From positions 128,001 through 192,000 of IMG/VR virus record IMGVR_UViG_3300020576_005257: a stretch of 64,000 bases of DNA; one strand, written 5' to 3'. A model generated the notes under the pieces. That model made no database searches. It saw only the letters and a program-made list of their open reading frames with translations, and had not been told where the DNA came from. This document shows positions 1 to 64,000 of this stretch, in pieces. This DNA comes from a virus. Lineage: Duplodnaviria; Caudoviricetes. The first letter of the stretch is position 1, and each line of letters starts with the position of its first letter. The translations under genes and the position numbers were made by a program.

Positions 1-1333
1 TTACCGTCTTAGGAAGTGGAATTGTTGCTGGAGAATCTATTTTTTGATTACAGGACCATTTCTCCTCACCAAAATATAAGTTAGCAGAACGTATATAAGC
101 GGTTGCAGATGTCGTAGTACAATTTAAATAAATATCCAATCTTCCAGAAACAGCTCTTTGTGGAGCATAGTCTGAGAATCTTACTTCTTGATAAAATGCT
201 GGAAGGAGTACTGATGTAGTATAACTAGATATCTCATACCCACTACTATCATACCAAGCTAATCTAGCATTAGTTTGACAGTCTCCCTTAGACTTACCAC
301 TAATAACCATTTCAGCACGTTGCCCAAAAACAACACCCGAACTTGCTACAATTCCAGACAAGCTGGTATTTAATGCTGTTTGAACATTAAAAATTTGACT
401 AATCATACCAGACGCTCCTGGTAAAATAGCCAAAGAATTAGTGCTGTCCCTATATGCCTGATTAGCGTAGCTCCAACCAGCACCTGAACTAGCGAAGGTC
501 GGAGTAAGTAAACAGTTTTTAATAGTTAAAGGAGTCCAACTAACACTAAGTAAATTAAAAGGTTCGGTGCTAATAGGATCAAGAAAAACTTCACCTGCCA
601 AAGTAGGCCTGTCCATCTTATAAGTTAAAAGAACAGCTGAACCATGGGTGTATTCAGTTGGAAGCCAAGCAATATCTGATGTTGCTGCTTTAACCAATGC
701 TGGAAGATAAGATGTAGCTAACCAGTAAGTATCCCTAGCACCATCGGTAATAGACCTAACATAACCAATTTGTTCTAGTGGTGTAACTGTTTTTTCTATA
801 TAAGCAGAACCACCTAAACTACCATTAGATCTGATAGCACTGAAAGAACCTGTATCTGGTAATCTATAACACCCCTCCTCTGCAACAAATCTTAAAGGAG
901 GAGCATCTTTATAGTACTTACTGGAAAGATCAATCCAACTAGTATCCCCACCAGAAATAGCAACAGCAGTCGTAGCAGTATTCGGCAATACGCTTCTTAT
1001 TGCTCTAATAGATGCTTCTAGAGTCCTAAGTTTCTTTTCTCCTTCATCAATTCTAGCAAGCAGTTTTTGTCTGAGGGTGTTGATATATTCATCACCTTTA
1101 TTTAAAGCAGCATAAATTCCAGCTAAATCAGAAGAAATATTTAATGAAGAAGTATTCCAGTCTGAAGTATTGTTGATTTCAGAAGGATAAACAGATAGTT
1201 GTTGTACTATTGGTTTCGTTAAATCTTCTGGTTTAACGTCAATAGTCTGATCAGTACTTGATGTAAGAACTCTTTCAAAAGCAGTTCTTGCCCAAGAAAA
1301 AGGAGTTAAATATGCTGTAGCGAACTCATTCAT
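1..1333 (-). CDS. Putative tail/baseplate-associated structural protein, truncated by window edge (not in ORF track)
   Basis: ATG at 1333-1331 overlaps the TAA of the upstream gene (TAATG); frame reads MNEFATAYLTPFSW... and appears open to the left edge (...PLPKTV); N-terminal coiled-coil then beta-rich region. Confidence 0.75.
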   Translation of the reverse strand, partial: MNEFATAYLTPFSWARTAFERVLTSSTDQTIDVKPEDLTKPIVQQLSVYPSEINNTSDWNTSSLNISSDLAGIYAALNKGDEYINTLRQKLLARIDEGEKKLRTLEASIRAIRSVLPNTATTAVAISGGDTSWIDLSSKYYKDAPPLRFVAEEGCYRLPDTGSFSAIRSNGSLGGSAYIEKTVTPLEQIGYVRSITDGARDTYWLATSYLPALVKAATSDIAWLPTEYTHGSAVLLTYKMDRPTLAGEVFLDPISTEPFNLLSVSWTPLTIKNCLLTPTFASSGAGWSYANQAYRDSTNSLAILPGASGMISQIFNVQTALNTSLSGIVASSGVVFGQRAEMVISGKSKGDCQTNARLAWYDSSGYEISSYTTSVLLPAFYQEVRFSDYAPQRAVSGRLDIYLNCTTTSATAYIRSANLYFGEEKWSCNQKIDSPATIPLPKTV

Positions 1334-3498
1334 TAAATCACCGCCAAATCGCTGACGTAAGCACCATCAATACCATTAGCTACAACTGCTCCCTTAACAT
1401 AAATTGTCCTAACCCCGTCTCGATAGACTCTGGGTATTAAAGATAGAGGTACGCTAAAGGTAGCAAATTTAAGATCAGCACTAAAAGTTATGTAATCTGG
1501 ATTATTAGGAATATGTATATATCCAATCTTCTGAGGGTCTGGTGTAAAGTTTAAGTCCCACCAATTCTCAACATCTCTTGTAGAAGTAGTGGCTGATTTA
1601 CTAAAACCTAATTCATAATCATTATTTCCAATCGCTCCAAAATAATTACTAAGAGCATTGTTTCTCCATATTTGCATAGTGAAATATAGTCTCTTAGAAT
1701 CATTAGTTAAATCTACAGGAGTAGGAAGTCTCAACACAGCAGAAAAGTCAAGAATCTGACTTCCACTTGGATCCCAATCCATAGACATAAGAACTCTACC
1801 TGGAAGAGGTTGAGCAGGAATACCGTCTCCAAATTCCCAAGGTAACTTGGGATTAGTTCTATAACCATCAACCGTCACATTTGATGGATCATTCCATCTA
1901 AACAGATTAGTATTAGGTTCTACAACCCCTGTTGTAGCTACAGTTTGAGCTAATGAGGAGTAAGTCATATTGGCTGCTGTTCCCGTTTTCAGGAAGAACG
2001 CATTTAAGTTTAAAGTAACTGGACTAAAACTAGACCCACTTCCATAAACAACATCGTCAAGAAAAAGCCATTTATTAGCAGTACTTAATCCTGATGATCT
2101 TTTAGGAATACTAAAGAACCCTTGTTCTCCGTCTCCTAAAGCACTTCCTGTACCATCATTATAGGATAAGACAGTAGACCAACCCCCACCACTTACTGAT
2201 GATTGAAGTGCAATTAATGTACCAGTGGCAGCTAGTTTATATTTAATATCATAACTACTGGAGTGTAAACTAAGGGTAGTTGGACCAGCTAAAATTGTAC
2301 AACCTGGAAGTGTAGCCGATGCTTTAGGAAGAGCCCCACCACCTGAAGTTATATAAGTAGTAGTTAAAATATTGGTATTAGCAGCAAGATTTGCATTATT
2401 AAATCTAACTAGATAACCCGTTCTGTACGAGACTTCCGAAGTCGCTGTCGCTGTGCTACTTTCCGACCCAGCTTGATCCCCAAGCAATAAACCATAACCG
2501 CTGTAATAAGTAGAATCAAACCCAGCAGACCGAATAGCAACACCCACAGCACCAAAAGGTACTCCATAAACAACATCATCAGAAGCAAAACCTACAATTC
2601 TAAATTCTATAAATTGATCCGAGGAAGTATTATTAATACCATTATATAGTTTAACAAAACCCCCGTAACCTCCACCAGAATGAGTAGAAGATAATCCAAT
2701 ATGTCTTTTATTATTAGCTAAATCTAAGCTCAAACCACCCCACGTAGATCGTGTGGCAACTGGCATAGCCGAAATAAAGTGCTTATTAGTCTCCGTTGCT
2801 ATGCCTCCAGGTGTGGACACAATACATATGGATTGATATTGTGTAGCTGATAAGAAATTGAGTTGACCCGTAATAGCTGCTGCTGTGACCGTTCCTATAT
2901 AGGAACTCCACGCTTTACCCACAGAAGTTAATCCTTCTCCAAAATATGTGGTAGTACTTGGGGTTGTTGTGGCATTAAAAGAGTTCACTCTGACATTAAA
3001 GATGTTTCCACTAACTGGAGATAAAATACATTGATAATAATTTTTACCAAGTAAGTCATTCCAAGTTTTTATACTAGTAGGGGAGGTGTTCGCATACTCT
3101 CCTTGTATACTAGAAGGAGTGTTGGGAACTTCATCTGCACGAACTGCTAAACTAAAAGTAGGATCAGTAAACGGACTATTACCAAATAACGTAGGAACCG
3201 TCATTGTAAAAGTTTGCTGATTAGAAGATAACGTAAAACCAGAAATAGCCTGAGCTACGTAAAGCTGAGCCCCAGAAATTAAAGCACCGTTGGGATAATA
3301 TCCTTGAATATTAGCACCAGCATATCCAATTAAGTAATCTTCTAACTTAAATACAGCATCAAAATAATGATTTAAATGATCAGCTGATTCCAAACTATCA
3401 GGTAAATATGTATTATACGGTTGCTTAATAGCAAACGCATCCATTGACCCGTCACTGGGATCAAAATTTGATAGTTGTCCTTGTCTAAATCCTGGCAT
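1333..3498 (-). CDS. Tail fibre / receptor-binding protein with lectin-like beta-sandwich domain
   Basis: 721 aa, S/T/G-rich; N-terminal anchor motif (SADHLNHYFDAVFKLE); central domain paralogous to the C-terminus of 3499..5520; end of tail module. Confidence 0.6.
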   Translation of the reverse strand: MPGFRQGQLSNFDPSDGSMDAFAIKQPYNTYLPDSLESADHLNHYFDAVFKLEDYLIGYAGANIQGYYPNGALISGAQLYVAQAISGFTLSSNQQTFTMTVPTLFGNSPFTDPTFSLAVRADEVPNTPSSIQGEYANTSPTSIKTWNDLLGKNYYQCILSPVSGNIFNVRVNSFNATTTPSTTTYFGEGLTSVGKAWSSYIGTVTAAAITGQLNFLSATQYQSICIVSTPGGIATETNKHFISAMPVATRSTWGGLSLDLANNKRHIGLSSTHSGGGYGGFVKLYNGINNTSSDQFIEFRIVGFASDDVVYGVPFGAVGVAIRSAGFDSTYYSGYGLLLGDQAGSESSTATATSEVSYRTGYLVRFNNANLAANTNILTTTYITSGGGALPKASATLPGCTILAGPTTLSLHSSSYDIKYKLAATGTLIALQSSVSGGGWSTVLSYNDGTGSALGDGEQGFFSIPKRSSGLSTANKWLFLDDVVYGSGSSFSPVTLNLNAFFLKTGTAANMTYSSLAQTVATTGVVEPNTNLFRWNDPSNVTVDGYRTNPKLPWEFGDGIPAQPLPGRVLMSMDWDPSGSQILDFSAVLRLPTPVDLTNDSKRLYFTMQIWRNNALSNYFGAIGNNDYELGFSKSATTSTRDVENWWDLNFTPDPQKIGYIHIPNNPDYITFSADLKFATFSVPLSLIPRVYRDGVRTIYVKGAVVANGIDGAYVSDLAVI

Positions 3499-5520
3499 TT
3501 ATTTCAATTTCCCCATACCAATAATCCTTCCTTGAAAAGTAACTGGTGTTTGTGTGTAGGCAGTTTTGTACGAAAAAGTCAATCCTTCTAATAAAATTCT
3601 ACCAGCCATTACATTGGCTCTTGGTTTAGGTAGAACTGGTTCAACCATAAATAATCCTGACTTACCAGAACTTAAATAAGGAGATGAAGAATCAGTCGCG
3701 GTTAAAACAGTAGACCAAGTAACAGTATTAAAAGAATATTGTTCTAAGGTTAATATTGCTGTGCTCCCGCTAACTACTACAGTAAACCTAAAATTCTTGG
3801 CATCAGTTAAATCAGCTAAACTGGGAATTACAACTGCATAAGAACTTAATGCTTGAATTTGAGTATTCCCACCAGGCCAAGGAAAAGTTTGATAACCATT
3901 CGCAGAACTATAATTTGGAAATGCCACGGGTGTCGCGCTATTCCAATTAGTAAACTTAACCAACCAAGCTGTAGGATTTAATCCATTATCTGGTCCTCTG
4001 GTGAACATTACACCATAACCATTTAAATTAGCACCACTGCCAGAAGCTGCTAAGAAGATTCCTGTTCTAGTAAAATCCCAGGCATCCAAAAGAGGCCGAT
4101 TACTAAGAGCACCTTGATAAAGACCAAAATCTACTGCGTCAAATTTTGAGTTGACCCTATCAGTAAACTTAACACCTTTACCTAAACCAGATGTAACATT
4201 TTCATCAAGTGTTTGGGCTTGTACAAATCTTTTTTTAACCAATTGTCCAGAAGAATTATAGGCATCTTCTGCTTTAACTTTAAATCCCTGTGCCCCAGAA
4301 GGATCGGAACTATTACCGTTGTTATAGGTAACTGTTAATCCAGGAATATTTGGAGACCCCTCCATGTTGTCTGGTCGCACAATTAATTCAGAATATAATC
4401 CATACTCAGATACTGCGCCATCTTGTGGAACATAGATTCCACCATAACCATTAACCATATTTCCAGAAAGCAACGCAAGATTATTTGGAGAAGAGACTCG
4501 AAACGTTAATCTGTGGTTCTGTATATTAGTTGTATTACTAATTGCAAAACCACCAACAGTCAATTTTAATGGTAGCGTACTTCCACTACTATTGGTTGTC
4601 CAACAATGTCCCTCAGCAAATTCATAGTTGATAGATTTACCTGCTGGAATAGCTGGGAAATTGGATCTAACAATATTACTTAATCCATTTACGTTAACTG
4701 TAGAAACGTTGTTAACCCTGATTTCATCAAAAGTCAAATCATCGCTAAAATTAGTAACCGTCCCAGAAACATAAATACTTGTTAAAAGAAGGCTTTCACC
4801 AGCTAAACCACCAAAAACTTGAACAGTATCAGGGTCGTCTACTTGATCTACAACACTGCGTTGTAAGTTATATAAAGCATCTCCCAAAGCATTAATATCA
4901 GCACTTTTAATAATAGATCTATCATCTACCCCATTTACTTTTTCTGGATAGATAGTCTCGATTTGAGAAGATAGGGGATCTTTGGGTACAGGTGCTCTGG
5001 AACCCGTCAGCGTTGTCTGTAGGGCATAATGGACAGTGATTACGACGTTAGAGACAGTGATGCCTCTAGTGGCTCCAGTCTTTCTTATAGAAATTCCAAA
5101 TTGATCTAAACCATATACGAATTGAAACCTAGTCCAAAAAGCTTTGCCCCATTCGTCGGTAGAGCCACCAAATGTAACAGTGGTGGACCCTAATCCATCT
5201 AGACTTTGGGTTTTTTCAACTCCTGTATTAGCGGGATTAATAAAATTGGTTATTTGCCCAATATTAACTAATAAGTAATCCGTAGAGGAAAAAGTTGCCC
5301 CTCCAGAAGGAGCTATGCTCATAGAAACAGTAATACCCTGAATATCCGCATCTAATGGAATACCAGCCGATAATCCACGCAAATAAAGTACCTTATCCCC
5401 AGTAGACCCTACCCCTGCTGCCAAATAAGCATTCCCACCGCTAGTAGGGTTATTAGTAATAGTCCAAGAAGTACCAGGAGTCTTGTCAGCTATTTGAGAA
5501 ATTAAAACAGTACTTGCCAT
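3499..5520 (-). CDS. Tail fibre / appendage protein
   Basis: 673 aa beta-rich; internal anchor motif (KSADINALGDALYNLQ); C-terminal lectin-like domain (GYGVMF...WSTVLTATD...GKSGLF). Confidence 0.6.
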   Translation of the reverse strand: MASTVLISQIADKTPGTSWTITNNPTSGGNAYLAAGVGSTGDKVLYLRGLSAGIPLDADIQGITVSMSIAPSGGATFSSTDYLLVNIGQITNFINPANTGVEKTQSLDGLGSTTVTFGGSTDEWGKAFWTRFQFVYGLDQFGISIRKTGATRGITVSNVVITVHYALQTTLTGSRAPVPKDPLSSQIETIYPEKVNGVDDRSIIKSADINALGDALYNLQRSVVDQVDDPDTVQVFGGLAGESLLLTSIYVSGTVTNFSDDLTFDEIRVNNVSTVNVNGLSNIVRSNFPAIPAGKSINYEFAEGHCWTTNSSGSTLPLKLTVGGFAISNTTNIQNHRLTFRVSSPNNLALLSGNMVNGYGGIYVPQDGAVSEYGLYSELIVRPDNMEGSPNIPGLTVTYNNGNSSDPSGAQGFKVKAEDAYNSSGQLVKKRFVQAQTLDENVTSGLGKGVKFTDRVNSKFDAVDFGLYQGALSNRPLLDAWDFTRTGIFLAASGSGANLNGYGVMFTRGPDNGLNPTAWLVKFTNWNSATPVAFPNYSSANGYQTFPWPGGNTQIQALSSYAVVIPSLADLTDAKNFRFTVVVSGSTAILTLEQYSFNTVTWSTVLTATDSSSPYLSSGKSGLFMVEPVLPKPRANVMAGRILLEGLTFSYKTAYTQTPVTFQGRIIGMGKLK

Positions 5521-5522
5521 GA

Positions 5523-6215
5523 TTATTCAATTGCCATAAGGGAAACTTTTAAAATAGGAGTTTTATTTGAAACAAACTTCCAGAGCTCTACGCCCCTTCC
5601 TTGTTCTGCGGCTGTTGCATTAATTCTGTTATCTATAATTGCACCCCGTATTAGCAGAGTATCAGTGCCAACCACTGCCGAACAAACTGTTGAAAGATGG
5701 GTAGGAAATCCTACAGTGGTATCAAAGTTATAATCAGTGTTTCCAACTATTTGTGCTGAAACTAAAACCTTTGCACTAATGGGTGATACTGTCCCAAAAC
5801 CAGCATTTAGTTCAGTAGAACTCGCTTTTTGAAGCAAGAAATCATATTCTGTCCTATTCGTTTGAGCCTCATAGATATCAGTAGAAAACGTTATTACAAA
5901 TTCAAATGGCAAAACATTACCAGGAATTTTTGCTTGTGTGCTAGTTGAAGCATCGTATGCATCATATTTCACTACATCCTGTAAAGATACAGAAAAAGAA
6001 TATGGCATACTAATTTTCTGTAAAGACCTATCACTTGCAGCAGTAGTTCCATCTGTTAATCTTAAATAACCTTCTACAATAAAGTTGCGAATCTTATTAT
6101 AATGCTCAGCAAAGAATTTCTCATCTTCATTGACCACAGACGTTTCATTATTAGATAAAGAAGGAAAATCTACATCTTTTCTTTGGGGCCAAAAAATAGT
6201 GTCGTTGTATGGCAT
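5523..6215 (-). CDS. Putative tail-fibre adaptor/structural protein (230 aa; start re-assigned to 6215)
   Basis: GAGGAGG SD-like sequence precedes ATG at 6215, which overlaps upstream TAA; anchor motif FAEHYNKIRNFI. Confidence 0.55.
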   Translation of the reverse strand: MPYNDTIFWPQRKDVDFPSLSNNETSVVNEDEKFFAEHYNKIRNFIVEGYLRLTDGTTAASDRSLQKISMPYSFSVSLQDVVKYDAYDASTSTQAKIPGNVLPFEFVITFSTDIYEAQTNRTEYDFLLQKASSTELNAGFGTVSPISAKVLVSAQIVGNTDYNFDTTVGFPTHLSTVCSAVVGTDTLLIRGAIIDNRINATAAEQGRGVELWKFVSNKTPILKVSLMAIE

Positions 6216-7780
6216 TATAAAACCTCCTCGAATACAAGCTCCCACGATATACCAGGTGGAATTCTTTGTCTTACAATTTCTGATATTTCTTGTTCAGTAC
6301 AATTACCACCATTTTCTACTAGATTTGAAGGGTCAACGGTAATTCTCACTACACCACCCTCTTGGATAGCTTGTCCATCCCAGTTTCCAAGATCATAATA
6401 ACCCTTCAAAGTCTCAATAGCGTCAGGCTCACTTCTTAACAAGGTAAAATCAAAATCTTCTGGAATACCTCCTCCTCTAACTCTAATATCAGCTGTTTTG
6501 ATAATGCTAGCATTTAAAGGAGCTTTCAAGATAGCTCTTCCTAGGGGCAACATACAAGGAATACTTCTGGAAAATATATCTCTTTTTGGGACACTGGATT
6601 CATCATAATAATTTCTACCCAATAAAGCAAAACCATAAGTATTGGGTGGACCATCAGATAATCTAGGAATAATCTCTTCTAATTGAACACCCACAGCATG
6701 CCTAATAAAATGAGATTCTCCGTAGGAGAATGCGCTATAAAAATTAATAGTCAATAAAGGCAATCCACTATCATCAGTGGGAGCTGAAACTGTAAAAGTC
6801 GCTACTGCTGAGGGTATGGCATAGATAGTAGTTTGTTCAATTAAACAATCAGAAGTGGGTCTTAATGTATCATAAGTAGCATCACCTGTATAGTGACCAT
6901 ATTCAGGATTAGCATCAAAAGAAAAGAACGCATTCTTGTTTTTATTTCTATAACCTAAATATATATATTCTTCTGAGAAGGTGTAGTACTCTAAAACAAT
7001 ATCATCATCAGGGTCTACTGATCCTTTTACTTCTATCGTATTTAAGTTTTGATTAAGACTCTTTAAATAATCTAAATTATCAGAATTATATTTGACAGTC
7101 CCATTAATAGTTATACTTAACAACTTAGCTATTGCTTTATTGTAGGTAATGGTATTAGGCCCAGTTGCAGTAGCTTTTTCTTTAACTAAATTGTAAGCAG
7201 CAGTATTGCCAGGGAAATCTTGATTAGTAATCGTGTGACGTGGAAAATATGTGGACTCAGGTACTGAATAGATTAAAAGACACTGCTTACCTATACCAGC
7301 CTCCCCAGCTAACTCTGGGATGCTCCTATACCACACATCAGATTCTTCGTATTCTGGGAGAGTGTAGCTTCTAAACACTACGCCTGGGGTTACACCAATT
7401 CCCCAAGATCCCGATTCGGTTTCTTTAATGCCAGTTAGTTTAATTTGAGTGTTATGGGCTGTTAAAACAAAACTAGTATTTTTTAGTTTGATTTGTCGTA
7501 AAGCATCACTCAAAGTCCAGCTTCCTAAACCACTAGTAGTATTTAAAAGAGTAGTGCCATCATATACAACTTGAACTTTAATTTTATCTGAAGCGAAAGC
7601 ATTTGATAAAGTATATTCTCTTAAACCACTAACGTTTTCTTTTGCAAATTTATAGGTATCTAAAAGAGACACACTATAATCAGGTTGCATCGGTGGGGAG
7701 CTAATGAAGGCAATACCAACTGCATCTTTAGTATTAGTTGGAGCGGCACCAAATCTTAAATATGTTTTATTGCTGTTCAT
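6215..7780 (-). CDS. Baseplate/virion structural protein
   Basis: 521 aa; C-terminal DIRVRGGG...YYDLGNWDG...RQRIPPG segment; position among baseplate genes. Confidence 0.55.
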   Translation of the reverse strand: MNSNKTYLRFGAAPTNTKDAVGIAFISSPPMQPDYSVSLLDTYKFAKENVSGLREYTLSNAFASDKIKVQVVYDGTTLLNTTSGLGSWTLSDALRQIKLKNTSFVLTAHNTQIKLTGIKETESGSWGIGVTPGVVFRSYTLPEYEESDVWYRSIPELAGEAGIGKQCLLIYSVPESTYFPRHTITNQDFPGNTAAYNLVKEKATATGPNTITYNKAIAKLLSITINGTVKYNSDNLDYLKSLNQNLNTIEVKGSVDPDDDIVLEYYTFSEEYIYLGYRNKNKNAFFSFDANPEYGHYTGDATYDTLRPTSDCLIEQTTIYAIPSAVATFTVSAPTDDSGLPLLTINFYSAFSYGESHFIRHAVGVQLEEIIPRLSDGPPNTYGFALLGRNYYDESSVPKRDIFSRSIPCMLPLGRAILKAPLNASIIKTADIRVRGGGIPEDFDFTLLRSEPDAIETLKGYYDLGNWDGQAIQEGGVVRITVDPSNLVENGGNCTEQEISEIVRQRIPPGISWELVFEEVL

Positions 7781-9465
7781 ACTTCCTCCAACATAGTAAC
7801 AATAGGAGATTGTCCCCCATCACATGTGGCAAATAGTTCATCTGAGCTGTTTATTACAACACCTAATTCTTCGTTAATTCCAACGATTCTAAAAGGATTT
7901 TCCAAATCATTAAGTATTCTGCTTTGAGCTTGGCTTAATGTAATAGCTTCTACATTAGAAGTATTGGTATATTGAAATGTTGATGCTCCTTTAGAAACAA
8001 TACTAATTCCAGTTGTACTGTTGTGAGGAATGCCATCTAAATAATGTGGCGAGGCATGTAGTTTGGAATAGCCTTTAGTAGTTTTTAAATTAGATTGTGA
8101 TAACCCCACTACTCCTCCTAAGTATTTAGTGCTGTTTAAAGCTCCGCTTACTGGAAGATTCAACACGGTTCCTGTTGCTAATAAGTTGTTAACAGTTAAC
8201 GCTGACAGATTGATATTACCAGATACCCCAGAACCAATAGCTTGGATTAACCAATGAATTTCTCCCCTGTTGTCTGTATTTGTAACAAATGTAGAAGATG
8301 TTGTAGTAGTTGGAGTTGGTAATACAAACACCGCTCCGCTACCAGCTGGCAAGTTATGGGTTAAGGTCACTTGGGTTTGTGGAACAGGTAGACCATCTTT
8401 ATCATAAACAAAGACAGAAGCCTTAATCATATCTCCCCAACTACCAACTACAATCTTTTTATCGACTGTTAATTTTAAATTATTTGGAGTCCCAGAAGAC
8501 GCTACGTTAGAGTGATATAAAAATCCCGTTCTAAAAGCATCTGAATAAATAGGATTAAATTGTAAAGCTGCCCCAGAAACTGGTGAGGTTTGTAGTGCTA
8601 TGCTTGGGTATTCAGGGATGGATCCCTCACTACTAACTCTTAAAGAAGCTCCAGAACTACTGGAAGTATAGGCTAAAATAGTTTGATGATTATATAAACA
8701 GAAACTTCTATCTATAAAGTATTCAAGTACAACCCAATCACCAACATCTGTATCTAAACTATGAGAAATAACATTATCAGCTGAAGTACCAATATATTGC
8801 TGTGACGATCCCCTAATTACCCATAAGTTTTTTAGGTTTTTATAGCTGGCTGTAACAACACCACCGCCCTCTTCAACCACAACCTCTCTCATTTTAAGTT
8901 GTGGTGCGAAAAGACCATAATCAATATATCTTTCTGGTGGGTTTTCTCTAGAATAAACAAACAATCTGTTTATGTTTTCATCTAGGTAATAAGATTTCAC
9001 ATCACCAACTTCCCCACTACTAGCTTGTAGATATAAAGGAATATTGGTAGTATCGCGGACACCAATAATTGATCTACCACTAGTTGGAGTTGTGTAATAG
9101 ACATTGGTTGTTCCAAGTCTAGTCCAACTAGCTGATGTTGCTGGGAGATAACAATTATGATGTTCTAGGTAACGTAAGTTCTGATTAATATCGTCTACAA
9201 TTACTGGTCCCCAGGCTGGTCTAAAAGAGACTTCTGCTGAAATAGAACCAGAAACACTTCCTAAAGTAGCAAAAGTTTCTGTTAAACTTATATACTGGTA
9301 TTTTTCTAACCCATCTTCATCGTAAAAATAACCAGGTTTCATGTAGGCGATCCAACGACCACCCTCACCCACACCAATTATCATCTTCAGATCATCCAGA
9401 TCACCCACACCTGCTACGGGGTAGCCTGTGTTAGATCTCCAATCTGCGTAATATGTATTGCTCAT
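7777..9465 (-). CDS. Virion structural protein with Ig-like (Big_1-type) domain
   Basis: 562 aa; VYDKDGLPVPQTQVTL...TDNRGE is an invasin/Big_1-like signature. Confidence 0.55.
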   Translation of the reverse strand: MSNTYYADWRSNTGYPVAGVGDLDDLKMIIGVGEGGRWIAYMKPGYFYDEDGLEKYQYISLTETFATLGSVSGSISAEVSFRPAWGPVIVDDINQNLRYLEHHNCYLPATSASWTRLGTTNVYYTTPTSGRSIIGVRDTTNIPLYLQASSGEVGDVKSYYLDENINRLFVYSRENPPERYIDYGLFAPQLKMREVVVEEGGGVVTASYKNLKNLWVIRGSSQQYIGTSADNVISHSLDTDVGDWVVLEYFIDRSFCLYNHQTILAYTSSSSGASLRVSSEGSIPEYPSIALQTSPVSGAALQFNPIYSDAFRTGFLYHSNVASSGTPNNLKLTVDKKIVVGSWGDMIKASVFVYDKDGLPVPQTQVTLTHNLPAGSGAVFVLPTPTTTTSSTFVTNTDNRGEIHWLIQAIGSGVSGNINLSALTVNNLLATGTVLNLPVSGALNSTKYLGGVVGLSQSNLKTTKGYSKLHASPHYLDGIPHNSTTGISIVSKGASTFQYTNTSNVEAITLSQAQSRILNDLENPFRIVGINEELGVVINSSDELFATCDGGQSPIVTMLEEV

Positions 9466-9467
9466 GA

Positions 9468-10802
9468 TTAATCAAAAATGACGGTACTGCTAGTTTTAAT
9501 TGTAGTTTTATCCCAAAAGAAGTTCTCAATCTTTTTAGTAGTGTTGTCTATTTTAACAGAAGTACCAATTACCCCATAAAAAATATCAGGCTGAACGTCA
9601 CTTCCAGTTAAAGTTAAACCAGAAGCTGTGGTAGTTACACTGTAACTTTTATAGGTATAAAAAGCTTTAAGACTATTAAGAGAGAAACTATTTAGAAAAT
9701 CGTTGGAAGGAATGATTAAGCTGCCAGACACCTCATACATATAAGGCGGTACCATATCTAAGTTAGATACAAGTCTTACAGGACCATCAGGTGGATGTTT
9801 TAATACAAAATTATCTCCATCTTTAAACAATACTTCGGAAGTTCTTATATATTTAGGCGTACCTAAAAAGTTAGGGGCCGACCATCCTGTAGCAGGAATG
9901 TTTAAAGCTTGATAAGAAGACCAAACAAAAGGAATACTTCTTCCTAAAATGGAACTTATTTGTTGACTAGGATTCTGGGAGAAAGCTAATGATTGACACC
10001 TTTTCCTATAAGACAAATTGTCCTCATTGGTAAATCTAGTAATACCAAGCCACTCTCCCTGTATGTCCAACACATTTTTCAAATCAGTTTGATGTAGTGC
10101 TACTTGATCCAATCCTATTGACAAAGGAGTACCAGTAATCAAAGCAGAAAAATAGTTTTCACAACTATATCTAATCTTGTACTGCCCAGGAAACTTCACA
10201 TTGATAACATTATTCTGTACTAACCTATGTTCTGGACTAATAAGAATAATCTCTCCAAAAGAGTTAGCTACTACAATTGGCGTATCAATAACAGGCGGAT
10301 TGGTACTGAAAAGACTAGTTAAATCCAATCCACCAGAACTATTCGCTGTAATAGTTGATTCGTGTAAATCTATATTACGGCAAATAATACAATTAGAACC
10401 ATCAACTGTAAATACAGGCTCATGGAAAATACTAACTAATTCACCAATGTCTTTTACTTTTTTTACTTCACCACTTATATGAGAAGCACCTAAAGAAGAA
10501 ACAGATAGGTTTAAAAGATCTTCATCCCGTTTCGCAAAATTAGCTATGTAAGCATTCCGTGCCCACCAAACTTCTTGATGGAATTTGGGGTTAGTTTCAA
10601 TGCTTTGAATATCTTTAAACGGAAGACCTAACGAAGCATGATAAAATATAGTTAAATTAGATGGAGACTCTTCGTTTGGATTGCTAACGAACTTAGAGTC
10701 GTAGGCAGGTTTCATCCATCTGGGTAGCCAAACAGAAGGCGTATTTAAGAATCTATACGCCTCCTGGAATTGGCTAGACACATTTTCTGTAAAACCAGAC
10801 AT
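9468..10802 (-). CDS. Baseplate wedge-like protein (paralog of 13041..14468)
   Basis: 444 aa; LPRW near N-terminus; LDxxGxxxGxxRFxNEDxxxYRxR motif related to baseplate wedge/J proteins. Confidence 0.55.
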   Translation of the reverse strand: MSGFTENVSSQFQEAYRFLNTPSVWLPRWMKPAYDSKFVSNPNEESPSNLTIFYHASLGLPFKDIQSIETNPKFHQEVWWARNAYIANFAKRDEDLLNLSVSSLGASHISGEVKKVKDIGELVSIFHEPVFTVDGSNCIICRNIDLHESTITANSSGGLDLTSLFSTNPPVIDTPIVVANSFGEIILISPEHRLVQNNVINVKFPGQYKIRYSCENYFSALITGTPLSIGLDQVALHQTDLKNVLDIQGEWLGITRFTNEDNLSYRKRCQSLAFSQNPSQQISSILGRSIPFVWSSYQALNIPATGWSAPNFLGTPKYIRTSEVLFKDGDNFVLKHPPDGPVRLVSNLDMVPPYMYEVSGSLIIPSNDFLNSFSLNSLKAFYTYKSYSVTTTASGLTLTGSDVQPDIFYGVIGTSVKIDNTTKKIENFFWDKTTIKTSSTVIFD

Positions 10803-10823
10803 GTCAGGGTAACCCTATCATAG

Positions 10824-10831
10824 AAATAGAG
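10824..10831 (-). promoter_or_regulatory. CTCTATTT motif (candidate late promoter)
   Basis: Intergenic, ~21 nt before ATG of 9468..10802; same octamer at 15627, 34542, 49441, 53665. Confidence 0.5.
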
Positions 10832-10834
10832 TCT

Positions 10835-12517
10835 TTAACTCTTAGCTACTGGATCCTTTACTTCAAAAATAATTGCCTCAGTAGTAAGAATAGTCCCAGC
10901 TACACTAGCAGCATTAGTAATAACTTGCTTAGTAACCTGTGCAGGGTCAATAATACCAGCCTCAAACATATCTACATACTCACCAGTTCTAGCATTAAAC
11001 CCATAAGCAGATCTGGTCTTCTTATTAAAAGATTCAGTTCTATTTGGTCTACCTCTCTTACCAGTGATAATCTTAGGATCTGAAATCATTTCTAAAACAT
11101 GCCCACCATTGTATCCTGCATTTTCAGCAATAATAATTGCTGGATAGGTCAAAGCTTTAAGGAACAAATCATATCCGACTTGAGTGTCTTCGTCTGCAAA
11201 GACTCTCTTCTTTTGTTTGAGAATGCTTTGTATTCTAAGCAGAGCAACACCACCCCCAGCCACAATTCCTCCAGCCAACGCAGCTTTAGTAGCAGAGATA
11301 GAGTCTTCATATCTGTACTTCTTTTCATCCAATTCTGGACCAGTAGCAGCACCAATATTAATTACAGCAATACCGCTAGTAAGTTTTGCTATACGAATCT
11401 CATAAAATTCCTTCTTGAAAGGAAAATCTTCAACTTCATCTTTTCGACTTAATAGAAGTTCAACATAAGCATCCTTCTCTTCCTGGGTAGCAGTACCAAA
11501 AATGGTTGTAGTATCTTGTGTAATGACTACCTTCTCAGCAGTACCTAAATGTTTAATTAAATCAACATTCTCAATTTTTGTACCAAGTTCCTTAGTGATA
11601 ACAGTAGCATTGGTAAGAGCAGCAATATCTCTCATCCAATCTAAGGCCCTAGCACCATGTCCTGGTGTTTTCACACTCATCCATAGAAAGCCCTTTTCAA
11701 CCTTATTAAGAGCCAAAGTTCCTAAAGCTTCTCCATCCACATCACCAACAATTAAGAGTTTTTGTGATGCACCAAATGTTTTAACAAACTTTTCAAGGAA
11801 ACCATGAATATCTCTGGCAGCTCTGATGCTGTCTTCAAAAATCAAAACCTTAACATTATCCTTCATGACAGCTTCCATTTTATCAAGATCAGTCATAAAG
11901 TAAGGACTTTGAAGCCCCTGGTCAAAACACATACCTTCTGCGATATCCACAGTGGTTTCATTACTTGAACCAGGCTGGAAAGCTACTACTCCATTCTTAC
12001 CTACCTTCGTAAATGCATCTGCCACAGTCTTCCCAACCTCTTCATCATTTCCAGACACAGTAGCAATACTCAGAAGATCTTCGTAAGACGTAAGCTCAAT
12101 AGGAGAAGTAATAAGATCCAAGGCCTCTACTGCATCTCTAGCAGCTTTTTCGATTCCTTCTTTTAATCTCACACCATTTCTTTGAAGTCCAACTTGCTTC
12201 AAGCCTTCTATAATAATAGCCTGTGCAAGCACGGTGCTGGAACTGGTGCCGTCTCCTGCACGATCATTAGTGGTACTAGCTGCTTGTTTAAGAAGCTGAG
12301 CCCCTAATGCTTCAGCTGGGTCCTCTAAGAAAATGCTTCTGGCAACAGTAACTCCGTCTTTAGTAACTCTAGGTGGAACCCACTCATTACCTTGACTAAT
12401 AACTACATTTCTTCCACCAGGTCCTAAAGTGGTTCGCACAGCATTTGCGATTTTGTTTACACCACTTAGAATGGCTTCTCTGGCTTGTTCAGAATAAAGG
12501 GTCACGTTCTTTTTCAT
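10835..12517 (-). CDS. groEL: Phage-encoded group I chaperonin (GroEL/Cpn60-like), divergent
   Basis: TLGPGGRNV, TKDGVTVA, AGDGTSS, EGMCFDQG, GGGVALL, GIIDPAQV motifs; 560 aa; no GGM tail. Confidence 0.96.
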   Translation of the reverse strand: MKKNVTLYSEQAREAILSGVNKIANAVRTTLGPGGRNVVISQGNEWVPPRVTKDGVTVARSIFLEDPAEALGAQLLKQAASTTNDRAGDGTSSSTVLAQAIIIEGLKQVGLQRNGVRLKEGIEKAARDAVEALDLITSPIELTSYEDLLSIATVSGNDEEVGKTVADAFTKVGKNGVVAFQPGSSNETTVDIAEGMCFDQGLQSPYFMTDLDKMEAVMKDNVKVLIFEDSIRAARDIHGFLEKFVKTFGASQKLLIVGDVDGEALGTLALNKVEKGFLWMSVKTPGHGARALDWMRDIAALTNATVITKELGTKIENVDLIKHLGTAEKVVITQDTTTIFGTATQEEKDAYVELLLSRKDEVEDFPFKKEFYEIRIAKLTSGIAVINIGAATGPELDEKKYRYEDSISATKAALAGGIVAGGGVALLRIQSILKQKKRVFADEDTQVGYDLFLKALTYPAIIIAENAGYNGGHVLEMISDPKIITGKRGRPNRTESFNKKTRSAYGFNARTGEYVDMFEAGIIDPAQVTKQVITNAASVAGTILTTEAIIFEVKDPVAKS

Positions 12518-12522
12518 AAGTC

Positions 12523-13032
12523 TTAGTTTTTATTTTGTCTGTCAATAGCAATACCCACAGCTAACGCATCAGAAATAGCGTGTAGCTTATATTTGGGAAA
12601 GCCTTTAGTTGTACTGGAAAAATTAGTGTAGTGGTTTTTAACTACTTCTAATACATCTTCTTTCTCGGCATCATTATTACCTGTTAGTAATAATTTAACC
12701 TTTCTTGGTGAAATAATGGAGAACTCAACATTTTTTGAGGTGAGTAAACCAATCATCAATCCTTGAATTAAAGCTAAAGCTTTTACAGCAGAAGCACTTT
12801 TAGATCCAACAGGAATCTCATATCTACATTCTGTGATTTGATATTTATCAATAATCTCAAGTAATTCTCTTGCAATAAGACCAACTCTACGAGTTGTATC
12901 ATCTTGCTTCAAAGTTTTTTTGTCTTTACTAGTTTCAGTTTTAATGCACCCTGATTCTAGGATTACGGCATCTTCAACAACACCCCATCCAAATTCTCTG
13001 AGACTTGGGTCACATAATAACACACGCATCAA
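12523..13032 (-). CDS. ruvC: RuvC-like Holliday junction resolvase
   Basis: LCDPSLREFGWGVV (motif I Asp), YE (motif II), SPRKVK..LTG...AEKEDV, AISDALAV (motif III). Confidence 0.85.
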   Translation of the reverse strand: MMRVLLCDPSLREFGWGVVEDAVILESGCIKTETSKDKKTLKQDDTTRRVGLIARELLEIIDKYQITECRYEIPVGSKSASAVKALALIQGLMIGLLTSKNVEFSIISPRKVKLLLTGNNDAEKEDVLEVVKNHYTNFSSTTKGFPKYKLHAISDALAVGIAIDRQNKN

Positions 13033-13040
13033 TGGTAGTG

Positions 13041-14468
13041 TTATTCAAAAGTACCCAATCCGATTACTTTATTATCAATATTTTCATTTATTTGCCATTT
13101 TAATCCAGGCCAATACTTAAAAGCTTTAATTCTTTGTCTTTTATTATTGTTTTCTACATCAACCATTTTAGTTTTCAATAGTAAGAAATCGGAAGAATTC
13201 TTATAGGTGTTGGGATGTAGGGTAACACCAGAGGCACTAGCAGTCCAATTATCTACCACCCAATAAACTGAGACATTATCTAATCTGGAGGGGGAGTAGC
13301 CGTTTATGGTAACTACTCCTGAAACGTTAGTTACTTCGTATGGGTTGTTTTCAATAAAAGCGGTTCCTCTGACAACATCACTATACATACTATTTAAAGT
13401 ACCAGAAGAATTTAGGGTTAAACGAGATTCTAGGAAGGTTTCTGTTTGTAGGGTGTGTGCAATGGTAAAACCGCTGTAACTGCTGTCTACGGTGCCTGTA
13501 GCCCCAGGAACAAGGGTTTCTACGGAGTATTGTCCTACAGCAATTGCTAAAGCATTTTTTAAATGACTAGTCCTCTGGTCTACAGAAAACCATGAGGTCG
13601 CTAAAAGCTTATTACCTAAATCCAAAGAGTCTTCATTTCTAAATCTCTTTAATAGATAAAGTAAACCCTTATCATCAACAGAGTTCCAAATTGATACTCG
13701 ATTTGCATATACAGCTTCGTTATCAAACTGTAAAAGAACTCTATCTAGACTTTTTGCTGTTTCTCTGTTTAAAGTTCTTACATAAAGATTTTTATTCGTT
13801 TTTAATCCTAGTAAACCGTCTTCTCTGACCTGACCAGGAAGTAATGGAATCCAAGCACCAGAGTAAGGGTGTTTCCAATAAGACAGTGCAGTTGATTCAA
13901 ATTTAGTGCTACTAGAAACATACTGCCATTCAGTATTACGGCTCTCGGAAATTTGTTCTTGTAGAGACAAACCATAAAACAAAAATTCATTATTCTGTTG
14001 TTTATATGTCCACGTAGGGGAAGTAAATAAACTTAAATCAGATTGCACCTGATTAATTGTGTATAAGGAATTATCAGTTAACTTGGCCTGAATAGTTGTA
14101 TAGGTTTGTGGATAAGATGTATACCAAGCAGTATCTGGTTCAACTACATCAAAACCCCCACCCCTAGTCAAATATAATGATTGTAAAGAAGGTAACAGGT
14201 ATTGGAACTCAGTAAAAATAGATCCAAGTAGTTTCTGAAAATTATTACTGCTCTCTTCTCTTGAAGGTTCTGTGAGAACCCAACTAACAGGTACAGCTCC
14301 ACTTGTAGCTAAAGTAAGCGTAGAAGTAGCTGGAACAGTAGAGAACTCTGGTAAAAACTGTGGCTCATTAATTGAAGTATATGAGTTACATGAGAACCAT
14401 CTAGGCAACCGCTCTAAAGGCGGAGACCAAGAATCTAAAAGTTCTGTATATTGTAAACTCCAATTCAA
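13041..14468 (-). CDS. Baseplate wedge-like protein (paralog of 9468..10802)
   Basis: 475 aa; LPRW; NSVDDKGLLYLLKRFRNEDSLDL; directly follows baseplate J. Confidence 0.55.
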   Translation of the reverse strand: MNWSLQYTELLDSWSPPLERLPRWFSCNSYTSINEPQFLPEFSTVPATSTLTLATSGAVPVSWVLTEPSREESSNNFQKLLGSIFTEFQYLLPSLQSLYLTRGGGFDVVEPDTAWYTSYPQTYTTIQAKLTDNSLYTINQVQSDLSLFTSPTWTYKQQNNEFLFYGLSLQEQISESRNTEWQYVSSSTKFESTALSYWKHPYSGAWIPLLPGQVREDGLLGLKTNKNLYVRTLNRETAKSLDRVLLQFDNEAVYANRVSIWNSVDDKGLLYLLKRFRNEDSLDLGNKLLATSWFSVDQRTSHLKNALAIAVGQYSVETLVPGATGTVDSSYSGFTIAHTLQTETFLESRLTLNSSGTLNSMYSDVVRGTAFIENNPYEVTNVSGVVTINGYSPSRLDNVSVYWVVDNWTASASGVTLHPNTYKNSSDFLLLKTKMVDVENNNKRQRIKAFKYWPGLKWQINENIDNKVIGLGTFE

Positions 14469-14480
14469 CCAATTTACCTC

Positions 14481-15596
14481 TTATTGAACTGACAAAGTTC
14501 TTAAGACAATCTGTTCACCCAAAGCCACTCTAATTTCTCCCTCAGGAGAAAGTGGAAAACCATCTAAACTCCCAGTAATAGAAGCATCTATGACACCAAT
14601 ATCTGAACTAGCAGCTATGTTTCTAAGCTGAGACATAAATACCGAACCAGCCCCACTTCCATTTTCTATTGGTAGAGCATCTAATCTGGACATAATTTGA
14701 GACTTAACGGCTTGTCTTACTGAATCTTGATTAGTAAAAGTTACAGCAAACTTTAAGCTAATTTTAATATCTAAAATTCTAGCAATTGGAAGCTTAGCTT
14801 TACCGCTAACTCCAACTGGAACTGCATCATCCAAAAGCCTCTGACACTGAGCAACTACATCATTGGCTTGAGTTTGGTGATACGGAACAACAATAGCATC
14901 AAAAGTACCAGTACCCCTGCTTAGATTCAATAATAATACATCTCTAACTCCGTCAATAGAACGAAGTAATGCAATAGTATTGTCGGGGTTTAGAACGTTT
15001 CTTCTTCGATATTCTTGAAGAATACGTTCTCGATAACTGGCATCAGACTCAGTAAAACTACCGTTTTCAATGGGGATGATATTGGTAACTTTAATAGAAG
15101 TAGTGGGCACGTTGTGGCTATTTAATTCCCCAACTCCAACATTAAAAGCTGGCCCTGATTCGGCAGCACTAACATGAACATCTACTGATTGTCCTGCTGG
15201 CACAGCAGCACCTTCCACGGTGAAAAAGGCTGTGTTAATTTCGTTTGCCTTCCACACACGAGTACTAGTAGGTATGTTAATAGTAGTACCACCTAAATTA
15301 GTAAATCTAACAGCTTTTGTTTGACCTAAAGTGGTGGCTCTAGATTCAGTTTTTCTTTGTACTCCAATGAGCAGACCCATTTGATCCAAAGAACCACCTG
15401 TAGCAGTAGTTAAATTTGATTGATTGTACAGTTCTTCTATATAGGCCCAGACACTATCTAGCTCAGCTCCTACGAGCTTCACAATCATACCTATAATACT
15501 GCCATCTAAATCAGCTTGAATAGCAGTAGATTCAGCAAGGATTCGATTATAAATCCTATCTATGATTTCGTTCTTAGAAGGTCTTGGTACTGCCAT
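14481..15596 (-). CDS. Baseplate J-like wedge protein
   Basis: TATGGSLDQMGLLIGVQRK, GPAFNVGVGEL, ESDASYRERI, GTGTFDAIV signatures. Confidence 0.9.
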   Translation of the reverse strand: MAVPRPSKNEIIDRIYNRILAESTAIQADLDGSIIGMIVKLVGAELDSVWAYIEELYNQSNLTTATGGSLDQMGLLIGVQRKTESRATTLGQTKAVRFTNLGGTTINIPTSTRVWKANEINTAFFTVEGAAVPAGQSVDVHVSAAESGPAFNVGVGELNSHNVPTTSIKVTNIIPIENGSFTESDASYRERILQEYRRRNVLNPDNTIALLRSIDGVRDVLLLNLSRGTGTFDAIVVPYHQTQANDVVAQCQRLLDDAVPVGVSGKAKLPIARILDIKISLKFAVTFTNQDSVRQAVKSQIMSRLDALPIENGSGAGSVFMSQLRNIAASSDIGVIDASITGSLDGFPLSPEGEIRVALGEQIVLRTLSVQ

Positions 15597-15626
15597 GTTT
15601 TCTGCCCAATTGTAGGAACTACTAGG

Positions 15627-15634
15627 AAATAGAG
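15627..15634 (-). promoter_or_regulatory. CTCTATTT motif (candidate late promoter)
   Basis: ~30 nt before baseplate J start. Confidence 0.5.
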
Positions 15635-15635
15635 G

Positions 15636-15932
15636 TTAACAAGGTCTCTTTACAACCATAGTAATCGTTGAATTCTTAGTATCTATCTCATAAGATTTCA
15701 AAGTTACATAAACAAATTTGGATTTCTTGCTATTAGATTCAAATTCCATTACATAAACCTGACCAGGAATTAGCTGTTTAGAAACATCTTTATCTGTGTC
15801 AATTGTAATAGTATAAATAGACCTAAGAAAGTGTTTTTTAATATGTTGACACTTGGAAATTAAAGACCTATCAAAAGCTTTTTTATCTTTCCAGTTTCTG
15901 TTCTCTTTAATTCTATATAGAAAATATTTCAT
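15636..15932 (-). CDS. Small basic hypothetical protein
   Basis: 98 aa Lys-rich ORF filling the gap between glycosyltransferase and baseplate J. Confidence 0.5.
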   Translation of the reverse strand: MKYFLYRIKENRNWKDKKAFDRSLISKCQHIKKHFLRSIYTITIDTDKDVSKQLIPGQVYVMEFESNSKKSKFVYVTLKSYEIDTKNSTITMVVKRPC

Positions 15933-15942
15933 AAATCAAAAA

Positions 15943-17238
15943 TTATCCATGTGAATTGCGACAACAATTCTTATATTTAGCTCCAGGTGTTCCACAAGGA
16001 CATGGGTCATTCCTATCAGTAACACCCCAAGCTTTTCTCTTTGATTTCAAATTAGGTCCCAACTTCCCAGCCTTAGCATTTTCTATACCATTTCTCCATG
16101 CCATAGGCCATCTGTGAAAGTTAACTTCTAATGAGTAGTCAGTAACCGCAAGCTTTCTATTATTAAGTTGCATGTGGTTCCTAAGATCATGATCTACAAC
16201 CAATTTCTCAATAGCTTTATACCAAGTATCATAATTACCTTTACCCTGCCCCACAATTAAAGTAGATTCAGGATGTTGTCTAGCTAACTTAGAATAAGGT
16301 GCTACATTAGAAGCAATCATAGCTTGACCAGCAGCAAACCCTTCCAGCAGCTTGAGGTTCGATTTAGAAGCATTAAAAGCACAAGGATGAATAGGAGCTA
16401 GACCAATATCAGCACCAAACAACCCTACAGGATGATCTAGAAAATGTCGTGGTTCAACTAATGTATATCTCCCCTCAGGAATTTTCCATACGCTATTTAA
16501 AAAGCCAAACAAATCTGGAGCACCATAAAAAGCAAAATGAGTTTGTGGGTAGTCATTAAGTATTTTTGCCATAACTGGGAAAATCTGCTCTAGATCTGTT
16601 AAATGACTAGAACCTCCAGAATACATAATAACAATCTTATCTTCCCATTCTTTTGGTTTTCTGATAGGCATAGCTTCAAAAATAGGGTTACCATTTTGCC
16701 AAGAAACGTTTACGTTCCAATTTCTTAAACTGAAGTCAATATAGTTTCCAACTACTTCAATATTTTGATTAAACCTGTCGTAAGTTTGTTTGAGTTCTTC
16801 AGTTGTAACAGTCATCCCTTGGCTGTTTCTCATAAACTTCTCTAACCAAACAAGATTATCGGATCCAGGCTGATAAACACTGTAAGCAGGATTTGTGGGA
16901 AGAACAGTATGAAGGTCATCATCAATTTCAAACCACAAAAATTTACCTTCCCATTGAAGAATCCTAAACATTTCATAGGCTTCTGGGTTATGTTGTCTAG
17001 GAGCTACAATAATATCTGAATCAATAAATTGTTGTAAATTTTGAATTGAGCTATACTGTACTTGGGCTCCATGTTGTTTCAACATGTGTAATGGATTTAT
17101 AACCCTATAATGACCACAGGCACCATTATCTGCAACAAGACCTACTACCTTTAAGTCTTTATATTGATTAGTTATTTGTTGATCTGGAAGAGTGGTGGTA
17201 GAAGTAGAAACTTTCTCCAATAATAGTTCAGAATTCAT
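15943..17238 (-). CDS. GT-B fold glycosyltransferase (GT4-like) with C-terminal SEC-C Zn motif
   Basis: GACGHYRV, EIDDDL, GGSSH, DIGLAP...FNASKSNLKLLEG.AAG..IASNV.PY; C-terminal RNDPCPCGTPGAKYKNCC. Confidence 0.88.
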   Translation of the reverse strand: MNSELLLEKVSTSTTTLPDQQITNQYKDLKVVGLVADNGACGHYRVINPLHMLKQHGAQVQYSSIQNLQQFIDSDIIVAPRQHNPEAYEMFRILQWEGKFLWFEIDDDLHTVLPTNPAYSVYQPGSDNLVWLEKFMRNSQGMTVTTEELKQTYDRFNQNIEVVGNYIDFSLRNWNVNVSWQNGNPIFEAMPIRKPKEWEDKIVIMYSGGSSHLTDLEQIFPVMAKILNDYPQTHFAFYGAPDLFGFLNSVWKIPEGRYTLVEPRHFLDHPVGLFGADIGLAPIHPCAFNASKSNLKLLEGFAAGQAMIASNVAPYSKLARQHPESTLIVGQGKGNYDTWYKAIEKLVVDHDLRNHMQLNNRKLAVTDYSLEVNFHRWPMAWRNGIENAKAGKLGPNLKSKRKAWGVTDRNDPCPCGTPGAKYKNCCRNSHG

Positions 17239-17255
17239 TCTAAATTTTAGTGTAA

Positions 17256-17669
17256 TTACTCAATACTATGTTCTATTCTGGGGAATACCTCTCCCCTTTT
17301 TAGATCCAATGTGCTACTAACTTGGATAACTTTATCTATATCTTCTACAGAAGGAATTTCAATTAACACAAACACTTCATCTCCATCTAATGGAACACAT
17401 TTCACAGTTATGGCAACAATTGAAAAGTCTTGCGTTAAAGTTCTTTTAATAGATTCTTCAATCAAAAGCCTTGTAGCAGAATTATTCTGTCTTCCAATAA
17501 ACTCTTCTAAGCTTGTTCCAAGAGTTGGAGTAAGAGTATAATCGCCTTTCATAGTTTTAAGCCTGAATATAATGGCTTGAACCAACTGTTTGTCCCCAGT
17601 AACTGTTTCCAAGTCACCAGCAGAACTAATTACCAAATCCCCATCATCAGTAAGTTTTAAATCTCTCAT
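17256..17669 (-). CDS. gp25/W-like baseplate wedge (sheath initiator)
   Basis: DLKLTDDGDLVI..GDL..V.G...LVQ.I..RLKT.KGD....P.LG..LE..IG. Confidence 0.85.
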   Translation of the reverse strand: MRDLKLTDDGDLVISSAGDLETVTGDKQLVQAIIFRLKTMKGDYTLTPTLGTSLEEFIGRQNNSATRLLIEESIKRTLTQDFSIVAITVKCVPLDGDEVFVLIEIPSVEDIDKVIQVSSTLDLKRGEVFPRIEHSIE

Positions 17670-18214
17670 TTCTTCCCAACCTTATCCATAAATAGATCAT
17701 GGTGATCTTGTTCTGGAGTGTCAACCAATTCATAATTAGTAAACAAGTATTCTTTTTCTACAATTTTAGTTAAAGGTATTTTATTGTAGATTTCACCTGT
17801 ATTAGGGTCCGCCCTAGTAGTTTGATCCATAACAAAATAATCTTCCAGTTTTAGATCCTTTTTTACTATTAGTAGTTTGTAATCTAAATCTAGTTTCTCG
17901 TTTAATACTCGACTACCTATAGTTACATCAAACCAACTAATAGACGGGAAAGCTACATTTTTGGCAGTTGATACAAAAGCACTTGAAATAACAGCAAGTT
18001 GTCCCCATATGTCACCAATAACTCTGGTTTGACCAGCATATAAATCAAATTGACCTTGGTCTCTATAAACAGTACCCAGAGGTAAATCTGTGTGTCTTTG
18101 ACCTATCTCAGTATCAGAATAGGTGAGAAGATTAGACCTAATAGTCTGACTCTCCATCCTTTCCAGAAAAGTCTGTAAGGCTATTCGTGCCTGTTCAAAT
18201 ACGCTTATACTCAT
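17666..18214 (-). CDS. Putative baseplate/spike-associated protein
   Basis: 182 aa; position upstream of gp25-like gene. Confidence 0.4.
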   Translation of the reverse strand: MSISVFEQARIALQTFLERMESQTIRSNLLTYSDTEIGQRHTDLPLGTVYRDQGQFDLYAGQTRVIGDIWGQLAVISSAFVSTAKNVAFPSISWFDVTIGSRVLNEKLDLDYKLLIVKKDLKLEDYFVMDQTTRADPNTGEIYNKIPLTKIVEKEYLFTNYELVDTPEQDHHDLFMDKVGKK

Positions 18215-18906
18215 GGTTTGTTTATTGCATCCAGTACGCCATTAACCTTGTTAATGTTAGTGTTTTCAAAAGGATCCATAGGTGCAACGCCACCATTTTG
18301 CTTATTCAAAATATTATTAGTAGGTATACCAAGAAATTGTAAAACAGCATTGGGAATAGCACAAGTTCCTGTAGCATTATTAGTACCCTGTGCTGTTTTT
18401 TTAATGGCATCTGTTTGAGGTACATCTTGACCTATATTTCCGACCATAGGGGGAGGATTAACAGGAGCATTAGCGGTTAAAGTACCGCCTTTAGGTAATT
18501 GAGTAGTTCTCCCAGCTACAACAGTAGGCATAGTTGTTCTACCAGCAGCGAAATTAAGTTCTACTTCTATAAGTTGATTAGCATCTATGTTTGCTTCCGT
18601 CCCAGCAGACTTACCAGAGTTACCAGATAATGCACCCCAAGAAATTTTAGGTCCAAGAACAGTCCTATAATCAGTTCCTTCTGGACTACGATACACCACA
18701 GCAAGTCCTGTAGTAACAGCCTTAACCCTCTCAGCCCAAGCAGACTCTTCGTAGAGATTAATACTTGTAGTAGCACGGAGCCAAGGACTCTGAGCAAACT
18801 CAGCAACTACATCACCAGCATTAACCAAAATACCAGCACTATAGCTAGGATTAGTTCTTACTTGGTTTAAACCAGATTCATCTATTGATTCAGTAAAATC
18901 ACTCAT
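18211..18906 (-). CDS. Putative baseplate spike-region protein
   Basis: 231 aa; positional inference only. Confidence 0.35.
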   Translation of the reverse strand: MSDFTESIDESGLNQVRTNPSYSAGILVNAGDVVAEFAQSPWLRATTSINLYEESAWAERVKAVTTGLAVVYRSPEGTDYRTVLGPKISWGALSGNSGKSAGTEANIDANQLIEVELNFAAGRTTMPTVVAGRTTQLPKGGTLTANAPVNPPPMVGNIGQDVPQTDAIKKTAQGTNNATGTCAIPNAVLQFLGIPTNNILNKQNGGVAPMDPFENTNINKVNGVLDAINKP

Positions 18907-19545
18907 TTATTTAACCCCGTGAAACTCTCTTTGATTTGGTGGAATCCAACCGTTCACATTAGTCCAACTTCTATGTGATTTTCTTCTACCTTTAATCATT
19001 GCTTCAAAATTCCTAAAATCTAATCCGTTTTGTTCAGCAAACAACATGAGATTTTTGAAGTGGTGGATTTTACCTTCTGGATCAACTGCTGAATATTCTT
19101 TTCCCACTACTAATCTTTTAGCTTCAATTTGCTCTGGAGTCCTTTTCTTTCCTCTATTGCCCTCAGCTGATCTTCGAACAGCATCAGGGTCTTTTTTTGT
19201 ACCAGCTAAATGATGTCCCCCAGCCCTAGCATAATGTGTTGTATTATATAAGAGAGTTCTTTTATCATCATTGATTAATAAGTCCATGTAATATTGCTCT
19301 CTTTCAATTCTTGTTTCAATCTTACAGTTTTCTAAGATATCAAATATAAAAACTTCTGGTCCAAATTGATTCCATTCTTCTTGTAGTTGTTTACAATGAT
19401 GTTGATTTTTCCCCAATAAATTTCTATGTGTGTTAAGCCTTCTTTTCAAATAAACTGCACTTCCAATATAAACTTTATCATTAACTACATTCTTGATCTG
19501 ATAAACACCAGTTTCCCAATAACTTTTAACTTCTTTTATTCTCAT
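18907..19545 (-). mobile_element. Free-standing GIY-YIG homing endonuclease with NUMOD3-like repeats
   Basis: GVYQI...VYIGS...RR...H...EREQYY; GKKRTPEQIEAKR NUMOD3-like; C-terminal HTH-like RKSHRSW; no room for intron RNA on either side. Confidence 0.9.
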
Positions 19546-19601
19546 ACTATTTAATAGTGTAAAAGTTTATTCCCAATTTTCATCCAGTTTTTTCTCTTTT
19601 T

Positions 19602-20342
19602 CTAAGATGTACCATAATATTCTTGGTGCCATGACTCATCAAGACCCCTTCCGTCTCTAAGCCGTTCGGGATTGTACCAACCATATTGAGGACCCACACG
19701 TTCAAACCATTTATATGTTGATGTTTTTCTCATTGCTAAGGACCCTGCTACCGAAGTAGCTCTGGTTCCACTGAAATATAATTCACCAATATCTACAGCC
19801 AAAGCCCAACCATGAGGAGACTTACCAGGAGCTGCTGCCCTGCCTCCTCCTTGTAAGGTAGCTTGGTGTGCAACATTCCTATAAGCAGAAGTAACTGTGA
19901 GTCTTACCCCATCTTTTTTTGCATGTTGTTGTAGTCTAATCCATGCATCTGCTGCATCAGGTCTTAACCAATAGAACCCCTGATACCAATTTCTGTATCT
20001 GGAATTAGGTCCGATAGCTTTTAATGCTGAAAGAGGAAGATTACCATTTTGATAACCACCCCAAGCTGCCACTTTCATACCTACATTTTGATACTGAGTT
20101 ATGCCTCCTGAGTTTCCTGTTGGGACCATTGCTGGCCCTGAACTAGGGTCAACTTCTATAGTTTCTTCTGGCTCTATGTCTCTGACTAAAACCCCTAATT
20201 CTTCCAGCTGTGAAGTCTTAATAGCTGAGTAATTTAACGTATCACCCATAGATAAGTTACTTCTTTGTTGGTCCACATATCTCTGTAGTTGACCAACTAA
20301 CGTATCATTAGGTAAACCCAAATTACTAGAATAACTATCCAT
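19602..20342 (-). CDS. M15 (VanY-like) Zn peptidoglycan peptidase with shared N-terminal tag
   Basis: LRPDAADAW, SAYR, SPHGWALAVD (SxHxxxxAxD), ESWH all intact. Confidence 0.9.
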   Translation of the reverse strand: MDSYSSNLGLPNDTLVGQLQRYVDQQRSNLSMGDTLNYSAIKTSQLEELGVLVRDIEPEETIEVDPSSGPAMVPTGNSGGITQYQNVGMKVAAWGGYQNGNLPLSALKAIGPNSRYRNWYQGFYWLRPDAADAWIRLQQHAKKDGVRLTVTSAYRNVAHQATLQGGGRAAAPGKSPHGWALAVDIGELYFSGTRATSVAGSLAMRKTSTYKWFERVGPQYGWYNPERLRDGRGLDESWHQEYYGTS

Positions 20343-21030
20343 ATTTGTACAAGTTATACTTCCTCATAATACTAATAAGCAAATTAGCATATGCTGGATC
20401 AGTCGCATATCCCGCCTTTACTAATGCCCTAGCCACATCATCTGGATTATTTAAAGTACCAATTCCTTGTTTTCTATACCTTGGTCCAGCAAGAAATTTA
20501 CCATGATCTAATACAGACTCAGACCAATTATGGTAGACCTTAAAATTCGCATTGACTCTAACTTTTCTTCCTCCATAATATTCGTTGGTTGGCATAGATA
20601 CTGTACCTGCTGGTCCAGTTCCTTTAATTCCAAACAAATTATTGTATTTAGAAGCAAGCCCACTTAATTTACCTGCTGCCCCACTTTCTAAAATAGCTTG
20701 AGCTAGAGTAATAGCTATGGGTATCCCATATTTACCTTGTGTATCCCTGGCACCATCTTGAATTTTGGATATGAATTCTTCAATATTTTTTGGTGGGGGT
20801 TCTCTGTTTACTGGTCCATTATTATCAGTAGACTGAGAGTTTTTACCAAACACAGAATCAACAACCCCACCAACCGCATCTAACCAGCCACCATTAGTTG
20901 GACCGTAGGGTAAAGTAGAACCAAAATCCAAATTAGCTCTTTGCTGTTCAACATATCTACTGAGACTCTCTTGTAGACTTTCAGCATCCTTGCCTAAATT
21001 TGAGGAATAAAGTGGATCGTTGTTATTCAT
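20335..21030 (-). CDS. GH73 glucosaminidase (FlgJ-like) with shared N-terminal tag
   Basis: AQAILESG (catalytic Glu), NNLFGIKG, GYATDPAY. Confidence 0.92.
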   Translation of the reverse strand: MNNNDPLYSSNLGKDAESLQESLSRYVEQQRANLDFGSTLPYGPTNGGWLDAVGGVVDSVFGKNSQSTDNNGPVNREPPPKNIEEFISKIQDGARDTQGKYGIPIAITLAQAILESGAAGKLSGLASKYNNLFGIKGTGPAGTVSMPTNEYYGGRKVRVNANFKVYHNWSESVLDHGKFLAGPRYRKQGIGTLNNPDDVARALVKAGYATDPAYANLLISIMRKYNLYKYG

Positions 21031-24000
21031 TTAAGTTCTCGGGTTGTGCTATTTTCTTCAAATAGGCACTATCAATTTCAGTGTTTCCATATTCAGGAGA
21101 ATCAATACCAAGGGCGGCACCAACAACCATAGCAGCAGTAACTAATGGACCCTCACCTTTACCACCAAGCCAGCCCTCCAGCAGTTTATCAAAGTAAGAA
21201 ATATCATCGCCAACCACAGCACCCTGATGGCCTCTAAGACCAGCCGTGTATGGAATAGAGGTTCCCATAGAGTCTCTAGTTCTCAGAGGAATCACTGTAA
21301 CACACTGTCTTGCCCTAAGCCATAAGTTAGTAGCTGTAATGACGCCACCTCCAATAGTAAATCTATAAACCTCAAACATTACTTTCAATACAACTTGAGG
21401 ACCAAGAATGGAGGCGACAGATGCAGTTTTCTCAATAGCATTAGCCATTTTCTTTGCTGCACGAGCAGCTGTAGCAAGTTTTCTCGCTTCTATAGCATCC
21501 TCCGCAAGCTCAGCACTCTGCTTTAGCTTGTTTTCCATTTTTTTAAGTTTCTCCACTAACTTAATTGAAGAAGATGGTAACTTATAATCTTCGGCTGCTT
21601 TAGCTGCTTCAGAGGCAGCTTTAACAGTTGCTGAGTCTATTTTAGCATAATCAGGATAGGTGTCATTTTTAATAGTTTGAAGGAACTTATTTAATTCTGC
21701 TCTTTCATACTCAGTATCAACAAGACCATCTAACTTAGCTTGAAGCTTAGAATCAAGTTCTCTAATCTCATCAGCCAGTTTATTGATTTCATTAATATCA
21801 GTGGTACTGGAAGATTTGGTAATAGCGACCTTTTTATCTATTTCTTTTCTAAGCTTTTTAATTTGTTTTAGGTCATTCTTTATAGATTTCTCCATTCTTT
21901 TTCTAATGGGATCTATTTGCTTATTAATAAACTCAATAGCTTTTTTGTCAGCAAGAGTATGGATAGTTTGTGGGTCAACCGTATCTCCAAGTTCTTTAGA
22001 TAGGGCTTGATAGATCTTAGCATGATACTGTTGAGACTCTAGAACAACTTTTGCTATGTCTTTTCCATCATCAGAAAGTAATCCTAAAGCTGGAATTTCT
22101 AAGTTTAAATCTCTAGCTCTTCTTAATATCTCTGGTAGATTGGTGTTGCTTGAATCTAAAAGAATCTTTCTTAAATTAAGGAGATTTTTCCTTTCTTGAG
22201 AGATAGTAAATGGTCCACTAACAATAGAGTTTTGTTTTAACTTTTCATCAATTAAAAACAGTAATCTATCTTTTATGTCGGTTACACTGTGATCATAAAA
22301 AGAATGAATATTAGATTGTTTAATTGCATCTATAGTTTTATTTAGTTCAGCAATTCTACGATTAAATGGAGAGCCTAATCTGTTCTTTAAATAAGCTCCA
22401 GTCATAGTAGTCAAACCCCTGCCCACTACATACTGCCCTAATTTACCCATAGGCCCAACTGAGAGAGATGTAATTAATTTACTTCCTTGAGGACTTAAAT
22501 GAGGCAAAGCCACACATTCTGGGTTAATCATGGTACAGAATCCTCTTTCAAAATCAAGAGAATGGGTGACTGAACTAACAAAGACTGGACCTTCCAAACT
22601 ATTAATCATATCGTTTAGAAGAATAAGATCATTAGGTTTAATAGACGATTGTCCCTGTATGGTGATTAGTCCACCATACATAGTTCTCACACTATCACAA
22701 AGAGCAGTAACCACTGAATTTTCAACAGCAGGGGTATCTGGGATTCCTTTAATAGATTCTCCCACAACTGGAGTAAACCCACCCACAAAGTCTCTGAATG
22801 ATTCGTAATAACCCTTCTGAGCAGCAGTTACATACAACCCAGTATCCACCAAAAGCGTCCTTCTCTCAGAGTCTTGAATATCATCATCAACTGAGAATGA
22901 AATAGTTTTAGCTAAGGTGTCTTTAGAAAATACACCATTGAAAACATTTTGGCCCATCGCATCGGTGTACAGATGTGATGTATCCAAGGAGATAGAATTA
23001 TTTATTAAGTTTAATCCAGTAACAGCTGGCCATACTTGCATATAACTCTTGTACTTAAGATATTTTACATAGTTTTGTACGTCTCTGAGTAATATTGGAT
23101 CATTGCCACTTATTTCTAAGCTAGCAGTTTTATTTTGAAGGTCGGTACTAAGTTGCTCAAAACCAACCTCCTCACCAGGTCTTACTATGACGCTCTTGTT
23201 TTGTGGGTCATTATAAAAAGTAAATCTTTTTGCTAGCTGTTTAGCAGTTTCAAGCTCCGCTCCAGCAAGTATTCTTAGAGTTACTAGGCCTGGGTTAGAT
23301 GTAATATCTCGTTCAGTTGCACCTAATGAATAACCAATTTCTGCATGATAAAATCTGTTGTCCTCAGACATAGATTTTACATACACCCAAGTTCTCTTAT
23401 AAGATTCTCCCCTAGTGCTTGGGGTTGGAAAAACTTCTACAATTTGATCATTAAACCCAGTTTCTTTCAACCAAAACTGTACAATAGGATCCAATTTGGA
23501 GTAAACGTTTTCTACTTTTTCTTTTGTTGTAGGTGATGGTTTTCTATTATATAGAAATGGAGTAGATTTAGTTTCTTTCTTTTCTCCAGAAAACTTTAAG
23601 ATTGATGGATCATAGGCATAGTTAAACGGATACCACCATCTACCAAAGAACAAGGTAGAACGAGTATGGAAGGGTTCAACACTGGTAACAGTATCCATAA
23701 CAGCCATACGACAAACTTGAGCTGTCCTCCAGGTTGTAGCTTCTTTTACTGACACTGATATAAGAGTCTTTTGATCCCAATTATAGATAGCATTTTTGTT
23801 GAAAATCTGATTAGAGAAATCAAATTGTTGCTCCATCGCACCTTTACATGAACCATACATATTCATGTAAAGTTCTGGAATATGGTAAGAACCATTGCTA
23901 AAATAAATATCACCAAAATGAGGGCAAGGGTGTGTCTTCCCAAATCTTCCAGCAGAAACAGCAGCAAGCAACATATTACCAGGAACCATAGTTTGTGCCA

Positions 24001-27000
24001 CTATATAAGAAGGCTCTGTACCTGTTCCTATGATGCCTTTAGAGCTTTGATAGGCCATACCGCCATCAACAGTTTTCTGAACTGAACTAGTGAGTGGTTT
24101 ATTAAGCTCCCAACCATCTCCCTCAGCGACAATAGTTACACTACCGTTGTCCACAGGCACCTCAACCACTCTACCATTAAACACAGTAGGAAGCATGTGG
24201 GCTCCTGAGCCATATCCAAGTCTGACTTGAATTCTAGCACCAGGACTAAGTGCGAGTTGTTGTAAATGGTTGTTTTGCCATAAATTTAAAAGATCTTTAC
24301 TAGGAATTTTAGCGATTAAATTATTCCAAAGCTTCCCAGCAAAATCCTTTATCCCATCAGCAAATGCTAGTGATCTTTGTTGTTGGTTATTAATATCCTC
24401 AGCTATGTGTTGACGTAATGCTTCCATCTGGGAATATCTAGTCAACGCAGTAAACATATTGGAGAAAGTGATGTATGCTTTGTGTGCTGGGTCAGTTTTG
24501 GTTTTAAAGATTTGGATGTTAGTAATTCCGCCTCTGGTATAGAATTGATCCCAAAGCTTGATTCCACCCTCTTTATAGTAAAACCCTTCATTTATGATAA
24601 TAACACTATAAGTAGGATAAGCTTGAACCATTCGACCCCAAGCTCCATACTTTCTAGCATCTAACATAGCACTATAAACTGCATTTTCTGTGTGAGGAGT
24701 AAGACCAAAATCTACTTTTATTCTAATCAAAGCAGCTTCTTCTGCATTTAGATTAGGATCATTAGCTAGCTTAGCTCCAAATGATAGTCTAGAAACTTCA
24801 CCTCTTCCAACATCAATTCTAACTCTTTCTCCACTAGGAGAATAGCTGGTTGATACGTTTGAAACATTAATACCTACATCTAAAACTATATAAGCATTAA
24901 ATGGGCTAAATAGAAAGTCTCTTTGGGCACTGGTAGAAGCATGAATATGAGAACCTAGTACTCTGGAAATCTCAATATATGCAGTCCAGTAATCATCTAT
25001 GATAACTTTAATTTGTGTGGCAACAGAAGCAAAGAAAGTATTTACTGCGTTCTTTGCTGCTTCTCCATATCTGGAAGTAGATAATCTTGCTTGAACAGTT
25101 TTAAAAGCTGCTAAAAGATTTTCATCAAAATCAGCACTAACCCAATGTTTTTCTCTACCTTTACTAGTTAGTTCAATATGAGTTGCAGTTAGGGCAAGGG
25201 TGGGTATATTATTAAATCTCTTTAAATATTTGGCATAAGTAGCAAAAACTACTTCCACACAGTCCTTGAAGTTTGCACTAGAAGGAACTACTTCTGTATT
25301 AAGTTGCAGCCAACCAGCATCACCAGAATCTGGTCTAATATTCTCCAACCCAAAACCTGTTCTTCTTAAACAAAAAGCTCTTATAATATGCGGGTCTACT
25401 TTGTACTTAGCTCCTAGCTCGTCAAACATACTCATAGAAGCAATCATAGCTTCAGTAGCACTGTTACCAGCAGGAACATAAAATCCATCAGTAGTAGGTT
25501 TATTGATTTTAGCTTGAAAACCTGCTGCTGCTATAGCTGTTTTCTGATAAAAAGAAATCTTATTAGAAGACTGATACGGACCAAAATTAGCAAAAGTTCC
25601 TTTAACTTTGTTAAAAGTATCCTTTCTAACTAAATCTAAAATCCCATTCCAACCCACTTGGGTATCGGAAGCATTCTCTTCTTTCCTAGAAAACCACCAA
25701 GATAAGTAAACATAATCTTCTGGGAGAGTTTTCAACACCTCAAACGAAGGTACATCCAAACCAAGAAATTTAACAAGATCTCTTTCCAGTTCAAAAACAC
25801 CCTCAAATGGAGTATTGACACCATATGCAATAGATCTAGATCCTAATTCTACTGGAACCAAAAAGGCTCTAGAATCTAAGTTATTCTGGAAAGTCCAACC
25901 CCACCCACCACGATTATATAGATCATAATGTGCGGAGCCATTAGCCCAACCCAACGCAGCAGCTTCTTTAAGCTTCTGAATTCTCCACTGAAAATTCATG
26001 AAATCATTTCTAATTTCTGGAGCTAAGGTTAAAGCATCATTTGCTGAATCTTCACTGCCATTTGTTCCAACAGTTAAGAGGGAGGCACTATTTTCCTCTC
26101 CTTTAAGATATTCAGGAACGTCACCAGCAAATCCTTTAAGAGAGTCTGATTGAGTGGTTCTTTGTTTCCACCAAGCACCTATGGTTGCATCCATAGCTTC
26201 GGAAGCAGATTTAGCAGCTCTAATACCAGCATCTTTATTTTCTACTGGAAAAGTTCTATTGTTGGCAGCATCCGTAAGTTCGTTATCAATGTCATTAATA
26301 CCAGAACCAATATATCCGGGTTTATGTACAGTGTATGCATTAAACAGAGGATCAAATTCTCTATAAAGCGTAGCTTTACTAGGATCTTTGATTTCGCCTG
26401 GTGTAAAGTCTTTTTGCCTTTCTCCATACTCACTAGCAGCTGCTTTGTCAATCAACGCCCCCCATAAGGTATCTACATCATAACAATAATAAAAATCTGG
26501 ATCCACCCAACTACCACTCAAAGCAAATGTACTTAAATCTGTTTTGGGTAATGGTTTGAATTGAGCTATTTTTGATCTACAATATTTATGTTGTAGAAAA
26601 TCCTCACAAATATCTAGAAGCTCTAAATCACTTGGTAACCTTTCCGTAAGTTTTGGCTTCTTCGCTTCTCGATTTTGAGCCTCCTCCGCAAGTAAAGTAA
26701 TCCAGTAATCAAGCTCTGCTTTAGTGGGAAGGCTCTTATCAGCCATAATTTCCTGACTAGCAAGAGAATACTGCAAGGAAAAATATTCCTCAGCCTTAGC
26801 TACTAGAGGATCAGTTTCATTGGGACTTGGGTCTTGGAAATTAATTAACTTACCCTGACTATCTAAAGTAGTTGGAAGGAATTTAATTCTTTCAGCAGCC
26901 TGAGTTTTAGGGTTGTATTCTAAGAACTCAAATTCAAAATCCCAAACGTGTGGTTGTTCTTGTACTGAATTAATGCTTAAAGTTAAAGGCATTACAAAAT

Positions 27001-29074
27001 CTACGCCTAATAACTGGAAGATCTCATTTTGAACTTGCAGAAACGGAGTAGAATCGTATTTAGAGTTTACACCCCCACCATATGGGGTGTTGGTCATTTT
27101 GATACATCTTTGATCAAACTCTTGTTTAATGAATTCTAATTTCTTCTTAGCATCACGACTAAAACATTTTCCTCTAACTGTAATCTTACTACTTCCACCA
27201 CCTAAAGATTGATGAATAGGTAAAGATATCCCCTCAACTTGAATGGGGACCACATTATTTATTCTGGTGCCAGAAACAGTCTCAATGACAATATCTTCGT
27301 CTTGACTAAAACCACAGCTTATAATGGGAACTGTACGTTGGCTTTCTTGGCTAAGTAAATCTAAATAAGCTTGTCGTTCAGGATTATAAACAGTTTTTCG
27401 TTTTTCAGATTCAGTTTTAAGTAAAGCTGAGACCATAGGAATTAAAGTAGTCTCAGTTTGACCATTAACTGAAAGGGCTACACCAAAATATTCCCAAGGA
27501 GCAGCGATAGCTGCTTTCTTGTCATCCTCAGTGGCTTTGTTAATTGAACGTGCGCTAGCAGAAATCTTATTATCATAATAATTTCCGATAGCTGTATTTC
27601 TAACTCCACTTAGTTTAGATATGGCTAAGAAAGAATAGTTACCCCAATCTTCTCTAGCTACCGAGGAGACAAAACCCAAATCTTGGGTTGCTTCACTAGC
27701 TGCTCTTGTAACATCAAAATTCCCACTTTCTGGAAGATACTTACCGTTGTCATCAACAAAGTTGTGAGATTTATATATTGACCAATCGGCAAGACCTATG
27801 TATGCAGGGGAAGCTGCTAGTTTCTCAAAAGCTTCTTTAGAAGAAACTTTTAAAACAAAAACTTTTTCACCATCTTTAATATAAGCTGATGTAACTCTTT
27901 TAATATTGGGAGTTAGAATTTCATCTTCTTTGGTGAGAGTATTACTATTGTGTTGGACTATATCAAGAAGATTCTTAAAAGTAGTATAATCTTTTGAGGT
28001 ATCTATGCTCTTAAAGTCTTCTGCTAAATTCTCAATACTGTTAACAACTTCTTGCGAAGGTAAACTTAATACAAACTTTCCATTAAGAGGTCTGGATGGA
28101 GCATTATTGTAAATAGATTTACCACGAGTCTTAGTCCACATTTTAACTAAGGGCCAACAAATTACGTCGTCCATAGTTATTTGTAACCCATCTTCAACAT
28201 GCTTATTAAGGGTTTGAGGACAAAACCAACTAAATAAGAACGGACTTAAACTAAGATCAACAGCTACAGCAGAGGGCATACCAGGTATGGTGCTGATTTG
28301 TATGCTTTGAACCACGAATTCATGGAAAGGAATATCTCCAGCCCCTGGACGTTCTCCAAAAGGCCCACCCTCACAATAAACAAAAGGATCTAGAAGTATT
28401 TGTTCAATTACTTCTTGTACAGAGTTTTTAATATCAGTACTATTTGTAGCAACATAAGATAAATCGTAGGTTTGGTAGGAGAAACCAGTTCCTCGTTTAA
28501 TGGTACTAGATTCTCTTATAGTTGGCTGTTCTTCAATATAACTAGTTCTTTGTTGACTAATGTGCTGGATAGGGGAATCAAAAACAGCATAGCCAATTCT
28601 AGTAGTAGAGGAGCCTGGAACTCTAATAGTTGGAACAGGAACAAAACGCTCATCCTCAGCTTTCCCTGGCCAATCAGCTGGCGCAAAAGTAGAATTAACA
28701 TCTTCCTCATTCACACTGCTACTATCAGTAATGAATATAACTTTACTAGGGGTTGCGTTTAAATCAACTGTATACCACTTGGAACCAGAGCCACTTTTAG
28801 TTGAAAACTCTACAGGAGCCTTAGTTTTTAAAAGTTGCTTAATTTGATTAGACAACTTCCCAGCATCTAAATCCATCCCATTGATTAAGTTAGTAGGAAC
28901 TAAAGCTTTAAGCAGATATTCTGCTTGAGATCGGCTAATAACAATCTGAACTATGTCTTTCTCAGTTTGTACTAAGGCAACATAAGAACCCTCAGACGAA
29001 GAGGATTTACTTACATCAAGAACAACACCCTTAATATTGTTGCTCATAGCAGAGAAAAATCTGGTTCCTATCAT
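21023..29074 (-). CDS. Giant baseplate hub / tail-tip protein with degenerate SLT-like domain
   Basis: 2683 aa; hub signatures PGARIQVRLGYG...FNGRVVEV and GLITIQGQSSIKPND...VTHSLD..RGF; SLT-like segment at ~25175-25435; C-terminal coiled coil and hydrophobic helices. Confidence 0.7.
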   Translation of the reverse strand: MIGTRFFSAMSNNIKGVVLDVSKSSSSEGSYVALVQTEKDIVQIVISRSQAEYLLKALVPTNLINGMDLDAGKLSNQIKQLLKTKAPVEFSTKSGSGSKWYTVDLNATPSKVIFITDSSSVNEEDVNSTFAPADWPGKAEDERFVPVPTIRVPGSSTTRIGYAVFDSPIQHISQQRTSYIEEQPTIRESSTIKRGTGFSYQTYDLSYVATNSTDIKNSVQEVIEQILLDPFVYCEGGPFGERPGAGDIPFHEFVVQSIQISTIPGMPSAVAVDLSLSPFLFSWFCPQTLNKHVEDGLQITMDDVICWPLVKMWTKTRGKSIYNNAPSRPLNGKFVLSLPSQEVVNSIENLAEDFKSIDTSKDYTTFKNLLDIVQHNSNTLTKEDEILTPNIKRVTSAYIKDGEKVFVLKVSSKEAFEKLAASPAYIGLADWSIYKSHNFVDDNGKYLPESGNFDVTRAASEATQDLGFVSSVAREDWGNYSFLAISKLSGVRNTAIGNYYDNKISASARSINKATEDDKKAAIAAPWEYFGVALSVNGQTETTLIPMVSALLKTESEKRKTVYNPERQAYLDLLSQESQRTVPIISCGFSQDEDIVIETVSGTRINNVVPIQVEGISLPIHQSLGGGSSKITVRGKCFSRDAKKKLEFIKQEFDQRCIKMTNTPYGGGVNSKYDSTPFLQVQNEIFQLLGVDFVMPLTLSINSVQEQPHVWDFEFEFLEYNPKTQAAERIKFLPTTLDSQGKLINFQDPSPNETDPLVAKAEEYFSLQYSLASQEIMADKSLPTKAELDYWITLLAEEAQNREAKKPKLTERLPSDLELLDICEDFLQHKYCRSKIAQFKPLPKTDLSTFALSGSWVDPDFYYCYDVDTLWGALIDKAAASEYGERQKDFTPGEIKDPSKATLYREFDPLFNAYTVHKPGYIGSGINDIDNELTDAANNRTFPVENKDAGIRAAKSASEAMDATIGAWWKQRTTQSDSLKGFAGDVPEYLKGEENSASLLTVGTNGSEDSANDALTLAPEIRNDFMNFQWRIQKLKEAAALGWANGSAHYDLYNRGGWGWTFQNNLDSRAFLVPVELGSRSIAYGVNTPFEGVFELERDLVKFLGLDVPSFEVLKTLPEDYVYLSWWFSRKEENASDTQVGWNGILDLVRKDTFNKVKGTFANFGPYQSSNKISFYQKTAIAAAGFQAKINKPTTDGFYVPAGNSATEAMIASMSMFDELGAKYKVDPHIIRAFCLRRTGFGLENIRPDSGDAGWLQLNTEVVPSSANFKDCVEVVFATYAKYLKRFNNIPTLALTATHIELTSKGREKHWVSADFDENLLAAFKTVQARLSTSRYGEAAKNAVNTFFASVATQIKVIIDDYWTAYIEISRVLGSHIHASTSAQRDFLFSPFNAYIVLDVGINVSNVSTSYSPSGERVRIDVGRGEVSRLSFGAKLANDPNLNAEEAALIRIKVDFGLTPHTENAVYSAMLDARKYGAWGRMVQAYPTYSVIIINEGFYYKEGGIKLWDQFYTRGGITNIQIFKTKTDPAHKAYITFSNMFTALTRYSQMEALRQHIAEDINNQQQRSLAFADGIKDFAGKLWNNLIAKIPSKDLLNLWQNNHLQQLALSPGARIQVRLGYGSGAHMLPTVFNGRVVEVPVDNGSVTIVAEGDGWELNKPLTSSVQKTVDGGMAYQSSKGIIGTGTEPSYIVAQTMVPGNMLLAAVSAGRFGKTHPCPHFGDIYFSNGSYHIPELYMNMYGSCKGAMEQQFDFSNQIFNKNAIYNWDQKTLISVSVKEATTWRTAQVCRMAVMDTVTSVEPFHTRSTLFFGRWWYPFNYAYDPSILKFSGEKKETKSTPFLYNRKPSPTTKEKVENVYSKLDPIVQFWLKETGFNDQIVEVFPTPSTRGESYKRTWVYVKSMSEDNRFYHAEIGYSLGATERDITSNPGLVTLRILAGAELETAKQLAKRFTFYNDPQNKSVIVRPGEEVGFEQLSTDLQNKTASLEISGNDPILLRDVQNYVKYLKYKSYMQVWPAVTGLNLINNSISLDTSHLYTDAMGQNVFNGVFSKDTLAKTISFSVDDDIQDSERRTLLVDTGLYVTAAQKGYYESFRDFVGGFTPVVGESIKGIPDTPAVENSVVTALCDSVRTMYGGLITIQGQSSIKPNDLILLNDMINSLEGPVFVSSVTHSLDFERGFCTMINPECVALPHLSPQGSKLITSLSVGPMGKLGQYVVGRGLTTMTGAYLKNRLGSPFNRRIAELNKTIDAIKQSNIHSFYDHSVTDIKDRLLFLIDEKLKQNSIVSGPFTISQERKNLLNLRKILLDSSNTNLPEILRRARDLNLEIPALGLLSDDGKDIAKVVLESQQYHAKIYQALSKELGDTVDPQTIHTLADKKAIEFINKQIDPIRKRMEKSIKNDLKQIKKLRKEIDKKVAITKSSSTTDINEINKLADEIRELDSKLQAKLDGLVDTEYERAELNKFLQTIKNDTYPDYAKIDSATVKAASEAAKAAEDYKLPSSSIKLVEKLKKMENKLKQSAELAEDAIEARKLATAARAAKKMANAIEKTASVASILGPQVVLKVMFEVYRFTIGGGVITATNLWLRARQCVTVIPLRTRDSMGTSIPYTAGLRGHQGAVVGDDISYFDKLLEGWLGGKGEGPLVTAAMVVGAALGIDSPEYGNTEIDSAYLKKIAQPENLNE

Positions 29075-29100
29075 ATTGTGTTCCGTTAATTTAGTGTTGT

Positions 29101-29826
29101 CTAACGTTCTATTACGTGGGTTCTCATATTAACCCCCGTATGTGTGACGTTTGGATCTTGTTGTGCGTAAGATCCACCCATTTCTCTTCTGCCTTCCGTA
29201 TCTCCTGCCGAATTGTCTGTTCCCTGATTAGCTACAAGTCCTTGAGCTTGTTTGACTATTTTAGAACCCTTAATTGTTGCCCTTAAAGTTAAGGTATGTG
29301 CAAAGGGAACAGCACCAGCAGCAACCAAGGTAGGAGCCAACTCATCTAGCATTATCTTACCTAGCAAAGGTTGTTTAGCTATGACTTTTGCGTAACTAGC
29401 CTCTATACCAGAAACAAATCTACCAGTAGTTTTCCCATTAAGTAATAGAGAAATAAATTTACCTTGATTTCTCTTAGTACCTACATATGCTAAAAGTCCC
29501 GCAGCCCCAGCAATAGTATTTTGTACTACGCTTGAAGTAACGTCTCTTCCTTTGTCAATATCAGAAAGAGTGTTGGCAACTAAACCCCCACCGAAAAACA
29601 CCCCCATTCTGACATGTTCAGTTTTACCTTTAAAAGCAAAAGATGAGGCTACGGAACTGGCCCCAGCAACCAAAGCAATTTTTCTACTTCTATCAATACT
29701 GTCTTGATCAGCTTGAGGTAAACCAAAGAATCCAGCAACCTTTGGTCCTAAAGGACTTGCCATACTTGCTAGTAAGGCTGAGCCAACAATTCCACCAACT
29801 ACCCCAGCTTTATTTAGATCAATCAT
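29101..29826 (-). CDS. Hydrophobic Gly/Ala-rich virion protein (possible membrane/ejection component)
   Basis: 241 aa with several Gly-zipper-like hydrophobic helices; coupled by TAATG to the 1568-aa gene. Confidence 0.45.
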   Translation of the reverse strand: MIDLNKAGVVGGIVGSALLASMASPLGPKVAGFFGLPQADQDSIDRSRKIALVAGASSVASSFAFKGKTEHVRMGVFFGGGLVANTLSDIDKGRDVTSSVVQNTIAGAAGLLAYVGTKRNQGKFISLLLNGKTTGRFVSGIEASYAKVIAKQPLLGKIMLDELAPTLVAAGAVPFAHTLTLRATIKGSKIVKQAQGLVANQGTDNSAGDTEGRREMGGSYAQQDPNVTHTGVNMRTHVIER

Positions 29827-32800
29827 TATACGTTCTGTTTCAATTCTTCGTAAGCTCTCAATCTAATAGGATCTTGTCTATCAGTGTGGGATTGTTTTGA
29901 AAATCTACCATTAGAATATTTACTGGCTACATTGCTAAAACGACTTTCTAAAACGGCAAGTTGATTTTTATCTTTAACATATCCTTTTACATTTATTTTC
30001 AACTTAAACGGTTGAGTCTGCCCAGTAAAAACATTTGGAGGTTCTGGGTCTCCAGGTATTTCTGACATTGCTCCAATAACCCCTGGAGATTGGTCAGATG
30101 CATAGCCACCAGAATACTGCTCTTTTGGCTTAGTAATTCCAGCAAGCATAGCTGCAACTCCACCAGCAACAATCAAAGCTCCCATAACCTTTCTTTGTTT
30201 AGTTAAATCAACAATAGCTTCTCCCAATAGTCCTTCATGTTGAACTTTAAGAGCTTGCTTAAATACGTCGTCTCCACTATTCTCGGTAGCTATGGTAGCT
30301 GCTTTAGTGGCTATGGTGGTCATAGCTTCTACTGTAGTTTGTTTAGGGATCCCCTCACTAATTAAACCTTGATAATGTAAAGCTACTGCATTAAGACTCT
30401 TCAATACATACTCAGACCCTGAGTTCTCTGTTAGTTGGGTGCTGGTATCTACAAAAGATGCTATTAGTTTCTTTCTGGAAATGTCATCCATTTTGGCTTC
30501 GTAGGCAGTAGCGTTTAACTTTCTAGCTTGTTCCATAATAAGATCCATTAAACCACCACCCCCTTTCCCATCTAATCTACCTAACATCTTCTCGGATGTA
30601 GTAACAATATCATCTGTAGCCTCACGGCTAATCATTGGAATCAAATGTTCTAGGTTGGCTCTTTCATATGCGTCTGTAAAATAAGCCGATACACCAGTAG
30701 CGTCTTTCTTATAAATGGCACCCATAAAATCATGCATAGCATCAGCACCATGTTCATGTTTGCCAAATGAAGTGTGTAGTTGTTGCTCTATCATTGCAGC
30801 AACTTCTTTCGCGTTAACTTGTGGGTTTATATCAGCTGCATCTTCAAGAAATTTTTCTTTTCTATCAAGAACACTTTTCATAAGTCTTTTCTTGAAAGGA
30901 TCAGATCGCATAATATTCTCTAGAGCTTCTGGAATATCACCATACTCACCATTTTTATCTAAGAAATGCATAGATGCCATAGCTGAATTCAAATTTGGAA
31001 TTGAGTCATGTATATTCATTGAGTTAGCGTAGTTTGTAACTGCGGCCCTTAAACCTGAAACATCACTAATACCTGCTCCTCTGACAATATGATTTATATC
31101 TGCTCTGTTCTCTCTGGAGAAAGATAATAAGGTTTGACTAGCAAGTTGTCTTACTTTTACTTCTACCTCTGTCATAGCCGTATCAGGGTTCAAAGCAAAA
31201 GATACTGCATCTGTATAAGCACCAGATTTGGAAGAAACTCTAAGGCCCATTGTAGGAGCACCTGTAAACATAGCACTATGTAATTCATGTGCATTATCAA
31301 TCCTTCCAGCCATGTTAATAGACATCAACATAGCTTGATGCATAGCTCTGGTATCTCCATCCATACCTTGTCTAGCAGTAGAGATTAATCTTTGACCAAA
31401 CTCAGAATCTATAACGTTGGATAAATTAGATCCCTCTTCGTACATTTTTCTCTGAGTAGGGTTACGTAGTGCTTCTTCAAGATTTAAGCGTAATGAGGCC
31501 TCAAAAGCCTGTCTTGATTCTTCCATTACTGGCATATTGGCCCCTTGTACCATTCTATCAATAACATTATCCATAATGTCATCATAGTTTTTAGTCTGAC
31601 CAGCAATACGATCAAATACAGCCACCCCACGAGCTTCTTTTTGTAGTAGGTTTTTGATTTCAGAATGAACTGTTAGCTCATGTAATCCCCAGGCAGTTTG
31701 AGTAAAATTAGTATGAACTCCAGTTCTGTTGTAACTTGAGGTTACAATTGAACTAATTCCACGAATAATTCTCCCAGCCTGTTCTTTAGCTGCCTGACCA
31801 GTCCACTCAGCCACTAAGCCAGCTTGATCTTGGCCTAATTTACCATCGGTTAAAGTGAGTTGTCTAAGTTTAGATATAGATGCACCTAGCATGTGGGTAT
31901 TCATTGCATCTAAGCTAACCCTAGAGCCAGTACCTCTAACAGCACCGCCCTCTAACATTTCCATGCGTTCAAATACAGCTCTAACTCCAGAGTTCCCTAT
32001 ACCCGAGTTCTCAAAACCATGTAATCTTAATAAAGAACCAGGAAGCTCTCCCTTTGTATCAGCACTGAAAAATAATCTATCTCCAGCTCCAACCATACCT
32101 TCAAGTGAAGTTCCTTGTAAACCTAGTTTATCAGCAATTTTAAAAGCTTGGTGAACTCCTTCTATACCATTTGCTGCTTCTTTTTCTCTGAGTAACATAT
32201 TAGCAAGTAAGCTTCTACTCGCATTACCTGCTCTTACTTTACCACTAGCTTGTCCTAAAGTAATAAGGTCATATGACTTCTGGAAATATGCTTTATTGAT
32301 TGAGGTTTCTATTTCTGCTAAGGCCTCAGCAGCTGAGAGTTTTTTACCTTCAACGTAAACTGTAGCACCTTTAAAGTCGTATCCTTTAAGAGTCTGTATT
32401 CTAGATCTCAAAGCATCAAAATGATAACTAGTTTGGGTTCCTACAGATTCAGCATTATTTAAACTACGTGTTAGGGCAGCTAATGCTCTGACTTCTTCAA
32501 TAGGAGTACCACCACTAAATTCTATAACATTCGATATTGCTCCTGTATGATCTCTAAATCCGAGACCCATAGCTGTTATAGCTCCATGGGTTCCATTAAG
32601 CTTATCAAACTGAGAGCCAACATCAAGAATTAAGTGACCTCTGCCTCCTTGTTGTATCGCAACAAGACCTCTTTCTAATCCTTCGTTAATGGGGACACTT
32701 GTATCAGTACCAACTAATCTAACAGCAGATTTACCTGTGTTGTTCTTAATTAGGGCATAGCCCATTCTACTTTCTTCTCTGACTCTTTCATAAACATCTC

Positions 32801-34532
32801 CTTGTCTAAGAGCCGTCACTTCTCCAACTAAGTTTGTTCCACCACCAGTTGGTAGAACTACATTCTGGAAAGATACATTTTCTTTTTGTAATAGGTGTCC
32901 AGTTAAATCAGAGTCTTCAAGATTTAAACCTAAGTTCGGTGGAACCACAGCTGATTCAAGTGGTACACCAGTTGATCTAGAGTAGTCCTGAGCCTCAGCA
33001 AATTGAGCACCACTAAAATACTTATCTTCTAGTCCACTAGAAACCCTAAATAAAGTATTCTCTCCTCCAGGTATAACAGAAGCTCCACCCTCAGAGATAT
33101 TTAACTCTAATACTGGGTTTTTCTGGAAGGCAGAACTAGTAGTACCAGCCTTACTCTCCAAATAGCTAACAGTACCAGCACCTAAATTATTTGCTACTCT
33201 AGTATGTTCAGTGAGCAGATTACCTAAGTCAACTTCTTTTTGAGTACTAAGTTGTCTGACAGCTTTAGCACTTACTAAAACCTGACCTCTATCAGAACCC
33301 ACTTGTTGTCTAAATAAATCTCGTACAGCCTTATCACTAGCACTTACTTGTTGACCATTAACAGTTAAAGTCTTTCCAGCAAGAACCTCATGAACGAGTG
33401 AATGGCTATTAATGGAGAAGAATCTCTGACTACCATCTGCGTTGATTTCTGCTGGGTTGGCAAGTAAACTACCAATGCTAACAGGTTTACTAATTCTACC
33501 TCTGTATCTAGATTGAGTGGCAGTTCGTTTATTCCATAACTTATTAACTTTTTTATCAGCACCATGTAGTTCTAGGTATCTTAAATAAGAACTAACAAAT
33601 GAACCAGTGCCTTGACTATCTAAAAGACCTTTAATAGCTGCATTACTTTCTTTATAACTACCAAAAGCAAAAGCAGAGGATTCTTTAGAAGTGATTAGCT
33701 TTCTTTCTTTAAGATTCTTGAAAATCTCCTGTGCCCTGTAAGCTTTAGGAATAGGTTTGGTAGTACCATCACCCGTTAAACGAGAAAACTTCCTCATAAC
33801 AGGTTCTAATGCTCCCACTGATTGTGGGTCTTCTCTTTGGAAAAGCTGTTTTCTTAAAAACTTAGTGAACCCAAAATCTCGACCCATTGAATAAGGAAGA
33901 TCGCCAGGACTAGCTCCATTAACTTTTGAGGCCGCATTATTTAATTGTTGATTAAGTGTGGTAATCGTTGATACTTTGACATTTTGCTGTATCTTTTTAT
34001 GTAAGGATTCTGCTAACTGATCAATATGCTCCACAGAGTACATATCAGCATTATCTCCAAGTGCTTTGTGAAGCATGGAAACAATATCTTCTTTTGAGTT
34101 AGTAGAGTTAGAAGAGAAGACTAAATGATCTGCTAGATTCAGCAAGTTTTGCTGAATATGTCCCTCTTCAGAATCTTTAAGAAGTAGAAGCATGTCTCTG
34201 TAGACAGCTGAGTCTCCTTTTTCAATTCTTTGAATAAGTTCTTGATTACCCTTAAAAGCCTTAGATAAATGCTCGGCTCTTTCTCTAATGACATCTTGTG
34301 GAGATAGTTGTTCAACGTTCTTACGAACAATGTACATATCTTCATCATCTAGTTTATGGGCTTTAAACTGAAGGGAAGAGCCGTCTAGTGTTTTGAGCAG
34401 GTAAAAAAGTGTGCCAGCTCCACCAGCTAAAGTAACAGCATTATGAACAACGTAGTCCTGCTTGCTTCCTCTATGTCGAACTGTGTCTCCCGGCTCCGGG
34501 TTGATATTAGTTATCTTGTCTAGCCTGGCCAC
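29826..34532 (-). CDS. Giant virion (internal/ejection-type) protein with degenerate DEDDh-like domain
   Basis: 1568 aa, GTG start; helical; hydrophobic segment near C-terminus (VMGALIVAGGVAAMLAGI); DnaQ-like fold remnants at ~32125-32640. Confidence 0.55.
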   Translation of the reverse strand: MARLDKITNINPEPGDTVRHRGSKQDYVVHNAVTLAGGAGTLFYLLKTLDGSSLQFKAHKLDDEDMYIVRKNVEQLSPQDVIRERAEHLSKAFKGNQELIQRIEKGDSAVYRDMLLLLKDSEEGHIQQNLLNLADHLVFSSNSTNSKEDIVSMLHKALGDNADMYSVEHIDQLAESLHKKIQQNVKVSTITTLNQQLNNAASKVNGASPGDLPYSMGRDFGFTKFLRKQLFQREDPQSVGALEPVMRKFSRLTGDGTTKPIPKAYRAQEIFKNLKERKLITSKESSAFAFGSYKESNAAIKGLLDSQGTGSFVSSYLRYLELHGADKKVNKLWNKRTATQSRYRGRISKPVSIGSLLANPAEINADGSQRFFSINSHSLVHEVLAGKTLTVNGQQVSASDKAVRDLFRQQVGSDRGQVLVSAKAVRQLSTQKEVDLGNLLTEHTRVANNLGAGTVSYLESKAGTTSSAFQKNPVLELNISEGGASVIPGGENTLFRVSSGLEDKYFSGAQFAEAQDYSRSTGVPLESAVVPPNLGLNLEDSDLTGHLLQKENVSFQNVVLPTGGGTNLVGEVTALRQGDVYERVREESRMGYALIKNNTGKSAVRLVGTDTSVPINEGLERGLVAIQQGGRGHLILDVGSQFDKLNGTHGAITAMGLGFRDHTGAISNVIEFSGGTPIEEVRALAALTRSLNNAESVGTQTSYHFDALRSRIQTLKGYDFKGATVYVEGKKLSAAEALAEIETSINKAYFQKSYDLITLGQASGKVRAGNASRSLLANMLLREKEAANGIEGVHQAFKIADKLGLQGTSLEGMVGAGDRLFFSADTKGELPGSLLRLHGFENSGIGNSGVRAVFERMEMLEGGAVRGTGSRVSLDAMNTHMLGASISKLRQLTLTDGKLGQDQAGLVAEWTGQAAKEQAGRIIRGISSIVTSSYNRTGVHTNFTQTAWGLHELTVHSEIKNLLQKEARGVAVFDRIAGQTKNYDDIMDNVIDRMVQGANMPVMEESRQAFEASLRLNLEEALRNPTQRKMYEEGSNLSNVIDSEFGQRLISTARQGMDGDTRAMHQAMLMSINMAGRIDNAHELHSAMFTGAPTMGLRVSSKSGAYTDAVSFALNPDTAMTEVEVKVRQLASQTLLSFSRENRADINHIVRGAGISDVSGLRAAVTNYANSMNIHDSIPNLNSAMASMHFLDKNGEYGDIPEALENIMRSDPFKKRLMKSVLDRKEKFLEDAADINPQVNAKEVAAMIEQQLHTSFGKHEHGADAMHDFMGAIYKKDATGVSAYFTDAYERANLEHLIPMISREATDDIVTTSEKMLGRLDGKGGGGLMDLIMEQARKLNATAYEAKMDDISRKKLIASFVDTSTQLTENSGSEYVLKSLNAVALHYQGLISEGIPKQTTVEAMTTIATKAATIATENSGDDVFKQALKVQHEGLLGEAIVDLTKQRKVMGALIVAGGVAAMLAGITKPKEQYSGGYASDQSPGVIGAMSEIPGDPEPPNVFTGQTQPFKLKINVKGYVKDKNQLAVLESRFSNVASKYSNGRFSKQSHTDRQDPIRLRAYEELKQNV

Positions 34533-34541
34533 TTATAACAA

Positions 34542-34568
34542 AAATAGAGCGGAATTTCCGCTCTATTT
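34542..34568. terminator. Perfect inverted repeat, probable intrinsic terminator
   Basis: AAATAGAGCGGAA-T-TTCCGCTCTATTT (13-bp arms); T-rich run on the minus strand. Confidence 0.7.
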
Positions 34569-34589
34569 CTACTTATATCTCCTATAACC

Positions 34590-34847
34590 TTAGTCTACAA
34601 TCATTGGCCTAAAATTCATTCTCTTTAAACCAGTACCCATATTTTTAAGGTTGCTTCCATATCTAGGAGCAGATCTGAGAGGCAATTTGTTGGTACCAAG
34701 TAAATAGGCAATCTTAGTTACATCCAAATCTTTCCTAAGTTTCTTAGCTTCGCTCTCTGTAATCTCCTCTTTCTTCAAGTTTTCATCAATAGCATCATAC
34801 TCTTTTTCAAAAGTTGGGATTTTAATATCAATTCTTCCGTACTTCAT
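34590..34847 (-). CDS. Small hypothetical protein
   Basis: 85 aa ORF immediately after the metallophosphoesterase. Confidence 0.5.
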   Translation of the reverse strand: MKYGRIDIKIPTFEKEYDAIDENLKKEEITESEAKKLRKDLDVTKIAYLLGTNKLPLRSAPRYGSNLKNMGTGLKRMNFRPMIVD

Positions 34848-34850
34848 ATA

Positions 34851-35993
34851 TTAACCAGTGTAAACTAATTGGGTCTTATTCAAATCAAAACTACCAGTTT
34901 CGTCTCTATACATTTTAACGAAACCTTGGACAGGTGGTTGATACTTACCATGTTGTAAGAATTGGTACTCTTGAGGCTTAGCCATGCAACCAGTATGAAT
35001 AAGCATTCTGCCTGTAGGAGTGTACTCCATAGAAAGCCTATGTACATGCCCCTGGAAGACCGCTCTAGGCGATTCAATCTTCAATACGTGATTCCATTGG
35101 GCAAGCCATGTATCAAGCCTCTTTACAGCATCATCACCACAGAAGCATTCAAAGTGACCAAAAAGACACTCATTCCAAATTCCAGCAAAATCAAGCTTGT
35201 AGTTTTCACCAAATTGGAGAGGTGGCTTAGTATCAGGAATCTCAAGTGACATGAACTCTACGTTATCAAGCCCTTGGGTTAACCAAACTAATGGGTGTAC
35301 AACCATAGGAAGCAAACCAGGTAAAAGATTCTGCATCTTTTTGATTGGCCTATTATCATGATTCCCAGTAATGATCTTAACACTACTATACTTCTTACAA
35401 AGCTCTTCAATAATAGCTCGACCAGTTGCTATCTCAGCCTGATAGGTCACATAGGCATTAGTCTGTCTATGGCTTGAAGCAGAAAGCATATCAAGTACGT
35501 CACCCATAATTACGAGTTCATCTGCGTCTGATCTAAGAAGATAGTCAAGACTTTCTGGGTGGTGGAAGGGGATATGGAAGTCTCCTGCCACATCAACAGA
35601 ACCATCACCTTTCTTTCTCTTATAGTTCTTATTGACTTCACCAATGGGTCCGATTAGTCTCTCCAAACCAGTTCTAGACATTTCAAGAAAACTGTCTGGT
35701 TGAATTACTTTTTGAATTGTATTGGCCTCACTGATTTGTTCAGGTACTTGTACTGTAGTCTTTTCAAGAACTACGCTATTGTTATGAATATAAGACTTCC
35801 AATTCTTCCAGAGCCTAAGCAAAGACCTAGAAGCCTCTATCTCAGAACCAAAGTCTGGAACCATATGTAAAACAAGGTCATAGTAACCTCTACTGGAGGA
35901 TTTTCTGACATAAAAGTCAGATGCGATTGCTGTGTTTATATTTTCTAGTTTAGCTAAATCTAGAAAAGAAACTGGGATGGTTATAGTTTTCAT
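34851..35993 (-). CDS. Calcineurin-like metallophosphoesterase
   Basis: GDFH, GDVLD, GNHD, FGH, GHVH: all five motifs present. Confidence 0.9.
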   Translation of the reverse strand: MKTITIPVSFLDLAKLENINTAIASDFYVRKSSSRGYYDLVLHMVPDFGSEIEASRSLLRLWKNWKSYIHNNSVVLEKTTVQVPEQISEANTIQKVIQPDSFLEMSRTGLERLIGPIGEVNKNYKRKKGDGSVDVAGDFHIPFHHPESLDYLLRSDADELVIMGDVLDMLSASSHRQTNAYVTYQAEIATGRAIIEELCKKYSSVKIITGNHDNRPIKKMQNLLPGLLPMVVHPLVWLTQGLDNVEFMSLEIPDTKPPLQFGENYKLDFAGIWNECLFGHFECFCGDDAVKRLDTWLAQWNHVLKIESPRAVFQGHVHRLSMEYTPTGRMLIHTGCMAKPQEYQFLQHGKYQPPVQGFVKMYRDETGSFDLNKTQLVYTG

Positions 35994-36008
35994 TATTAGG
36001 ATATCCTG

Positions 36009-39000
36009 TTATCTACGTAATTGTTTTTGTTTTTCGCGTTCCACTTCCGCTCGGCGGTCGTGGTTTAGCTGCATATTAATATCTATAACGTTATGAGATG
36101 TAGGTATGGTCTCATAGTTTATTAGAATATTGCCAAATTCGCCGCTACCAGCCAATTTATCAAGTTCTCTTTGGATGTTTTCTTTGGTTCTCTTGTTCAT
36201 TCTAGGTACTTCGACCCCCTCTGAGAAAACTTTAGCCTTAGCTAGTTTTCTTTTACTGGGTCTAGCAATCTTTATGTCTTCATGCTCAGTTGCTCTGAGT
36301 TTAATGTCATCAAGGTCGGTATCTCTTCGCCAGCCACCCCAATCAGATTTAGGTAAATTGTGGTGCTTGAAGTATTCAGTTAGATTGGGTTTAGTTGGAA
36401 GCTTATCTTCTTCAACACCTAAGAACTTGCCAAGTACCCGCTTCTCAGCATTGGGTAATAAGTCATAGTATTCATCTTTCTCTGCCTGAGTAGCAGTAGT
36501 AATTATAGATTCAGCAATTTGTCTATGTCTTCTAGGTAGTGTTGCCAAAGCTTCGTCAAGCGTACCATTTACGACATCAAAACCGTACATAGTTCGTCTT
36601 GCTTTGAATTCGGCGTCACTAGCTAACTTTTCAAACTGCTTAGCTTGTAAAGCAACTTGCTGATGTCCAGTTTTAACTTGACGTTCTCCATTCTTAGCTT
36701 TTAAAGCAGCTTCAGCTATGGTAGATTCTTTGACATAGGTAAGAATATCATAATACTCATCAAAATCGTTTCTTTTTCTAGTTCTTTTTGGTTTCCAAGT
36801 TTCACCAGTTAAAGTTTCATTTAACTCTTTTAATAGAGATAAAGACGCCCCAACTGCCCCAGCAACCATAGCTGCTTTACCTTTCATCTTCTTAGTTCTG
36901 AAAAAGATGCTTGCAACTAAAGCACTTTGAGCACCAGCAACAACTGGATTCTTACTAATTATTGAATTTACAGTGGGTACAACATAATTATCTTTCAAAT
37001 TCTTTAAGGAATATTCGTCAGTTCCGTAAACCTCACCTCTTTTATATTGTTCCAAAGCTGTACGTACACGTAAGAATTTGTTAGAAAACATATTATCACT
37101 GTGTAGAATAGTATCGGTTACACTGGTTCCTAATCCATCTCTTCCAAAAACTTGATTTGCTAATGGATTTCTAGATTTGTAGTCTTCATCTGCATATTCA
37201 GACTCAATCAGTTCATGATTAACGTCCCCAAAAATAGCTTCAAGTACAGTGTTCTTGGTGACATCAGGATTGAATTGCCCTTTAATAAGAGTCACAGAGG
37301 TCTTTTGACCTACATGAATACCATATTGAGCTAATAGGTCAGCAGGATCTTTATAAGCAAAAGCTTGTTGATCATATTTAACACCAGCTAACTTAAACTG
37401 ACCCATTTCAGTTAAAATATCCCCCTCTCCAGTAATAGCCTCAACAACTAAATCCCTAGTTTCAGTGGGAACATTTCTTTTAGGATAAAGATTATAATTC
37501 TCTGTTTTAGCTTTGGCAATTTCTAAAGCAATCTCAAATCTGCGTTGCTCCATACCACCAAACCCACCTTTCTCTTTGGCGAGTTGAACATACTTTCTAA
37601 ATTCACGAGATTCAGGAGCAGCTTTTGCTAATACCTCAATCCTATCAATAAGACCATAAGTTTCATAAGGACTAACTTCCTCATTGTCAATCATCTCCTG
37701 CACACGAGCCCTTGCTCCAGCTACACGATTAAATATAGCATCCATGCGTTTAGGATCATATTTATAGGTAGCTAACCTAACTTCATCAGGGTTATCTCGA
37801 TTAACATGGGCCAAATGGCCTACCTTAGTATCAGTAAGATACATATAATACATAAGTTGATCTATGTATTTTTCATTATCCTCATTGATATTTCCAGAAC
37901 CACGAGTCTTAATTTCAACAACTTCTAAGCCACTCTTACCTCTAACTAAAGTTTCAATAGTAGCAGAACCATTAATTTCATCATCGTAAGCAGCAATTTC
38001 AGCACCAACTAAGATACCTTGCTCCCTCATTTGTCTCATAATTCTCTTATGAGCAAAAGTTCCAAAAGCCATTCTTGTCTCAGAAGCTTCATCTGCCTCT
38101 GATCCAATAGGATCAAGGAACTTCAATACCATTTCATCTTCTGAAAGACCTACCATAGATCCTCTGATTTTTAATGGTTTCACAAATGGGTTAGCTCTTT
38201 CCATCGCGTCGCCTGGAAGGATTAACTCACCGTTAGAAAGCCTAGCATATGGGTCCCCCCGTCGAAACTTATTAGGCAACCAACTAGCTTGGTTGTTTTG
38301 TAGTGGGTTGAAAGCATCTGGATCTTGTCTTTCCTCAGGCATAAATCGTCTGAAGAATTCTCCATACATACCAGGAAAAACTTCACCCATTTTAGCGTTA
38401 TAGAACAAACGAGACTTAGAAAAAGAGACACCTGGGTCTTGAATCTGGAAAGCTTCGTGTTCGTTGCTACCATAAGCTGGTATTTGGTTTACAATACCAC
38501 TATAGATACCAGTAGGCCGAAGTAATTCATCCATTACCTCATGTACTTTATGTGTAAGTTTATGTTTGTGGTACTCATGTTTTGATGCATACTTGTTGTA
38601 CCCATAATTAAAAGCTCTACCATCTTCATCGCCAGGCTCGGCAGACTGTAATGCCTCTTCTAGGCTACCTCCACCTCCCCCATAACCAGAACCACTTCCC
38701 CCTGTGCCTGGGCCAGATCCACCAGGACCAGGCATACCATGCTTCTTATAGCCCCACAGATTAGTCATAGTTTGAATAACCTTACTCATTTTGGTATGGC
38801 TTTTCTCGTATGCGTAACCTACAGAAGGATGTTCATCCAGGTAAGATAACATCTCCTCCTCAGAAGCATAGGGCCTATCTTTTTGAGTTAAGTCTTCTTG
38901 CCAGTGAGGGTGGAAAAGAGCATTAAGAGGTGCGAGTGGATTGGTTATAGTGGGCAGGAAACTATAGTTAGGGTTAGATAGTTGAACATTTCTAGCCTCA

Positions 39001-42000
39001 GTCCAATGTGATTTAAGTCTTCTATAAAGATTAGGTCTGACTGATTCTACACTTCCACCATATGCTGGATTTCTTGATCCAATTAAAAAGCCACGACCCA
39101 TTCTGATTTGTTCGTTACCATATAACAAATCCTCCCTGGTTTCCGCTTCATCCATTGGATTGTAGTACATATCAGCACCTGGAAGGCTATATACTAAGTG
39201 CTTTAATGGGTTAGTAAGCCCAAAACGATCTCTAAATTTAGATGTACTTATTCTTGCATTCCCATAAACATTAGCTGTGAAATCATCTATGCCTTCTTGA
39301 TCTTTGTTATGTAAATCAGCGTTAATATTCTTATACGCTTCCATAGCAATATAAGCCGGAATAATCCGTTTAATCATTAAATTAGTATGTGCTCTACCAA
39401 AAGTAGCTTTATCTGTTTCTGAGATTCCTAATCCTGCTTGATCAAGAACATTAGCTGCACCATGAGAAAGAGCAGTAAGGCTGGTGCTCAAATACCCTTG
39501 AGCAGAATTTGCTGAAAAGAGTCCTTTAGCAAAGTCTACAGTACCAAAGCCTCTTCCTAATTGGGTTTTAAGATGGAAAGCCATGGCCTGAGTATAAGTT
39601 AACCCATTACCAATAATTAATGACCCCATAGATGGGGTAGCAGAGGGTAATACTGTATACCTGGCTACTGCTTCTTCTGGAGCTTCTGGAACAAATGAGG
39701 GTCGTCTGGCTCTAAAGCCACCTTCATCTAATTTATCATGTATACCTAAATTGTTTACTAGTCTGTTTATAACAGAGACACCTTGCTCTTCTTTGTAAAT
39801 GGAAGTAGCAACAAGCATGGTGTCAGACCTAACCCTTTCAGCTGCAATCATTTTAGCTACTGGGTCTTCCATATATCCCGCTAATCTTTCGTGGGAAGAG
39901 AAAGCTGTAACTAATTGACCTATGCTACCTTCTGAGAGAGATCCTTCATCTGGGTTAAAGTTCTTTAAAGCACCTTCAAACAAATAATTAAATTCAGAAT
40001 CAGAACTTACATTTAAATGTTTAGTAAAAATTCCTTTAATTTTGTTTGCGTTTTCTATTTGTGTAGGATCAATTAAAGTTCCCCTTTCTTTTAATAAGTT
40101 TAATGCTATATCTTGATCTAACCCAGTTGCCGCTTTAACCTCTGAGAATAATTCTGATTTAGCAGAAGCTCTGGTAAATTCTTCAATTAGTCCTCGTTGT
40201 AAGTCTTTTTGAATTTTAGATACAGCATCATCTCCAAAGACTTGTTCTTTGGTCGGGGGTGTTAATACTGAATTTAACTCTACCTTGTTCTGTGCGGGGG
40301 CACTAATATCATAAATTCTATTAGGACTTTCTATAAAATCAGATAAGGCTTTTTCTAGTGTGGAGTTTACTTGGTTGTTGGAAAGAGCCTCCAAATCCAT
40401 AGTACCTAAATGATCAGCCAAAGCTTCTGGATTATCAGAAAGCTCCATAAGTCTAATTAAATCCTCACTAAGAGGAATACCATCTTTTCTAGCTTTAGAA
40501 GCTAGCTTCTTTACAGTAGGGGATAAGTCATTAAAATCTAAGTTAGCCATACCCCCAATCATTCTTCTTTGAAGGTCTAGCTCTACATTAGGTGTAATTT
40601 TTCCAGTATTCTCTTTTAAAAACTGGGAGATAAGGGTTGGGTGTATTTGATCAGAAGTAACTGATGTAGCTGTAGGATCCACACCAAGAATCTTCCCAGC
40701 AAGACTGCCCATAATATTTTTCGGAACAAGTTTTAATTCCCCATCATTAACATTAAGATTGAATAATTCTGGTTGGAAGTGATGAAGTAAATTTTCCAGC
40801 ACAGTTTTACTTCCACCTTCTGGACGTTGTAAACTTTCCTTGGCAGCTTTTAGAAATCCTTTAGTTGATACTTGATCTGAGAAATCACTGAAAGCATTGT
40901 CTAATAAATTAGCCCTAGTTCCAGCCATCTCTTTTAATACAGTGCTTCTTTCATTGTTTAAGAAAATAAATCTAGAAGCTTGTTCAGCATTAACTCTGTC
41001 AACTGTAAAATCTGTACCTTGTCTCCCAAAACTAAAAATCTGTTCTCCAATAGATAAGCCAAACTCGTTATCATAGTTTAACCCCATCCTCTTAAGCTCA
41101 CCAAGCTTACTCATTTCTCCAAGAAATTTTACAGGAGTTTTATCAGGAGAATAGGCACCACCTAAAGTGAAGGGGATGTTAAATTTAATAGGTTGGAGAG
41201 GAAACTGTAATGCTTGTTTTGCCCTATTAACGAAAGTTCTTCTGCTGTTACGTGCGTGTACGAGAGATAAAACATCTCCATTTTTATCAACACCAAGACC
41301 ACTAAAACTCTTTAAGTAGGCTTCCCTTAACTCAGCATGCTGCTCTCCACCCAGTTCAATAAGATTACTTTCAATCTTTCCAAAGATTTCATCAGCAGTT
41401 TTCTTGTGCCCAGTATTTCTTAAATATTGATCTACTTTTTCCCGGTGGGACCCAGTTATTTCTTCAATTGTTAGTCCACGATGATTTTTATTATGCAACA
41501 TTCCTTGCAAATCTAAACCAGCTTTCTCACTAGCATTCATTTCTCTGGCATGTTTAGCTAATGCACCAAAGATAACATCCCTATTTTTTGATCCATTCTT
41601 ACCACCAAATAAATTCTTCTCAGTAGATACTTGTCTTCTCTTAGCAAGATCAATGGCATCATCCATACTTTGCTTTACAGAAGCCCTATGCTGTTCCAAT
41701 AAAACAGCAGGTTTGACGTTCTCAGTCATGTAATTGAATCTAACACCTTTAGTAGATTCCATGAAACGTTGCATGGTACTATCACTAAGGAGCTTCCCAG
41801 ACATATGTTCCACCTCACCAGAGAGGAATTCATGGAAAACATCAGTTAGATGGGGTGCTATTTTATCAAAATGTTCAAGACTATCTTCATGAACATTCTT
41901 CCGTAAAGACTCAGTTAGAGCTTCTCTACGAATGTCCCGCATAGCTCCACGAAGAAAACTTCTTCTTACTTGTGGAACACTGTCGGCAAAATAATTAAAA

Positions 42001-42239
42001 GTGTCTGAGAAAAGGGTTTTAGTATCGTGTACACCAACAATAGGACCTAAGATACGTCTTAATGTGCTGCTTTGATCACTTAAAGCATTAGCTGCGTTAG
42101 AACCCAAAGTTCTGGGGGCGAGATAAGCAACCGAGCCCAAACCAACAGCAGCAATACCAGCATATTTAGCCAATGCTGAAATTTTATCAGCAAAGCTATC
42201 ATCATGCTCTTTGTGGTATTGAGAATTGGATCCTAGCAT
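36009..42239 (-). CDS. Tape-measure-position giant virion protein with PD-(D/E)XK nuclease-like and SNase-like domains
   Basis: 2076 aa directly after tail chaperones; GTFAH...E...EIKT...QLMYY; SNase-like KLAGV...VNHELIESEYA. Confidence 0.6.
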   Translation of the reverse strand: MLGSNSQYHKEHDDSFADKISALAKYAGIAAVGLGSVAYLAPRTLGSNAANALSDQSSTLRRILGPIVGVHDTKTLFSDTFNYFADSVPQVRRSFLRGAMRDIRREALTESLRKNVHEDSLEHFDKIAPHLTDVFHEFLSGEVEHMSGKLLSDSTMQRFMESTKGVRFNYMTENVKPAVLLEQHRASVKQSMDDAIDLAKRRQVSTEKNLFGGKNGSKNRDVIFGALAKHAREMNASEKAGLDLQGMLHNKNHRGLTIEEITGSHREKVDQYLRNTGHKKTADEIFGKIESNLIELGGEQHAELREAYLKSFSGLGVDKNGDVLSLVHARNSRRTFVNRAKQALQFPLQPIKFNIPFTLGGAYSPDKTPVKFLGEMSKLGELKRMGLNYDNEFGLSIGEQIFSFGRQGTDFTVDRVNAEQASRFIFLNNERSTVLKEMAGTRANLLDNAFSDFSDQVSTKGFLKAAKESLQRPEGGSKTVLENLLHHFQPELFNLNVNDGELKLVPKNIMGSLAGKILGVDPTATSVTSDQIHPTLISQFLKENTGKITPNVELDLQRRMIGGMANLDFNDLSPTVKKLASKARKDGIPLSEDLIRLMELSDNPEALADHLGTMDLEALSNNQVNSTLEKALSDFIESPNRIYDISAPAQNKVELNSVLTPPTKEQVFGDDAVSKIQKDLQRGLIEEFTRASAKSELFSEVKAATGLDQDIALNLLKERGTLIDPTQIENANKIKGIFTKHLNVSSDSEFNYLFEGALKNFNPDEGSLSEGSIGQLVTAFSSHERLAGYMEDPVAKMIAAERVRSDTMLVATSIYKEEQGVSVINRLVNNLGIHDKLDEGGFRARRPSFVPEAPEEAVARYTVLPSATPSMGSLIIGNGLTYTQAMAFHLKTQLGRGFGTVDFAKGLFSANSAQGYLSTSLTALSHGAANVLDQAGLGISETDKATFGRAHTNLMIKRIIPAYIAMEAYKNINADLHNKDQEGIDDFTANVYGNARISTSKFRDRFGLTNPLKHLVYSLPGADMYYNPMDEAETREDLLYGNEQIRMGRGFLIGSRNPAYGGSVESVRPNLYRRLKSHWTEARNVQLSNPNYSFLPTITNPLAPLNALFHPHWQEDLTQKDRPYASEEEMLSYLDEHPSVGYAYEKSHTKMSKVIQTMTNLWGYKKHGMPGPGGSGPGTGGSGSGYGGGGGSLEEALQSAEPGDEDGRAFNYGYNKYASKHEYHKHKLTHKVHEVMDELLRPTGIYSGIVNQIPAYGSNEHEAFQIQDPGVSFSKSRLFYNAKMGEVFPGMYGEFFRRFMPEERQDPDAFNPLQNNQASWLPNKFRRGDPYARLSNGELILPGDAMERANPFVKPLKIRGSMVGLSEDEMVLKFLDPIGSEADEASETRMAFGTFAHKRIMRQMREQGILVGAEIAAYDDEINGSATIETLVRGKSGLEVVEIKTRGSGNINEDNEKYIDQLMYYMYLTDTKVGHLAHVNRDNPDEVRLATYKYDPKRMDAIFNRVAGARARVQEMIDNEEVSPYETYGLIDRIEVLAKAAPESREFRKYVQLAKEKGGFGGMEQRRFEIALEIAKAKTENYNLYPKRNVPTETRDLVVEAITGEGDILTEMGQFKLAGVKYDQQAFAYKDPADLLAQYGIHVGQKTSVTLIKGQFNPDVTKNTVLEAIFGDVNHELIESEYADEDYKSRNPLANQVFGRDGLGTSVTDTILHSDNMFSNKFLRVRTALEQYKRGEVYGTDEYSLKNLKDNYVVPTVNSIISKNPVVAGAQSALVASIFFRTKKMKGKAAMVAGAVGASLSLLKELNETLTGETWKPKRTRKRNDFDEYYDILTYVKESTIAEAALKAKNGERQVKTGHQQVALQAKQFEKLASDAEFKARRTMYGFDVVNGTLDEALATLPRRHRQIAESIITTATQAEKDEYYDLLPNAEKRVLGKFLGVEEDKLPTKPNLTEYFKHHNLPKSDWGGWRRDTDLDDIKLRATEHEDIKIARPSKRKLAKAKVFSEGVEVPRMNKRTKENIQRELDKLAGSGEFGNILINYETIPTSHNVIDINMQLNHDRRAEVEREKQKQLRR

Positions 42240-42817
42240 TAAAAGCCTCTTCTAGAATCGTAGCCCCCATTTTGAGCGTAAAAGACATCATCTCTTCCAC
42301 CTATATGCCCTTTAGCTTGGGCTGCTTCTAAGGCTTGACTCATTTGAGCATCAGGAGCATCTCCCACTGTAACAAAACCCTCTTCAACAGTTTTACCTGT
42401 CATATTTTCAAAGGTAATCTTGCCGACTATCAGACATTTAGCTCGATCTAGAGGATCACAGTTTCTTAGATAGGTTGGATTTAAACCTAATACAGCAATA
42501 CCTACTGCCTCATAAACCCCATCGGGATCTAATATCCAATTCTCAGCTTGGGTTAAAGTTAATTGATCTTCATCATAACCAGAAAGCTTTTTTATGTGAA
42601 AAAGCAGAGTTTGACAAGTGCCCTCTAAATCTACGTCGGGCTGGTAATTTTTAACACACTTCTTTAAGATAAATTCATCAATTTCTGTTTCTGTCTCTCT
42701 TGTTAAAGCAGCATTCCACTCACCCCAAGACAGACATCTAAAATGGTAAGACTTAGGCTTCATATCTGGGCCTTTGAGAGTTACCTCAAACCATCTAAAA
42801 TCTCTTTCAAAATCCAT
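42239..42817 (-). CDS. Tail assembly chaperone-like protein
   Basis: FRCLSWGEW...ILKKCV...GTCQTL...IKKLSGY domain; between tube genes and tape measure. Confidence 0.6.
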   Translation of the reverse strand: MDFERDFRWFEVTLKGPDMKPKSYHFRCLSWGEWNAALTRETETEIDEFILKKCVKNYQPDVDLEGTCQTLLFHIKKLSGYDEDQLTLTQAENWILDPDGVYEAVGIAVLGLNPTYLRNCDPLDRAKCLIVGKITFENMTGKTVEEGFVTVGDAPDAQMSQALEAAQAKGHIGGRDDVFYAQNGGYDSRRGF

Positions 42818-42830
42818 GTTTATAAATACC

Positions 42831-42864
42831 TATGGTCATCACGGCGTAACCAATGATGACCATA
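42831..42864 (-). terminator. Stem-loop between the two chaperone genes
   Basis: TATGGTCATCA ... TGATGACCATA 11-bp arms, 12-nt loop. Confidence 0.55.
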
Positions 42865-42886
42865 ATAATTGCTAACTACTCCGCAA

Positions 42887-43579
42887 TTAGAGTTCAGAAA
42901 CCAGGGCTTCGCTATCCCAACCGCTTAAGTCAGCTGCTGCTCTGCCAAGTGTTTCAATCCATCCAGCAGGAATAATCTCCCAATCTACTTGTTCGGGCCA
43001 AAGAGTTACCTGTCTAGTTAAAGCCAATCTGTCATCAATAGCTTGAGTGGAGATCTTAATATCTGTCCTAGTCATAGGCCTTAATACAAAGAAACAGCTC
43101 TCAACTTGCACCTTAAATAGAGGAAATTTGGTTGATTTTTGAAGCTCTGCAATCTCTTCCTCTGAAGGCTCTCCCCAAAATGGAAATGGTTGAATAAGAG
43201 TGGTATAAATCTCAGGGGCCAGAATTCTATCAGCAATATCAACATCAAGGAATCCTGATCTTTCTTGTATAACCTTAGATACTGATGGTACTACTCCAAC
43301 TGGAAGATTATATTTTTCTTCTATTGTGAGTTTAGGCCACAAAACACATTGATCAAACACAGCTTGGTGAACTTCATCTAAAGGTAGATGATTCTTACCA
43401 TTGCTTTGCTTGGCAGCACTAACCATCTCCATGATATATGTGTATGTCTCTCTAGAAATGGTCTTAAAGATAACCTGATCTTCTCGTCTTGGCCAATCAT
43501 AGCTAAGAATAGGGATACCAGGATTAAGTGCCTTAATCTCTGCGATTGTCTGTTCGGATGCTTGTCCTTTTCCTATCAT
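42887..43579 (-). CDS. Tail assembly chaperone-like protein with internal tandem duplication
   Basis: Two repeats: FKTISR...CVLWP...PVGVV..V...I..RSGF and LRPMTR...VTLWP...PAGWI..L....ADLSGW. Confidence 0.6.
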   Translation of the reverse strand: MIGKGQASEQTIAEIKALNPGIPILSYDWPRREDQVIFKTISRETYTYIMEMVSAAKQSNGKNHLPLDEVHQAVFDQCVLWPKLTIEEKYNLPVGVVPSVSKVIQERSGFLDVDIADRILAPEIYTTLIQPFPFWGEPSEEEIAELQKSTKFPLFKVQVESCFFVLRPMTRTDIKISTQAIDDRLALTRQVTLWPEQVDWEIIPAGWIETLGRAAADLSGWDSEALVSEL

Positions 43580-43587
43580 AATTTCAC

Positions 43588-44415
43588 TTAATTTTGTAAA
43601 TCTTCAAATTTAATTACTTGAATGTTTCTAGCCTGGAAAGTATAGCTTTCCATAATTGGCCTACCATCATCACCTATGACTTTAGTTACACCACCCAAAC
43701 TAACTCCAATGATTTTAAGGCCAGTTGGAATTTTAGTATTTAATTTGGGTTCATGTGTATTAGTGATGCTCGGTGTCATATTATCTGTACCAGAGAATCG
43801 TAAAACTTGCTCACTTTTTATTTGGGTGCCATAAGTAATATTTAAATCAAAGCCCTCTTCCTTGGTACGGAACATGGGTGCTTCATTCAGAATAATTGGT
43901 GAATAATTACCGCCGCCACTATCCAATAAATCATCATTATATACTTGATCTACGATTTTAGATAGGGTCCTACCCTTATAACTTCCAGACCTGATAGCAT
44001 CAATGGTCGTTTTATCGTATCTAAATAAACCATACTCTGTTCCTACAGCAGGAACAGGGTTATTTGCTTCGTTGTTTCTAGATCCAGTAAGCCAATTTTC
44101 TTCTCGTTTTAGGGCACTTATCAAAGAAAAAATATAACCATCTTTCTTGAAATTAACACTCAGCTCACCAACAATTAATCTCTGACCATGCACCATACGA
44201 TCGGGTACATAGCTAGCATAACCATAAACAGGCCTAATGGGTTCTATAATCTGATAGCTAACCTGTACAGCTTCTTCTAGTCTGATATTGTTAGCATAAA
44301 CTCTAACATCCTGCCCAGACCAATAGGTTGAATCAAATCTATCTACAACCTTCCACTGCTCACCAATTTCATAAGAAGGTGGTCTGTAAGAATTATTATT
44401 TGGTGTTAGTGGCAT
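43588..44415 (-). CDS. Tail tube-like protein (paralog 3; probable tube initiator)
   Basis: YWSGQDVRVY...PVYGY...GQRLIVGEL...FDLNI...ESYTFQAR. Confidence 0.7.
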   Translation of the reverse strand: MPLTPNNNSYRPPSYEIGEQWKVVDRFDSTYWSGQDVRVYANNIRLEEAVQVSYQIIEPIRPVYGYASYVPDRMVHGQRLIVGELSVNFKKDGYIFSLISALKREENWLTGSRNNEANNPVPAVGTEYGLFRYDKTTIDAIRSGSYKGRTLSKIVDQVYNDDLLDSGGGNYSPIILNEAPMFRTKEEGFDLNITYGTQIKSEQVLRFSGTDNMTPSITNTHEPKLNTKIPTGLKIIGVSLGGVTKVIGDDGRPIMESYTFQARNIQVIKFEDLQN

Positions 44416-44624
44416 TAACTATCTCCTAAATGAACTGCATCCTGAATTTGAGACAATAAAGAAGATATTGAAATATTCAAAGCAGAAGCATCTCGATTAA
44501 GTAGAGCATAATTTGCTGTAGTTAAAGGAGAACCAGGGATAGTTGATTCCTCATAAACAGAGTTAAATGAAGCTTCATAGGGGTTTATGTTTAAAGATTG
44601 AATTGTAGTAATAATCTGGTTCAT
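44415..44624 (-). CDS. Small hypothetical protein
   Basis: 69 aa; AGGAG SD upstream; TAATG-coupled to next gene. Confidence 0.55.
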   Translation of the reverse strand: MNQIITTIQSLNINPYEASFNSVYEESTIPGSPLTTANYALLNRDASALNISISSLLSQIQDAVHLGDS

Positions 44625-44635
44625 CTTAACTCCTA

Positions 44636-45850
44636 TTAAATTCTAGTAATTGGAATTAAGCTTCCAATAGCTAACAAATTCCCATTACCATCAACCTTCC
44701 ACTTGTTATGGTGCCATACCCCATTACTAAAATATGTATTAGTGGGACCACTTAAAGCTATATTCACAACAGTACCAACCCCAGCTTCTTTTATAGATAA
44801 GATCTCTACTGGGTCCAATCTAATATCAAGTAGTACAGTTTCTAAGGAGAGGTCTGCTGTTATCTGGAAGTTATGGGGGTTTAACGGGTCAATACAGACC
44901 CTGTGGGATGTTGAACAGTAAAAAGTACCTGTCTTGGTTACAACTTCGTATATGGGCTGATTTTCAATAATGTTTTTTGCAATTACTGTTTCCTCTGTTC
45001 CTTTCCAAGAAGTAACCTTATCACCCACAATTAAATCTTCTGCTTTAACCAAAGCGAAAGGTGTGTGAATCTCAGAACCTAACAACAAACACTCCGAAGA
45101 CATCATACCCAAACTACCAGAAGCCGAAACAGAAGTTATGTTGCTAAAAGCTTCCCCTTTACTTGGCAGATTAGTAGTCTGAACATTGGAGGTTAATACA
45201 GCTTTAGGTGGCTCTGGTTGTCTTCTTTCTGGAATTGAAACTAAATTAAATTGGGATAAATCATTTATGTCAGTAAATGATTGTGCCATAAACCCATAAG
45301 AGTCCCCAATATTAGGATCATTGATATTAGCATTTCTACCAGAGTCAGTGATCTCAATACCTTTAATCATCAAAAAGGCATTATCATTAGTTGCATGGAG
45401 ACCTTTAAAGACAACTAATAAATCAAATTTAGGTAATTCGTCTGGAAGAAGTCTTAAAGCATTGTAAGCATTTCCAGACCAGGAAGCAAACTCTCTTAAC
45501 AAAGGGGCGAAGGGGTTTTCATTTATAAACGTAAAACCCAATGATCCAGCGATCATTCTATGCCCCCTAGTGGTTCCCTTGCTACCACGAGAACCTAAAG
45601 AAACAACGGGGTATTTGTCTCTGTGAGTAGAAATAGCTAAAAGAGCTAAATTATAAAGGGGAACTTCAGTTAATTTGCCCTCTTTGCTGTTTAAAGAAAA
45701 AGGAACAAGGGCAGTAACGTGCATATCGGATGGAGAATATACTTTGGCATTTTTATACATGGCTGGGATTTTAGCTCCCGTTGTGTACACATAGCCATCT
45801 AATTCTACATCACCTGCTTGTCTATAGATAGGGTCTCTATATTCTGCCAT
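44636..45850 (-). CDS. Tail tube-like protein (paralog 2) fused to a C-terminal Hint (BIL-like) domain
   Basis: YSPSD...PVVSLG...TRGHRMIAGSL...DELPKFD; Hint residues 254-382 from CLLLGSEI to GVWHHN. Confidence 0.8.
   Translation of the reverse strand: MAEYRDPIYRQAGDVELDGYVYTTGAKIPAMYKNAKVYSPSDMHVTALVPFSLNSKEGKLTEVPLYNLALLAISTHRDKYPVVSLGSRGSKGTTRGHRMIAGSLGFTFINENPFAPLLREFASWSGNAYNALRLLPDELPKFDLLVVFKGLHATNDNAFLMIKGIEITDSGRNANINDPNIGDSYGFMAQSFTDINDLSQFNLVSIPERRQPEPPKAVLTSNVQTTNLPSKGEAFSNITSVSASGSLGMMSSECLLLGSEIHTPFALVKAEDLIVGDKVTSWKGTEETVIAKNIIENQPIYEVVTKTGTFYCSTSHRVCIDPLNPHNFQITADLSLETVLLDIRLDPVEILSIKEAGVGTVVNIALSGPTNTYFSNGVWHHNKWKVDGNGNLLAIGSLIPITRI
44705..45091 (-). other. Hint domain, 129 aa, no endonuclease, +1 residue Lys
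   Basis: Block A CLLLGSEIHT...EDLIVGDKV; block B CSTSH; blocks F/G VVNIAL...TYFSNGVWHHN|K. Confidence 0.85.
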
Positions 45851-45859
45851 AAAACATAC

Positions 45860-45886
45860 GGTAGCTAGGGCTTAGCCCTAGCTACC
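45860..45886 (-). terminator. Hairpin downstream of major tail tube
   Basis: GGTAGCTAGGGC-TTA-GCCCTAGCTACC; followed on minus strand by GTATGTTTT. Confidence 0.7.
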
Positions 45887-45898
45887 CCTCAGTTGGTA

Positions 45899-46675
45899 TT
45901 AACCAACTGTAAGCGCAGTCCACGGCGAGACTGCAAGAGCAACAAAGGCCATACCCATTTGTCCGCCCATATCTGCCTGACTGATACCACCAGTTTCCTG
46001 GGTAATCTGCACACCAAACAGTGTACATTTTCTAGCTGCTCCTGACTTATTAACACCAACCAACGTGATGTCAAAAGGAGGAATCTGATCTGCGTATTGC
46101 AAAATCACATTCTTCGCAGCAGAAGCAGCATCAATAATTTGCTCCTTCAACTGTGCCTGAAGATCAGTTGCACTAAGTCCACGGAAGTTAGACAATCCAC
46201 CAAGATTGTTAGCATCTGGGCTTTGGTAGGTGAAACCACCACCAAGAGCATTAGAGCCAACTACCTGAGTTGTGTCAAAAGTGCCGTTTGACAAGTTAAG
46301 TCCATTAGTTCCTTGTGAAAGATTCCACAAATCACCAATAACTCCAAGTCTACTTTCATGTAGCCGCCAAATCTCATGTAAGAATGCATGTTGGGCAAAT
46401 TCTTGTAGAACCAGTGAACCAACGACCACCCGTTTGCCTTGGGTAAAGGCAACGGGATCGCGGCGACCCATAACATGGTTACTTACAGTTTCTGTGCTGG
46501 TGGTCCAAGAAATGGCCTCAGCGTTACCCACTTTAGTATCGTTAAAATAGACTTGATGGTCGTGACCCGAGAAAGTCTTGTCAGCATAGTCCGTTACACT
46601 ATAACTAGCCTTTTTAGGCTTATAGTTTGCGGAATATGAAGAGTAGGCTCCTCTTTGAAATGGATTAGTTCTCAT
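45899..46675 (-). CDS. Major tail tube protein
   Basis: Directly after sheath; TFSGHD...MGRRDPVAFTQGKRVVVGSL...DQIPPFDI; followed by strong hairpin. Confidence 0.8.
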   Translation of the reverse strand: MRTNPFQRGAYSSYSANYKPKKASYSVTDYADKTFSGHDHQVYFNDTKVGNAEAISWTTSTETVSNHVMGRRDPVAFTQGKRVVVGSLVLQEFAQHAFLHEIWRLHESRLGVIGDLWNLSQGTNGLNLSNGTFDTTQVVGSNALGGGFTYQSPDANNLGGLSNFRGLSATDLQAQLKEQIIDAASAAKNVILQYADQIPPFDITLVGVNKSGAARKCTLFGVQITQETGGISQADMGGQMGMAFVALAVSPWTALTVG

Positions 46676-46693
46676 TGTGTTAGTTTATCCTTA

Positions 46694-48448
46694 TTAATCA
46701 ACCTGTCTAATCGAAACGACAAGCTTAATCTGTCTGATTGCGTTGGCAAGAGCCAATTCAATAAAGACGGTAACTATTCCAACGTTACCCTCTGTTCCGA
46801 GCATTTCAACTCGATAGTCGTATCCTACGCCTCTACTTCCTCTTAGACCACCACTCATGTTGTAGCCTTCAAGAACATTCTCGATTCGGCTTTCCATAGC
46901 AGCTCTAACATCAAGCCCACTAGCCTGACCCAAGAAGCCGCGAAGCGCGGTTTGAAGGTCTTTCTGGATGGAAGCTGTCATGTGTCTAGCTTGGTAGTTG
47001 CGATAATTTGAGTCTCTCTGACCAGCAGTTACGTCATCATTAACTACAAGGTTGGCTAAAGGATTAACCTGGTCTCTTACTAAGACAACGTAAGCACCTC
47101 CACCACTGATATTGTTATTCATATCAGCACCCACACCATTTTGCAACAATGTCGCATACGTATGGGGGAATGGTCGAGTATAACCCTTAATACCCGGAAT
47201 AGGAGTTTGAGTTGCTGATTGTTCTGGCGGAATCGTAGTTAAGAAAGCGGCATAGGCAACTACAGGAGAAGTTGTATAATCTCCACCCATATCTACGTGG
47301 CTATAAACCACATCAGGACCCGCAACCACGGAAACATTTGTAAATACATCGTTAACAGTACCCCTTGCACCTGCTCGACTTCGACCAGTATAAAGAATAG
47401 GACCTGCTTTAATCCACTTGCTAGCTTGTTTAAAGTAGCCATACGAAGTTGCCAAAAGGTTACTAGTAAGCCAGTTAATGACTTGGTTGTCGTCTCTGGA
47501 AGTGAAGCTTCTTGTACCAATAACACCGTGACACGGCATAATTTCGGCAGACATAGCATCAACCCAATCCGCAAAGTCATTAATGATACTAGTACTAGTA
47601 GCATTACCACCAGCAGTTACCTGATCATCAACATTAATACCAGTCAGACAAATAATATCTGCTCCGTATCGTTGGTTTCTAAGAGATTGGAAAGTTCCTG
47701 TAACCGCTGCTACAAGGCCACCCGCATAACCAAACAAACCTGAACCAGCAGCTGTGAAATGTTCTGGGCCAAAAGTTTCGCCTCTTGCAAAACAACCATT
47801 AGTACCACCACTAAAACTGGCGGTACCAGTAATACTGGCTGTTAAAGAGCTTAACGTGGAAGCAAGGAAAGGATTTAATGCATCAGCAGAGTCATCAATT
47901 TCAACGACTTTATTAGCAAATGCACCATTAACTCGGGTAATAAACTCACCTAAAGTAGTACCACTAGCACTACCTGTAAAACTTAAATTACCGCCCTTAC
48001 TAAGAGGCTGAGTTAGCGTAAAGGTGTAAGTGTCCCCGGAAATACCGAGTGACATGGTTTGTGAATTATAGATTCTGCCAGGATTCTGGGCAGTACCTAC
48101 AAGATAACCACCAGAACCCAATGTTACGGTAGCTTTAGTACCGCTAGCTCTAACGACTGTAATATCCTTACAACCAGCTGAAATAGCCTGAGCAATAGCT
48201 AGAGGAAGAGTAGCACCTGCATACTTCCCTGTCTCGGTTCCAGTAATAGGATCTAGGTAACTATTACTATAATTTGCTGGACCAAACAGCTTTTCAGCTT
48301 GAGTGGCATCATCAATCCGGACGGGCTTATTCAACGGCCCATCTAGAGCCGTACCGATAATAAGTAGGCTGTTAGTTGTGGGACCCTCCACAATTTGTTT
48401 GATTTTACCACCAATTGTGGTAAAGGTAATTCCTGGAATAACTGACAT
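46694..48448 (-). CDS. Tail sheath protein
   Basis: LIIGTALDGPLNKPV...AEKLFG N-terminus; C-terminal FLG...IRQIKLVVS; AGGAG SD. Confidence 0.85.
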   Translation of the reverse strand: MSVIPGITFTTIGGKIKQIVEGPTTNSLLIIGTALDGPLNKPVRIDDATQAEKLFGPANYSNSYLDPITGTETGKYAGATLPLAIAQAISAGCKDITVVRASGTKATVTLGSGGYLVGTAQNPGRIYNSQTMSLGISGDTYTFTLTQPLSKGGNLSFTGSASGTTLGEFITRVNGAFANKVVEIDDSADALNPFLASTLSSLTASITGTASFSGGTNGCFARGETFGPEHFTAAGSGLFGYAGGLVAAVTGTFQSLRNQRYGADIICLTGINVDDQVTAGGNATSTSIINDFADWVDAMSAEIMPCHGVIGTRSFTSRDDNQVINWLTSNLLATSYGYFKQASKWIKAGPILYTGRSRAGARGTVNDVFTNVSVVAGPDVVYSHVDMGGDYTTSPVVAYAAFLTTIPPEQSATQTPIPGIKGYTRPFPHTYATLLQNGVGADMNNNISGGGAYVVLVRDQVNPLANLVVNDDVTAGQRDSNYRNYQARHMTASIQKDLQTALRGFLGQASGLDVRAAMESRIENVLEGYNMSGGLRGSRGVGYDYRVEMLGTEGNVGIVTVFIELALANAIRQIKLVVSIRQVD

Positions 48449-48510
48449 GCTTATTTATCTCCTAATATAATAGAGTACGTTCTATTCTCGTTCATTTTCT
48501 GTTTATTTTT

Positions 48511-49428
48511 TTAAGAGTCTTCCAATTCGGACTCTGTAATTCTTTCTGGGAAAGTTTCTACTGGTTTTCTAGAACTAAAAGTCGTAACAGTAGGGGCGAA
48601 CAAATACTCAATAACAAAATCTTCTCCTACTTGAGGAGGTGTTCCTGCATCATCTAACCACTTAATTTGGATGGTATTATCATCCATTCTGACTACTTGA
48701 TAATCAATGCCAGCATAAAGGTTACTTAGTTCACTGCTGTTAGATCTGAATTTTACTATGGACTTAATGTCTGTAATAGTAAAAGTTGATTTATTAGGAA
48801 TTGGCACATACAAAGAATTAGAACTTGTTCTAGTTAACCTTTCGGTTACATCTATATAAGATCCAACTCTTGTCTCCACTACGATTTCTCTGAGTTCTGG
48901 AAGGATGACTTTATATCTTACTGGAAGAACTATGGTGTATCTAATTGTTCTCACATTTAGATCATCTTGACTCTTCCAGTCGTAGTTTGAATCCCCCATT
49001 TGTTGCTCAAAAACCAGGACAAGGCCTGGAAATTGAAGCTGGAGTAATCCTTCACAGTCATTTATAGCATTTTCTAGGTCCCAAGCCAGACTATTGACTT
49101 CTGTGTTGGAGGTTCCAAATACAGCAAATTCCAAAGTAATTCGAAATTGTTGTTTGTGAGTTTCAACTAATTGACCAAACTCATCTGTGCCCATAGTCCC
49201 AGAGTAAGATGCCCCTCTAGACTGTGCAATTCCATGCTGTCCACCACCAGGGACTCTACGATAGATTCTCCAGGTGATTGTTGGTTGAGTTACAGCTTCT
49301 TTAGGGTAACTCTCAGAATATGCAAGTTTATACTTGTTGACAAAGAATTCTCCAATAAGGTCATAAATATATGACCCAATTGCATACGGATTCACGTCCG
49401 CTCTTGTGTCAGTTGGTAAAACCGCCAT
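48511..49428 (-). CDS. Tail terminator/completion-like protein
   Basis: YPKE...PTITW...LEFAVF...VNSLA..LE; position between neck and sheath. Confidence 0.55.
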   Translation of the reverse strand: MAVLPTDTRADVNPYAIGSYIYDLIGEFFVNKYKLAYSESYPKEAVTQPTITWRIYRRVPGGGQHGIAQSRGASYSGTMGTDEFGQLVETHKQQFRITLEFAVFGTSNTEVNSLAWDLENAINDCEGLLQLQFPGLVLVFEQQMGDSNYDWKSQDDLNVRTIRYTIVLPVRYKVILPELREIVVETRVGSYIDVTERLTRTSSNSLYVPIPNKSTFTITDIKSIVKFRSNSSELSNLYAGIDYQVVRMDDNTIQIKWLDDAGTPPQVGEDFVIEYLFAPTVTTFSSRKPVETFPERITESELEDS

Positions 49429-49440
49429 AGCTGTCTTACT

Positions 49441-49448
49441 AAATAGAG
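49441..49448 (-). promoter_or_regulatory. CTCTATTT motif (candidate late promoter)
   Basis: 12 nt before ATG of tail-completion gene. Confidence 0.5.
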
Positions 49449-49450
49449 GG

Positions 49451-51379
49451 TTAAGCAGTTCTCACATTAAAGGAGATTTTTAGAATTTCTCCATATATAA
49501 GTCCTTCTATAAATACCCTCATTACTCCATCCATATAATCTACTACTACATCTTCGATAGTTACATCTTCAATTACAGCCAACTTAGTTTTCAATTCTGT
49601 GGCTATGTTTTGTTGGTATCCTCTTTGTAACTGGAATCCAATAAATTTACGTAAATAAATTGTAGCTACGCTAGATATTTCTGATAGTCTGGTAGTATAA
49701 GAATAGCTAAAAGTAGTATCTAAACAAACTCCCTTATCCACTGCAATACCAGAACCAATCCACCTTCTGAATAAATTTATGCCGTTTAAATAAGCTAACT
49801 CTAATTCATCTTCTGAGAAGACAGGATCTACTCCTAATACTTTTGCCGATTTATTAGTAAGTAAACCATTATTTTGTAAAGTAACTAGTGCAGCAGCAAG
49901 AACTGTGGGCTTTTTGTAAGATTGGGCTCCAATTTGTAAGAAACAATCTCCACCAAACAAAGCCACCATAGGGTGTTTTATTTGAGATCCTCTTATATAA
50001 GCTAGTACATCGTCTAAGTTATTACCACTCCCAGCAGCAGTTACAACACCTATATAAACATCATCCAGAGTTACTCTACTCGGAATAGCTCCTTGGATGC
50101 CACTAAGTGTAACCTTGGTAGCAGGTTTCTTAAACTGAAGACCCATAAAATGAGCTGTACCAGAAGCTACACCAGTCAAGCTATCAGCGTAGAACATAAC
50201 CTCATTCCCAGAGTAAGCCTTAACTCTTAACCTGTACTCGCCAGACCCCAACCAAAAACCTAGACTATTTATCTTATATCCTGTTGAAGGGGGTGTTAAA
50301 GTAATTGTAGTAAACGTATTATTAGGAAAGAGTTGTAAGCCTTTGGTTCCCCCGTGAACTCTGTTATTACCATAACCAGACTGTGTACGATCAATTACCA
50401 ACCCAGTAGGAGAAACAGAGCAGCTTTGAAGTACTGAGAGGGATGTATTATGAGTGAACCCCTCAAAACTCTGAGAACCAACCCCAGGATTCTGTAGTTT
50501 AAAAGCTGTTTCCGCTGTATTGGCCCCATAATAAGGATAAGCACCATCTAAAGAGGGAGCTTGGAAACCCCAAATTCTAAGTTGATAGGTTTGCTCTAGG
50601 AAAGAACTATTAAGCAAATCTAAAATATTACTGTCTACAGGACCAAGCACAAATACATGAGTGACATCTGGGGGTATGGTGGATGAATTAATGAACTCAT
50701 TTACAGCATTATAATCAATCACCCCGTTAAGACCACCTGTCATACTAACAGATGTAAATATGGTGGGTGTTTGTGTAGATTCTGCTATATAGAAAGGAAT
50801 GATGCCCAAACTAGAATCAGAATTTATGTTTTTTACCATATCCTCCACTTCACCTGTATAGGTTCTGGTAGGAAATTGTTGAAAGGCATCAACTATAATA
50901 CTAGTAGCTGTAGTTGTTAATGTAATATCATTAAACTGGAGTCCTTTATAGTTGGACATAAAACTCCAACCATCACGAACAATCGAGGCATAACTACCAC
51001 CAATACGACATACATAAAACCCAGCCGCACCATTATCTAGTAAATAATTACTAGCATTTAGAAGATCTGCATCTCCTAAGTATGGGGTGTAAGTAAAATC
51101 CATAACATCCCCAGTACCACCGATGGATCCGAAATACATAGTGCTTTCTTGAACAGTAGGCCTATATAAAACTCCTGTTCTACCATCAGAACTTTCGTTT
51201 TTTACTGAAGATTGGTTTGGGTAATCTAAAACAACAGAACTGGCCGTCGCTGTGATAAATTCAGTTTGAACATAATCACCACCAAAAATTTGTTTAAGTT
51301 TCGCTAAGTTGTCTACCCTTGTTACTAAGTTACAAGGTCCATTAGTTGCTGTGCCCACAATAAGACAATTAGTCGCCAT
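49451..51379 (-). CDS. Second tail-sheath paralog with inserted beta-sandwich domain
   Basis: LIVGTATNGPCN...LKQIFG N-terminus and sheath-like C-terminus (FSEDEL..AY..GIN...FIG...EILKISF); insert ~50045-50540. Confidence 0.7.
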   Translation of the reverse strand: MATNCLIVGTATNGPCNLVTRVDNLAKLKQIFGGDYVQTEFITATASSVVLDYPNQSSVKNESSDGRTGVLYRPTVQESTMYFGSIGGTGDVMDFTYTPYLGDADLLNASNYLLDNGAAGFYVCRIGGSYASIVRDGWSFMSNYKGLQFNDITLTTTATSIIVDAFQQFPTRTYTGEVEDMVKNINSDSSLGIIPFYIAESTQTPTIFTSVSMTGGLNGVIDYNAVNEFINSSTIPPDVTHVFVLGPVDSNILDLLNSSFLEQTYQLRIWGFQAPSLDGAYPYYGANTAETAFKLQNPGVGSQSFEGFTHNTSLSVLQSCSVSPTGLVIDRTQSGYGNNRVHGGTKGLQLFPNNTFTTITLTPPSTGYKINSLGFWLGSGEYRLRVKAYSGNEVMFYADSLTGVASGTAHFMGLQFKKPATKVTLSGIQGAIPSRVTLDDVYIGVVTAAGSGNNLDDVLAYIRGSQIKHPMVALFGGDCFLQIGAQSYKKPTVLAAALVTLQNNGLLTNKSAKVLGVDPVFSEDELELAYLNGINLFRRWIGSGIAVDKGVCLDTTFSYSYTTRLSEISSVATIYLRKFIGFQLQRGYQQNIATELKTKLAVIEDVTIEDVVVDYMDGVMRVFIEGLIYGEILKISFNVRTA

Positions 51380-51416
51380 GTTATCTATTCCTTATATCCT
51401 AAGGGAAAAAATTGAT

Positions 51417-52031
51417 TTACCAATAGGTAGTTCTGTTCCAATCTTCTAATTGGAAGACTGGGATATTAAGCATTAGTGGTAGGTTTCTACCTAAAATGCT
51501 GTGTTCTATATTATATGAACGGAGATCTACTGCCATAAATGCTACTTCTTTCTCAAATCTATCAATAGTAGCTTTAATTTGTACGACATCTGTTACACTT
51601 ACAATTCTTCTTCGTTGATCTGTTGGAACTGACCATACAGGAACATTCCACTCTACAAAAAAGATTATATCTTCGTAGGTAGGTTTAATTTTTCTGGGAA
51701 GGTATCCTACAAAATCCCAATTTTCAGTGTAACCTGGTTCGGTTTTGTTTACATTCATCCCCATAGCGTGACCTTGGAAGATTCTAATGGGAACAATTAA
51801 TGGTATTACCTTTTTACCAGTCCCCCAACAAATAGGACAAGGCTCACCCTCTAATCTTAATCCGTTCTCAGAGCCAGTAGCGTAGTCATAGTGTATTGGG
51901 CATGGGTCATTTTGTCTCTTTCTTAGATAAACCACATAGTCGGGGTTTTCAAATATGAATCCCTCAGCAGCCTTACCTAAAGGCTTAGAAATCTTCCAGC
52001 TACCTTTATCTTGATTCCACTCTGAACTCAT
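51417..52031 (-). CDS. Head-closure/neck protein with Cys (Zn-finger-like) motifs
   Basis: DPCPIH...EPCPICWGTG; position after adaptor. Confidence 0.55.
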   Translation of the reverse strand: MSSEWNQDKGSWKISKPLGKAAEGFIFENPDYVVYLRKRQNDPCPIHYDYATGSENGLRLEGEPCPICWGTGKKVIPLIVPIRIFQGHAMGMNVNKTEPGYTENWDFVGYLPRKIKPTYEDIIFFVEWNVPVWSVPTDQRRRIVSVTDVVQIKATIDRFEKEVAFMAVDLRSYNIEHSILGRNLPLMLNIPVFQLEDWNRTTYW

Positions 52032-53656
52032 TAAAAGTTTCTACCTCTGTTAATTTCTCCCCAATCTAAAGAAACATCAAAATAGTTGGTCATATCTAAA
52101 TTAACATCTGACATTCTAGTAGCATATCCAATATGACCGCTTGGGGTTAAATAAACTTCCCATTTTATCATTTCGTCAGCTGCTGCTTGTTTGGCATCTT
52201 TAATACCAGCAAGAAAATCGTCTGTTAAAGCTTCTTCATAATCACCAAGTCTTCGTCGTCTACCAACGTTTCTAAGCTCATCAACCAGTATTGAAGCATA
52301 TAGTTGTACTAAAGTATAAGCTTCAACCCACTTAAGAACCCCAAATCCTTTAAGATTATTGGTATCACGAACATAGGTTTCTAATAGTGAATCTCCAAAT
52401 GTTCCTACTGATCCACCTAAAATCCATGCAGAGAATTTAGCTTTAGCTTCTAATGATGCTAAATATATGTAGTAATTAATCAAATCATCTGGCATCGTAG
52501 ATGCTTCTGATCGTAATCTAGCTTTAATAACTCGTATATCTACATAGTAAGGATCATAAAGACTGGAGAATTGATAGGAGAAATTTTCCCCTAAGGTTTG
52601 ACTGCCATTGTAGCTAGATAATCCTTTTCTAACTGAGACGGTGTATCTCATATTAGAATAAAATGTTTCACTAGGGGTGAAAGTAGCTACTGTACCACCA
52701 ACACTCCAACTCCCAGAGACAGTAGACTCCAAATAGGAGGCAGGAATATCGTTTCTAGGCAACTGATCTTTTCTTACGACTGAGAAATAAGAATTTAGGC
52801 CACCTGTAACTATAGGCTGAGTAAAAGTTAAACTTATTACTGGAAAAGCAACCTGATTGGTGGATAGGTGCTCGGGGGTAACGCTATCAACTACTAATGG
52901 TACAGGGTAACTGTATTCCTCAAAATCGTAGACCCTTGAAGAAGATGGGTCTGCTGGGGTACTTATCTGTGACCCAGTATCAAACAGAATACTCCATCTA
53001 GCAGAAGGTGCAGTATAGTAAACAGTACCAGAAGAGTATCCAAAATTAGTTCTGGTAACTACCTCCCAACTTAAAGTTCTACCTTGTAAAGATCCTAAAG
53101 TAGCTTCATAACTACCATCAGCTAAAACTAATTCGGTACCAACTGAGGTAAAGGTTCCTATGTTAATTCCGTTTTCATAGAAATTAACATCATAAGCTAA
53201 GCCAACTACACCTGTGGTAGAAGTAGTGGGGTTCCAAGTAAAAACATATGGACTCTCTAAGAGGCTGCTTCCATTAGTTGGAGAAAGCAGAGATACCGCT
53301 GTGAGCCCTATAGAGGCCGTTGTGAAGGATATCGTGTAATCTTGTCGGGTCTTTCTTCCATTTGCGTCCTGAAAGCCACTACGGACGATTAAACGGTATT
53401 TAGTAGAGCTGCGAAGAACACTGGCAGGTCTTAAAGTTAATCTCTTATCAGATGCCTCATAAGAAACATAGGTAAGAGCAATAACTGCATTAGTTTCTTC
53501 GTCAAAGAGAACGAATCTCTTAGCTAGTTCATTGGCATCAGTAACCTGAGACAACGAAATATCAATGGACCAATCTAATGTAAAATCAGTGTTTACTGAA
53601 ATACTGGTAGATCCATTAACGGGGTAATTATAGACTAGCTCAGGATAGCCGACCAT
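52031..53656 (-). CDS. Head-tail adaptor with N-terminal Ig-like (Big_5/SbsA-type) domains
   Basis: YPVNGST..SVN...LTLRP...L...TKYRL...SFTT and a second similar repeat; C-terminal helical adaptor (PYYVDI..IK..L...DD.I...I..AS). Confidence 0.65.
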   Translation of the reverse strand: MVGYPELVYNYPVNGSTSISVNTDFTLDWSIDISLSQVTDANELAKRFVLFDEETNAVIALTYVSYEASDKRLTLRPASVLRSSTKYRLIVRSGFQDANGRKTRQDYTISFTTASIGLTAVSLLSPTNGSSLLESPYVFTWNPTTSTTGVVGLAYDVNFYENGINIGTFTSVGTELVLADGSYEATLGSLQGRTLSWEVVTRTNFGYSSGTVYYTAPSARWSILFDTGSQISTPADPSSSRVYDFEEYSYPVPLVVDSVTPEHLSTNQVAFPVISLTFTQPIVTGGLNSYFSVVRKDQLPRNDIPASYLESTVSGSWSVGGTVATFTPSETFYSNMRYTVSVRKGLSSYNGSQTLGENFSYQFSSLYDPYYVDIRVIKARLRSEASTMPDDLINYYIYLASLEAKAKFSAWILGGSVGTFGDSLLETYVRDTNNLKGFGVLKWVEAYTLVQLYASILVDELRNVGRRRRLGDYEEALTDDFLAGIKDAKQAAADEMIKWEVYLTPSGHIGYATRMSDVNLDMTNYFDVSLDWGEINRGRNF

Positions 53657-53664
53657 ATCATAAT

Positions 53665-53672
53665 AAATAGAG
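53665..53672 (-). promoter_or_regulatory. CTCTATTT motif (candidate late promoter)
   Basis: 8 nt before ATG of adaptor gene; overlaps the 3' arm of the post-capsid hairpin. Confidence 0.45.
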
Positions 53673-53732
53673 GTTCCCCCGTTAGGAAGAACCTCTAAGA
53701 ATAAGTCTTCGGCCCCATTTTAACTAGGGGCC
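53668..53732 (-). terminator. Double hairpin downstream of major capsid gene
   Basis: GGCCCC..GGGGCC (53711-53732) and TAGAGGTTC..GAACCTCTA (53668-53697) followed by TTTATT on the minus strand. Confidence 0.65.
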
Positions 53733-53738
53733 AGAAAC

Positions 53739-54968
53739 TTAGACGGTATTTCGAACCGTAAACAGAGGAGCGAAGTTATCAACAACTCTGATATTTCGAG
53801 CAGCCGCCATACCCTTTCCAGCATCCATAGCCGACACGTTGAAGTATCGTCTGGCCTTGAGGGTCGTTGCATCATGATACCAATCTTCCATGCTATCGAA
53901 CTCGTTATCACCACGATTCATAAGAACCATTGAGTTGGCCGAGTCAATCACGTACACATCCGTCAGAAGTGCAGCAGCATAGCCTGAACCAGGAGCATTA
54001 ACCATGACACCTGACTCGTTGTAAGGCAGAGCATAGTAGGGGACATACGACAAGCCGAATGGCATATTCTGGCTTTGATCGAAATTAGGTCCCTGCTTGT
54101 GAATGGTCCCACCAAGTTGTCCCTGATGGAAGAACGTACCTCGAATAAGGGGATCTTGGAAGATCACCGGATAGGCGAGAGGATGAATCAAGAGGTGAGA
54201 TGGGTTATAGCGATTGCCAACCACAACACCTGCGAGGGTCAAGATGTCTCGAAGTGACAATGATGCGTTAGCAGCCTGGCTGACATCAACACCCGTGGTG
54301 CGATCAGCAGCAATGCTGTTATCATTATCAAAGACTGTAATGGCCTTCTGAACGAGGGCTGTATACAGGAACTCTTCAACTCGACGATTAAGACCGTTTG
54401 CCATGAGTTCCAAGTGCAAGGAAATCAACGGGTAGATAGAATGTTGCTCAACTTCCTCAGAAAGGGAAGCCATAACACCATACTTCTTCAATCGAAGACT
54501 TGCAATGTGCTCTTGGAAGGTGAGAGCCTGGGGCTTGTATTCACCACCCTCAGCAACTTCGTATGCTTGGTAAGCACCGACAGTTGGGAAGGTAACGGTA
54601 AGAGGAGCACTGGCATCAAGCGTAATCTTCTTAGCAACGTTGTTGGTCAGCCAAGCCGAGGGTTCGGTGGGCTTAACAAGAATTTCGCTAATGACACGCT
54701 TAAAGATGACCGAAGAGTCCGAAGAAGCCATCATTTCACTGATGGGGATGTTCGGGACTACGAGCCTATCACCGTCAAGATTCTCTCGGCGGAACATAGC
54801 GTAGACATACTCTTCTGCTTCCTTCATTTGGGCAGCAACTTTCTTAGGAGTAGTTTGTCCTTCTTCGGTACCAAAGACCATTCCATTAGCCTTGGTGAAT
54901 TCCCGAATTTCAGATTCAACCGACTTCGACGTTGCCTCACTGATTAGTTTAAGGATACTGTTATTCAT
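53739..54968 (-). CDS. Major capsid protein (HK97 fold)
   Basis: 409 aa; VAEGGEY...KKYG....SEE...; P..LLIHP; GC-richer codon usage; flanked by hairpins. Confidence 0.85.
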   Translation of the reverse strand: MNNSILKLISEATSKSVESEIREFTKANGMVFGTEEGQTTPKKVAAQMKEAEEYVYAMFRRENLDGDRLVVPNIPISEMMASSDSSVIFKRVISEILVKPTEPSAWLTNNVAKKITLDASAPLTVTFPTVGAYQAYEVAEGGEYKPQALTFQEHIASLRLKKYGVMASLSEEVEQHSIYPLISLHLELMANGLNRRVEEFLYTALVQKAITVFDNDNSIAADRTTGVDVSQAANASLSLRDILTLAGVVVGNRYNPSHLLIHPLAYPVIFQDPLIRGTFFHQGQLGGTIHKQGPNFDQSQNMPFGLSYVPYYALPYNESGVMVNAPGSGYAAALLTDVYVIDSANSMVLMNRGDNEFDSMEDWYHDATTLKARRYFNVSAMDAGKGMAAARNIRVVDNFAPLFTVRNTV

Positions 54969-54993
54969 AGTTTTTTTCTCTTAATTTGTCTGC

Positions 54994-55014
54994 TGGGGCC
55001 AGTTACTGGCCCCA
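54994..55014 (-). promoter_or_regulatory. Hairpin between decoration and capsid genes (mRNA stabiliser/processing site)
   Basis: TGGGGCCAG-TTA-CTGGCCCCA, no U-tract after it on the coding strand. Confidence 0.5.
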
Positions 55015-55021
55015 TTAAACC

Positions 55022-56488
55022 TTAGTTTTTCACCAAGAATCTCATTTCTCCTACAACGTCTGCGAAGTTCAAGTGGGCTGGAATACCTGCTCTAGCAGAA
55101 GGCACCATACCAGTAGCCGAACCAGTTCCAGCAGTCACATAACGACCGTCGGTAAGACCTTCGATACCACCACCCCAAAGAACAGCACCATCAACTGACG
55201 AAACTGAAGAGTAGGTGACTCGAACCGCAGTTGCAGTAATATTCACTGCCAGTTCAATCACGCCAGTTCTCCAGTTAAGAGAATGGTATGGTCCATTAAG
55301 AGTAGCAACCAAGGACAAGGACGGACCAGAAGGAAGAGTGTACCAGTTAGCACCAGAGTAGGTGACAGACACACCCGTTGACGGGTCAATGATGGTTCCC
55401 TGAATCTCGATAATCACATTATGATTAACCGATACGGGGGCATACACAACTCGATAGACAGAACCTGCGACCACAGCGGTTGCTGATTCAGCACTTCGAT
55501 TAGTGACAGCTTGTCGTTGAGTCATAGGCGGGTAGTTAAGATAGTCTGCACGAGCCACTTCAACAAACTTGAACAGCTCCTCTCGACTCTTAACATCCGT
55601 CAAGGATTGAATTCTAACTACCTCACCACCTCTTTGATCGGCAGTATGACCATATTCGTACCAAATCTGAGTACAAGTAGCTGGCAGTGTTGCCACCCAG
55701 TTCGTACCATTAAAGGCAAGGGTCGTAGTACCAGTCACAGGAGTGCTAGAGTTAAGCAATGCAACAACTCGCGGCAACAGACCAGGATAGATAGCCTCGG
55801 TAAGGGTAACTGTCGAATTAGCTGCGAACACTTGGTATCGCATACTCAAAGCAGTCCACTTAACTGGCTTACCTCGATGGATCCAACCAATTGCAGAAGT
55901 GCTAGAAGTACTTCCCCAATAACCAGTTAACTGATCACCAGCAGTCAAAGCACCCTGTGCGTTGTTCACTTGAAGAACGAACGGCACGGAAGCAAGGAAG
56001 CCTCGGCGGAACTTAACATCAGTAGCACTCATACCAGAATCCTGGTTGAAGGTGTTACCAGTGGTCCAATAAGAAGCACCAGTGGTCGTATTAGTATTAC
56101 CACTAGTCATCTGTCCACTACCCTTGAAGATGTTGTTAACCGAAAGACCCACCGGAGTGAGATTTCGACCATCATGAAGGGTCAGCGTGGTCTTACCACG
56201 ATCTGTTTGACCAACTCTGTAAGCACTTACAGAAGCAGCCACACCAGCATTGTCGTAGCTAGCCATTGTCTGGGTAGACGAATAGCCAACAGAAACGAAT
56301 CGACCAGCCGGAATGACAATGCCACCAGCCGGATCATAGGGGTCAGCAAACTGAGCAGGAAGAAATGGGTCTACTCGCATTTCCTCCGGCGGAGTTTGGC
56401 CTACAGTAGGATTCGAGAGTTCTGTAAAACCCCCTAGCCATCTCTTAGTCGGCTGAATAGCAGAGCCGTACATATCACCGATACTCAT
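55022..56488 (-). CDS. Capsid decoration/cement protein
   Basis: 488 aa beta-rich; VDPFLP...IVIPAGRFV; immediately upstream of MCP with similar codon usage; GGAG SD. Confidence 0.6.
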   Translation of the reverse strand: MSIGDMYGSAIQPTKRWLGGFTELSNPTVGQTPPEEMRVDPFLPAQFADPYDPAGGIVIPAGRFVSVGYSSTQTMASYDNAGVAASVSAYRVGQTDRGKTTLTLHDGRNLTPVGLSVNNIFKGSGQMTSGNTNTTTGASYWTTGNTFNQDSGMSATDVKFRRGFLASVPFVLQVNNAQGALTAGDQLTGYWGSTSSTSAIGWIHRGKPVKWTALSMRYQVFAANSTVTLTEAIYPGLLPRVVALLNSSTPVTGTTTLAFNGTNWVATLPATCTQIWYEYGHTADQRGGEVVRIQSLTDVKSREELFKFVEVARADYLNYPPMTQRQAVTNRSAESATAVVAGSVYRVVYAPVSVNHNVIIEIQGTIIDPSTGVSVTYSGANWYTLPSGPSLSLVATLNGPYHSLNWRTGVIELAVNITATAVRVTYSSVSSVDGAVLWGGGIEGLTDGRYVTAGTGSATGMVPSARAGIPAHLNFADVVGEMRFLVKN

Positions 56489-57774
56489 TATTTATTATCT
56501 CCTTTGTTTCTTCCTTTTTTATTTGTTGGTTTGGTATTCATTTCCATAAACAATCCAAGACCAGAAGTGTTTGAATCATCTTCAACATCTTTGTCTTCTT
56601 CTTCAGAAGTCTCTTTGACTTTACCTTCCACTGGACTAGTGACTGGATCAACCTTAGTGGCATTACTGCCTTCGTCAGTGGGAGTTTGTTTGGGGGCTTC
56701 TGTCAGAAGTTTCCTTAAAACTGTAGCACCGAAAACCGTGTAAGGTTTGCCGCACTCCTCCAGCTTCTCTAAAGTCAATCCTTCTTTTCTAATAAGTCCA
56801 ACCAATTTGGCTAACATAGCCTGTTCATCGTTCTTATATTCGTGACGAGTAAAGTACGCCATAAGAAATTCGTTGCCAAGTTCAATCGGCTTAGAAAGTT
56901 CCTTTTCACTTTGTAATAGAGGGATAAATTCTTCGGTCTTGAAAAGAGATTTTTCATTTTCGACTAATTCTGTCAAGAAAGTCTCTACGCTGGTTTTAGC
57001 AGCGTCTGTTAAACCATAAGTCTTACAAAGTAAGGGCAGGTTCTCCAGAGCATTCTTGGCATCCTCTACAGTCTCAATCAGAAGAGGAGTATATTGCAAA
57101 CTCTCCTTCTTATCATTTACGGTATCAATGAAAATCGGAGCATGAGCAAAGGAGCCGTCCTTTTCTACCAATCCAAATTGCTTGCTCTTTTCAAAGATAG
57201 CTTCTTTAATGGGTTTTGCAGTTTCCTCTGTTTGCTTTTCGAGCATCTCTAACGCCTGAACAGCAGATAGTTTATTGATAACTGGAAAAGACTTGTTTGG
57301 GCCACAGAATGCTTCTGTGGTTAAAGCTTGTCTCTGCTTTACCGTAAACTCTGCTTCAGTGTTGAATGATTCATCTGTAGAAGCAAGATTATAAAGCTCA
57401 CCAAAAGTCAGCTTCTTGTTTGCTTCCTCTTCTGAGGATTCTAGTACCCCGCCATTCTTTAGATAGGATGCCACCGCTAGTTTAGCAGTGTCAGCATTCC
57501 ATTCTCCTTCCATCGCATCCATAGCCTCATCCTGGCACTTGATCATAAGATCAGGGTCCATAATTTTGGCTTCAGTAGATTCTTCTGTTTTAGCTAAAGC
57601 ATCAATGACACTTTGTGTAGATTTCTCCACACAGAACTCATTAACTTTTGCATTAAAAGCGGTTTCAAATTGGGTAAGGATTTCTTTTCCTTCCTTTTCT
57701 AGACCTGCCTTAACACCCTTAAGCTTATCTAAAGAGCCTACACAATCTTCAATCAGATTAGTTAGTTTTTCCAT
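56488..57774 (-). CDS. Prohead scaffold-like protein
   Basis: 428 aa acidic/helical; KQRQALTTEAFCGPNKSFPV motif; between protease and capsid genes. Confidence 0.6.
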   Translation of the reverse strand: MEKLTNLIEDCVGSLDKLKGVKAGLEKEGKEILTQFETAFNAKVNEFCVEKSTQSVIDALAKTEESTEAKIMDPDLMIKCQDEAMDAMEGEWNADTAKLAVASYLKNGGVLESSEEEANKKLTFGELYNLASTDESFNTEAEFTVKQRQALTTEAFCGPNKSFPVINKLSAVQALEMLEKQTEETAKPIKEAIFEKSKQFGLVEKDGSFAHAPIFIDTVNDKKESLQYTPLLIETVEDAKNALENLPLLCKTYGLTDAAKTSVETFLTELVENEKSLFKTEEFIPLLQSEKELSKPIELGNEFLMAYFTRHEYKNDEQAMLAKLVGLIRKEGLTLEKLEECGKPYTVFGATVLRKLLTEAPKQTPTDEGSNATKVDPVTSPVEGKVKETSEEEDKDVEDDSNTSGLGLFMEMNTKPTNKKGRNKGDNK

Positions 57775-59209
57775 TCTTTAGTTCCTTAGTGATTATTGTT
57801 ACCATCTTATCAATGGTTTCAGATTCGATAGGCGAAGACTTATCTACACCCCAATTCCTCATTGTTTCCGGCTGAGAACAAGTGTCATAGACTTTTTTGA
57901 AGACTTTAGCCCAAGAATAATCACCTTCTGACCACTCTTTCTTCTCACTTAAAGATAATAGAGGCTCAGCATAAAGGGATTTTTCCTTGAAACTAGCCCC
58001 TGGTTTAAAATTCTCAATAAAAAATGATTTAAGTTTTGCGTTTACGTTATCTTGTGTTTCCTGTGTTTCACATAAAGTAAGTTTTTTCTTATCTACTTTT
58101 CTCATTTCTGGGGTTAATTTATAGCTTTCTGTAAGAACTAATCTCACTAAAACATCATTCTCATTAACCTTTAAAATCTGTCCTGCGTGACCTTCAAAAT
58201 TTACCAATTGCTTAGCCGCAAACTCAATTGGCGTAACCACCTTAGTATCTTCCTCTTCAGGGGTTTTGTACGACTCCGTTGCATAACTTTTATCCGGAAT
58301 ATTCAGGAAGAAGTATTCAGGGATCTTCACAGAATCAATTAATTCTAAGTTTGGAGCAAAAGCACTATGCTCTTCCTCTGATAAGTCAAAAAGCTTCTCC
58401 AAAGTAAGTGCATCGTAAAATGCGAATTCCTTAGATCCAACCTTTTTCTCTCCTAACAGGAGTTTAAGACCATCTACACCAATGTCAGGATCTTCGTTGA
58501 AAGCTTCTGTATCACTGGGAACATTAACGTAGCTGACCTCAAGGCCCATCATATCATACATGGACCAATAGCATAGTCGTTTCTGGCCATCAATCTCAAC
58601 AAAGTCACCTTTATTGTAAGGAGGTAGTTCTTTTCCAGCACGAGACAATGCAACTAAGTCAGCACCAGAGATGGATTCAATAATCTTCCCAACTCTAGAG
58701 CCAACCGAAACTGTGTGATAGGCTCCACCAAGAACCTTAGGAACTGCTTCCTGATCGGAAATACAAGCCACAAAGCTCATACAACCATCTCCAGAAAGGA
58801 AACCAGGCATTCCCTTTGGAGCCGCAATTACTTTCTTTGAGTCCTTTTCTGCTTTGTAGGTAGCATATAGGATTCTTCCCATTGGCTTGTCTGCTTGAGT
58901 AAAAAACCCATCTTGAAGAGCATGGTTAGTAATGACAGGCTTAGGGTGCGGGATTACATAACTAGCATAACCAGTAGGCTGTAATTTATTCTTTTTCCCA
59001 ATGAGAGTTTCTCTCGGGTAGTAAGTATTGTTCCGGGTAAGCTTCTCAGAGTTCAAAGCTCTAATAAGAGGATAAACAGCATTAAGATCTTTGACCTTAA
59101 TATCTGCTACTGAGGCTTCAAGAATTGGCCTACCAGGATCTGTGTTTATGGGATTCTCAGTCTTGAGATTGAAATGTTCCCTGATTAAACTAATATCTTG
59201 ATTATTCAT
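57758..59209 (-). CDS. Prohead maturation protease
   Basis: TRNNTYYP, KPVITNH, PMGRI, YHTVSVGS (catalytic Ser context), EVSYVNVPSD. Confidence 0.8.
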   Translation of the reverse strand: MNNQDISLIREHFNLKTENPINTDPGRPILEASVADIKVKDLNAVYPLIRALNSEKLTRNNTYYPRETLIGKKNKLQPTGYASYVIPHPKPVITNHALQDGFFTQADKPMGRILYATYKAEKDSKKVIAAPKGMPGFLSGDGCMSFVACISDQEAVPKVLGGAYHTVSVGSRVGKIIESISGADLVALSRAGKELPPYNKGDFVEIDGQKRLCYWSMYDMMGLEVSYVNVPSDTEAFNEDPDIGVDGLKLLLGEKKVGSKEFAFYDALTLEKLFDLSEEEHSAFAPNLELIDSVKIPEYFFLNIPDKSYATESYKTPEEEDTKVVTPIEFAAKQLVNFEGHAGQILKVNENDVLVRLVLTESYKLTPEMRKVDKKKLTLCETQETQDNVNAKLKSFFIENFKPGASFKEKSLYAEPLLSLSEKKEWSEGDYSWAKVFKKVYDTCSQPETMRNWGVDKSSPIESETIDKMVTIITKELKNGKTN

Positions 59210-59212
59210 TTA

Positions 59213-59569
59213 TTATAACCTAAATTTGCCGAATCTACCACTCATAGCTCTAGTGCCTAGACGACTAGTTGTACGTAAATGGTTTTGAATAGCATTTTTG
59301 TTAAACATAGCATGCCCAGCTCCCACCATAGAAACTGCCGATAACCCACCATATAAAGCAGCGGCACCGTTGTTTTGATTGACTCTAGCATCGGCGGATT
59401 TTTTAGCCAAAAGACCAGAAGTACCTGCCATAATACCAGCTCCGATTTGCTGGGAATATTTATGTCCTCCAAGATTTGGGAGATTAATAAGCCCACGGCT
59501 TAAACCTTGTCCCATACGACTACCACCAAAAGTGTTAAGCCCGCCTCTTAGCATTGATCTAAAATTCAT
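59213..59569 (-). CDS. Gly-rich basic small protein (possible internal virion/membrane-associated)
   Basis: 118 aa; AAAGGAG SD; two hydrophobic Gly-rich helices. Confidence 0.5.
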   Translation of the reverse strand: MNFRSMLRGGLNTFGGSRMGQGLSRGLINLPNLGGHKYSQQIGAGIMAGTSGLLAKKSADARVNQNNGAAALYGGLSAVSMVGAGHAMFNKNAIQNHLRTTSRLGTRAMSGRFGKFRL

Positions 59570-59578
59570 GATTCTCCT

Positions 59579-59803
59579 TTACACACTTAAATCTTCGTCG
59601 CCAACTTCCGATTTCTCTTGAACGGGTGGTTTAAGCAACCAAAACAAAGAACCATCAAAAGCGGGCCATACAATCATAGAAATAGCTTTCAAGCCTGGTC
59701 CCCAACTAAAGGGAAGTGGTTGTTCTGAGAAAGCTAAACCCTTAAAGATTAACCCCCCAAATAACAAAAACGCTTTGGGCATAGCCCATTCAACTTTAGA
59801 CAT
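59579..59803 (-). CDS. Small hydrophobic protein
   Basis: 74 aa with hydrophobic stretches; overlaps holin stop. Confidence 0.45.
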   Translation of the reverse strand: MSKVEWAMPKAFLLFGGLIFKGLAFSEQPLPFSWGPGLKAISMIVWPAFDGSLFWLLKPPVQEKSEVGDEDLSV

Positions 59804-60071
59804 GATGGTCTCTATTCTCCTTTTCCAAAAATTCTAGTCTGGATTCAAACTTATCTTGCCTTTGTGCATTCTCTTCCAGGTCCTCTAGTCTGTCAGTTAA
59901 TTTATCTACCGCAGTTTTCAAAGAGTCAATTGAAGCTCTGAATTCTTGCATCAATGTATACATCATCTGTCTATCAGTAGTAGATTGCTTAACAATCCAA
60001 GCAACCAATAGAAAAGTAATTAGTGCCCAGGGTCCTTCTTTTGCGAATGCAGTTAAAAGTTGACTTTCCAT
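59796..60071 (-). CDS. BhlA/UviB-like holin
   Basis: MESQLL..F..EGPWALI.FLL..W single TM then coiled coil, the BhlA architecture. Confidence 0.65.
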   Translation of the reverse strand: MESQLLTAFAKEGPWALITFLLVAWIVKQSTTDRQMMYTLMQEFRASIDSLKTAVDKLTDRLEDLEENAQRQDKFESRLEFLEKENRDHHV

Positions 60072-60077
60072 ATCTTG

Positions 60078-61715
60078 TTATTCCTTATATGCCTCATCAA
60101 TTAATAAGTGCAGATACAGTAAGACAGCTTCGGGATCATGAGCCAGATTTGTCAATCCTTCTATGGTCTCGTCAATGTTCACATCAAAAGCTCTATTGAA
60201 CTCATCTACGAACTCGTCTAATCTGATTTTCCCAAAATTCTCTACAAAGAATGATTCCACTTTCTTTTTAGTTGGCTTTGGAGGTTTTGTTGTTGTATCT
60301 GGTGCCGCTGCTGCCTTTGCTTCAGCTTTCGCCTTTTCAATAGGAATTGTGACACGATTATAATAGAGGTCCTCAAAGTTAACTTTTTCTAGGTAACCCA
60401 TCTCTCTTCTACCTTCTTCAAAGGTAATTGAGTTTTTAGTAATCATATCAGTGAAATGGGCTCTAAGCTTAATAAGTCTAGCTTCATCCATTTCTTTGAA
60501 AATCAATTTAACTTGATCTTCTTCCTTATTGTAAGGATCAAATCCACCTTCCCACAATAACTCATTAAGAAGGAACATTTCCAGATTCGTTGCCAATTCT
60601 TGCTGGCAGAATCTAATCCTGTTCATTAAAAGTTCGATTGCTGCTTCAGCAGTACCAATCGTACCAGGCTCAAATCCCATTAAAAATGGTGAAACACCAA
60701 GACCAGCAAAAGCCCTATAAGCACCATATTTAAGATAGCCCTCTGTTCTAAGTACTTGACTCTCAGAACCTAAAATCTTTAACTCATGTGTACCAGGAGT
60801 AACAATAACTCCCGCTTGACTCATGTTTCTATGGCTAGCTAAAGCATTTCTCATCTCCAGCTCTGAATCACCACCAGGAGTTGATGGTCTTAGGATTCTA
60901 TGCCACAATACAGGAATCGTGTTTTTCTTTAAAGCAATAGCAGTAGTTTGTTCTTGGTTTCTAAGTAAACTAACATCTTCAAGAGCTGCAAAGGTTAAAC
61001 CAAAACCATAATGACAATCAGAAGGTCTTTTATAAGGGGTGTGAATAAGATCCACACCATTCTTAAAAACAGTCTCCTTCCCAGTGTATCTAAGACCCCT
61101 AGAAATTAAGGCTTGATTGGATGGAAGAGGTTCGCCTGAAACAGTAGAAATCTTCTCTTGCGCGTGAGCTTTATTAAACTTCCAGCCATAGTAAACAGAA
61201 TCCTTTACAAATGGCTCAAAGGAGAGTGGGTGTACAATGAAAATACCTGAAATTGCATAGGGCTTTTCTTCGTATAGGGGTCGTTTTACATTAACATCCC
61301 CACCCTTAGTTCCTCTGGTTTTTAGGAAGAATGGGTTACCATGCTTAAAATATTCGTGAACATAACGAGTGATAATTAACTGCCAAGGTTCACCTACTTT
61401 CAAGCTGATAAGATTTAATCTTCTTTTAAGATAATCTACTGCCTCTTTTCTACCACCTAAATCAAAGTCCTTAAATAGCTCAGCATGACGATCAACAGCC
61501 ATTCTGACAAAACCATCTACAACATAGGCCTTACAGCCTCTGGCAATGGTTTTTTGGGCATTTTGACCATTAAAACTAGATGCCTTATCAATTAGATCCC
61601 AACTATTTCCACCAGTTGTTAAGGGGTCCTCAATGAGTTTAATACCTTCTTGTCTAAGAGAAGGTGCTTGGAGGCTATATTCGAATCCTACGTTATTTGT
61701 AAATCTACGCTCCAT
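60078..61715 (-). CDS. Portal protein
   Basis: 545 aa between terminase and protease; HGNPF, YGFGL...LED...LR..E, LGVSP..MG, EGRREMG. Confidence 0.8.
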   Translation of the reverse strand: MERRFTNNVGFEYSLQAPSLRQEGIKLIEDPLTTGGNSWDLIDKASSFNGQNAQKTIARGCKAYVVDGFVRMAVDRHAELFKDFDLGGRKEAVDYLKRRLNLISLKVGEPWQLIITRYVHEYFKHGNPFFLKTRGTKGGDVNVKRPLYEEKPYAISGIFIVHPLSFEPFVKDSVYYGWKFNKAHAQEKISTVSGEPLPSNQALISRGLRYTGKETVFKNGVDLIHTPYKRPSDCHYGFGLTFAALEDVSLLRNQEQTTAIALKKNTIPVLWHRILRPSTPGGDSELEMRNALASHRNMSQAGVIVTPGTHELKILGSESQVLRTEGYLKYGAYRAFAGLGVSPFLMGFEPGTIGTAEAAIELLMNRIRFCQQELATNLEMFLLNELLWEGGFDPYNKEEDQVKLIFKEMDEARLIKLRAHFTDMITKNSITFEEGRREMGYLEKVNFEDLYYNRVTIPIEKAKAEAKAAAAPDTTTKPPKPTKKKVESFFVENFGKIRLDEFVDEFNRAFDVNIDETIEGLTNLAHDPEAVLLYLHLLIDEAYKE

Positions 61716-62241
61716 TCAAAGCCTCATAAATTCTTTTAGCTACTGATTGTTGTGTACAGGGGTCTTCCCAATTAAATACCAGTAACTTAGGTTTCTGTTT
61801 TCCGCTTACAGAAGCTAGTTTAGGTACCATAACCTCTAAAGCAGCAATATCAGATAATTCTAAATCTCTTTCTTGTTTACTAATGCCATACCTCTTAGCA
61901 ACTTCATAAGATGCTGATGCAGGACTACCTATATAAATATAGAGTGCTAATTTTGGACAAAAGAAGTGAAAATGTGGTACTTTGCTACTGGGGAGGGGGA
62001 AATAGTTATAGGTACCACCTTCGATTACATTTAGTGGTTCTAAATCTAAATCTTCTAAACCACGATCTTTTTGTTGACTAATAAATAGATCATTTAGGAA
62101 TGTGTGAATAACATTACCTATAATTTCAGCTTTTTCTTTCTGAATTTTGGAGAGATCATTTTTCTCCAACTTCCATAAAATACTAAGTAACAATTTAATA
62201 AACTTCTGTTTAAGTTTTTCTATCAAAATTTTAGGCTCCAA
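61705..62241 (-). CDS. Hypothetical protein with degenerate Vsr/DUF559-like nuclease fold
   Basis: HFHFFCPKLALYIYIG...KQERD...LLVFNWED resembles xDFyxPxLxLaiExxG...qxxRD...lixixxxd. Confidence 0.45.
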   Translation of the reverse strand: MEPKILIEKLKQKFIKLLLSILWKLEKNDLSKIQKEKAEIIGNVIHTFLNDLFISQQKDRGLEDLDLEPLNVIEGGTYNYFPLPSSKVPHFHFFCPKLALYIYIGSPASASYEVAKRYGISKQERDLELSDIAALEVMVPKLASVSGKQKPKLLVFNWEDPCTQQSVAKRIYEALNGA

Positions 62242-63473
62242 TTCTTTAACATCTGGGCCGCTTGTAAGGCTTTCATACTAGGATCTATGGGAGGGAATTT
62301 CTCAAAATCACTGCTCTTGATTCTTAGTGTATTTTTAACAGTCTCAAATAACACCTGTGGGTCTTTTAAAGATGATAAGTTTCTTTCTAATTGCCCCAAT
62401 ACATCAACAGCCTGAACAAATAATTTAGCATTGACATTCTGTTTAAGGTTATCAAATATTAAAGTTCTAGCTTCTGTGGACTGATAAAATTGTTGGTCAG
62501 TTCTGGAAATTTCTGATTCTATTTTTGTTAAAGACCTAAATAAAGCATTATCTAACATTCTTCTAAACTGGTAAATATGTGGATCAGGGGTCAGGATATT
62601 GTTAGAAGTCTCCATATCCTCAGTCCTATCTAACATTCCTTGGGTAAAGCCAAACAAAACTCCAAGATTTTGACTGTTAGTATTCTTAGCATACGATAAC
62701 ATACTAATTTGACCTATAACAGAATCAAGTGAATTTTCTAGGAGTTTAAACTGGTCAAATAAACTATCGATCTCTGTGGTAATTAAATAATTGGCTTGAT
62801 TGGAAAATTTCCTAATAAAATCAGGGTATTTTGTACTAAAATCACCAATACTATCAAAAAAACCATCCCCCAAAGAGAAGTTCTTAAAAGAATTGATGTC
62901 AGATAAGAAAGTTTGTAAGTGTCGTATAATGTTTTGATCTTTATACAACATTAAAGACAATAATTGAGAAGTAGATACCTGTTCAAAAAACCCAGTGTTC
63001 TGGTTAATAATGGGCAGATAGCTGCTTTGATAAGAGTGTTCGATTACTGCCACCTGTGCTCTTGCACGATAGGCATCTTTAATCAGAATAATTCTAGGAT
63101 CTTTTTGTCTTCTATAAACATCTCTTTCTACAATCTTCTGTATATTGTCTGGTGGGACTGGATTAGATTTATATGGTCCATCAAGAGGGGTAGTAAATTG
63201 GGTTCTTGCTGAGGAAAAGAAGGCATCAAAAACAATATCAGATTGATATTGTTTGGTAATATCATTTAAAAAACGATCATATTCTTCTCTTACAGCTTTG
63301 GCAGTATTAAAGACATCTAGTGCTAGTTGATTAGGAGGGGTTTCTTGTATAGTTCTAACAAAATCAACCTCAGTGCCCGCAATTGGTCCAACTTTATTAG
63401 AAATTTCAGATACAAGCTGATCAACTTTCTTCTCAATTGTTTTTGTATCTATGAATTTACCAAATGCACTCAT
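62223..63473 (-). CDS. Hypothetical helical protein between terminase and portal
   Basis: 416 aa; TAATG-coupled to terminase. Confidence 0.55.
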   Translation of the reverse strand: MSAFGKFIDTKTIEKKVDQLVSEISNKVGPIAGTEVDFVRTIQETPPNQLALDVFNTAKAVREEYDRFLNDITKQYQSDIVFDAFFSSARTQFTTPLDGPYKSNPVPPDNIQKIVERDVYRRQKDPRIILIKDAYRARAQVAVIEHSYQSSYLPIINQNTGFFEQVSTSQLLSLMLYKDQNIIRHLQTFLSDINSFKNFSLGDGFFDSIGDFSTKYPDFIRKFSNQANYLITTEIDSLFDQFKLLENSLDSVIGQISMLSYAKNTNSQNLGVLFGFTQGMLDRTEDMETSNNILTPDPHIYQFRRMLDNALFRSLTKIESEISRTDQQFYQSTEARTLIFDNLKQNVNAKLFVQAVDVLGQLERNLSSLKDPQVLFETVKNTLRIKSSDFEKFPPIDPSMKALQAAQMLKNWSLKF

Positions 63474-64000
63474 TAAAAATTACTCCTGTTGTACCCAAAT
63501 GTATTAGTATCTAGTTCTGATCTATCGAAATAGAAACTGCTACCATCTCTGTCTTCTTTATCTTGAAGCATCAGTGTTTTCATTGTAGATCTGAACATAT
63601 CTTCATCATTAGGAACCTGAATGACCCCCAATCTCTCAAAAGTCTTATTATTTTCAGGGTAAGGGTTTTCGTAATACTGGAAAATGGCCCACATAGTCAT
63701 TAACCAGTTATCTATATAGTGTTCTTCCCCACCAGAATATTTAGTAGTTCTCTTGGTTTCTCCTTTGATTTTGAAGTTAACAAACTGTTTTTTGTAATCT
63801 TCTCTGTGTAAAGGAATCCTAATTAAATCTTTTTGGAACTTGTTTTTAAGCATATCAACAAGATATGGCTTAACCTGAATTGAAATATCCTCTTCAGTTA
63901 TGGGATCAGGGACTTTAATTGATTTATTAAACGGCAGTTGTAAAAGTTTTGAATGAAGTTGTAGATCAGTTCTTCGATTAGCCACAGTAATTAGATCTTC
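63473..64000 (-). CDS. terL: Terminase large subunit, C-terminal nuclease region (5'-truncated)
   Basis: Frame open to the right edge (EDLITVANRR...); K.YLVD....QF.N......KYS..EEHYID is a TerL C-terminal pattern; upstream of portal. Confidence 0.7.
   Translation of the reverse strand, partial: EDLITVANRRTDLQLHSKLLQLPFNKSIKVPDPITEEDISIQVKPYLVDMLKNKFQKDLIRIPLHREDYKKQFVNFKIKGETKRTTKYSGGEEHYIDNWLMTMWAIFQYYENPYPENNKTFERLGVIQVPNDEDMFRSTMKTLMLQDKEDRDGSSFYFDRSELDTNTFGYNRSNF

Follow-up and report, generated by a model that had tools for sequence, protein, structure and literature searches.

The hub-adjacent enzyme pair and its shared N-terminus

The stretch of DNA analysed here, called the window throughout, comprises 64,000 nucleotides and corresponds to bases 128001-192000 of an IMG/VR virus genome of 234,927 bp, whose completeness is estimated by CheckV at 95%. 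It belongs to a jumbo phage with a G+C content of about 38%, which carries nearly all of its genes on the minus strand and encodes GroEL, RuvC and several giant proteins; by megablast of the region against 50,697 phage records, no cultured phage with a match at the DNA level was found. As listed in Table 1, two genes for peptidoglycan hydrolases, hereafter slot 1 and slot 2, directly follow the gene of a giant hub protein. The slot-1 start and the hub stop overlap by 8 nt (ATGAATAA), and the slot-2 start and the slot-1 stop overlap by 8 nt as well (ATGGATAG), an arrangement which suggests that translation may be coupled from the hub to slot 1 and from slot 1 to slot 2. Downstream of the pair are found a GIY-YIG endonuclease, two conserved unassigned proteins, a gp25-like sheath initiator, a glycosyltransferase and a baseplate-J protein; for the conserved 231-aa protein in this part, the AlphaFold2 model has a mean pLDDT of 39.

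Table 1. Genes and features of the hub-enzyme locus, in window coordinates
Feature	Position	Strand	Evidence
Slot-1 gene, GH73 glucosaminidase with tag, 231 aa (P0001)	20335..21030	-	ORF; Pfam PF01832
Slot-1 tag core, residues 8-42	20905..21009	-	BLASTP E=9e-10 vs slot-2 tag
Slot-1 linker, Gly/Asn/Pro/Ser-rich, residues 43-93	20752..20904	-	sequence reading; without family match
GH73 catalytic domain, residues 94-227	20350..20751	-	Pfam PF01832 E=5.8e-33
Slot-2 gene, VanY/M15 peptidase with tag, 246 aa (P0002)	19602..20342	-	ORF; Pfam PF02557
Slot-2 tag core, residues 4-38	20229..20333	-	BLASTP vs slot-1 tag; AlphaFold2 helix
Slot-2 linker and predicted beta-hairpin, residues 39-125	19968..20228	-	AlphaFold2
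VanY catalytic domain, residues 126-244	19611..19967	-	Pfam PF02557 E=9.3e-15
Hub protein of giant size, 2683 aa; foremost candidate to carry the tagged enzymes	21023..29074	-	gp147 collinearity, phrog_20474
Conserved C-terminal hub domain, last 140 aa	21026..21445	-	alignment of 7 genomes
Conserved 231-aa protein, after the pair in all relatives	18211..18906	-	relatives' loci
gp25-like sheath initiator, marker of the baseplate module	17256..17669	-	PF10934 E=1.7e-7; phrog_975 E=1e-17

The two enzymes resemble each other at their N-termini, where the tag cores, slot-1 residues 8-42 and slot-2 residues 4-38, align without gaps with 20 identities in 35 positions. In fact, a BLASTP comparison of the whole proteins P0001 and P0002 gives a sole match, N-terminal with 26/68 identities at E=9e-10, while everything else stays at E>1. 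A sequence-only reading of this DNA had claimed that both hydrolases share a 35-aa N-terminal tag followed by unrelated linkers and unrelated catalytic domains, and its coordinates and its count of identities turn out to be exact, as does the second part of the claim, with GH73 in one protein and VanY in the other according to Pfam. Moreover, across the entire genome a profile of the tag picks out these two ORFs and no others, with the next-best match at E=1.2.

As judged from their sequences, the catalytic domains of both enzymes look intact. The match of the slot-1 protein to PF01832 reaches 114.6 bits against a cut-off of 30.2 and covers positions 4-123 of the 123 in the profile, and its AQAILESG motif (with Glu115) and YATDPAY motif are conserved in the related genome L011. 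The slot-2 protein matches PF02557 with 55 bits against a cut-off of 25, and the residues of its zinc-ligand pattern H-x6-D...E-x-x-H, namely H177, D184, E236 and H239, are invariant in nine orthologues. As for the tag, Pfam gives no family at E<=0.1 in the first 90 residues of either enzyme, a PDB sequence search with the tag returns nothing below E=0.3, and in the first 60 residues there is neither a profile match to a wall-binding or secretion module (PG_binding, LysM, SH3b, signal or SAR peptide) nor a hydrophobic segment, in agreement with the earlier view that the tag is neither a signal peptide nor a known wall-binding module.

Related genomes and the exchange of catalytic domains

The tagged pair is found in nine distinct types of related jumbo-phage genomes, all of them uncultured and derived from metagenomes. 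With near-duplicates counted once, these types are the window (with L003/L004), L011, L009/L010, L007, L008, L012/L056, L013, L110/L111 and L112. Their diverged members were recovered by searching with the whole VanY protein and then with alignments built from VanY and from the C-terminal part of the hub; searches with the tag only gave near-identical copies and no diverged members, and searches of IMG/VR with single proteins of the locus gave no relatives, so that alignments were required. In all nine types the paired enzyme genes lie directly after the hub gene with their starts overlapping or abutting, and in all nine the N-termini of the paired enzymes resemble each other. For example, BLASTP between the two N-termini of one genome gives E=4e-12 in L110, E=7e-6 in L013 and E=7e-4 in L112. 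Since paired N-termini recur in this way in eight further genomes, the pairing of the tags in the window is not due to chance.

The domains behind the tag are swapped from genome to genome. Slot 1 carries GH73 in the window and L011 by Pfam, SLT in L007, L012 and L013, a weak SLT or transglycosylase-like domain in L009, an unnamed domain with an SLT-like E-S...G-Y-F-Q motif in L008, Phage_lysozyme2 in L110 (E=7e-35) and GH108 in L112; slot 2 carries VanY in seven genome types, CHAP in L112 and an unnamed type in L110. By these domain assignments, the pairing of a putative glycan cutter in slot 1 with a putative peptide cutter in slot 2 is constant, and it is the enzyme families that are exchanged. 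In PHROGs, several of these domains find their best match in lytic domains that form part of tape-measure, hub and tail proteins. Altogether at least eight types of catalytic domain occur behind the tag, five or more of them glycosidase families and three or more of them peptidase types, all directly after the hub gene; an occurrence ahead of diverse hydrolases near the hub is just what the sequence-only reading had proposed to look for. Its proposal of a modular docking system has thus stood in one part, as the domain swaps among nine genomes reveal a separate module placed before interchangeable enzymes. The other part, a general code for cargo loading, has to be given up, because a search of 1.84 billion representative proteins found the tag in one uncultured jumbo-phage clade only, with two tagged proteins in each genome.

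This restricted distribution was obtained from several searches. A two-sequence tag profile run against the 1.84 billion representatives gave its own cluster together with repeat proteins that score by many short summed matches, and a ten-sequence profile run against the longer proteins of a 5.8-billion set gave already-known members alone. A tblastn search with the tag and with the hub C-terminus against the 50,697 phage records gave no match, and the profile searches of the genome and the protein sets revealed neither a third protein with the tag nor a fused intermediate. In L114, where a single hydrolase follows the hub, this enzyme is not recognised by an 18-sequence tag profile. A second phage group, the L019 type, was considered as a carrier of the tag and rejected, its N-termini being not significantly alike (E=0.04); weak recurrent matches of the tag profile in its baseplate-J proteins look spurious. 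In this group, a VanY domain ends a 400-aa protein, which is followed by a 322-aa protein with a GH19-like motif recognised by eye.

Such a distribution bears on the possibility that the tag is a sorting signal or a pro-peptide, that is, a signal for loading into the capsid or the tube lumen, or a leader to be removed by a protease; the T4 capsid targeting sequence and the N-terminal payload signals of eCIS would be its models. The tag is indeed N-terminal, short and evolutionarily transferable between unrelated domains, with a disordered linker behind it, and PVC, too, uses N-terminal payload signals, through which cargo is loaded into the tube lumen (PMC11495950, PMC10097599). However, there are only two tagged proteins per genome, their genes lie in the tail-hub module and not among head genes, and the tag has no sequence similarity to known signals; we therefore regard a sorting or pro-peptide role as rather improbable.

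Concerted evolution of the two tags

Within one phage the two tags change together. In a MAFFT alignment of seven genomes, the tag cores of the same genome share on average 46% identity, against 25% among orthologues of slot 1, 23% among orthologues of slot 2 and 22% between slot 1 and slot 2 of different genomes, and the true pairing of the tags is the best of 5040 permutations. With alignment-free Smith-Waterman scores, which cover all nine genomes, the true pairing outscores every other one of the 362,880 permutations, and the mean score is 76 within a genome versus 32 across genomes. Counted by quartet sites, 100 sites group the tags by genome, 16 by slot and 2 are crossed. Even in the sister pair formed by the window and L011, both of which carry GH73 in slot 1 and whose VanY domains are 73% identical, six sites group by genome, one by slot and none is crossed, the six parallel changes in both tags being Y/F, L/I, G/P, V/L, Q/E and L/M. 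Moreover, the tag evolves much faster than the enzyme behind it, as between the window and L013 the identity is 11-15% in the tag versus 44% in the catalytic domain. Within codons 1-45 of slot 1, eight synonymous differences and one non-synonymous difference separate the window from its 97% relative L003, and a ratio of 8:1, as far as these codons tell, shows that purifying selection acts on the tag.

Concerted evolution is a classic signature of gene conversion, and the two genes are adjacent and in the same orientation, so that the similarity of the tags might be thought a functionless by-product of tandem duplication with occasional conversion. However, where the tags of one genome have identical residues, they use the same codon in 50 of 102 cases, versus 47.2 expected from codon usage (p=0.32), and the nucleotide identity between their cores is just 0.39-0.58; with no excess of shared codons and so low an identity, recent gene conversion is not the cause. 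Besides, the ends of the tags remain specific to the slot in close relatives, with L-P-Y-G-P in slot 1 and D-P-E-E in slot 2, which means that the tags have not simply been re-copied recently. Considering also the purifying selection, and the retention of the tag in nine diverged genomes while the catalytic domain was swapped several times, a functionless by-product is very improbable, although an older gene conversion or a repeated re-copying of the tag would also give the similarity within genomes. A recombination breakpoint at the boundary of tag and domain was tested by comparing the window with its 97% relative, and is rejected, as the mismatches pile up elsewhere: they cluster in the final 200 nt of the VanY gene, adjoining the homing endonuclease.

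Physical nature of the tag

In the AlphaFold2 prediction on nine VanY orthologues, the tag forms a single helix at residues 12-29, with a pLDDT of about 60. In the slot-2 model the flanks of this helix are of low confidence and residues 34-67 have a pLDDT below 50, after which two strands are predicted at residues 69-78 and 81-90, and the VanY fold itself is confident. All 18 tags are acidic to neutral (net charge from -9 to +3), moderately amphipathic and without a hydrophobic stretch, features that argue against a signal peptide or a membrane-active helix. A predicted complex of the slot-1 tag with the slot-2 tag has a score of 0.00, which counts neither for nor against binding.

These features also help to weigh whether the tag might be a miniature module for binding the host envelope, in which case both tags would follow the same host ligand. 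Adaptation to different hosts would also give tags that are similar within a genome and diverge fast between genomes, as described above. On the other hand, a single helix of some 18 residues is far below the size of known wall-binding domains, the tag has no match in Pfam or the PDB, and its charge and only moderate amphipathicity are unlike those of membrane-binding helices, all of which makes an envelope-binding role quite improbable.

The hub gene and its relation to phage 0305phi8-36

The protein encoded before the pair can be related to a known baseplate hub. Its residues from about 109 to 2188 are collinear with residues 233-1410 of gp147 (best segment E=6e-22), the protein annotated as baseplate hub in Bacillus thuringiensis phage 0305phi8-36, and it matches phrog_20474 at E=5e-84. 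According to Hardies et al. (PMC2147016), gp147 is a hyperplastic homologue of T4 gp27, with lytic domains where the tail lysozyme of T4 sits. At its C-terminus gp147 bears a fused NlpC/P60 domain (residues 1633-1741) and a fused M23 domain (residues 1796-1880). In the 2683-aa hub of the window, no hydrolase domain is matched by Pfam and no SLT is matched at E<=0.01; its C-terminus consists of a coiled-coil-like stretch followed by a conserved hydrophobic domain of about 140 residues, with a mean column identity of 56% in an alignment of seven genomes. From this comparison of sequences, the conserved domain appears to replace the fused NlpC/P60 and M23 domains of gp147. Furthermore, the gp25-like sheath initiator is homologous to gp150 of 0305phi8-36 (E=2e-9) and the downstream synteny holds. 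With a gp147-like hub and such an order of genes, the tagged enzymes occupy, as separate genes, the place of the two enzymes that are fused in this relative. In all nine genome types, the pair lies between the hub and the gp25-like and gpJ-like genes, and hence within the tail or baseplate module.

Two other candidates for a lysis enzyme are encoded in the genome, one an Amidase_2 protein at genome positions 101512-102384 (E=4e-16), the other a small SLT protein with a hydrophobic N-terminus at genome positions 34763-35197. Both lie outside the tail module, which fits a role in the virion for the tagged pair. These candidates matter for another explanation, namely that the tags are helices for hetero-oligomerisation and the pair constitutes a soluble, bifunctional, two-component endolysin which is not attached to the virion. 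The parallel hydrophobic substitutions between the window and L011 (Y/F, L/I, V/L and L/M) are as expected for a shared helical core, a glycan cutter always goes with a peptide cutter just as in endolysins of two domains, and the apparent translational coupling would favour equal amounts of both. However, the pair lies between hub and baseplate genes in nine of nine genomes with no holin-like gene near, the homologous hub of 0305phi8-36 bears such domains within a virion protein, other endolysin candidates exist elsewhere in the genome, and the tagged proteins have no wall-binding domain. A two-component endolysin is accordingly an unlikely explanation.

With regard to a partner for the tags, the rate of evolution of the conserved domain at the hub C-terminus is far below that of the tags, so that this domain is not an obvious co-evolving receptor for them. 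The coiled-coil stretch and the extreme C-terminal tail of the hub vary more than this domain.

A candidate docking peptide of the tail

The best explanation for these results, to which we give about an even chance, is that the tag is an assembly or docking peptide mounting both enzymes on the hub complex. The position of the genes, the fused arrangement in gp147 and the concerted evolution of the tags together point to docking at the hub or baseplate. From the same features we infer that both enzymes are present in the virion and physically docked there, and the prime candidate for their partner would be the C-terminal extension of the hub, of about 490 residues.

The mechanism may be envisaged as follows. 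The tag, of about 35-45 residues, would consist of one amphipathic helix with conserved flanks, followed by a flexible linker of 40-90 residues, and would recruit two separately encoded and putatively virion-associated peptidoglycan hydrolases to the hub complex of a contractile tail, one directed at the glycan strand, the other at the peptide stem. In this way, docking without a covalent bond would take over from the covalent fusion of hydrolases seen at the C-terminus of the homologous 0305phi8-36 hub. A common phage-specific site would hold both enzymes by their linkers, or else the enzymes would be joined to each other first and then to the hub. Since nothing but the tag would be needed for attachment, recombination could exchange the catalytic domain that follows, and the tags of one phage would change in parallel because both must fit the same fast-drifting site or each other. 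It is also quite conceivable, though we would put it at somewhat below an even chance, that the tag and its site on the hub complex form a small and rapidly co-evolving peptide-receptor pair into which enzymes are plugged non-covalently. If so, phages would have their own equivalent of the cargo tags known from contractile injection systems, and the tag would in principle be a 40-residue handle for loading foreign proteins on a phage tail.

In the usual description, the lysin of a phage tail is a fused domain within a hub, spike or tape-measure protein. The novelty here, as far as genomes can tell, lies in free-standing peptidoglycan hydrolases, encoded next to the hub, that carry a short twin tag, combined with domain swapping and parallel evolution; free-standing enzymes with a common address peptide appear to do the job of fused tail lysins. 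If the tag is a docking handle, it would explain how a phage retools its chemistry of wall penetration while the conserved hub is left untouched, and it would provide a clean natural case of peptide-receptor co-evolution in which two tags change in parallel, as well as a small tag by which enzymes could be displayed on the tails of phages. If the tag is instead a helix for heterodimerisation, the pair would represent a new type of two-component lysin.

Comparison with known systems

Several known systems resemble the tagged pair in one respect or another. The capsid targeting sequence of T4, about 10 residues long, directs proteins to the head and is removed by the prohead protease. Like the tag, it is an N-terminal address peptide on unrelated proteins of one phage; unlike it, the tag is about 40 residues long and belongs to genes of the tail-hub module, a position which argues against head targeting. 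In PVC and other eCIS, the loading of payloads needs the Pvc15 ATPase, places the cargo in the tube lumen and serves many payload types (PMC11495950, PMC10097599). Here the likeness lies in a short, transferable N-terminal peptide that links, or in the case of the tag would link, unrelated proteins to a contractile tail-like particle, whereas the signals show no sequence similarity to the tag and each genome of our set has only two tagged enzymes. Both systems are looser analogies.

Hub-fused lysins are comparable in their presumed function. The T4 gp5 lysozyme is the hub-fused lysin of a myophage, and the hub protein of Staphylococcus phage 812 contains a CHAP 'cleaver' domain (PMC13433997), likewise a hub-fused lysin. 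In these phages, and probably also in the present case judging from its genes, a wall hydrolase stands at the centre of the baseplate for local digestion during penetration; the difference is that the lysins of T4 and phage 812 are attached covalently, with no separate enzymes bearing a tag.

By logic, the closest system is that of receptor-binding proteins composed of an N-terminal anchor and an exchangeable enzyme. In Klebsiella-type phages, these proteins have a conserved N-terminal anchor or docking peptide and an exchangeable C-terminal depolymerase (PMC6872550, PMC8262889). As would be the case for the tagged pair, for which docking is read from the genes, an N-terminal structural module sits on the tail and an enzymatic C-terminus is exchanged horizontally. 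However, the receptor-binding proteins are peripheral trimeric tailspikes acting on the capsule and have no sequence homology to the tag, while the tagged enzymes are small, monomer-sized peptidoglycan hydrolases encoded next to the hub gene, and their tags are copies of each other which evolve in concert.

The system most closely related by descent, and most similar in position, is a hub of the gp147 type, in which the lysins are fused. Both phages have a homologous hub core, two wall-degrading activities at or after the 3' end of the hub gene, and the same downstream order of gp25-like and gpJ-like genes. The NlpC/P60 and M23 domains of gp147 form covalent parts of the hub polypeptide, whereas in the window this fusion is replaced by two separate enzymes that share a tag, and the hub itself ends in a different, conserved C-terminal extension.

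Local variation around the VanY gene

In the window a GIY-YIG homing-endonuclease gene lies between VanY, the second of the two enzyme genes that follow the hub gene, and the next conserved gene (see the table). It is missing in the 97%-identical relatives L003 and L004, and in L007, a diverged member of the same clade, the same site is occupied by another, different GIY-YIG gene. Comparison of the window with L003 revealed 18-23 mismatches per 90 nt across the final ~200 nt of VanY, which adjoin the endonuclease, but just 0-2 mismatches per 90 nt over the 600 nt preceding this divergent end. Judged from these mismatch counts, the divergent end looks like a co-conversion tract left by homing.

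Features of the window, of the rest of the phage genome (G000:C1) and of a cultured phage locus (L116)
Feature	Location	Strand	Remark
Glycosyltransferase, C-terminal SEC-C zinc motif	window 15943-17238	-	between gp25-like and baseplate-J genes
GIY-YIG homing-endonuclease gene	window 18907-19545	-	between VanY gene and next conserved gene
Divergent 3' end of VanY gene	window ~19602-19800	-	mismatch counts vs L003
Hub homologue, 2683 aa	window 21023-29074	-	gp147 homologue
2076-aa protein	window 36009-42239	-	in virion-gene block
SLT protein, 144 aa, hydrophobic N-terminus	G000:C1 34763-35197	+	outside window
Amidase_2 protein, 290 aa	G000:C1 101512-102384	-	outside window
KLEB27-3 gp036, 376 aa	L116 11417-12547		annotation: 'structural protein, LT-like domain-containing protein'

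As for other genes of the window, the glycosyltransferase is kept at the same place in all relatives examined, and the 2076-aa protein carries at residues ~1375-1515 a PD-(D/E)XK / Cas4-RecE-like nuclease region (phrog_1706, E=4e-12; phrog_434, E=1e-8).

Related arrangements and tag-like sequences

Two putative wall enzymes in succession are also encoded in a different phage group, at L019 3545-5717 and the similar loci L014-L018 and L071, immediately before the gp25-like and baseplate-J genes. The first protein (400 aa) has VanY at its end, the second (322 aa) a putative GH19-like motif recognized by eye, and comparison of the two revealed no significant N-terminal likeness. Sequence similar to the tag core, V-E-Q-Q-R-A-N-L-D-F-G-S, is found in P0008, a metagenomic protein of 463 aa from outside the window, where ~13 tandem repeats of (V/I)(E/D)QQR-x4-LGS, matching no Pfam family, precede a hydrophobic segment and a bacterial SH3 domain. 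This likeness may be due to chance, summed over the repeats.

Lytic functions and comparison with known phages

Candidates for the true lysis enzymes are the Amidase_2 protein and the SLT protein encoded elsewhere in the genome, the latter with an N-terminus resembling a signal-anchor. As regards the hub itself, gp147 of Bacillus phage 0305phi8-36 has a transglycosylase at its N-terminus and two peptidases at its C-terminus (PMC2147016), whereas a Pfam search detected no lytic domain in the window's homologue. In Bacillus phage vB_BauM_KLEB27-3, which has been cultured and is related to 0305phi8-36, gp036 comes after the hub gene as a gene of its own; if its annotation is true, free-standing lysins that are part of the virion and encoded after the hub would have a precedent in this protein.

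Follow-up and report, generated by a model that had tools for sequence, protein, structure and literature searches.

Hint domains capable of self-processing occur in inteins, Hedgehog proteins, secreted bacterial proteins and polymorphic toxins. Bacterial intein-like (BIL) domains of type A end in His-Asn and lack a nucleophilic residue at the following (+1) position (PMC4031507, PMC7765530). They mainly undergo N- and C-terminal cleavage and can ligate their flanks in low yield, in a reaction in which the amino group freed by cyclisation of the terminal Asn attacks the N-terminal thioester (PMC4031507, PMC7664689, PMC7765530). Type-A BILs, such as that of Clostridium thermocellum (PDB 2LWY), are Hint domains of about 130 aa without endonuclease, with Cys1, the block-B His and a His-Asn end that is not followed by Cys, Ser or Thr, and they are located in variable parts of proteins that are not conserved. 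In pretoxin-Hint proteins (PF07591), the Hint domain lies ahead of a variable C-terminal module that it is thought to release by autoproteolysis (PMC3482391), and both pretoxin-Hint and BIL domains mainly cleave (PMC7664689, PMC4031507). The BIL2 domain of the polyubiquitin-like BUBL1 locus of Tetrahymena thermophila (PDB 6Y75, 6TMM) is reported to form an isopeptide bond with a Lys amine and to conjugate its N-terminal flank to other proteins (PMC8616854).

The window analysed here, a stretch of 64,000 nucleotides, comes from an IMG/VR virus record of 234,927 bp with a CheckV completeness of 95%, and its source is an uncultured jumbo myovirus of 235 kb. Every large gene of the window is on the minus strand, and together they constitute a myovirus structural module. 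A sheath gene (584 aa; 46694-48448) is followed by the major tail tube gene (258 aa; 45899..46675, minus strand), and downstream of the latter lies an ORF of 404 aa (44636-45850, minus strand). The initial annotation had described the product of this ORF as a tail-tube paralog carrying a linker, a Hint domain and a short tail; the ORF, its frame and all the landmarks were checked by script and proved exact. The protein comprises a tail-tube-fold domain (aa 1-205; 45236..45850, minus strand), a low-complexity P/S/T linker (aa 206-253; 45092..45235, minus strand), a Hint domain of 129 aa similar to type-A BILs (aa 254-382; 44705..45091, minus strand) and a C-flank of 22 aa (aa 383-404; 44639..44704, minus strand). 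The linker (pLDDT about 33), the last residues of which are ...SVSASGSLGMMSSE, ends at Glu253, right before the predicted N-terminal scissile bond. In the Hint domain, Cys254 (codon 45089-45091) is the first residue, the CSTSH motif occupies residues 312-316 and provides Ser313-x-x-His316 (His316 codon 44903-44905), and the GVWHHN motif terminates at Asn382 (44705-44707), preceded by His381. [quoted passage not shown] Between the stop codon of the major tube gene and the ATG of the Hint-containing gene there is a terminator-like element formed by a 12-bp GC-rich hairpin and a T-run (45860..45886, minus strand), and no Shine-Dalgarno sequence is evident upstream of this ATG. Both features would fit a lower expression than that of the major tube gene and a low-copy protein.

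The N-terminal domain was assigned to the tail-tube fold by family, synteny and structure comparisons. Residues 33-198 matched phrog_9206 (E 1e-12), the same family that was matched by the adjacent 258-aa major tube protein (E 3.5e-25), and the two proteins have in common the motifs G-R-R...T-x-G-[HK]-R...GSL and PD-E/Q-hP-x-FD. Using tblastn, the tube domain was found to be 27% identical to gp141 of Bacillus phage 0305phi8-36, the record of which reads 'tail tube paralog; identified as virion protein by mass spectrometry', and to gp027 of KLEB27-3, annotated as 'tail tube protein'. The position of the gene is also that of its counterparts in 0305phi8-36 and KLEB27-3, where sheath, tube and tube paralog are succeeded by another structural gene, chaperones and a long structural protein (tape measure). 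The tube domain and the Hint domain were folded separately, each as its own model. The tube-domain model, obtained from a shallow alignment, was of moderate quality (pLDDT 54, core 70-80), and Foldseek searches with it retrieved almost exclusively chains of phage tails, contractile injection systems and Hcp (E 1e-4, TM about 0.55 on the target). A search of PDB sequences with the tube-domain profile gave chance matches only. These results support the gene as the syntenic counterpart of 0305phi8-36 gp141 and its product as a minor tube paralog; of the 'tube/initiator subunit' proposed initially, the tube part was thus sustained, while 'initiator' was only a guess. The C-terminal regions of these proteins are dissimilar: gp141 (502 aa) bears a non-Hint C-terminal extension of about 300 aa without Pfam match, and gp027 has neither a C-terminal extension nor a Hint domain.

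The Hint domain is divergent enough to escape direct family assignment. A Pfam scan of the whole 404-aa protein gave no match, and neither did a single-sequence phmmer search against PDB sequences. When the C-terminal part was compared to Pfam in isolation, PT-HINT (PF07591; E 0.087, 13.5 bits, cut-off 27.7) and Hint_2 (PF13403; E 0.13, 13.1 bits, cut-off 28.4) were found below their curated gathering cut-offs, so that the link to these families is transitive, through relatives that pass them. Relatives were obtained by an exhaustive phmmer search of 1.84 billion representatives with residues 240-404. The 28 distant relatives retrieved (E 3e-9 to 9e-4) aligned with a segment that starts shortly before Cys254 and stops shortly after Asn382. 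Ten of the 28 were scanned with Pfam, and eight contained a Hint-type family (PT-HINT, Hint_2, Intein_splicing or Hint), many of them scoring with PT-HINT; of the other two, one showed only radical-SAM and SPASM host domains and one had no family match. In the alignment of the relatives Cys1, the block-B His and the block-G His were invariant, and the terminal Asn was present in at least 90% of the rows. Block B of the window domain has Ser where Thr is usual (SxxH). An AlphaFold model of the Hint domain built on this alignment had the horseshoe-like all-beta fold of the superfamily, was of high confidence (pLDDT 89.4, pTM 0.83) and gave 53 PDB matches at E<=1e-3; among the matches listed were inteins, BIL domains and Hedgehog Hint domains. 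The best match was the C. thermocellum BIL domain 2LWY (E 1.9e-9), the second-best was BIL2 of the Tetrahymena BUBL1 locus, and class 3 and gp41-1 mini-inteins were other top matches; Hedgehog Hint domains appeared far below BILs and inteins, at ranks 41 and 45. The alignment profile also matched 2LWY, with an E value of 1e-21. Because of the distant relatives, the invariant residues, the confident model and its PDB and profile matches, we conclude that the segment is a true, compact Hint domain of 129 aa with the full set of catalytic residues and without endonuclease.

Within the Hint superfamily the domain belongs, as a divergent representative, to the BIL/pretoxin-Hint side, in agreement with the resemblance pointed out in the initial annotation, and it has all the sequence features of type-A BILs. 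As in these, His-Asn is not followed by Cys, Ser or Thr (His381-Asn382-Lys383), and the domain is located in a variable region and not at a conserved site, both its flanks being unalignable between orthologs. It differs from described type-A BILs in its host, a phage tail-tube paralog instead of a secreted bacterial protein, in staying under the PT-HINT and Hint_2 cut-offs, and in belonging to a subfamily with a recurrent Lys at +1. With Tetrahymena BIL2 it shares the Hint fold, and the Lys-amine isopeptide chemistry of BIL2 constitutes a precedent; however, BIL2 is eukaryotic, is flanked by ubiquitin-like domains and has only about 15% sequence identity to the window Hint. Canonical mini-inteins (gp41-1, DnaB and class 3 DnaB) have the same fold and catalytic residues, but the +1 residue in class 1 inteins is Cys, Ser or Thr, whereas it is Lys both in the window protein and in its ortholog L021 (see below). 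Moreover, unlike in a canonical intein, there is no conserved insertion site: the N-flank alone equals the short-tailed Hint-less form of the protein, which terminates close to the position of the Hint in a similarly unconserved tail, and the C-flank has no counterpart in that form. The lack of an endonuclease, Lys at +1 and the location in a non-conserved linker corroborated that this is not a canonical mobile intein. Two ordinary LAGLIDADG inteins exist elsewhere in the same genome, in contrast to the endonuclease-free Hint. The Hedgehog Hog domain has a sterol-recognition region and does not carry out C-terminal Asn cleavage; the window Hint, on the contrary, has His-Asn and only 22 residues after it.

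The distribution of the Hint domain was established in a survey by degenerate-pattern scans, which identified 13 metagenome loci and four IMG/VR loci containing tube-domain relatives, in addition to Logan contig L004. Ten lineages (L004, L008, L009, L011, L012, L013, L014, L016, L018, L019 and L024, taking L016 and L019 as one pair) code for Hint-less proteins of 175-476 aa. Eight of them consist of the tube domain and a short unconserved tail (222-278 aa), and L013 (175 aa) has almost no tail. L008 (399 aa) has a non-Hint C-terminal extension and L018 (476 aa) a CarboxypepD_reg-like beta-sandwich in that place. In L004, a 248-aa paralog without Hint occupies the same slot of a fully syntenic locus. 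A Hint domain was found only in L021/L022, two contigs of one phage type. The L021 paralog (552 aa) is formed by the tube domain, a 72-aa linker, a Hint domain (Cys278, CTKTH, WNHN405) and, after it, Lys and a C-flank of 146 aa. Its locus is syntenic with that of the window (a 305-aa gene, sheath 584, tube 267, paralog 552, then 277, 228 and 228), and the major tube proteins of both are 72% identical. The window and L021 paralogs are sisters in a maximum-likelihood tree (99/98 support), and no other Hint matches that of the window nearly as well as the one of L021 (score 259, against at most 132 for the rest). The two proteins are 49.7% identical over the tube domain and 39.8% over the Hint domain, which aligns essentially without gaps (128 versus 129 aa), while the linkers and the C-flanks (22 versus 146 aa) are unalignable. 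The L021 Hint retains the catalytic Cys, TxxH (with the usual Thr in block B) and HN-K, and the two C-flanks are alike only in their initial K-[WF]-x-[VI]-(x)-DG. The simplest history is that the Hint domain was gained once, in the ancestor that this phage shared with L021/L022. Other searches did not extend this set: word-indexed homolog searches yielded, apart from the cluster of the protein itself, a single Hint-less ortholog and no shorter relatives; no match was obtained in a DNA-level search of phage genomes or in a single-protein scan of IMG/VR; and scanning with the alignment of the two orthologous Hint domains led to the L021/L022 contigs again and to nothing else. A recent acquisition of the Hint from a source with different base composition was also considered, and it was discarded since the G+C content (0.38) and GC3 of the Hint match those of the rest of the gene.

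The size of the N-flank indicates what self-processing could achieve in this protein. It is 253 aa in the window protein and 277 aa in L021, compared to 222-278 aa for the short-tailed Hint-less orthologs. Since the N-flank is thus about equal to a whole Hint-less ortholog in size and architecture, cleavage at Cys254 would restore the usual form of the family. The reading that we favour, with a probability of roughly 0.6, is that a type-A BIL-like Hint was added to the unconserved tail of a minor tube paralog and removes itself from it. According to this reading, the domain would have joined the C-terminal tail of the paralog in the common ancestor with the L021/L022 phages. We infer both that cleavage occurs and which bonds it affects: after translation, a thioester would form at Cys254 in place of the Glu253-Cys254 peptide bond, and cyclisation of Asn382 would cut the Asn382-Lys383 bond. 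Cleavage products would dominate, as they do in the type-A BILs studied, and the main outcome would be a tube paralog of about 253 aa, a free Hint domain and a short peptide. In a minor fraction, the fragment beginning with Lys383 could attack the thioester with its newly exposed amino group and thereby be re-ligated. In lambda gpV, SPP1 gp17.1* and T5 pb6, extra C-terminal domains are found outside the tube; in a contractile tail, domains in such a position would presumably collide with the sheath. Accommodating a bulky C-terminal domain of the tube ring under the sheath would then hardly be feasible, and its removal would be needed. The initial annotation had also envisaged the release of a 22-aa peptide, the significance of which is doubtful: the corresponding flank of L021 has 146 aa and cannot be aligned with it, and this hypervariability speaks against a specific role and makes it unlikely that this particular peptide matters.

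Substitutions between close relatives were used to determine whether the Hint domain is kept functional. Compared to the near-identical variant L025, the window sequence shows eight synonymous and three non-synonymous changes in the Hint, and two and two in the tube domain. On account of these mostly synonymous changes and of its conservation in L021/L022, the Hint is, as judged from sequence comparison, under purifying selection and not a decaying, non-conserved insertion, an option that had been raised against the initial proposal. In cluster member P0002 all four amino-acid differences are located in the Hint or the tail, and constraint on this region may therefore be looser than on the tube domain. 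Conserved activity is, however, also expected of a passenger that does harm when it is not excised, so selection for activity alone is no proof of a benefit to the phage, and conservation does not show that processing is programmed for tail assembly, as had been suggested. Accordingly, the Hint could be a passenger, selfish or neutral, that the phage tolerates: an element resembling a BIL or mini-intein would have landed once in a dispensable tail, without any role of its own in assembly or infection, and would have stayed active only because a tube subunit that retains the 17-kDa domain would be harmful. We regard this alternative, which involves the same chemistry as the favoured reading and differs from it only in purpose, as possible although somewhat unlikely. 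The sporadic distribution (one clade of about 12 paralog lineages), the location in a linker with flanks free to vary, the hypervariable C-flank, the two further inteins hosted by the genome and an N-flank that by itself equals a normal protein are all consistent with a passenger, and purifying selection is expected under this model too. Against it, no homing endonuclease or remnant of one is present, so that spread and persistence would need another explanation. Furthermore, the appendage has not been lost although the tube domains have diverged to about 50% identity and a single stop codon at the linker would suffice to remove it; its persistence over such divergence hints at some use.

In addition to self-removal with or without a benefit, the architecture of the protein also evokes release of a cargo: an Hcp-like paralog in which the Hint holds a variable C-terminal module and frees it during infection, for instance in response to host thiols. 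The order carrier, Hint and variable C-terminal module mirrors that of PT-HINT toxins (PMC3482391), the C-flanks are indeed variable, and a lineage-specific small ORF is found where an immunity gene would sit. This 69-aa ORF (44415..44624, minus strand) directly follows the Hint gene, has a strong Shine-Dalgarno sequence and also exists in variant L025; however, it is missing from the matching position in L021 and L004 and had no family match in the libraries scanned. Unlike pretoxin-Hint toxins, the window protein thus has neither a toxin domain nor a demonstrable immunity gene. A toxin domain would not fit into the 22-aa tail, which matches no family, the 146-aa C-flank of L021 had no counterpart in Pfam or among 50,697 phage genomes, and extra C-terminal domains of tube proteins generally face outwards and not towards the lumen. 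Altogether, cargo release seems very improbable. A relationship between these segments was also considered, in which the 69-aa ORF or the 22-aa tail would be a split-off remnant of the L021 C-flank, and was rejected, given that Smith-Waterman scores were no better than those of shuffled sequences (p about 0.3-0.5).

Self-removal of a C-terminal domain by a tail protein has a functional analogy in phages. Peptidase S74 intramolecular chaperone domains are self-cleaving C-termini of phage tailspikes and fibres that are released after folding or assembly. They are the closest functional analogy in phage tails, but have another fold, use a Ser-Lys dyad within a trimer and belong to fibres and not to tube proteins. 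In order to find out whether Hint domains had been associated with tail proteins before, the full-text literature was searched for Hint or BIL together with tail tube, phage or tail fibre, and only terminase inteins and work on polymorphic toxins were found. No tail-tube-Hint fusion was found among 50,697 deposited phage genomes, in which tblastn with the Hint gave only weak matches to inteins in mycobacteriophage portal genes and in DnaE-like polymerase genes of Gordonia phages. As far as we have seen, the fusion of a tail-tube paralog and a BIL-type Hint is thus undescribed in the literature found, while its chemistry is probably of a known kind. Being intact, conserved in two diverged lineages and accompanied by a known Hint-less form of its host, this Hint offers a clean natural system to address the purpose of a cargo-poor BIL domain and the function of a recurrent Lys at +1. 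Cleavage alone would mean that tail proteins have a further, new route of maturation, whereas ligation would amount to a covalent virion bond of a new kind and might yield a tool for joining proteins.

Ligation would come about if the Cys254 thioester were resolved by an amine and not by water. This could be the side chain or the freed alpha-amine of Lys383, leading to a spliced or isopeptide-branched product of 275 aa, or a lysine of another tail protein, by which the C-terminus of the paralog would be cross-linked into the tail. That thioester-driven ligation is the main function appears unlikely to us, although several observations are in its favour: Lys follows His-Asn in the window protein, in L021 and in many relatives, tandem arrays included; BIL2 of Tetrahymena, the second-best structural match, is reported to form a Lys isopeptide and to conjugate its N-flank to other proteins (PMC8616854); a nucleophilic side chain is not required for ligation by type-A BILs (PMC4031507); and the paralogs L008, L018 and gp141 carry folded C-terminal extensions, a family pattern into which a spliced form with its C-flank would fit. 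On the other side, the C-flanks are unalignable and one has only 22 aa, which makes a conserved function of the ligated product unlikely, published BILs mainly cleave, and a preference for Lys may merely favour Asn cyclisation or reflect ancestry. We likewise consider doubtful a more specific version, in which the conserved Lys after His-Asn would be the working nucleophile of a distinct Hint subfamily and the thioester would be resolved by Lys383 or by a lysine of a neighbouring tail protein. If true, this would create an ATP-free isopeptide-type covalent link within a phage tail, through a Lys-resolved chemistry so far reported only for the BIL domains of Tetrahymena BUBL loci.

Lys at +1 was strongly recurrent among the relatives and is a feature that a plain cleavage model leaves unexplained; no mention of it as a subfamily feature was found in BIL reviews. 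It was present in 23 of the 40 complete Hint ends of distant relatives, a tally slightly biased by recruitment with an HNK-containing query. The cases with Lys were located after Gly-rich linkers or in tandem ...HN-K-G-G-C... arrays, and most of those with Ser or Cys were ordinary inteins, which contained large insertions or were hosted by large proteins of conserved appearance. One of the Ser/Cys cases, P0026, reads by eye like a phage terminase.

The C-terminus of the tube-paralog family is a hot spot at which differing added domains accumulate. In two Hint-less lineages, the tube paralog carries such an addition: a C-terminal module of about 190 aa of no known type in the protein encoded at L008:33-1232, and a C-terminal beta-sandwich similar to CarboxypepD_reg in the one encoded at L018:2133-3563. 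The gp141 protein of Bacillus phage 0305phi8-36 (gene at L002:6034-7542) bears a C-terminal extension of about 300 aa.

The tube-paralog gene is separated from the upstream major tube gene by a strong terminator-like hairpin on the minus strand (window 45860-45886), formed by a 12-bp stem and a T-run, which probably sets the expression ratio of the two genes. Directly downstream of the Hint gene lies a 69-aa ORF on the same strand (window 44415-44624), preceded by a strong Shine-Dalgarno sequence. This ORF matched no family, showed no significant similarity to the C-flank of the Hint-bearing ortholog, and was missing from the corresponding position in the sister lineage L021 and in the Hint-less relative L004; it was kept in the near-identical variant L025. 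Comparison of the window phage with this variant revealed nearly identical sheath, tube and 230-aa genes, and synonymous differences in dense patches in the 275-aa gene (26 differences; window 43588-44415) and the 192-aa gene (15 differences; window 42239-42817). This pattern looks like a recombination mosaic inside the population.

Related Hint domains were also observed in other proteins. Two members of the closest subgroup, P0027 and P0012, are small and Gly/Pro-rich, and their C-terminus consists of the Hint domain plus about 13 residues. Their genes (L005:2028-2720 and L006/L007:8001-8639) share a recurring context, with a NifU_N-like gene immediately upstream of each. P0013 and P0019 are radical-SAM/SPASM proteins in which a BIL-type Hint, preceded by a Gly-rich linker and ending in His-Asn-Lys or His-Asn-Ala, is placed between the radical-SAM and SPASM parts. 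P0004, P0009 and P0014 contain two to four Hint domains arranged head-to-tail, with junctions of the form ...HN-K-G-G-C...; P0004 and P0009, the two of these three covered by a domain scan, additionally have a Tim44-like domain.

The same phage genome encodes two canonical inteins, both with LAGLIDADG homing-endonuclease domains and both located beyond the window: one on the minus strand (L027/L029; G000:C1:192886-193554) and one on the plus strand (L028; G000:C1:~94500). The open frames containing them are 794 aa and 1130 aa long.
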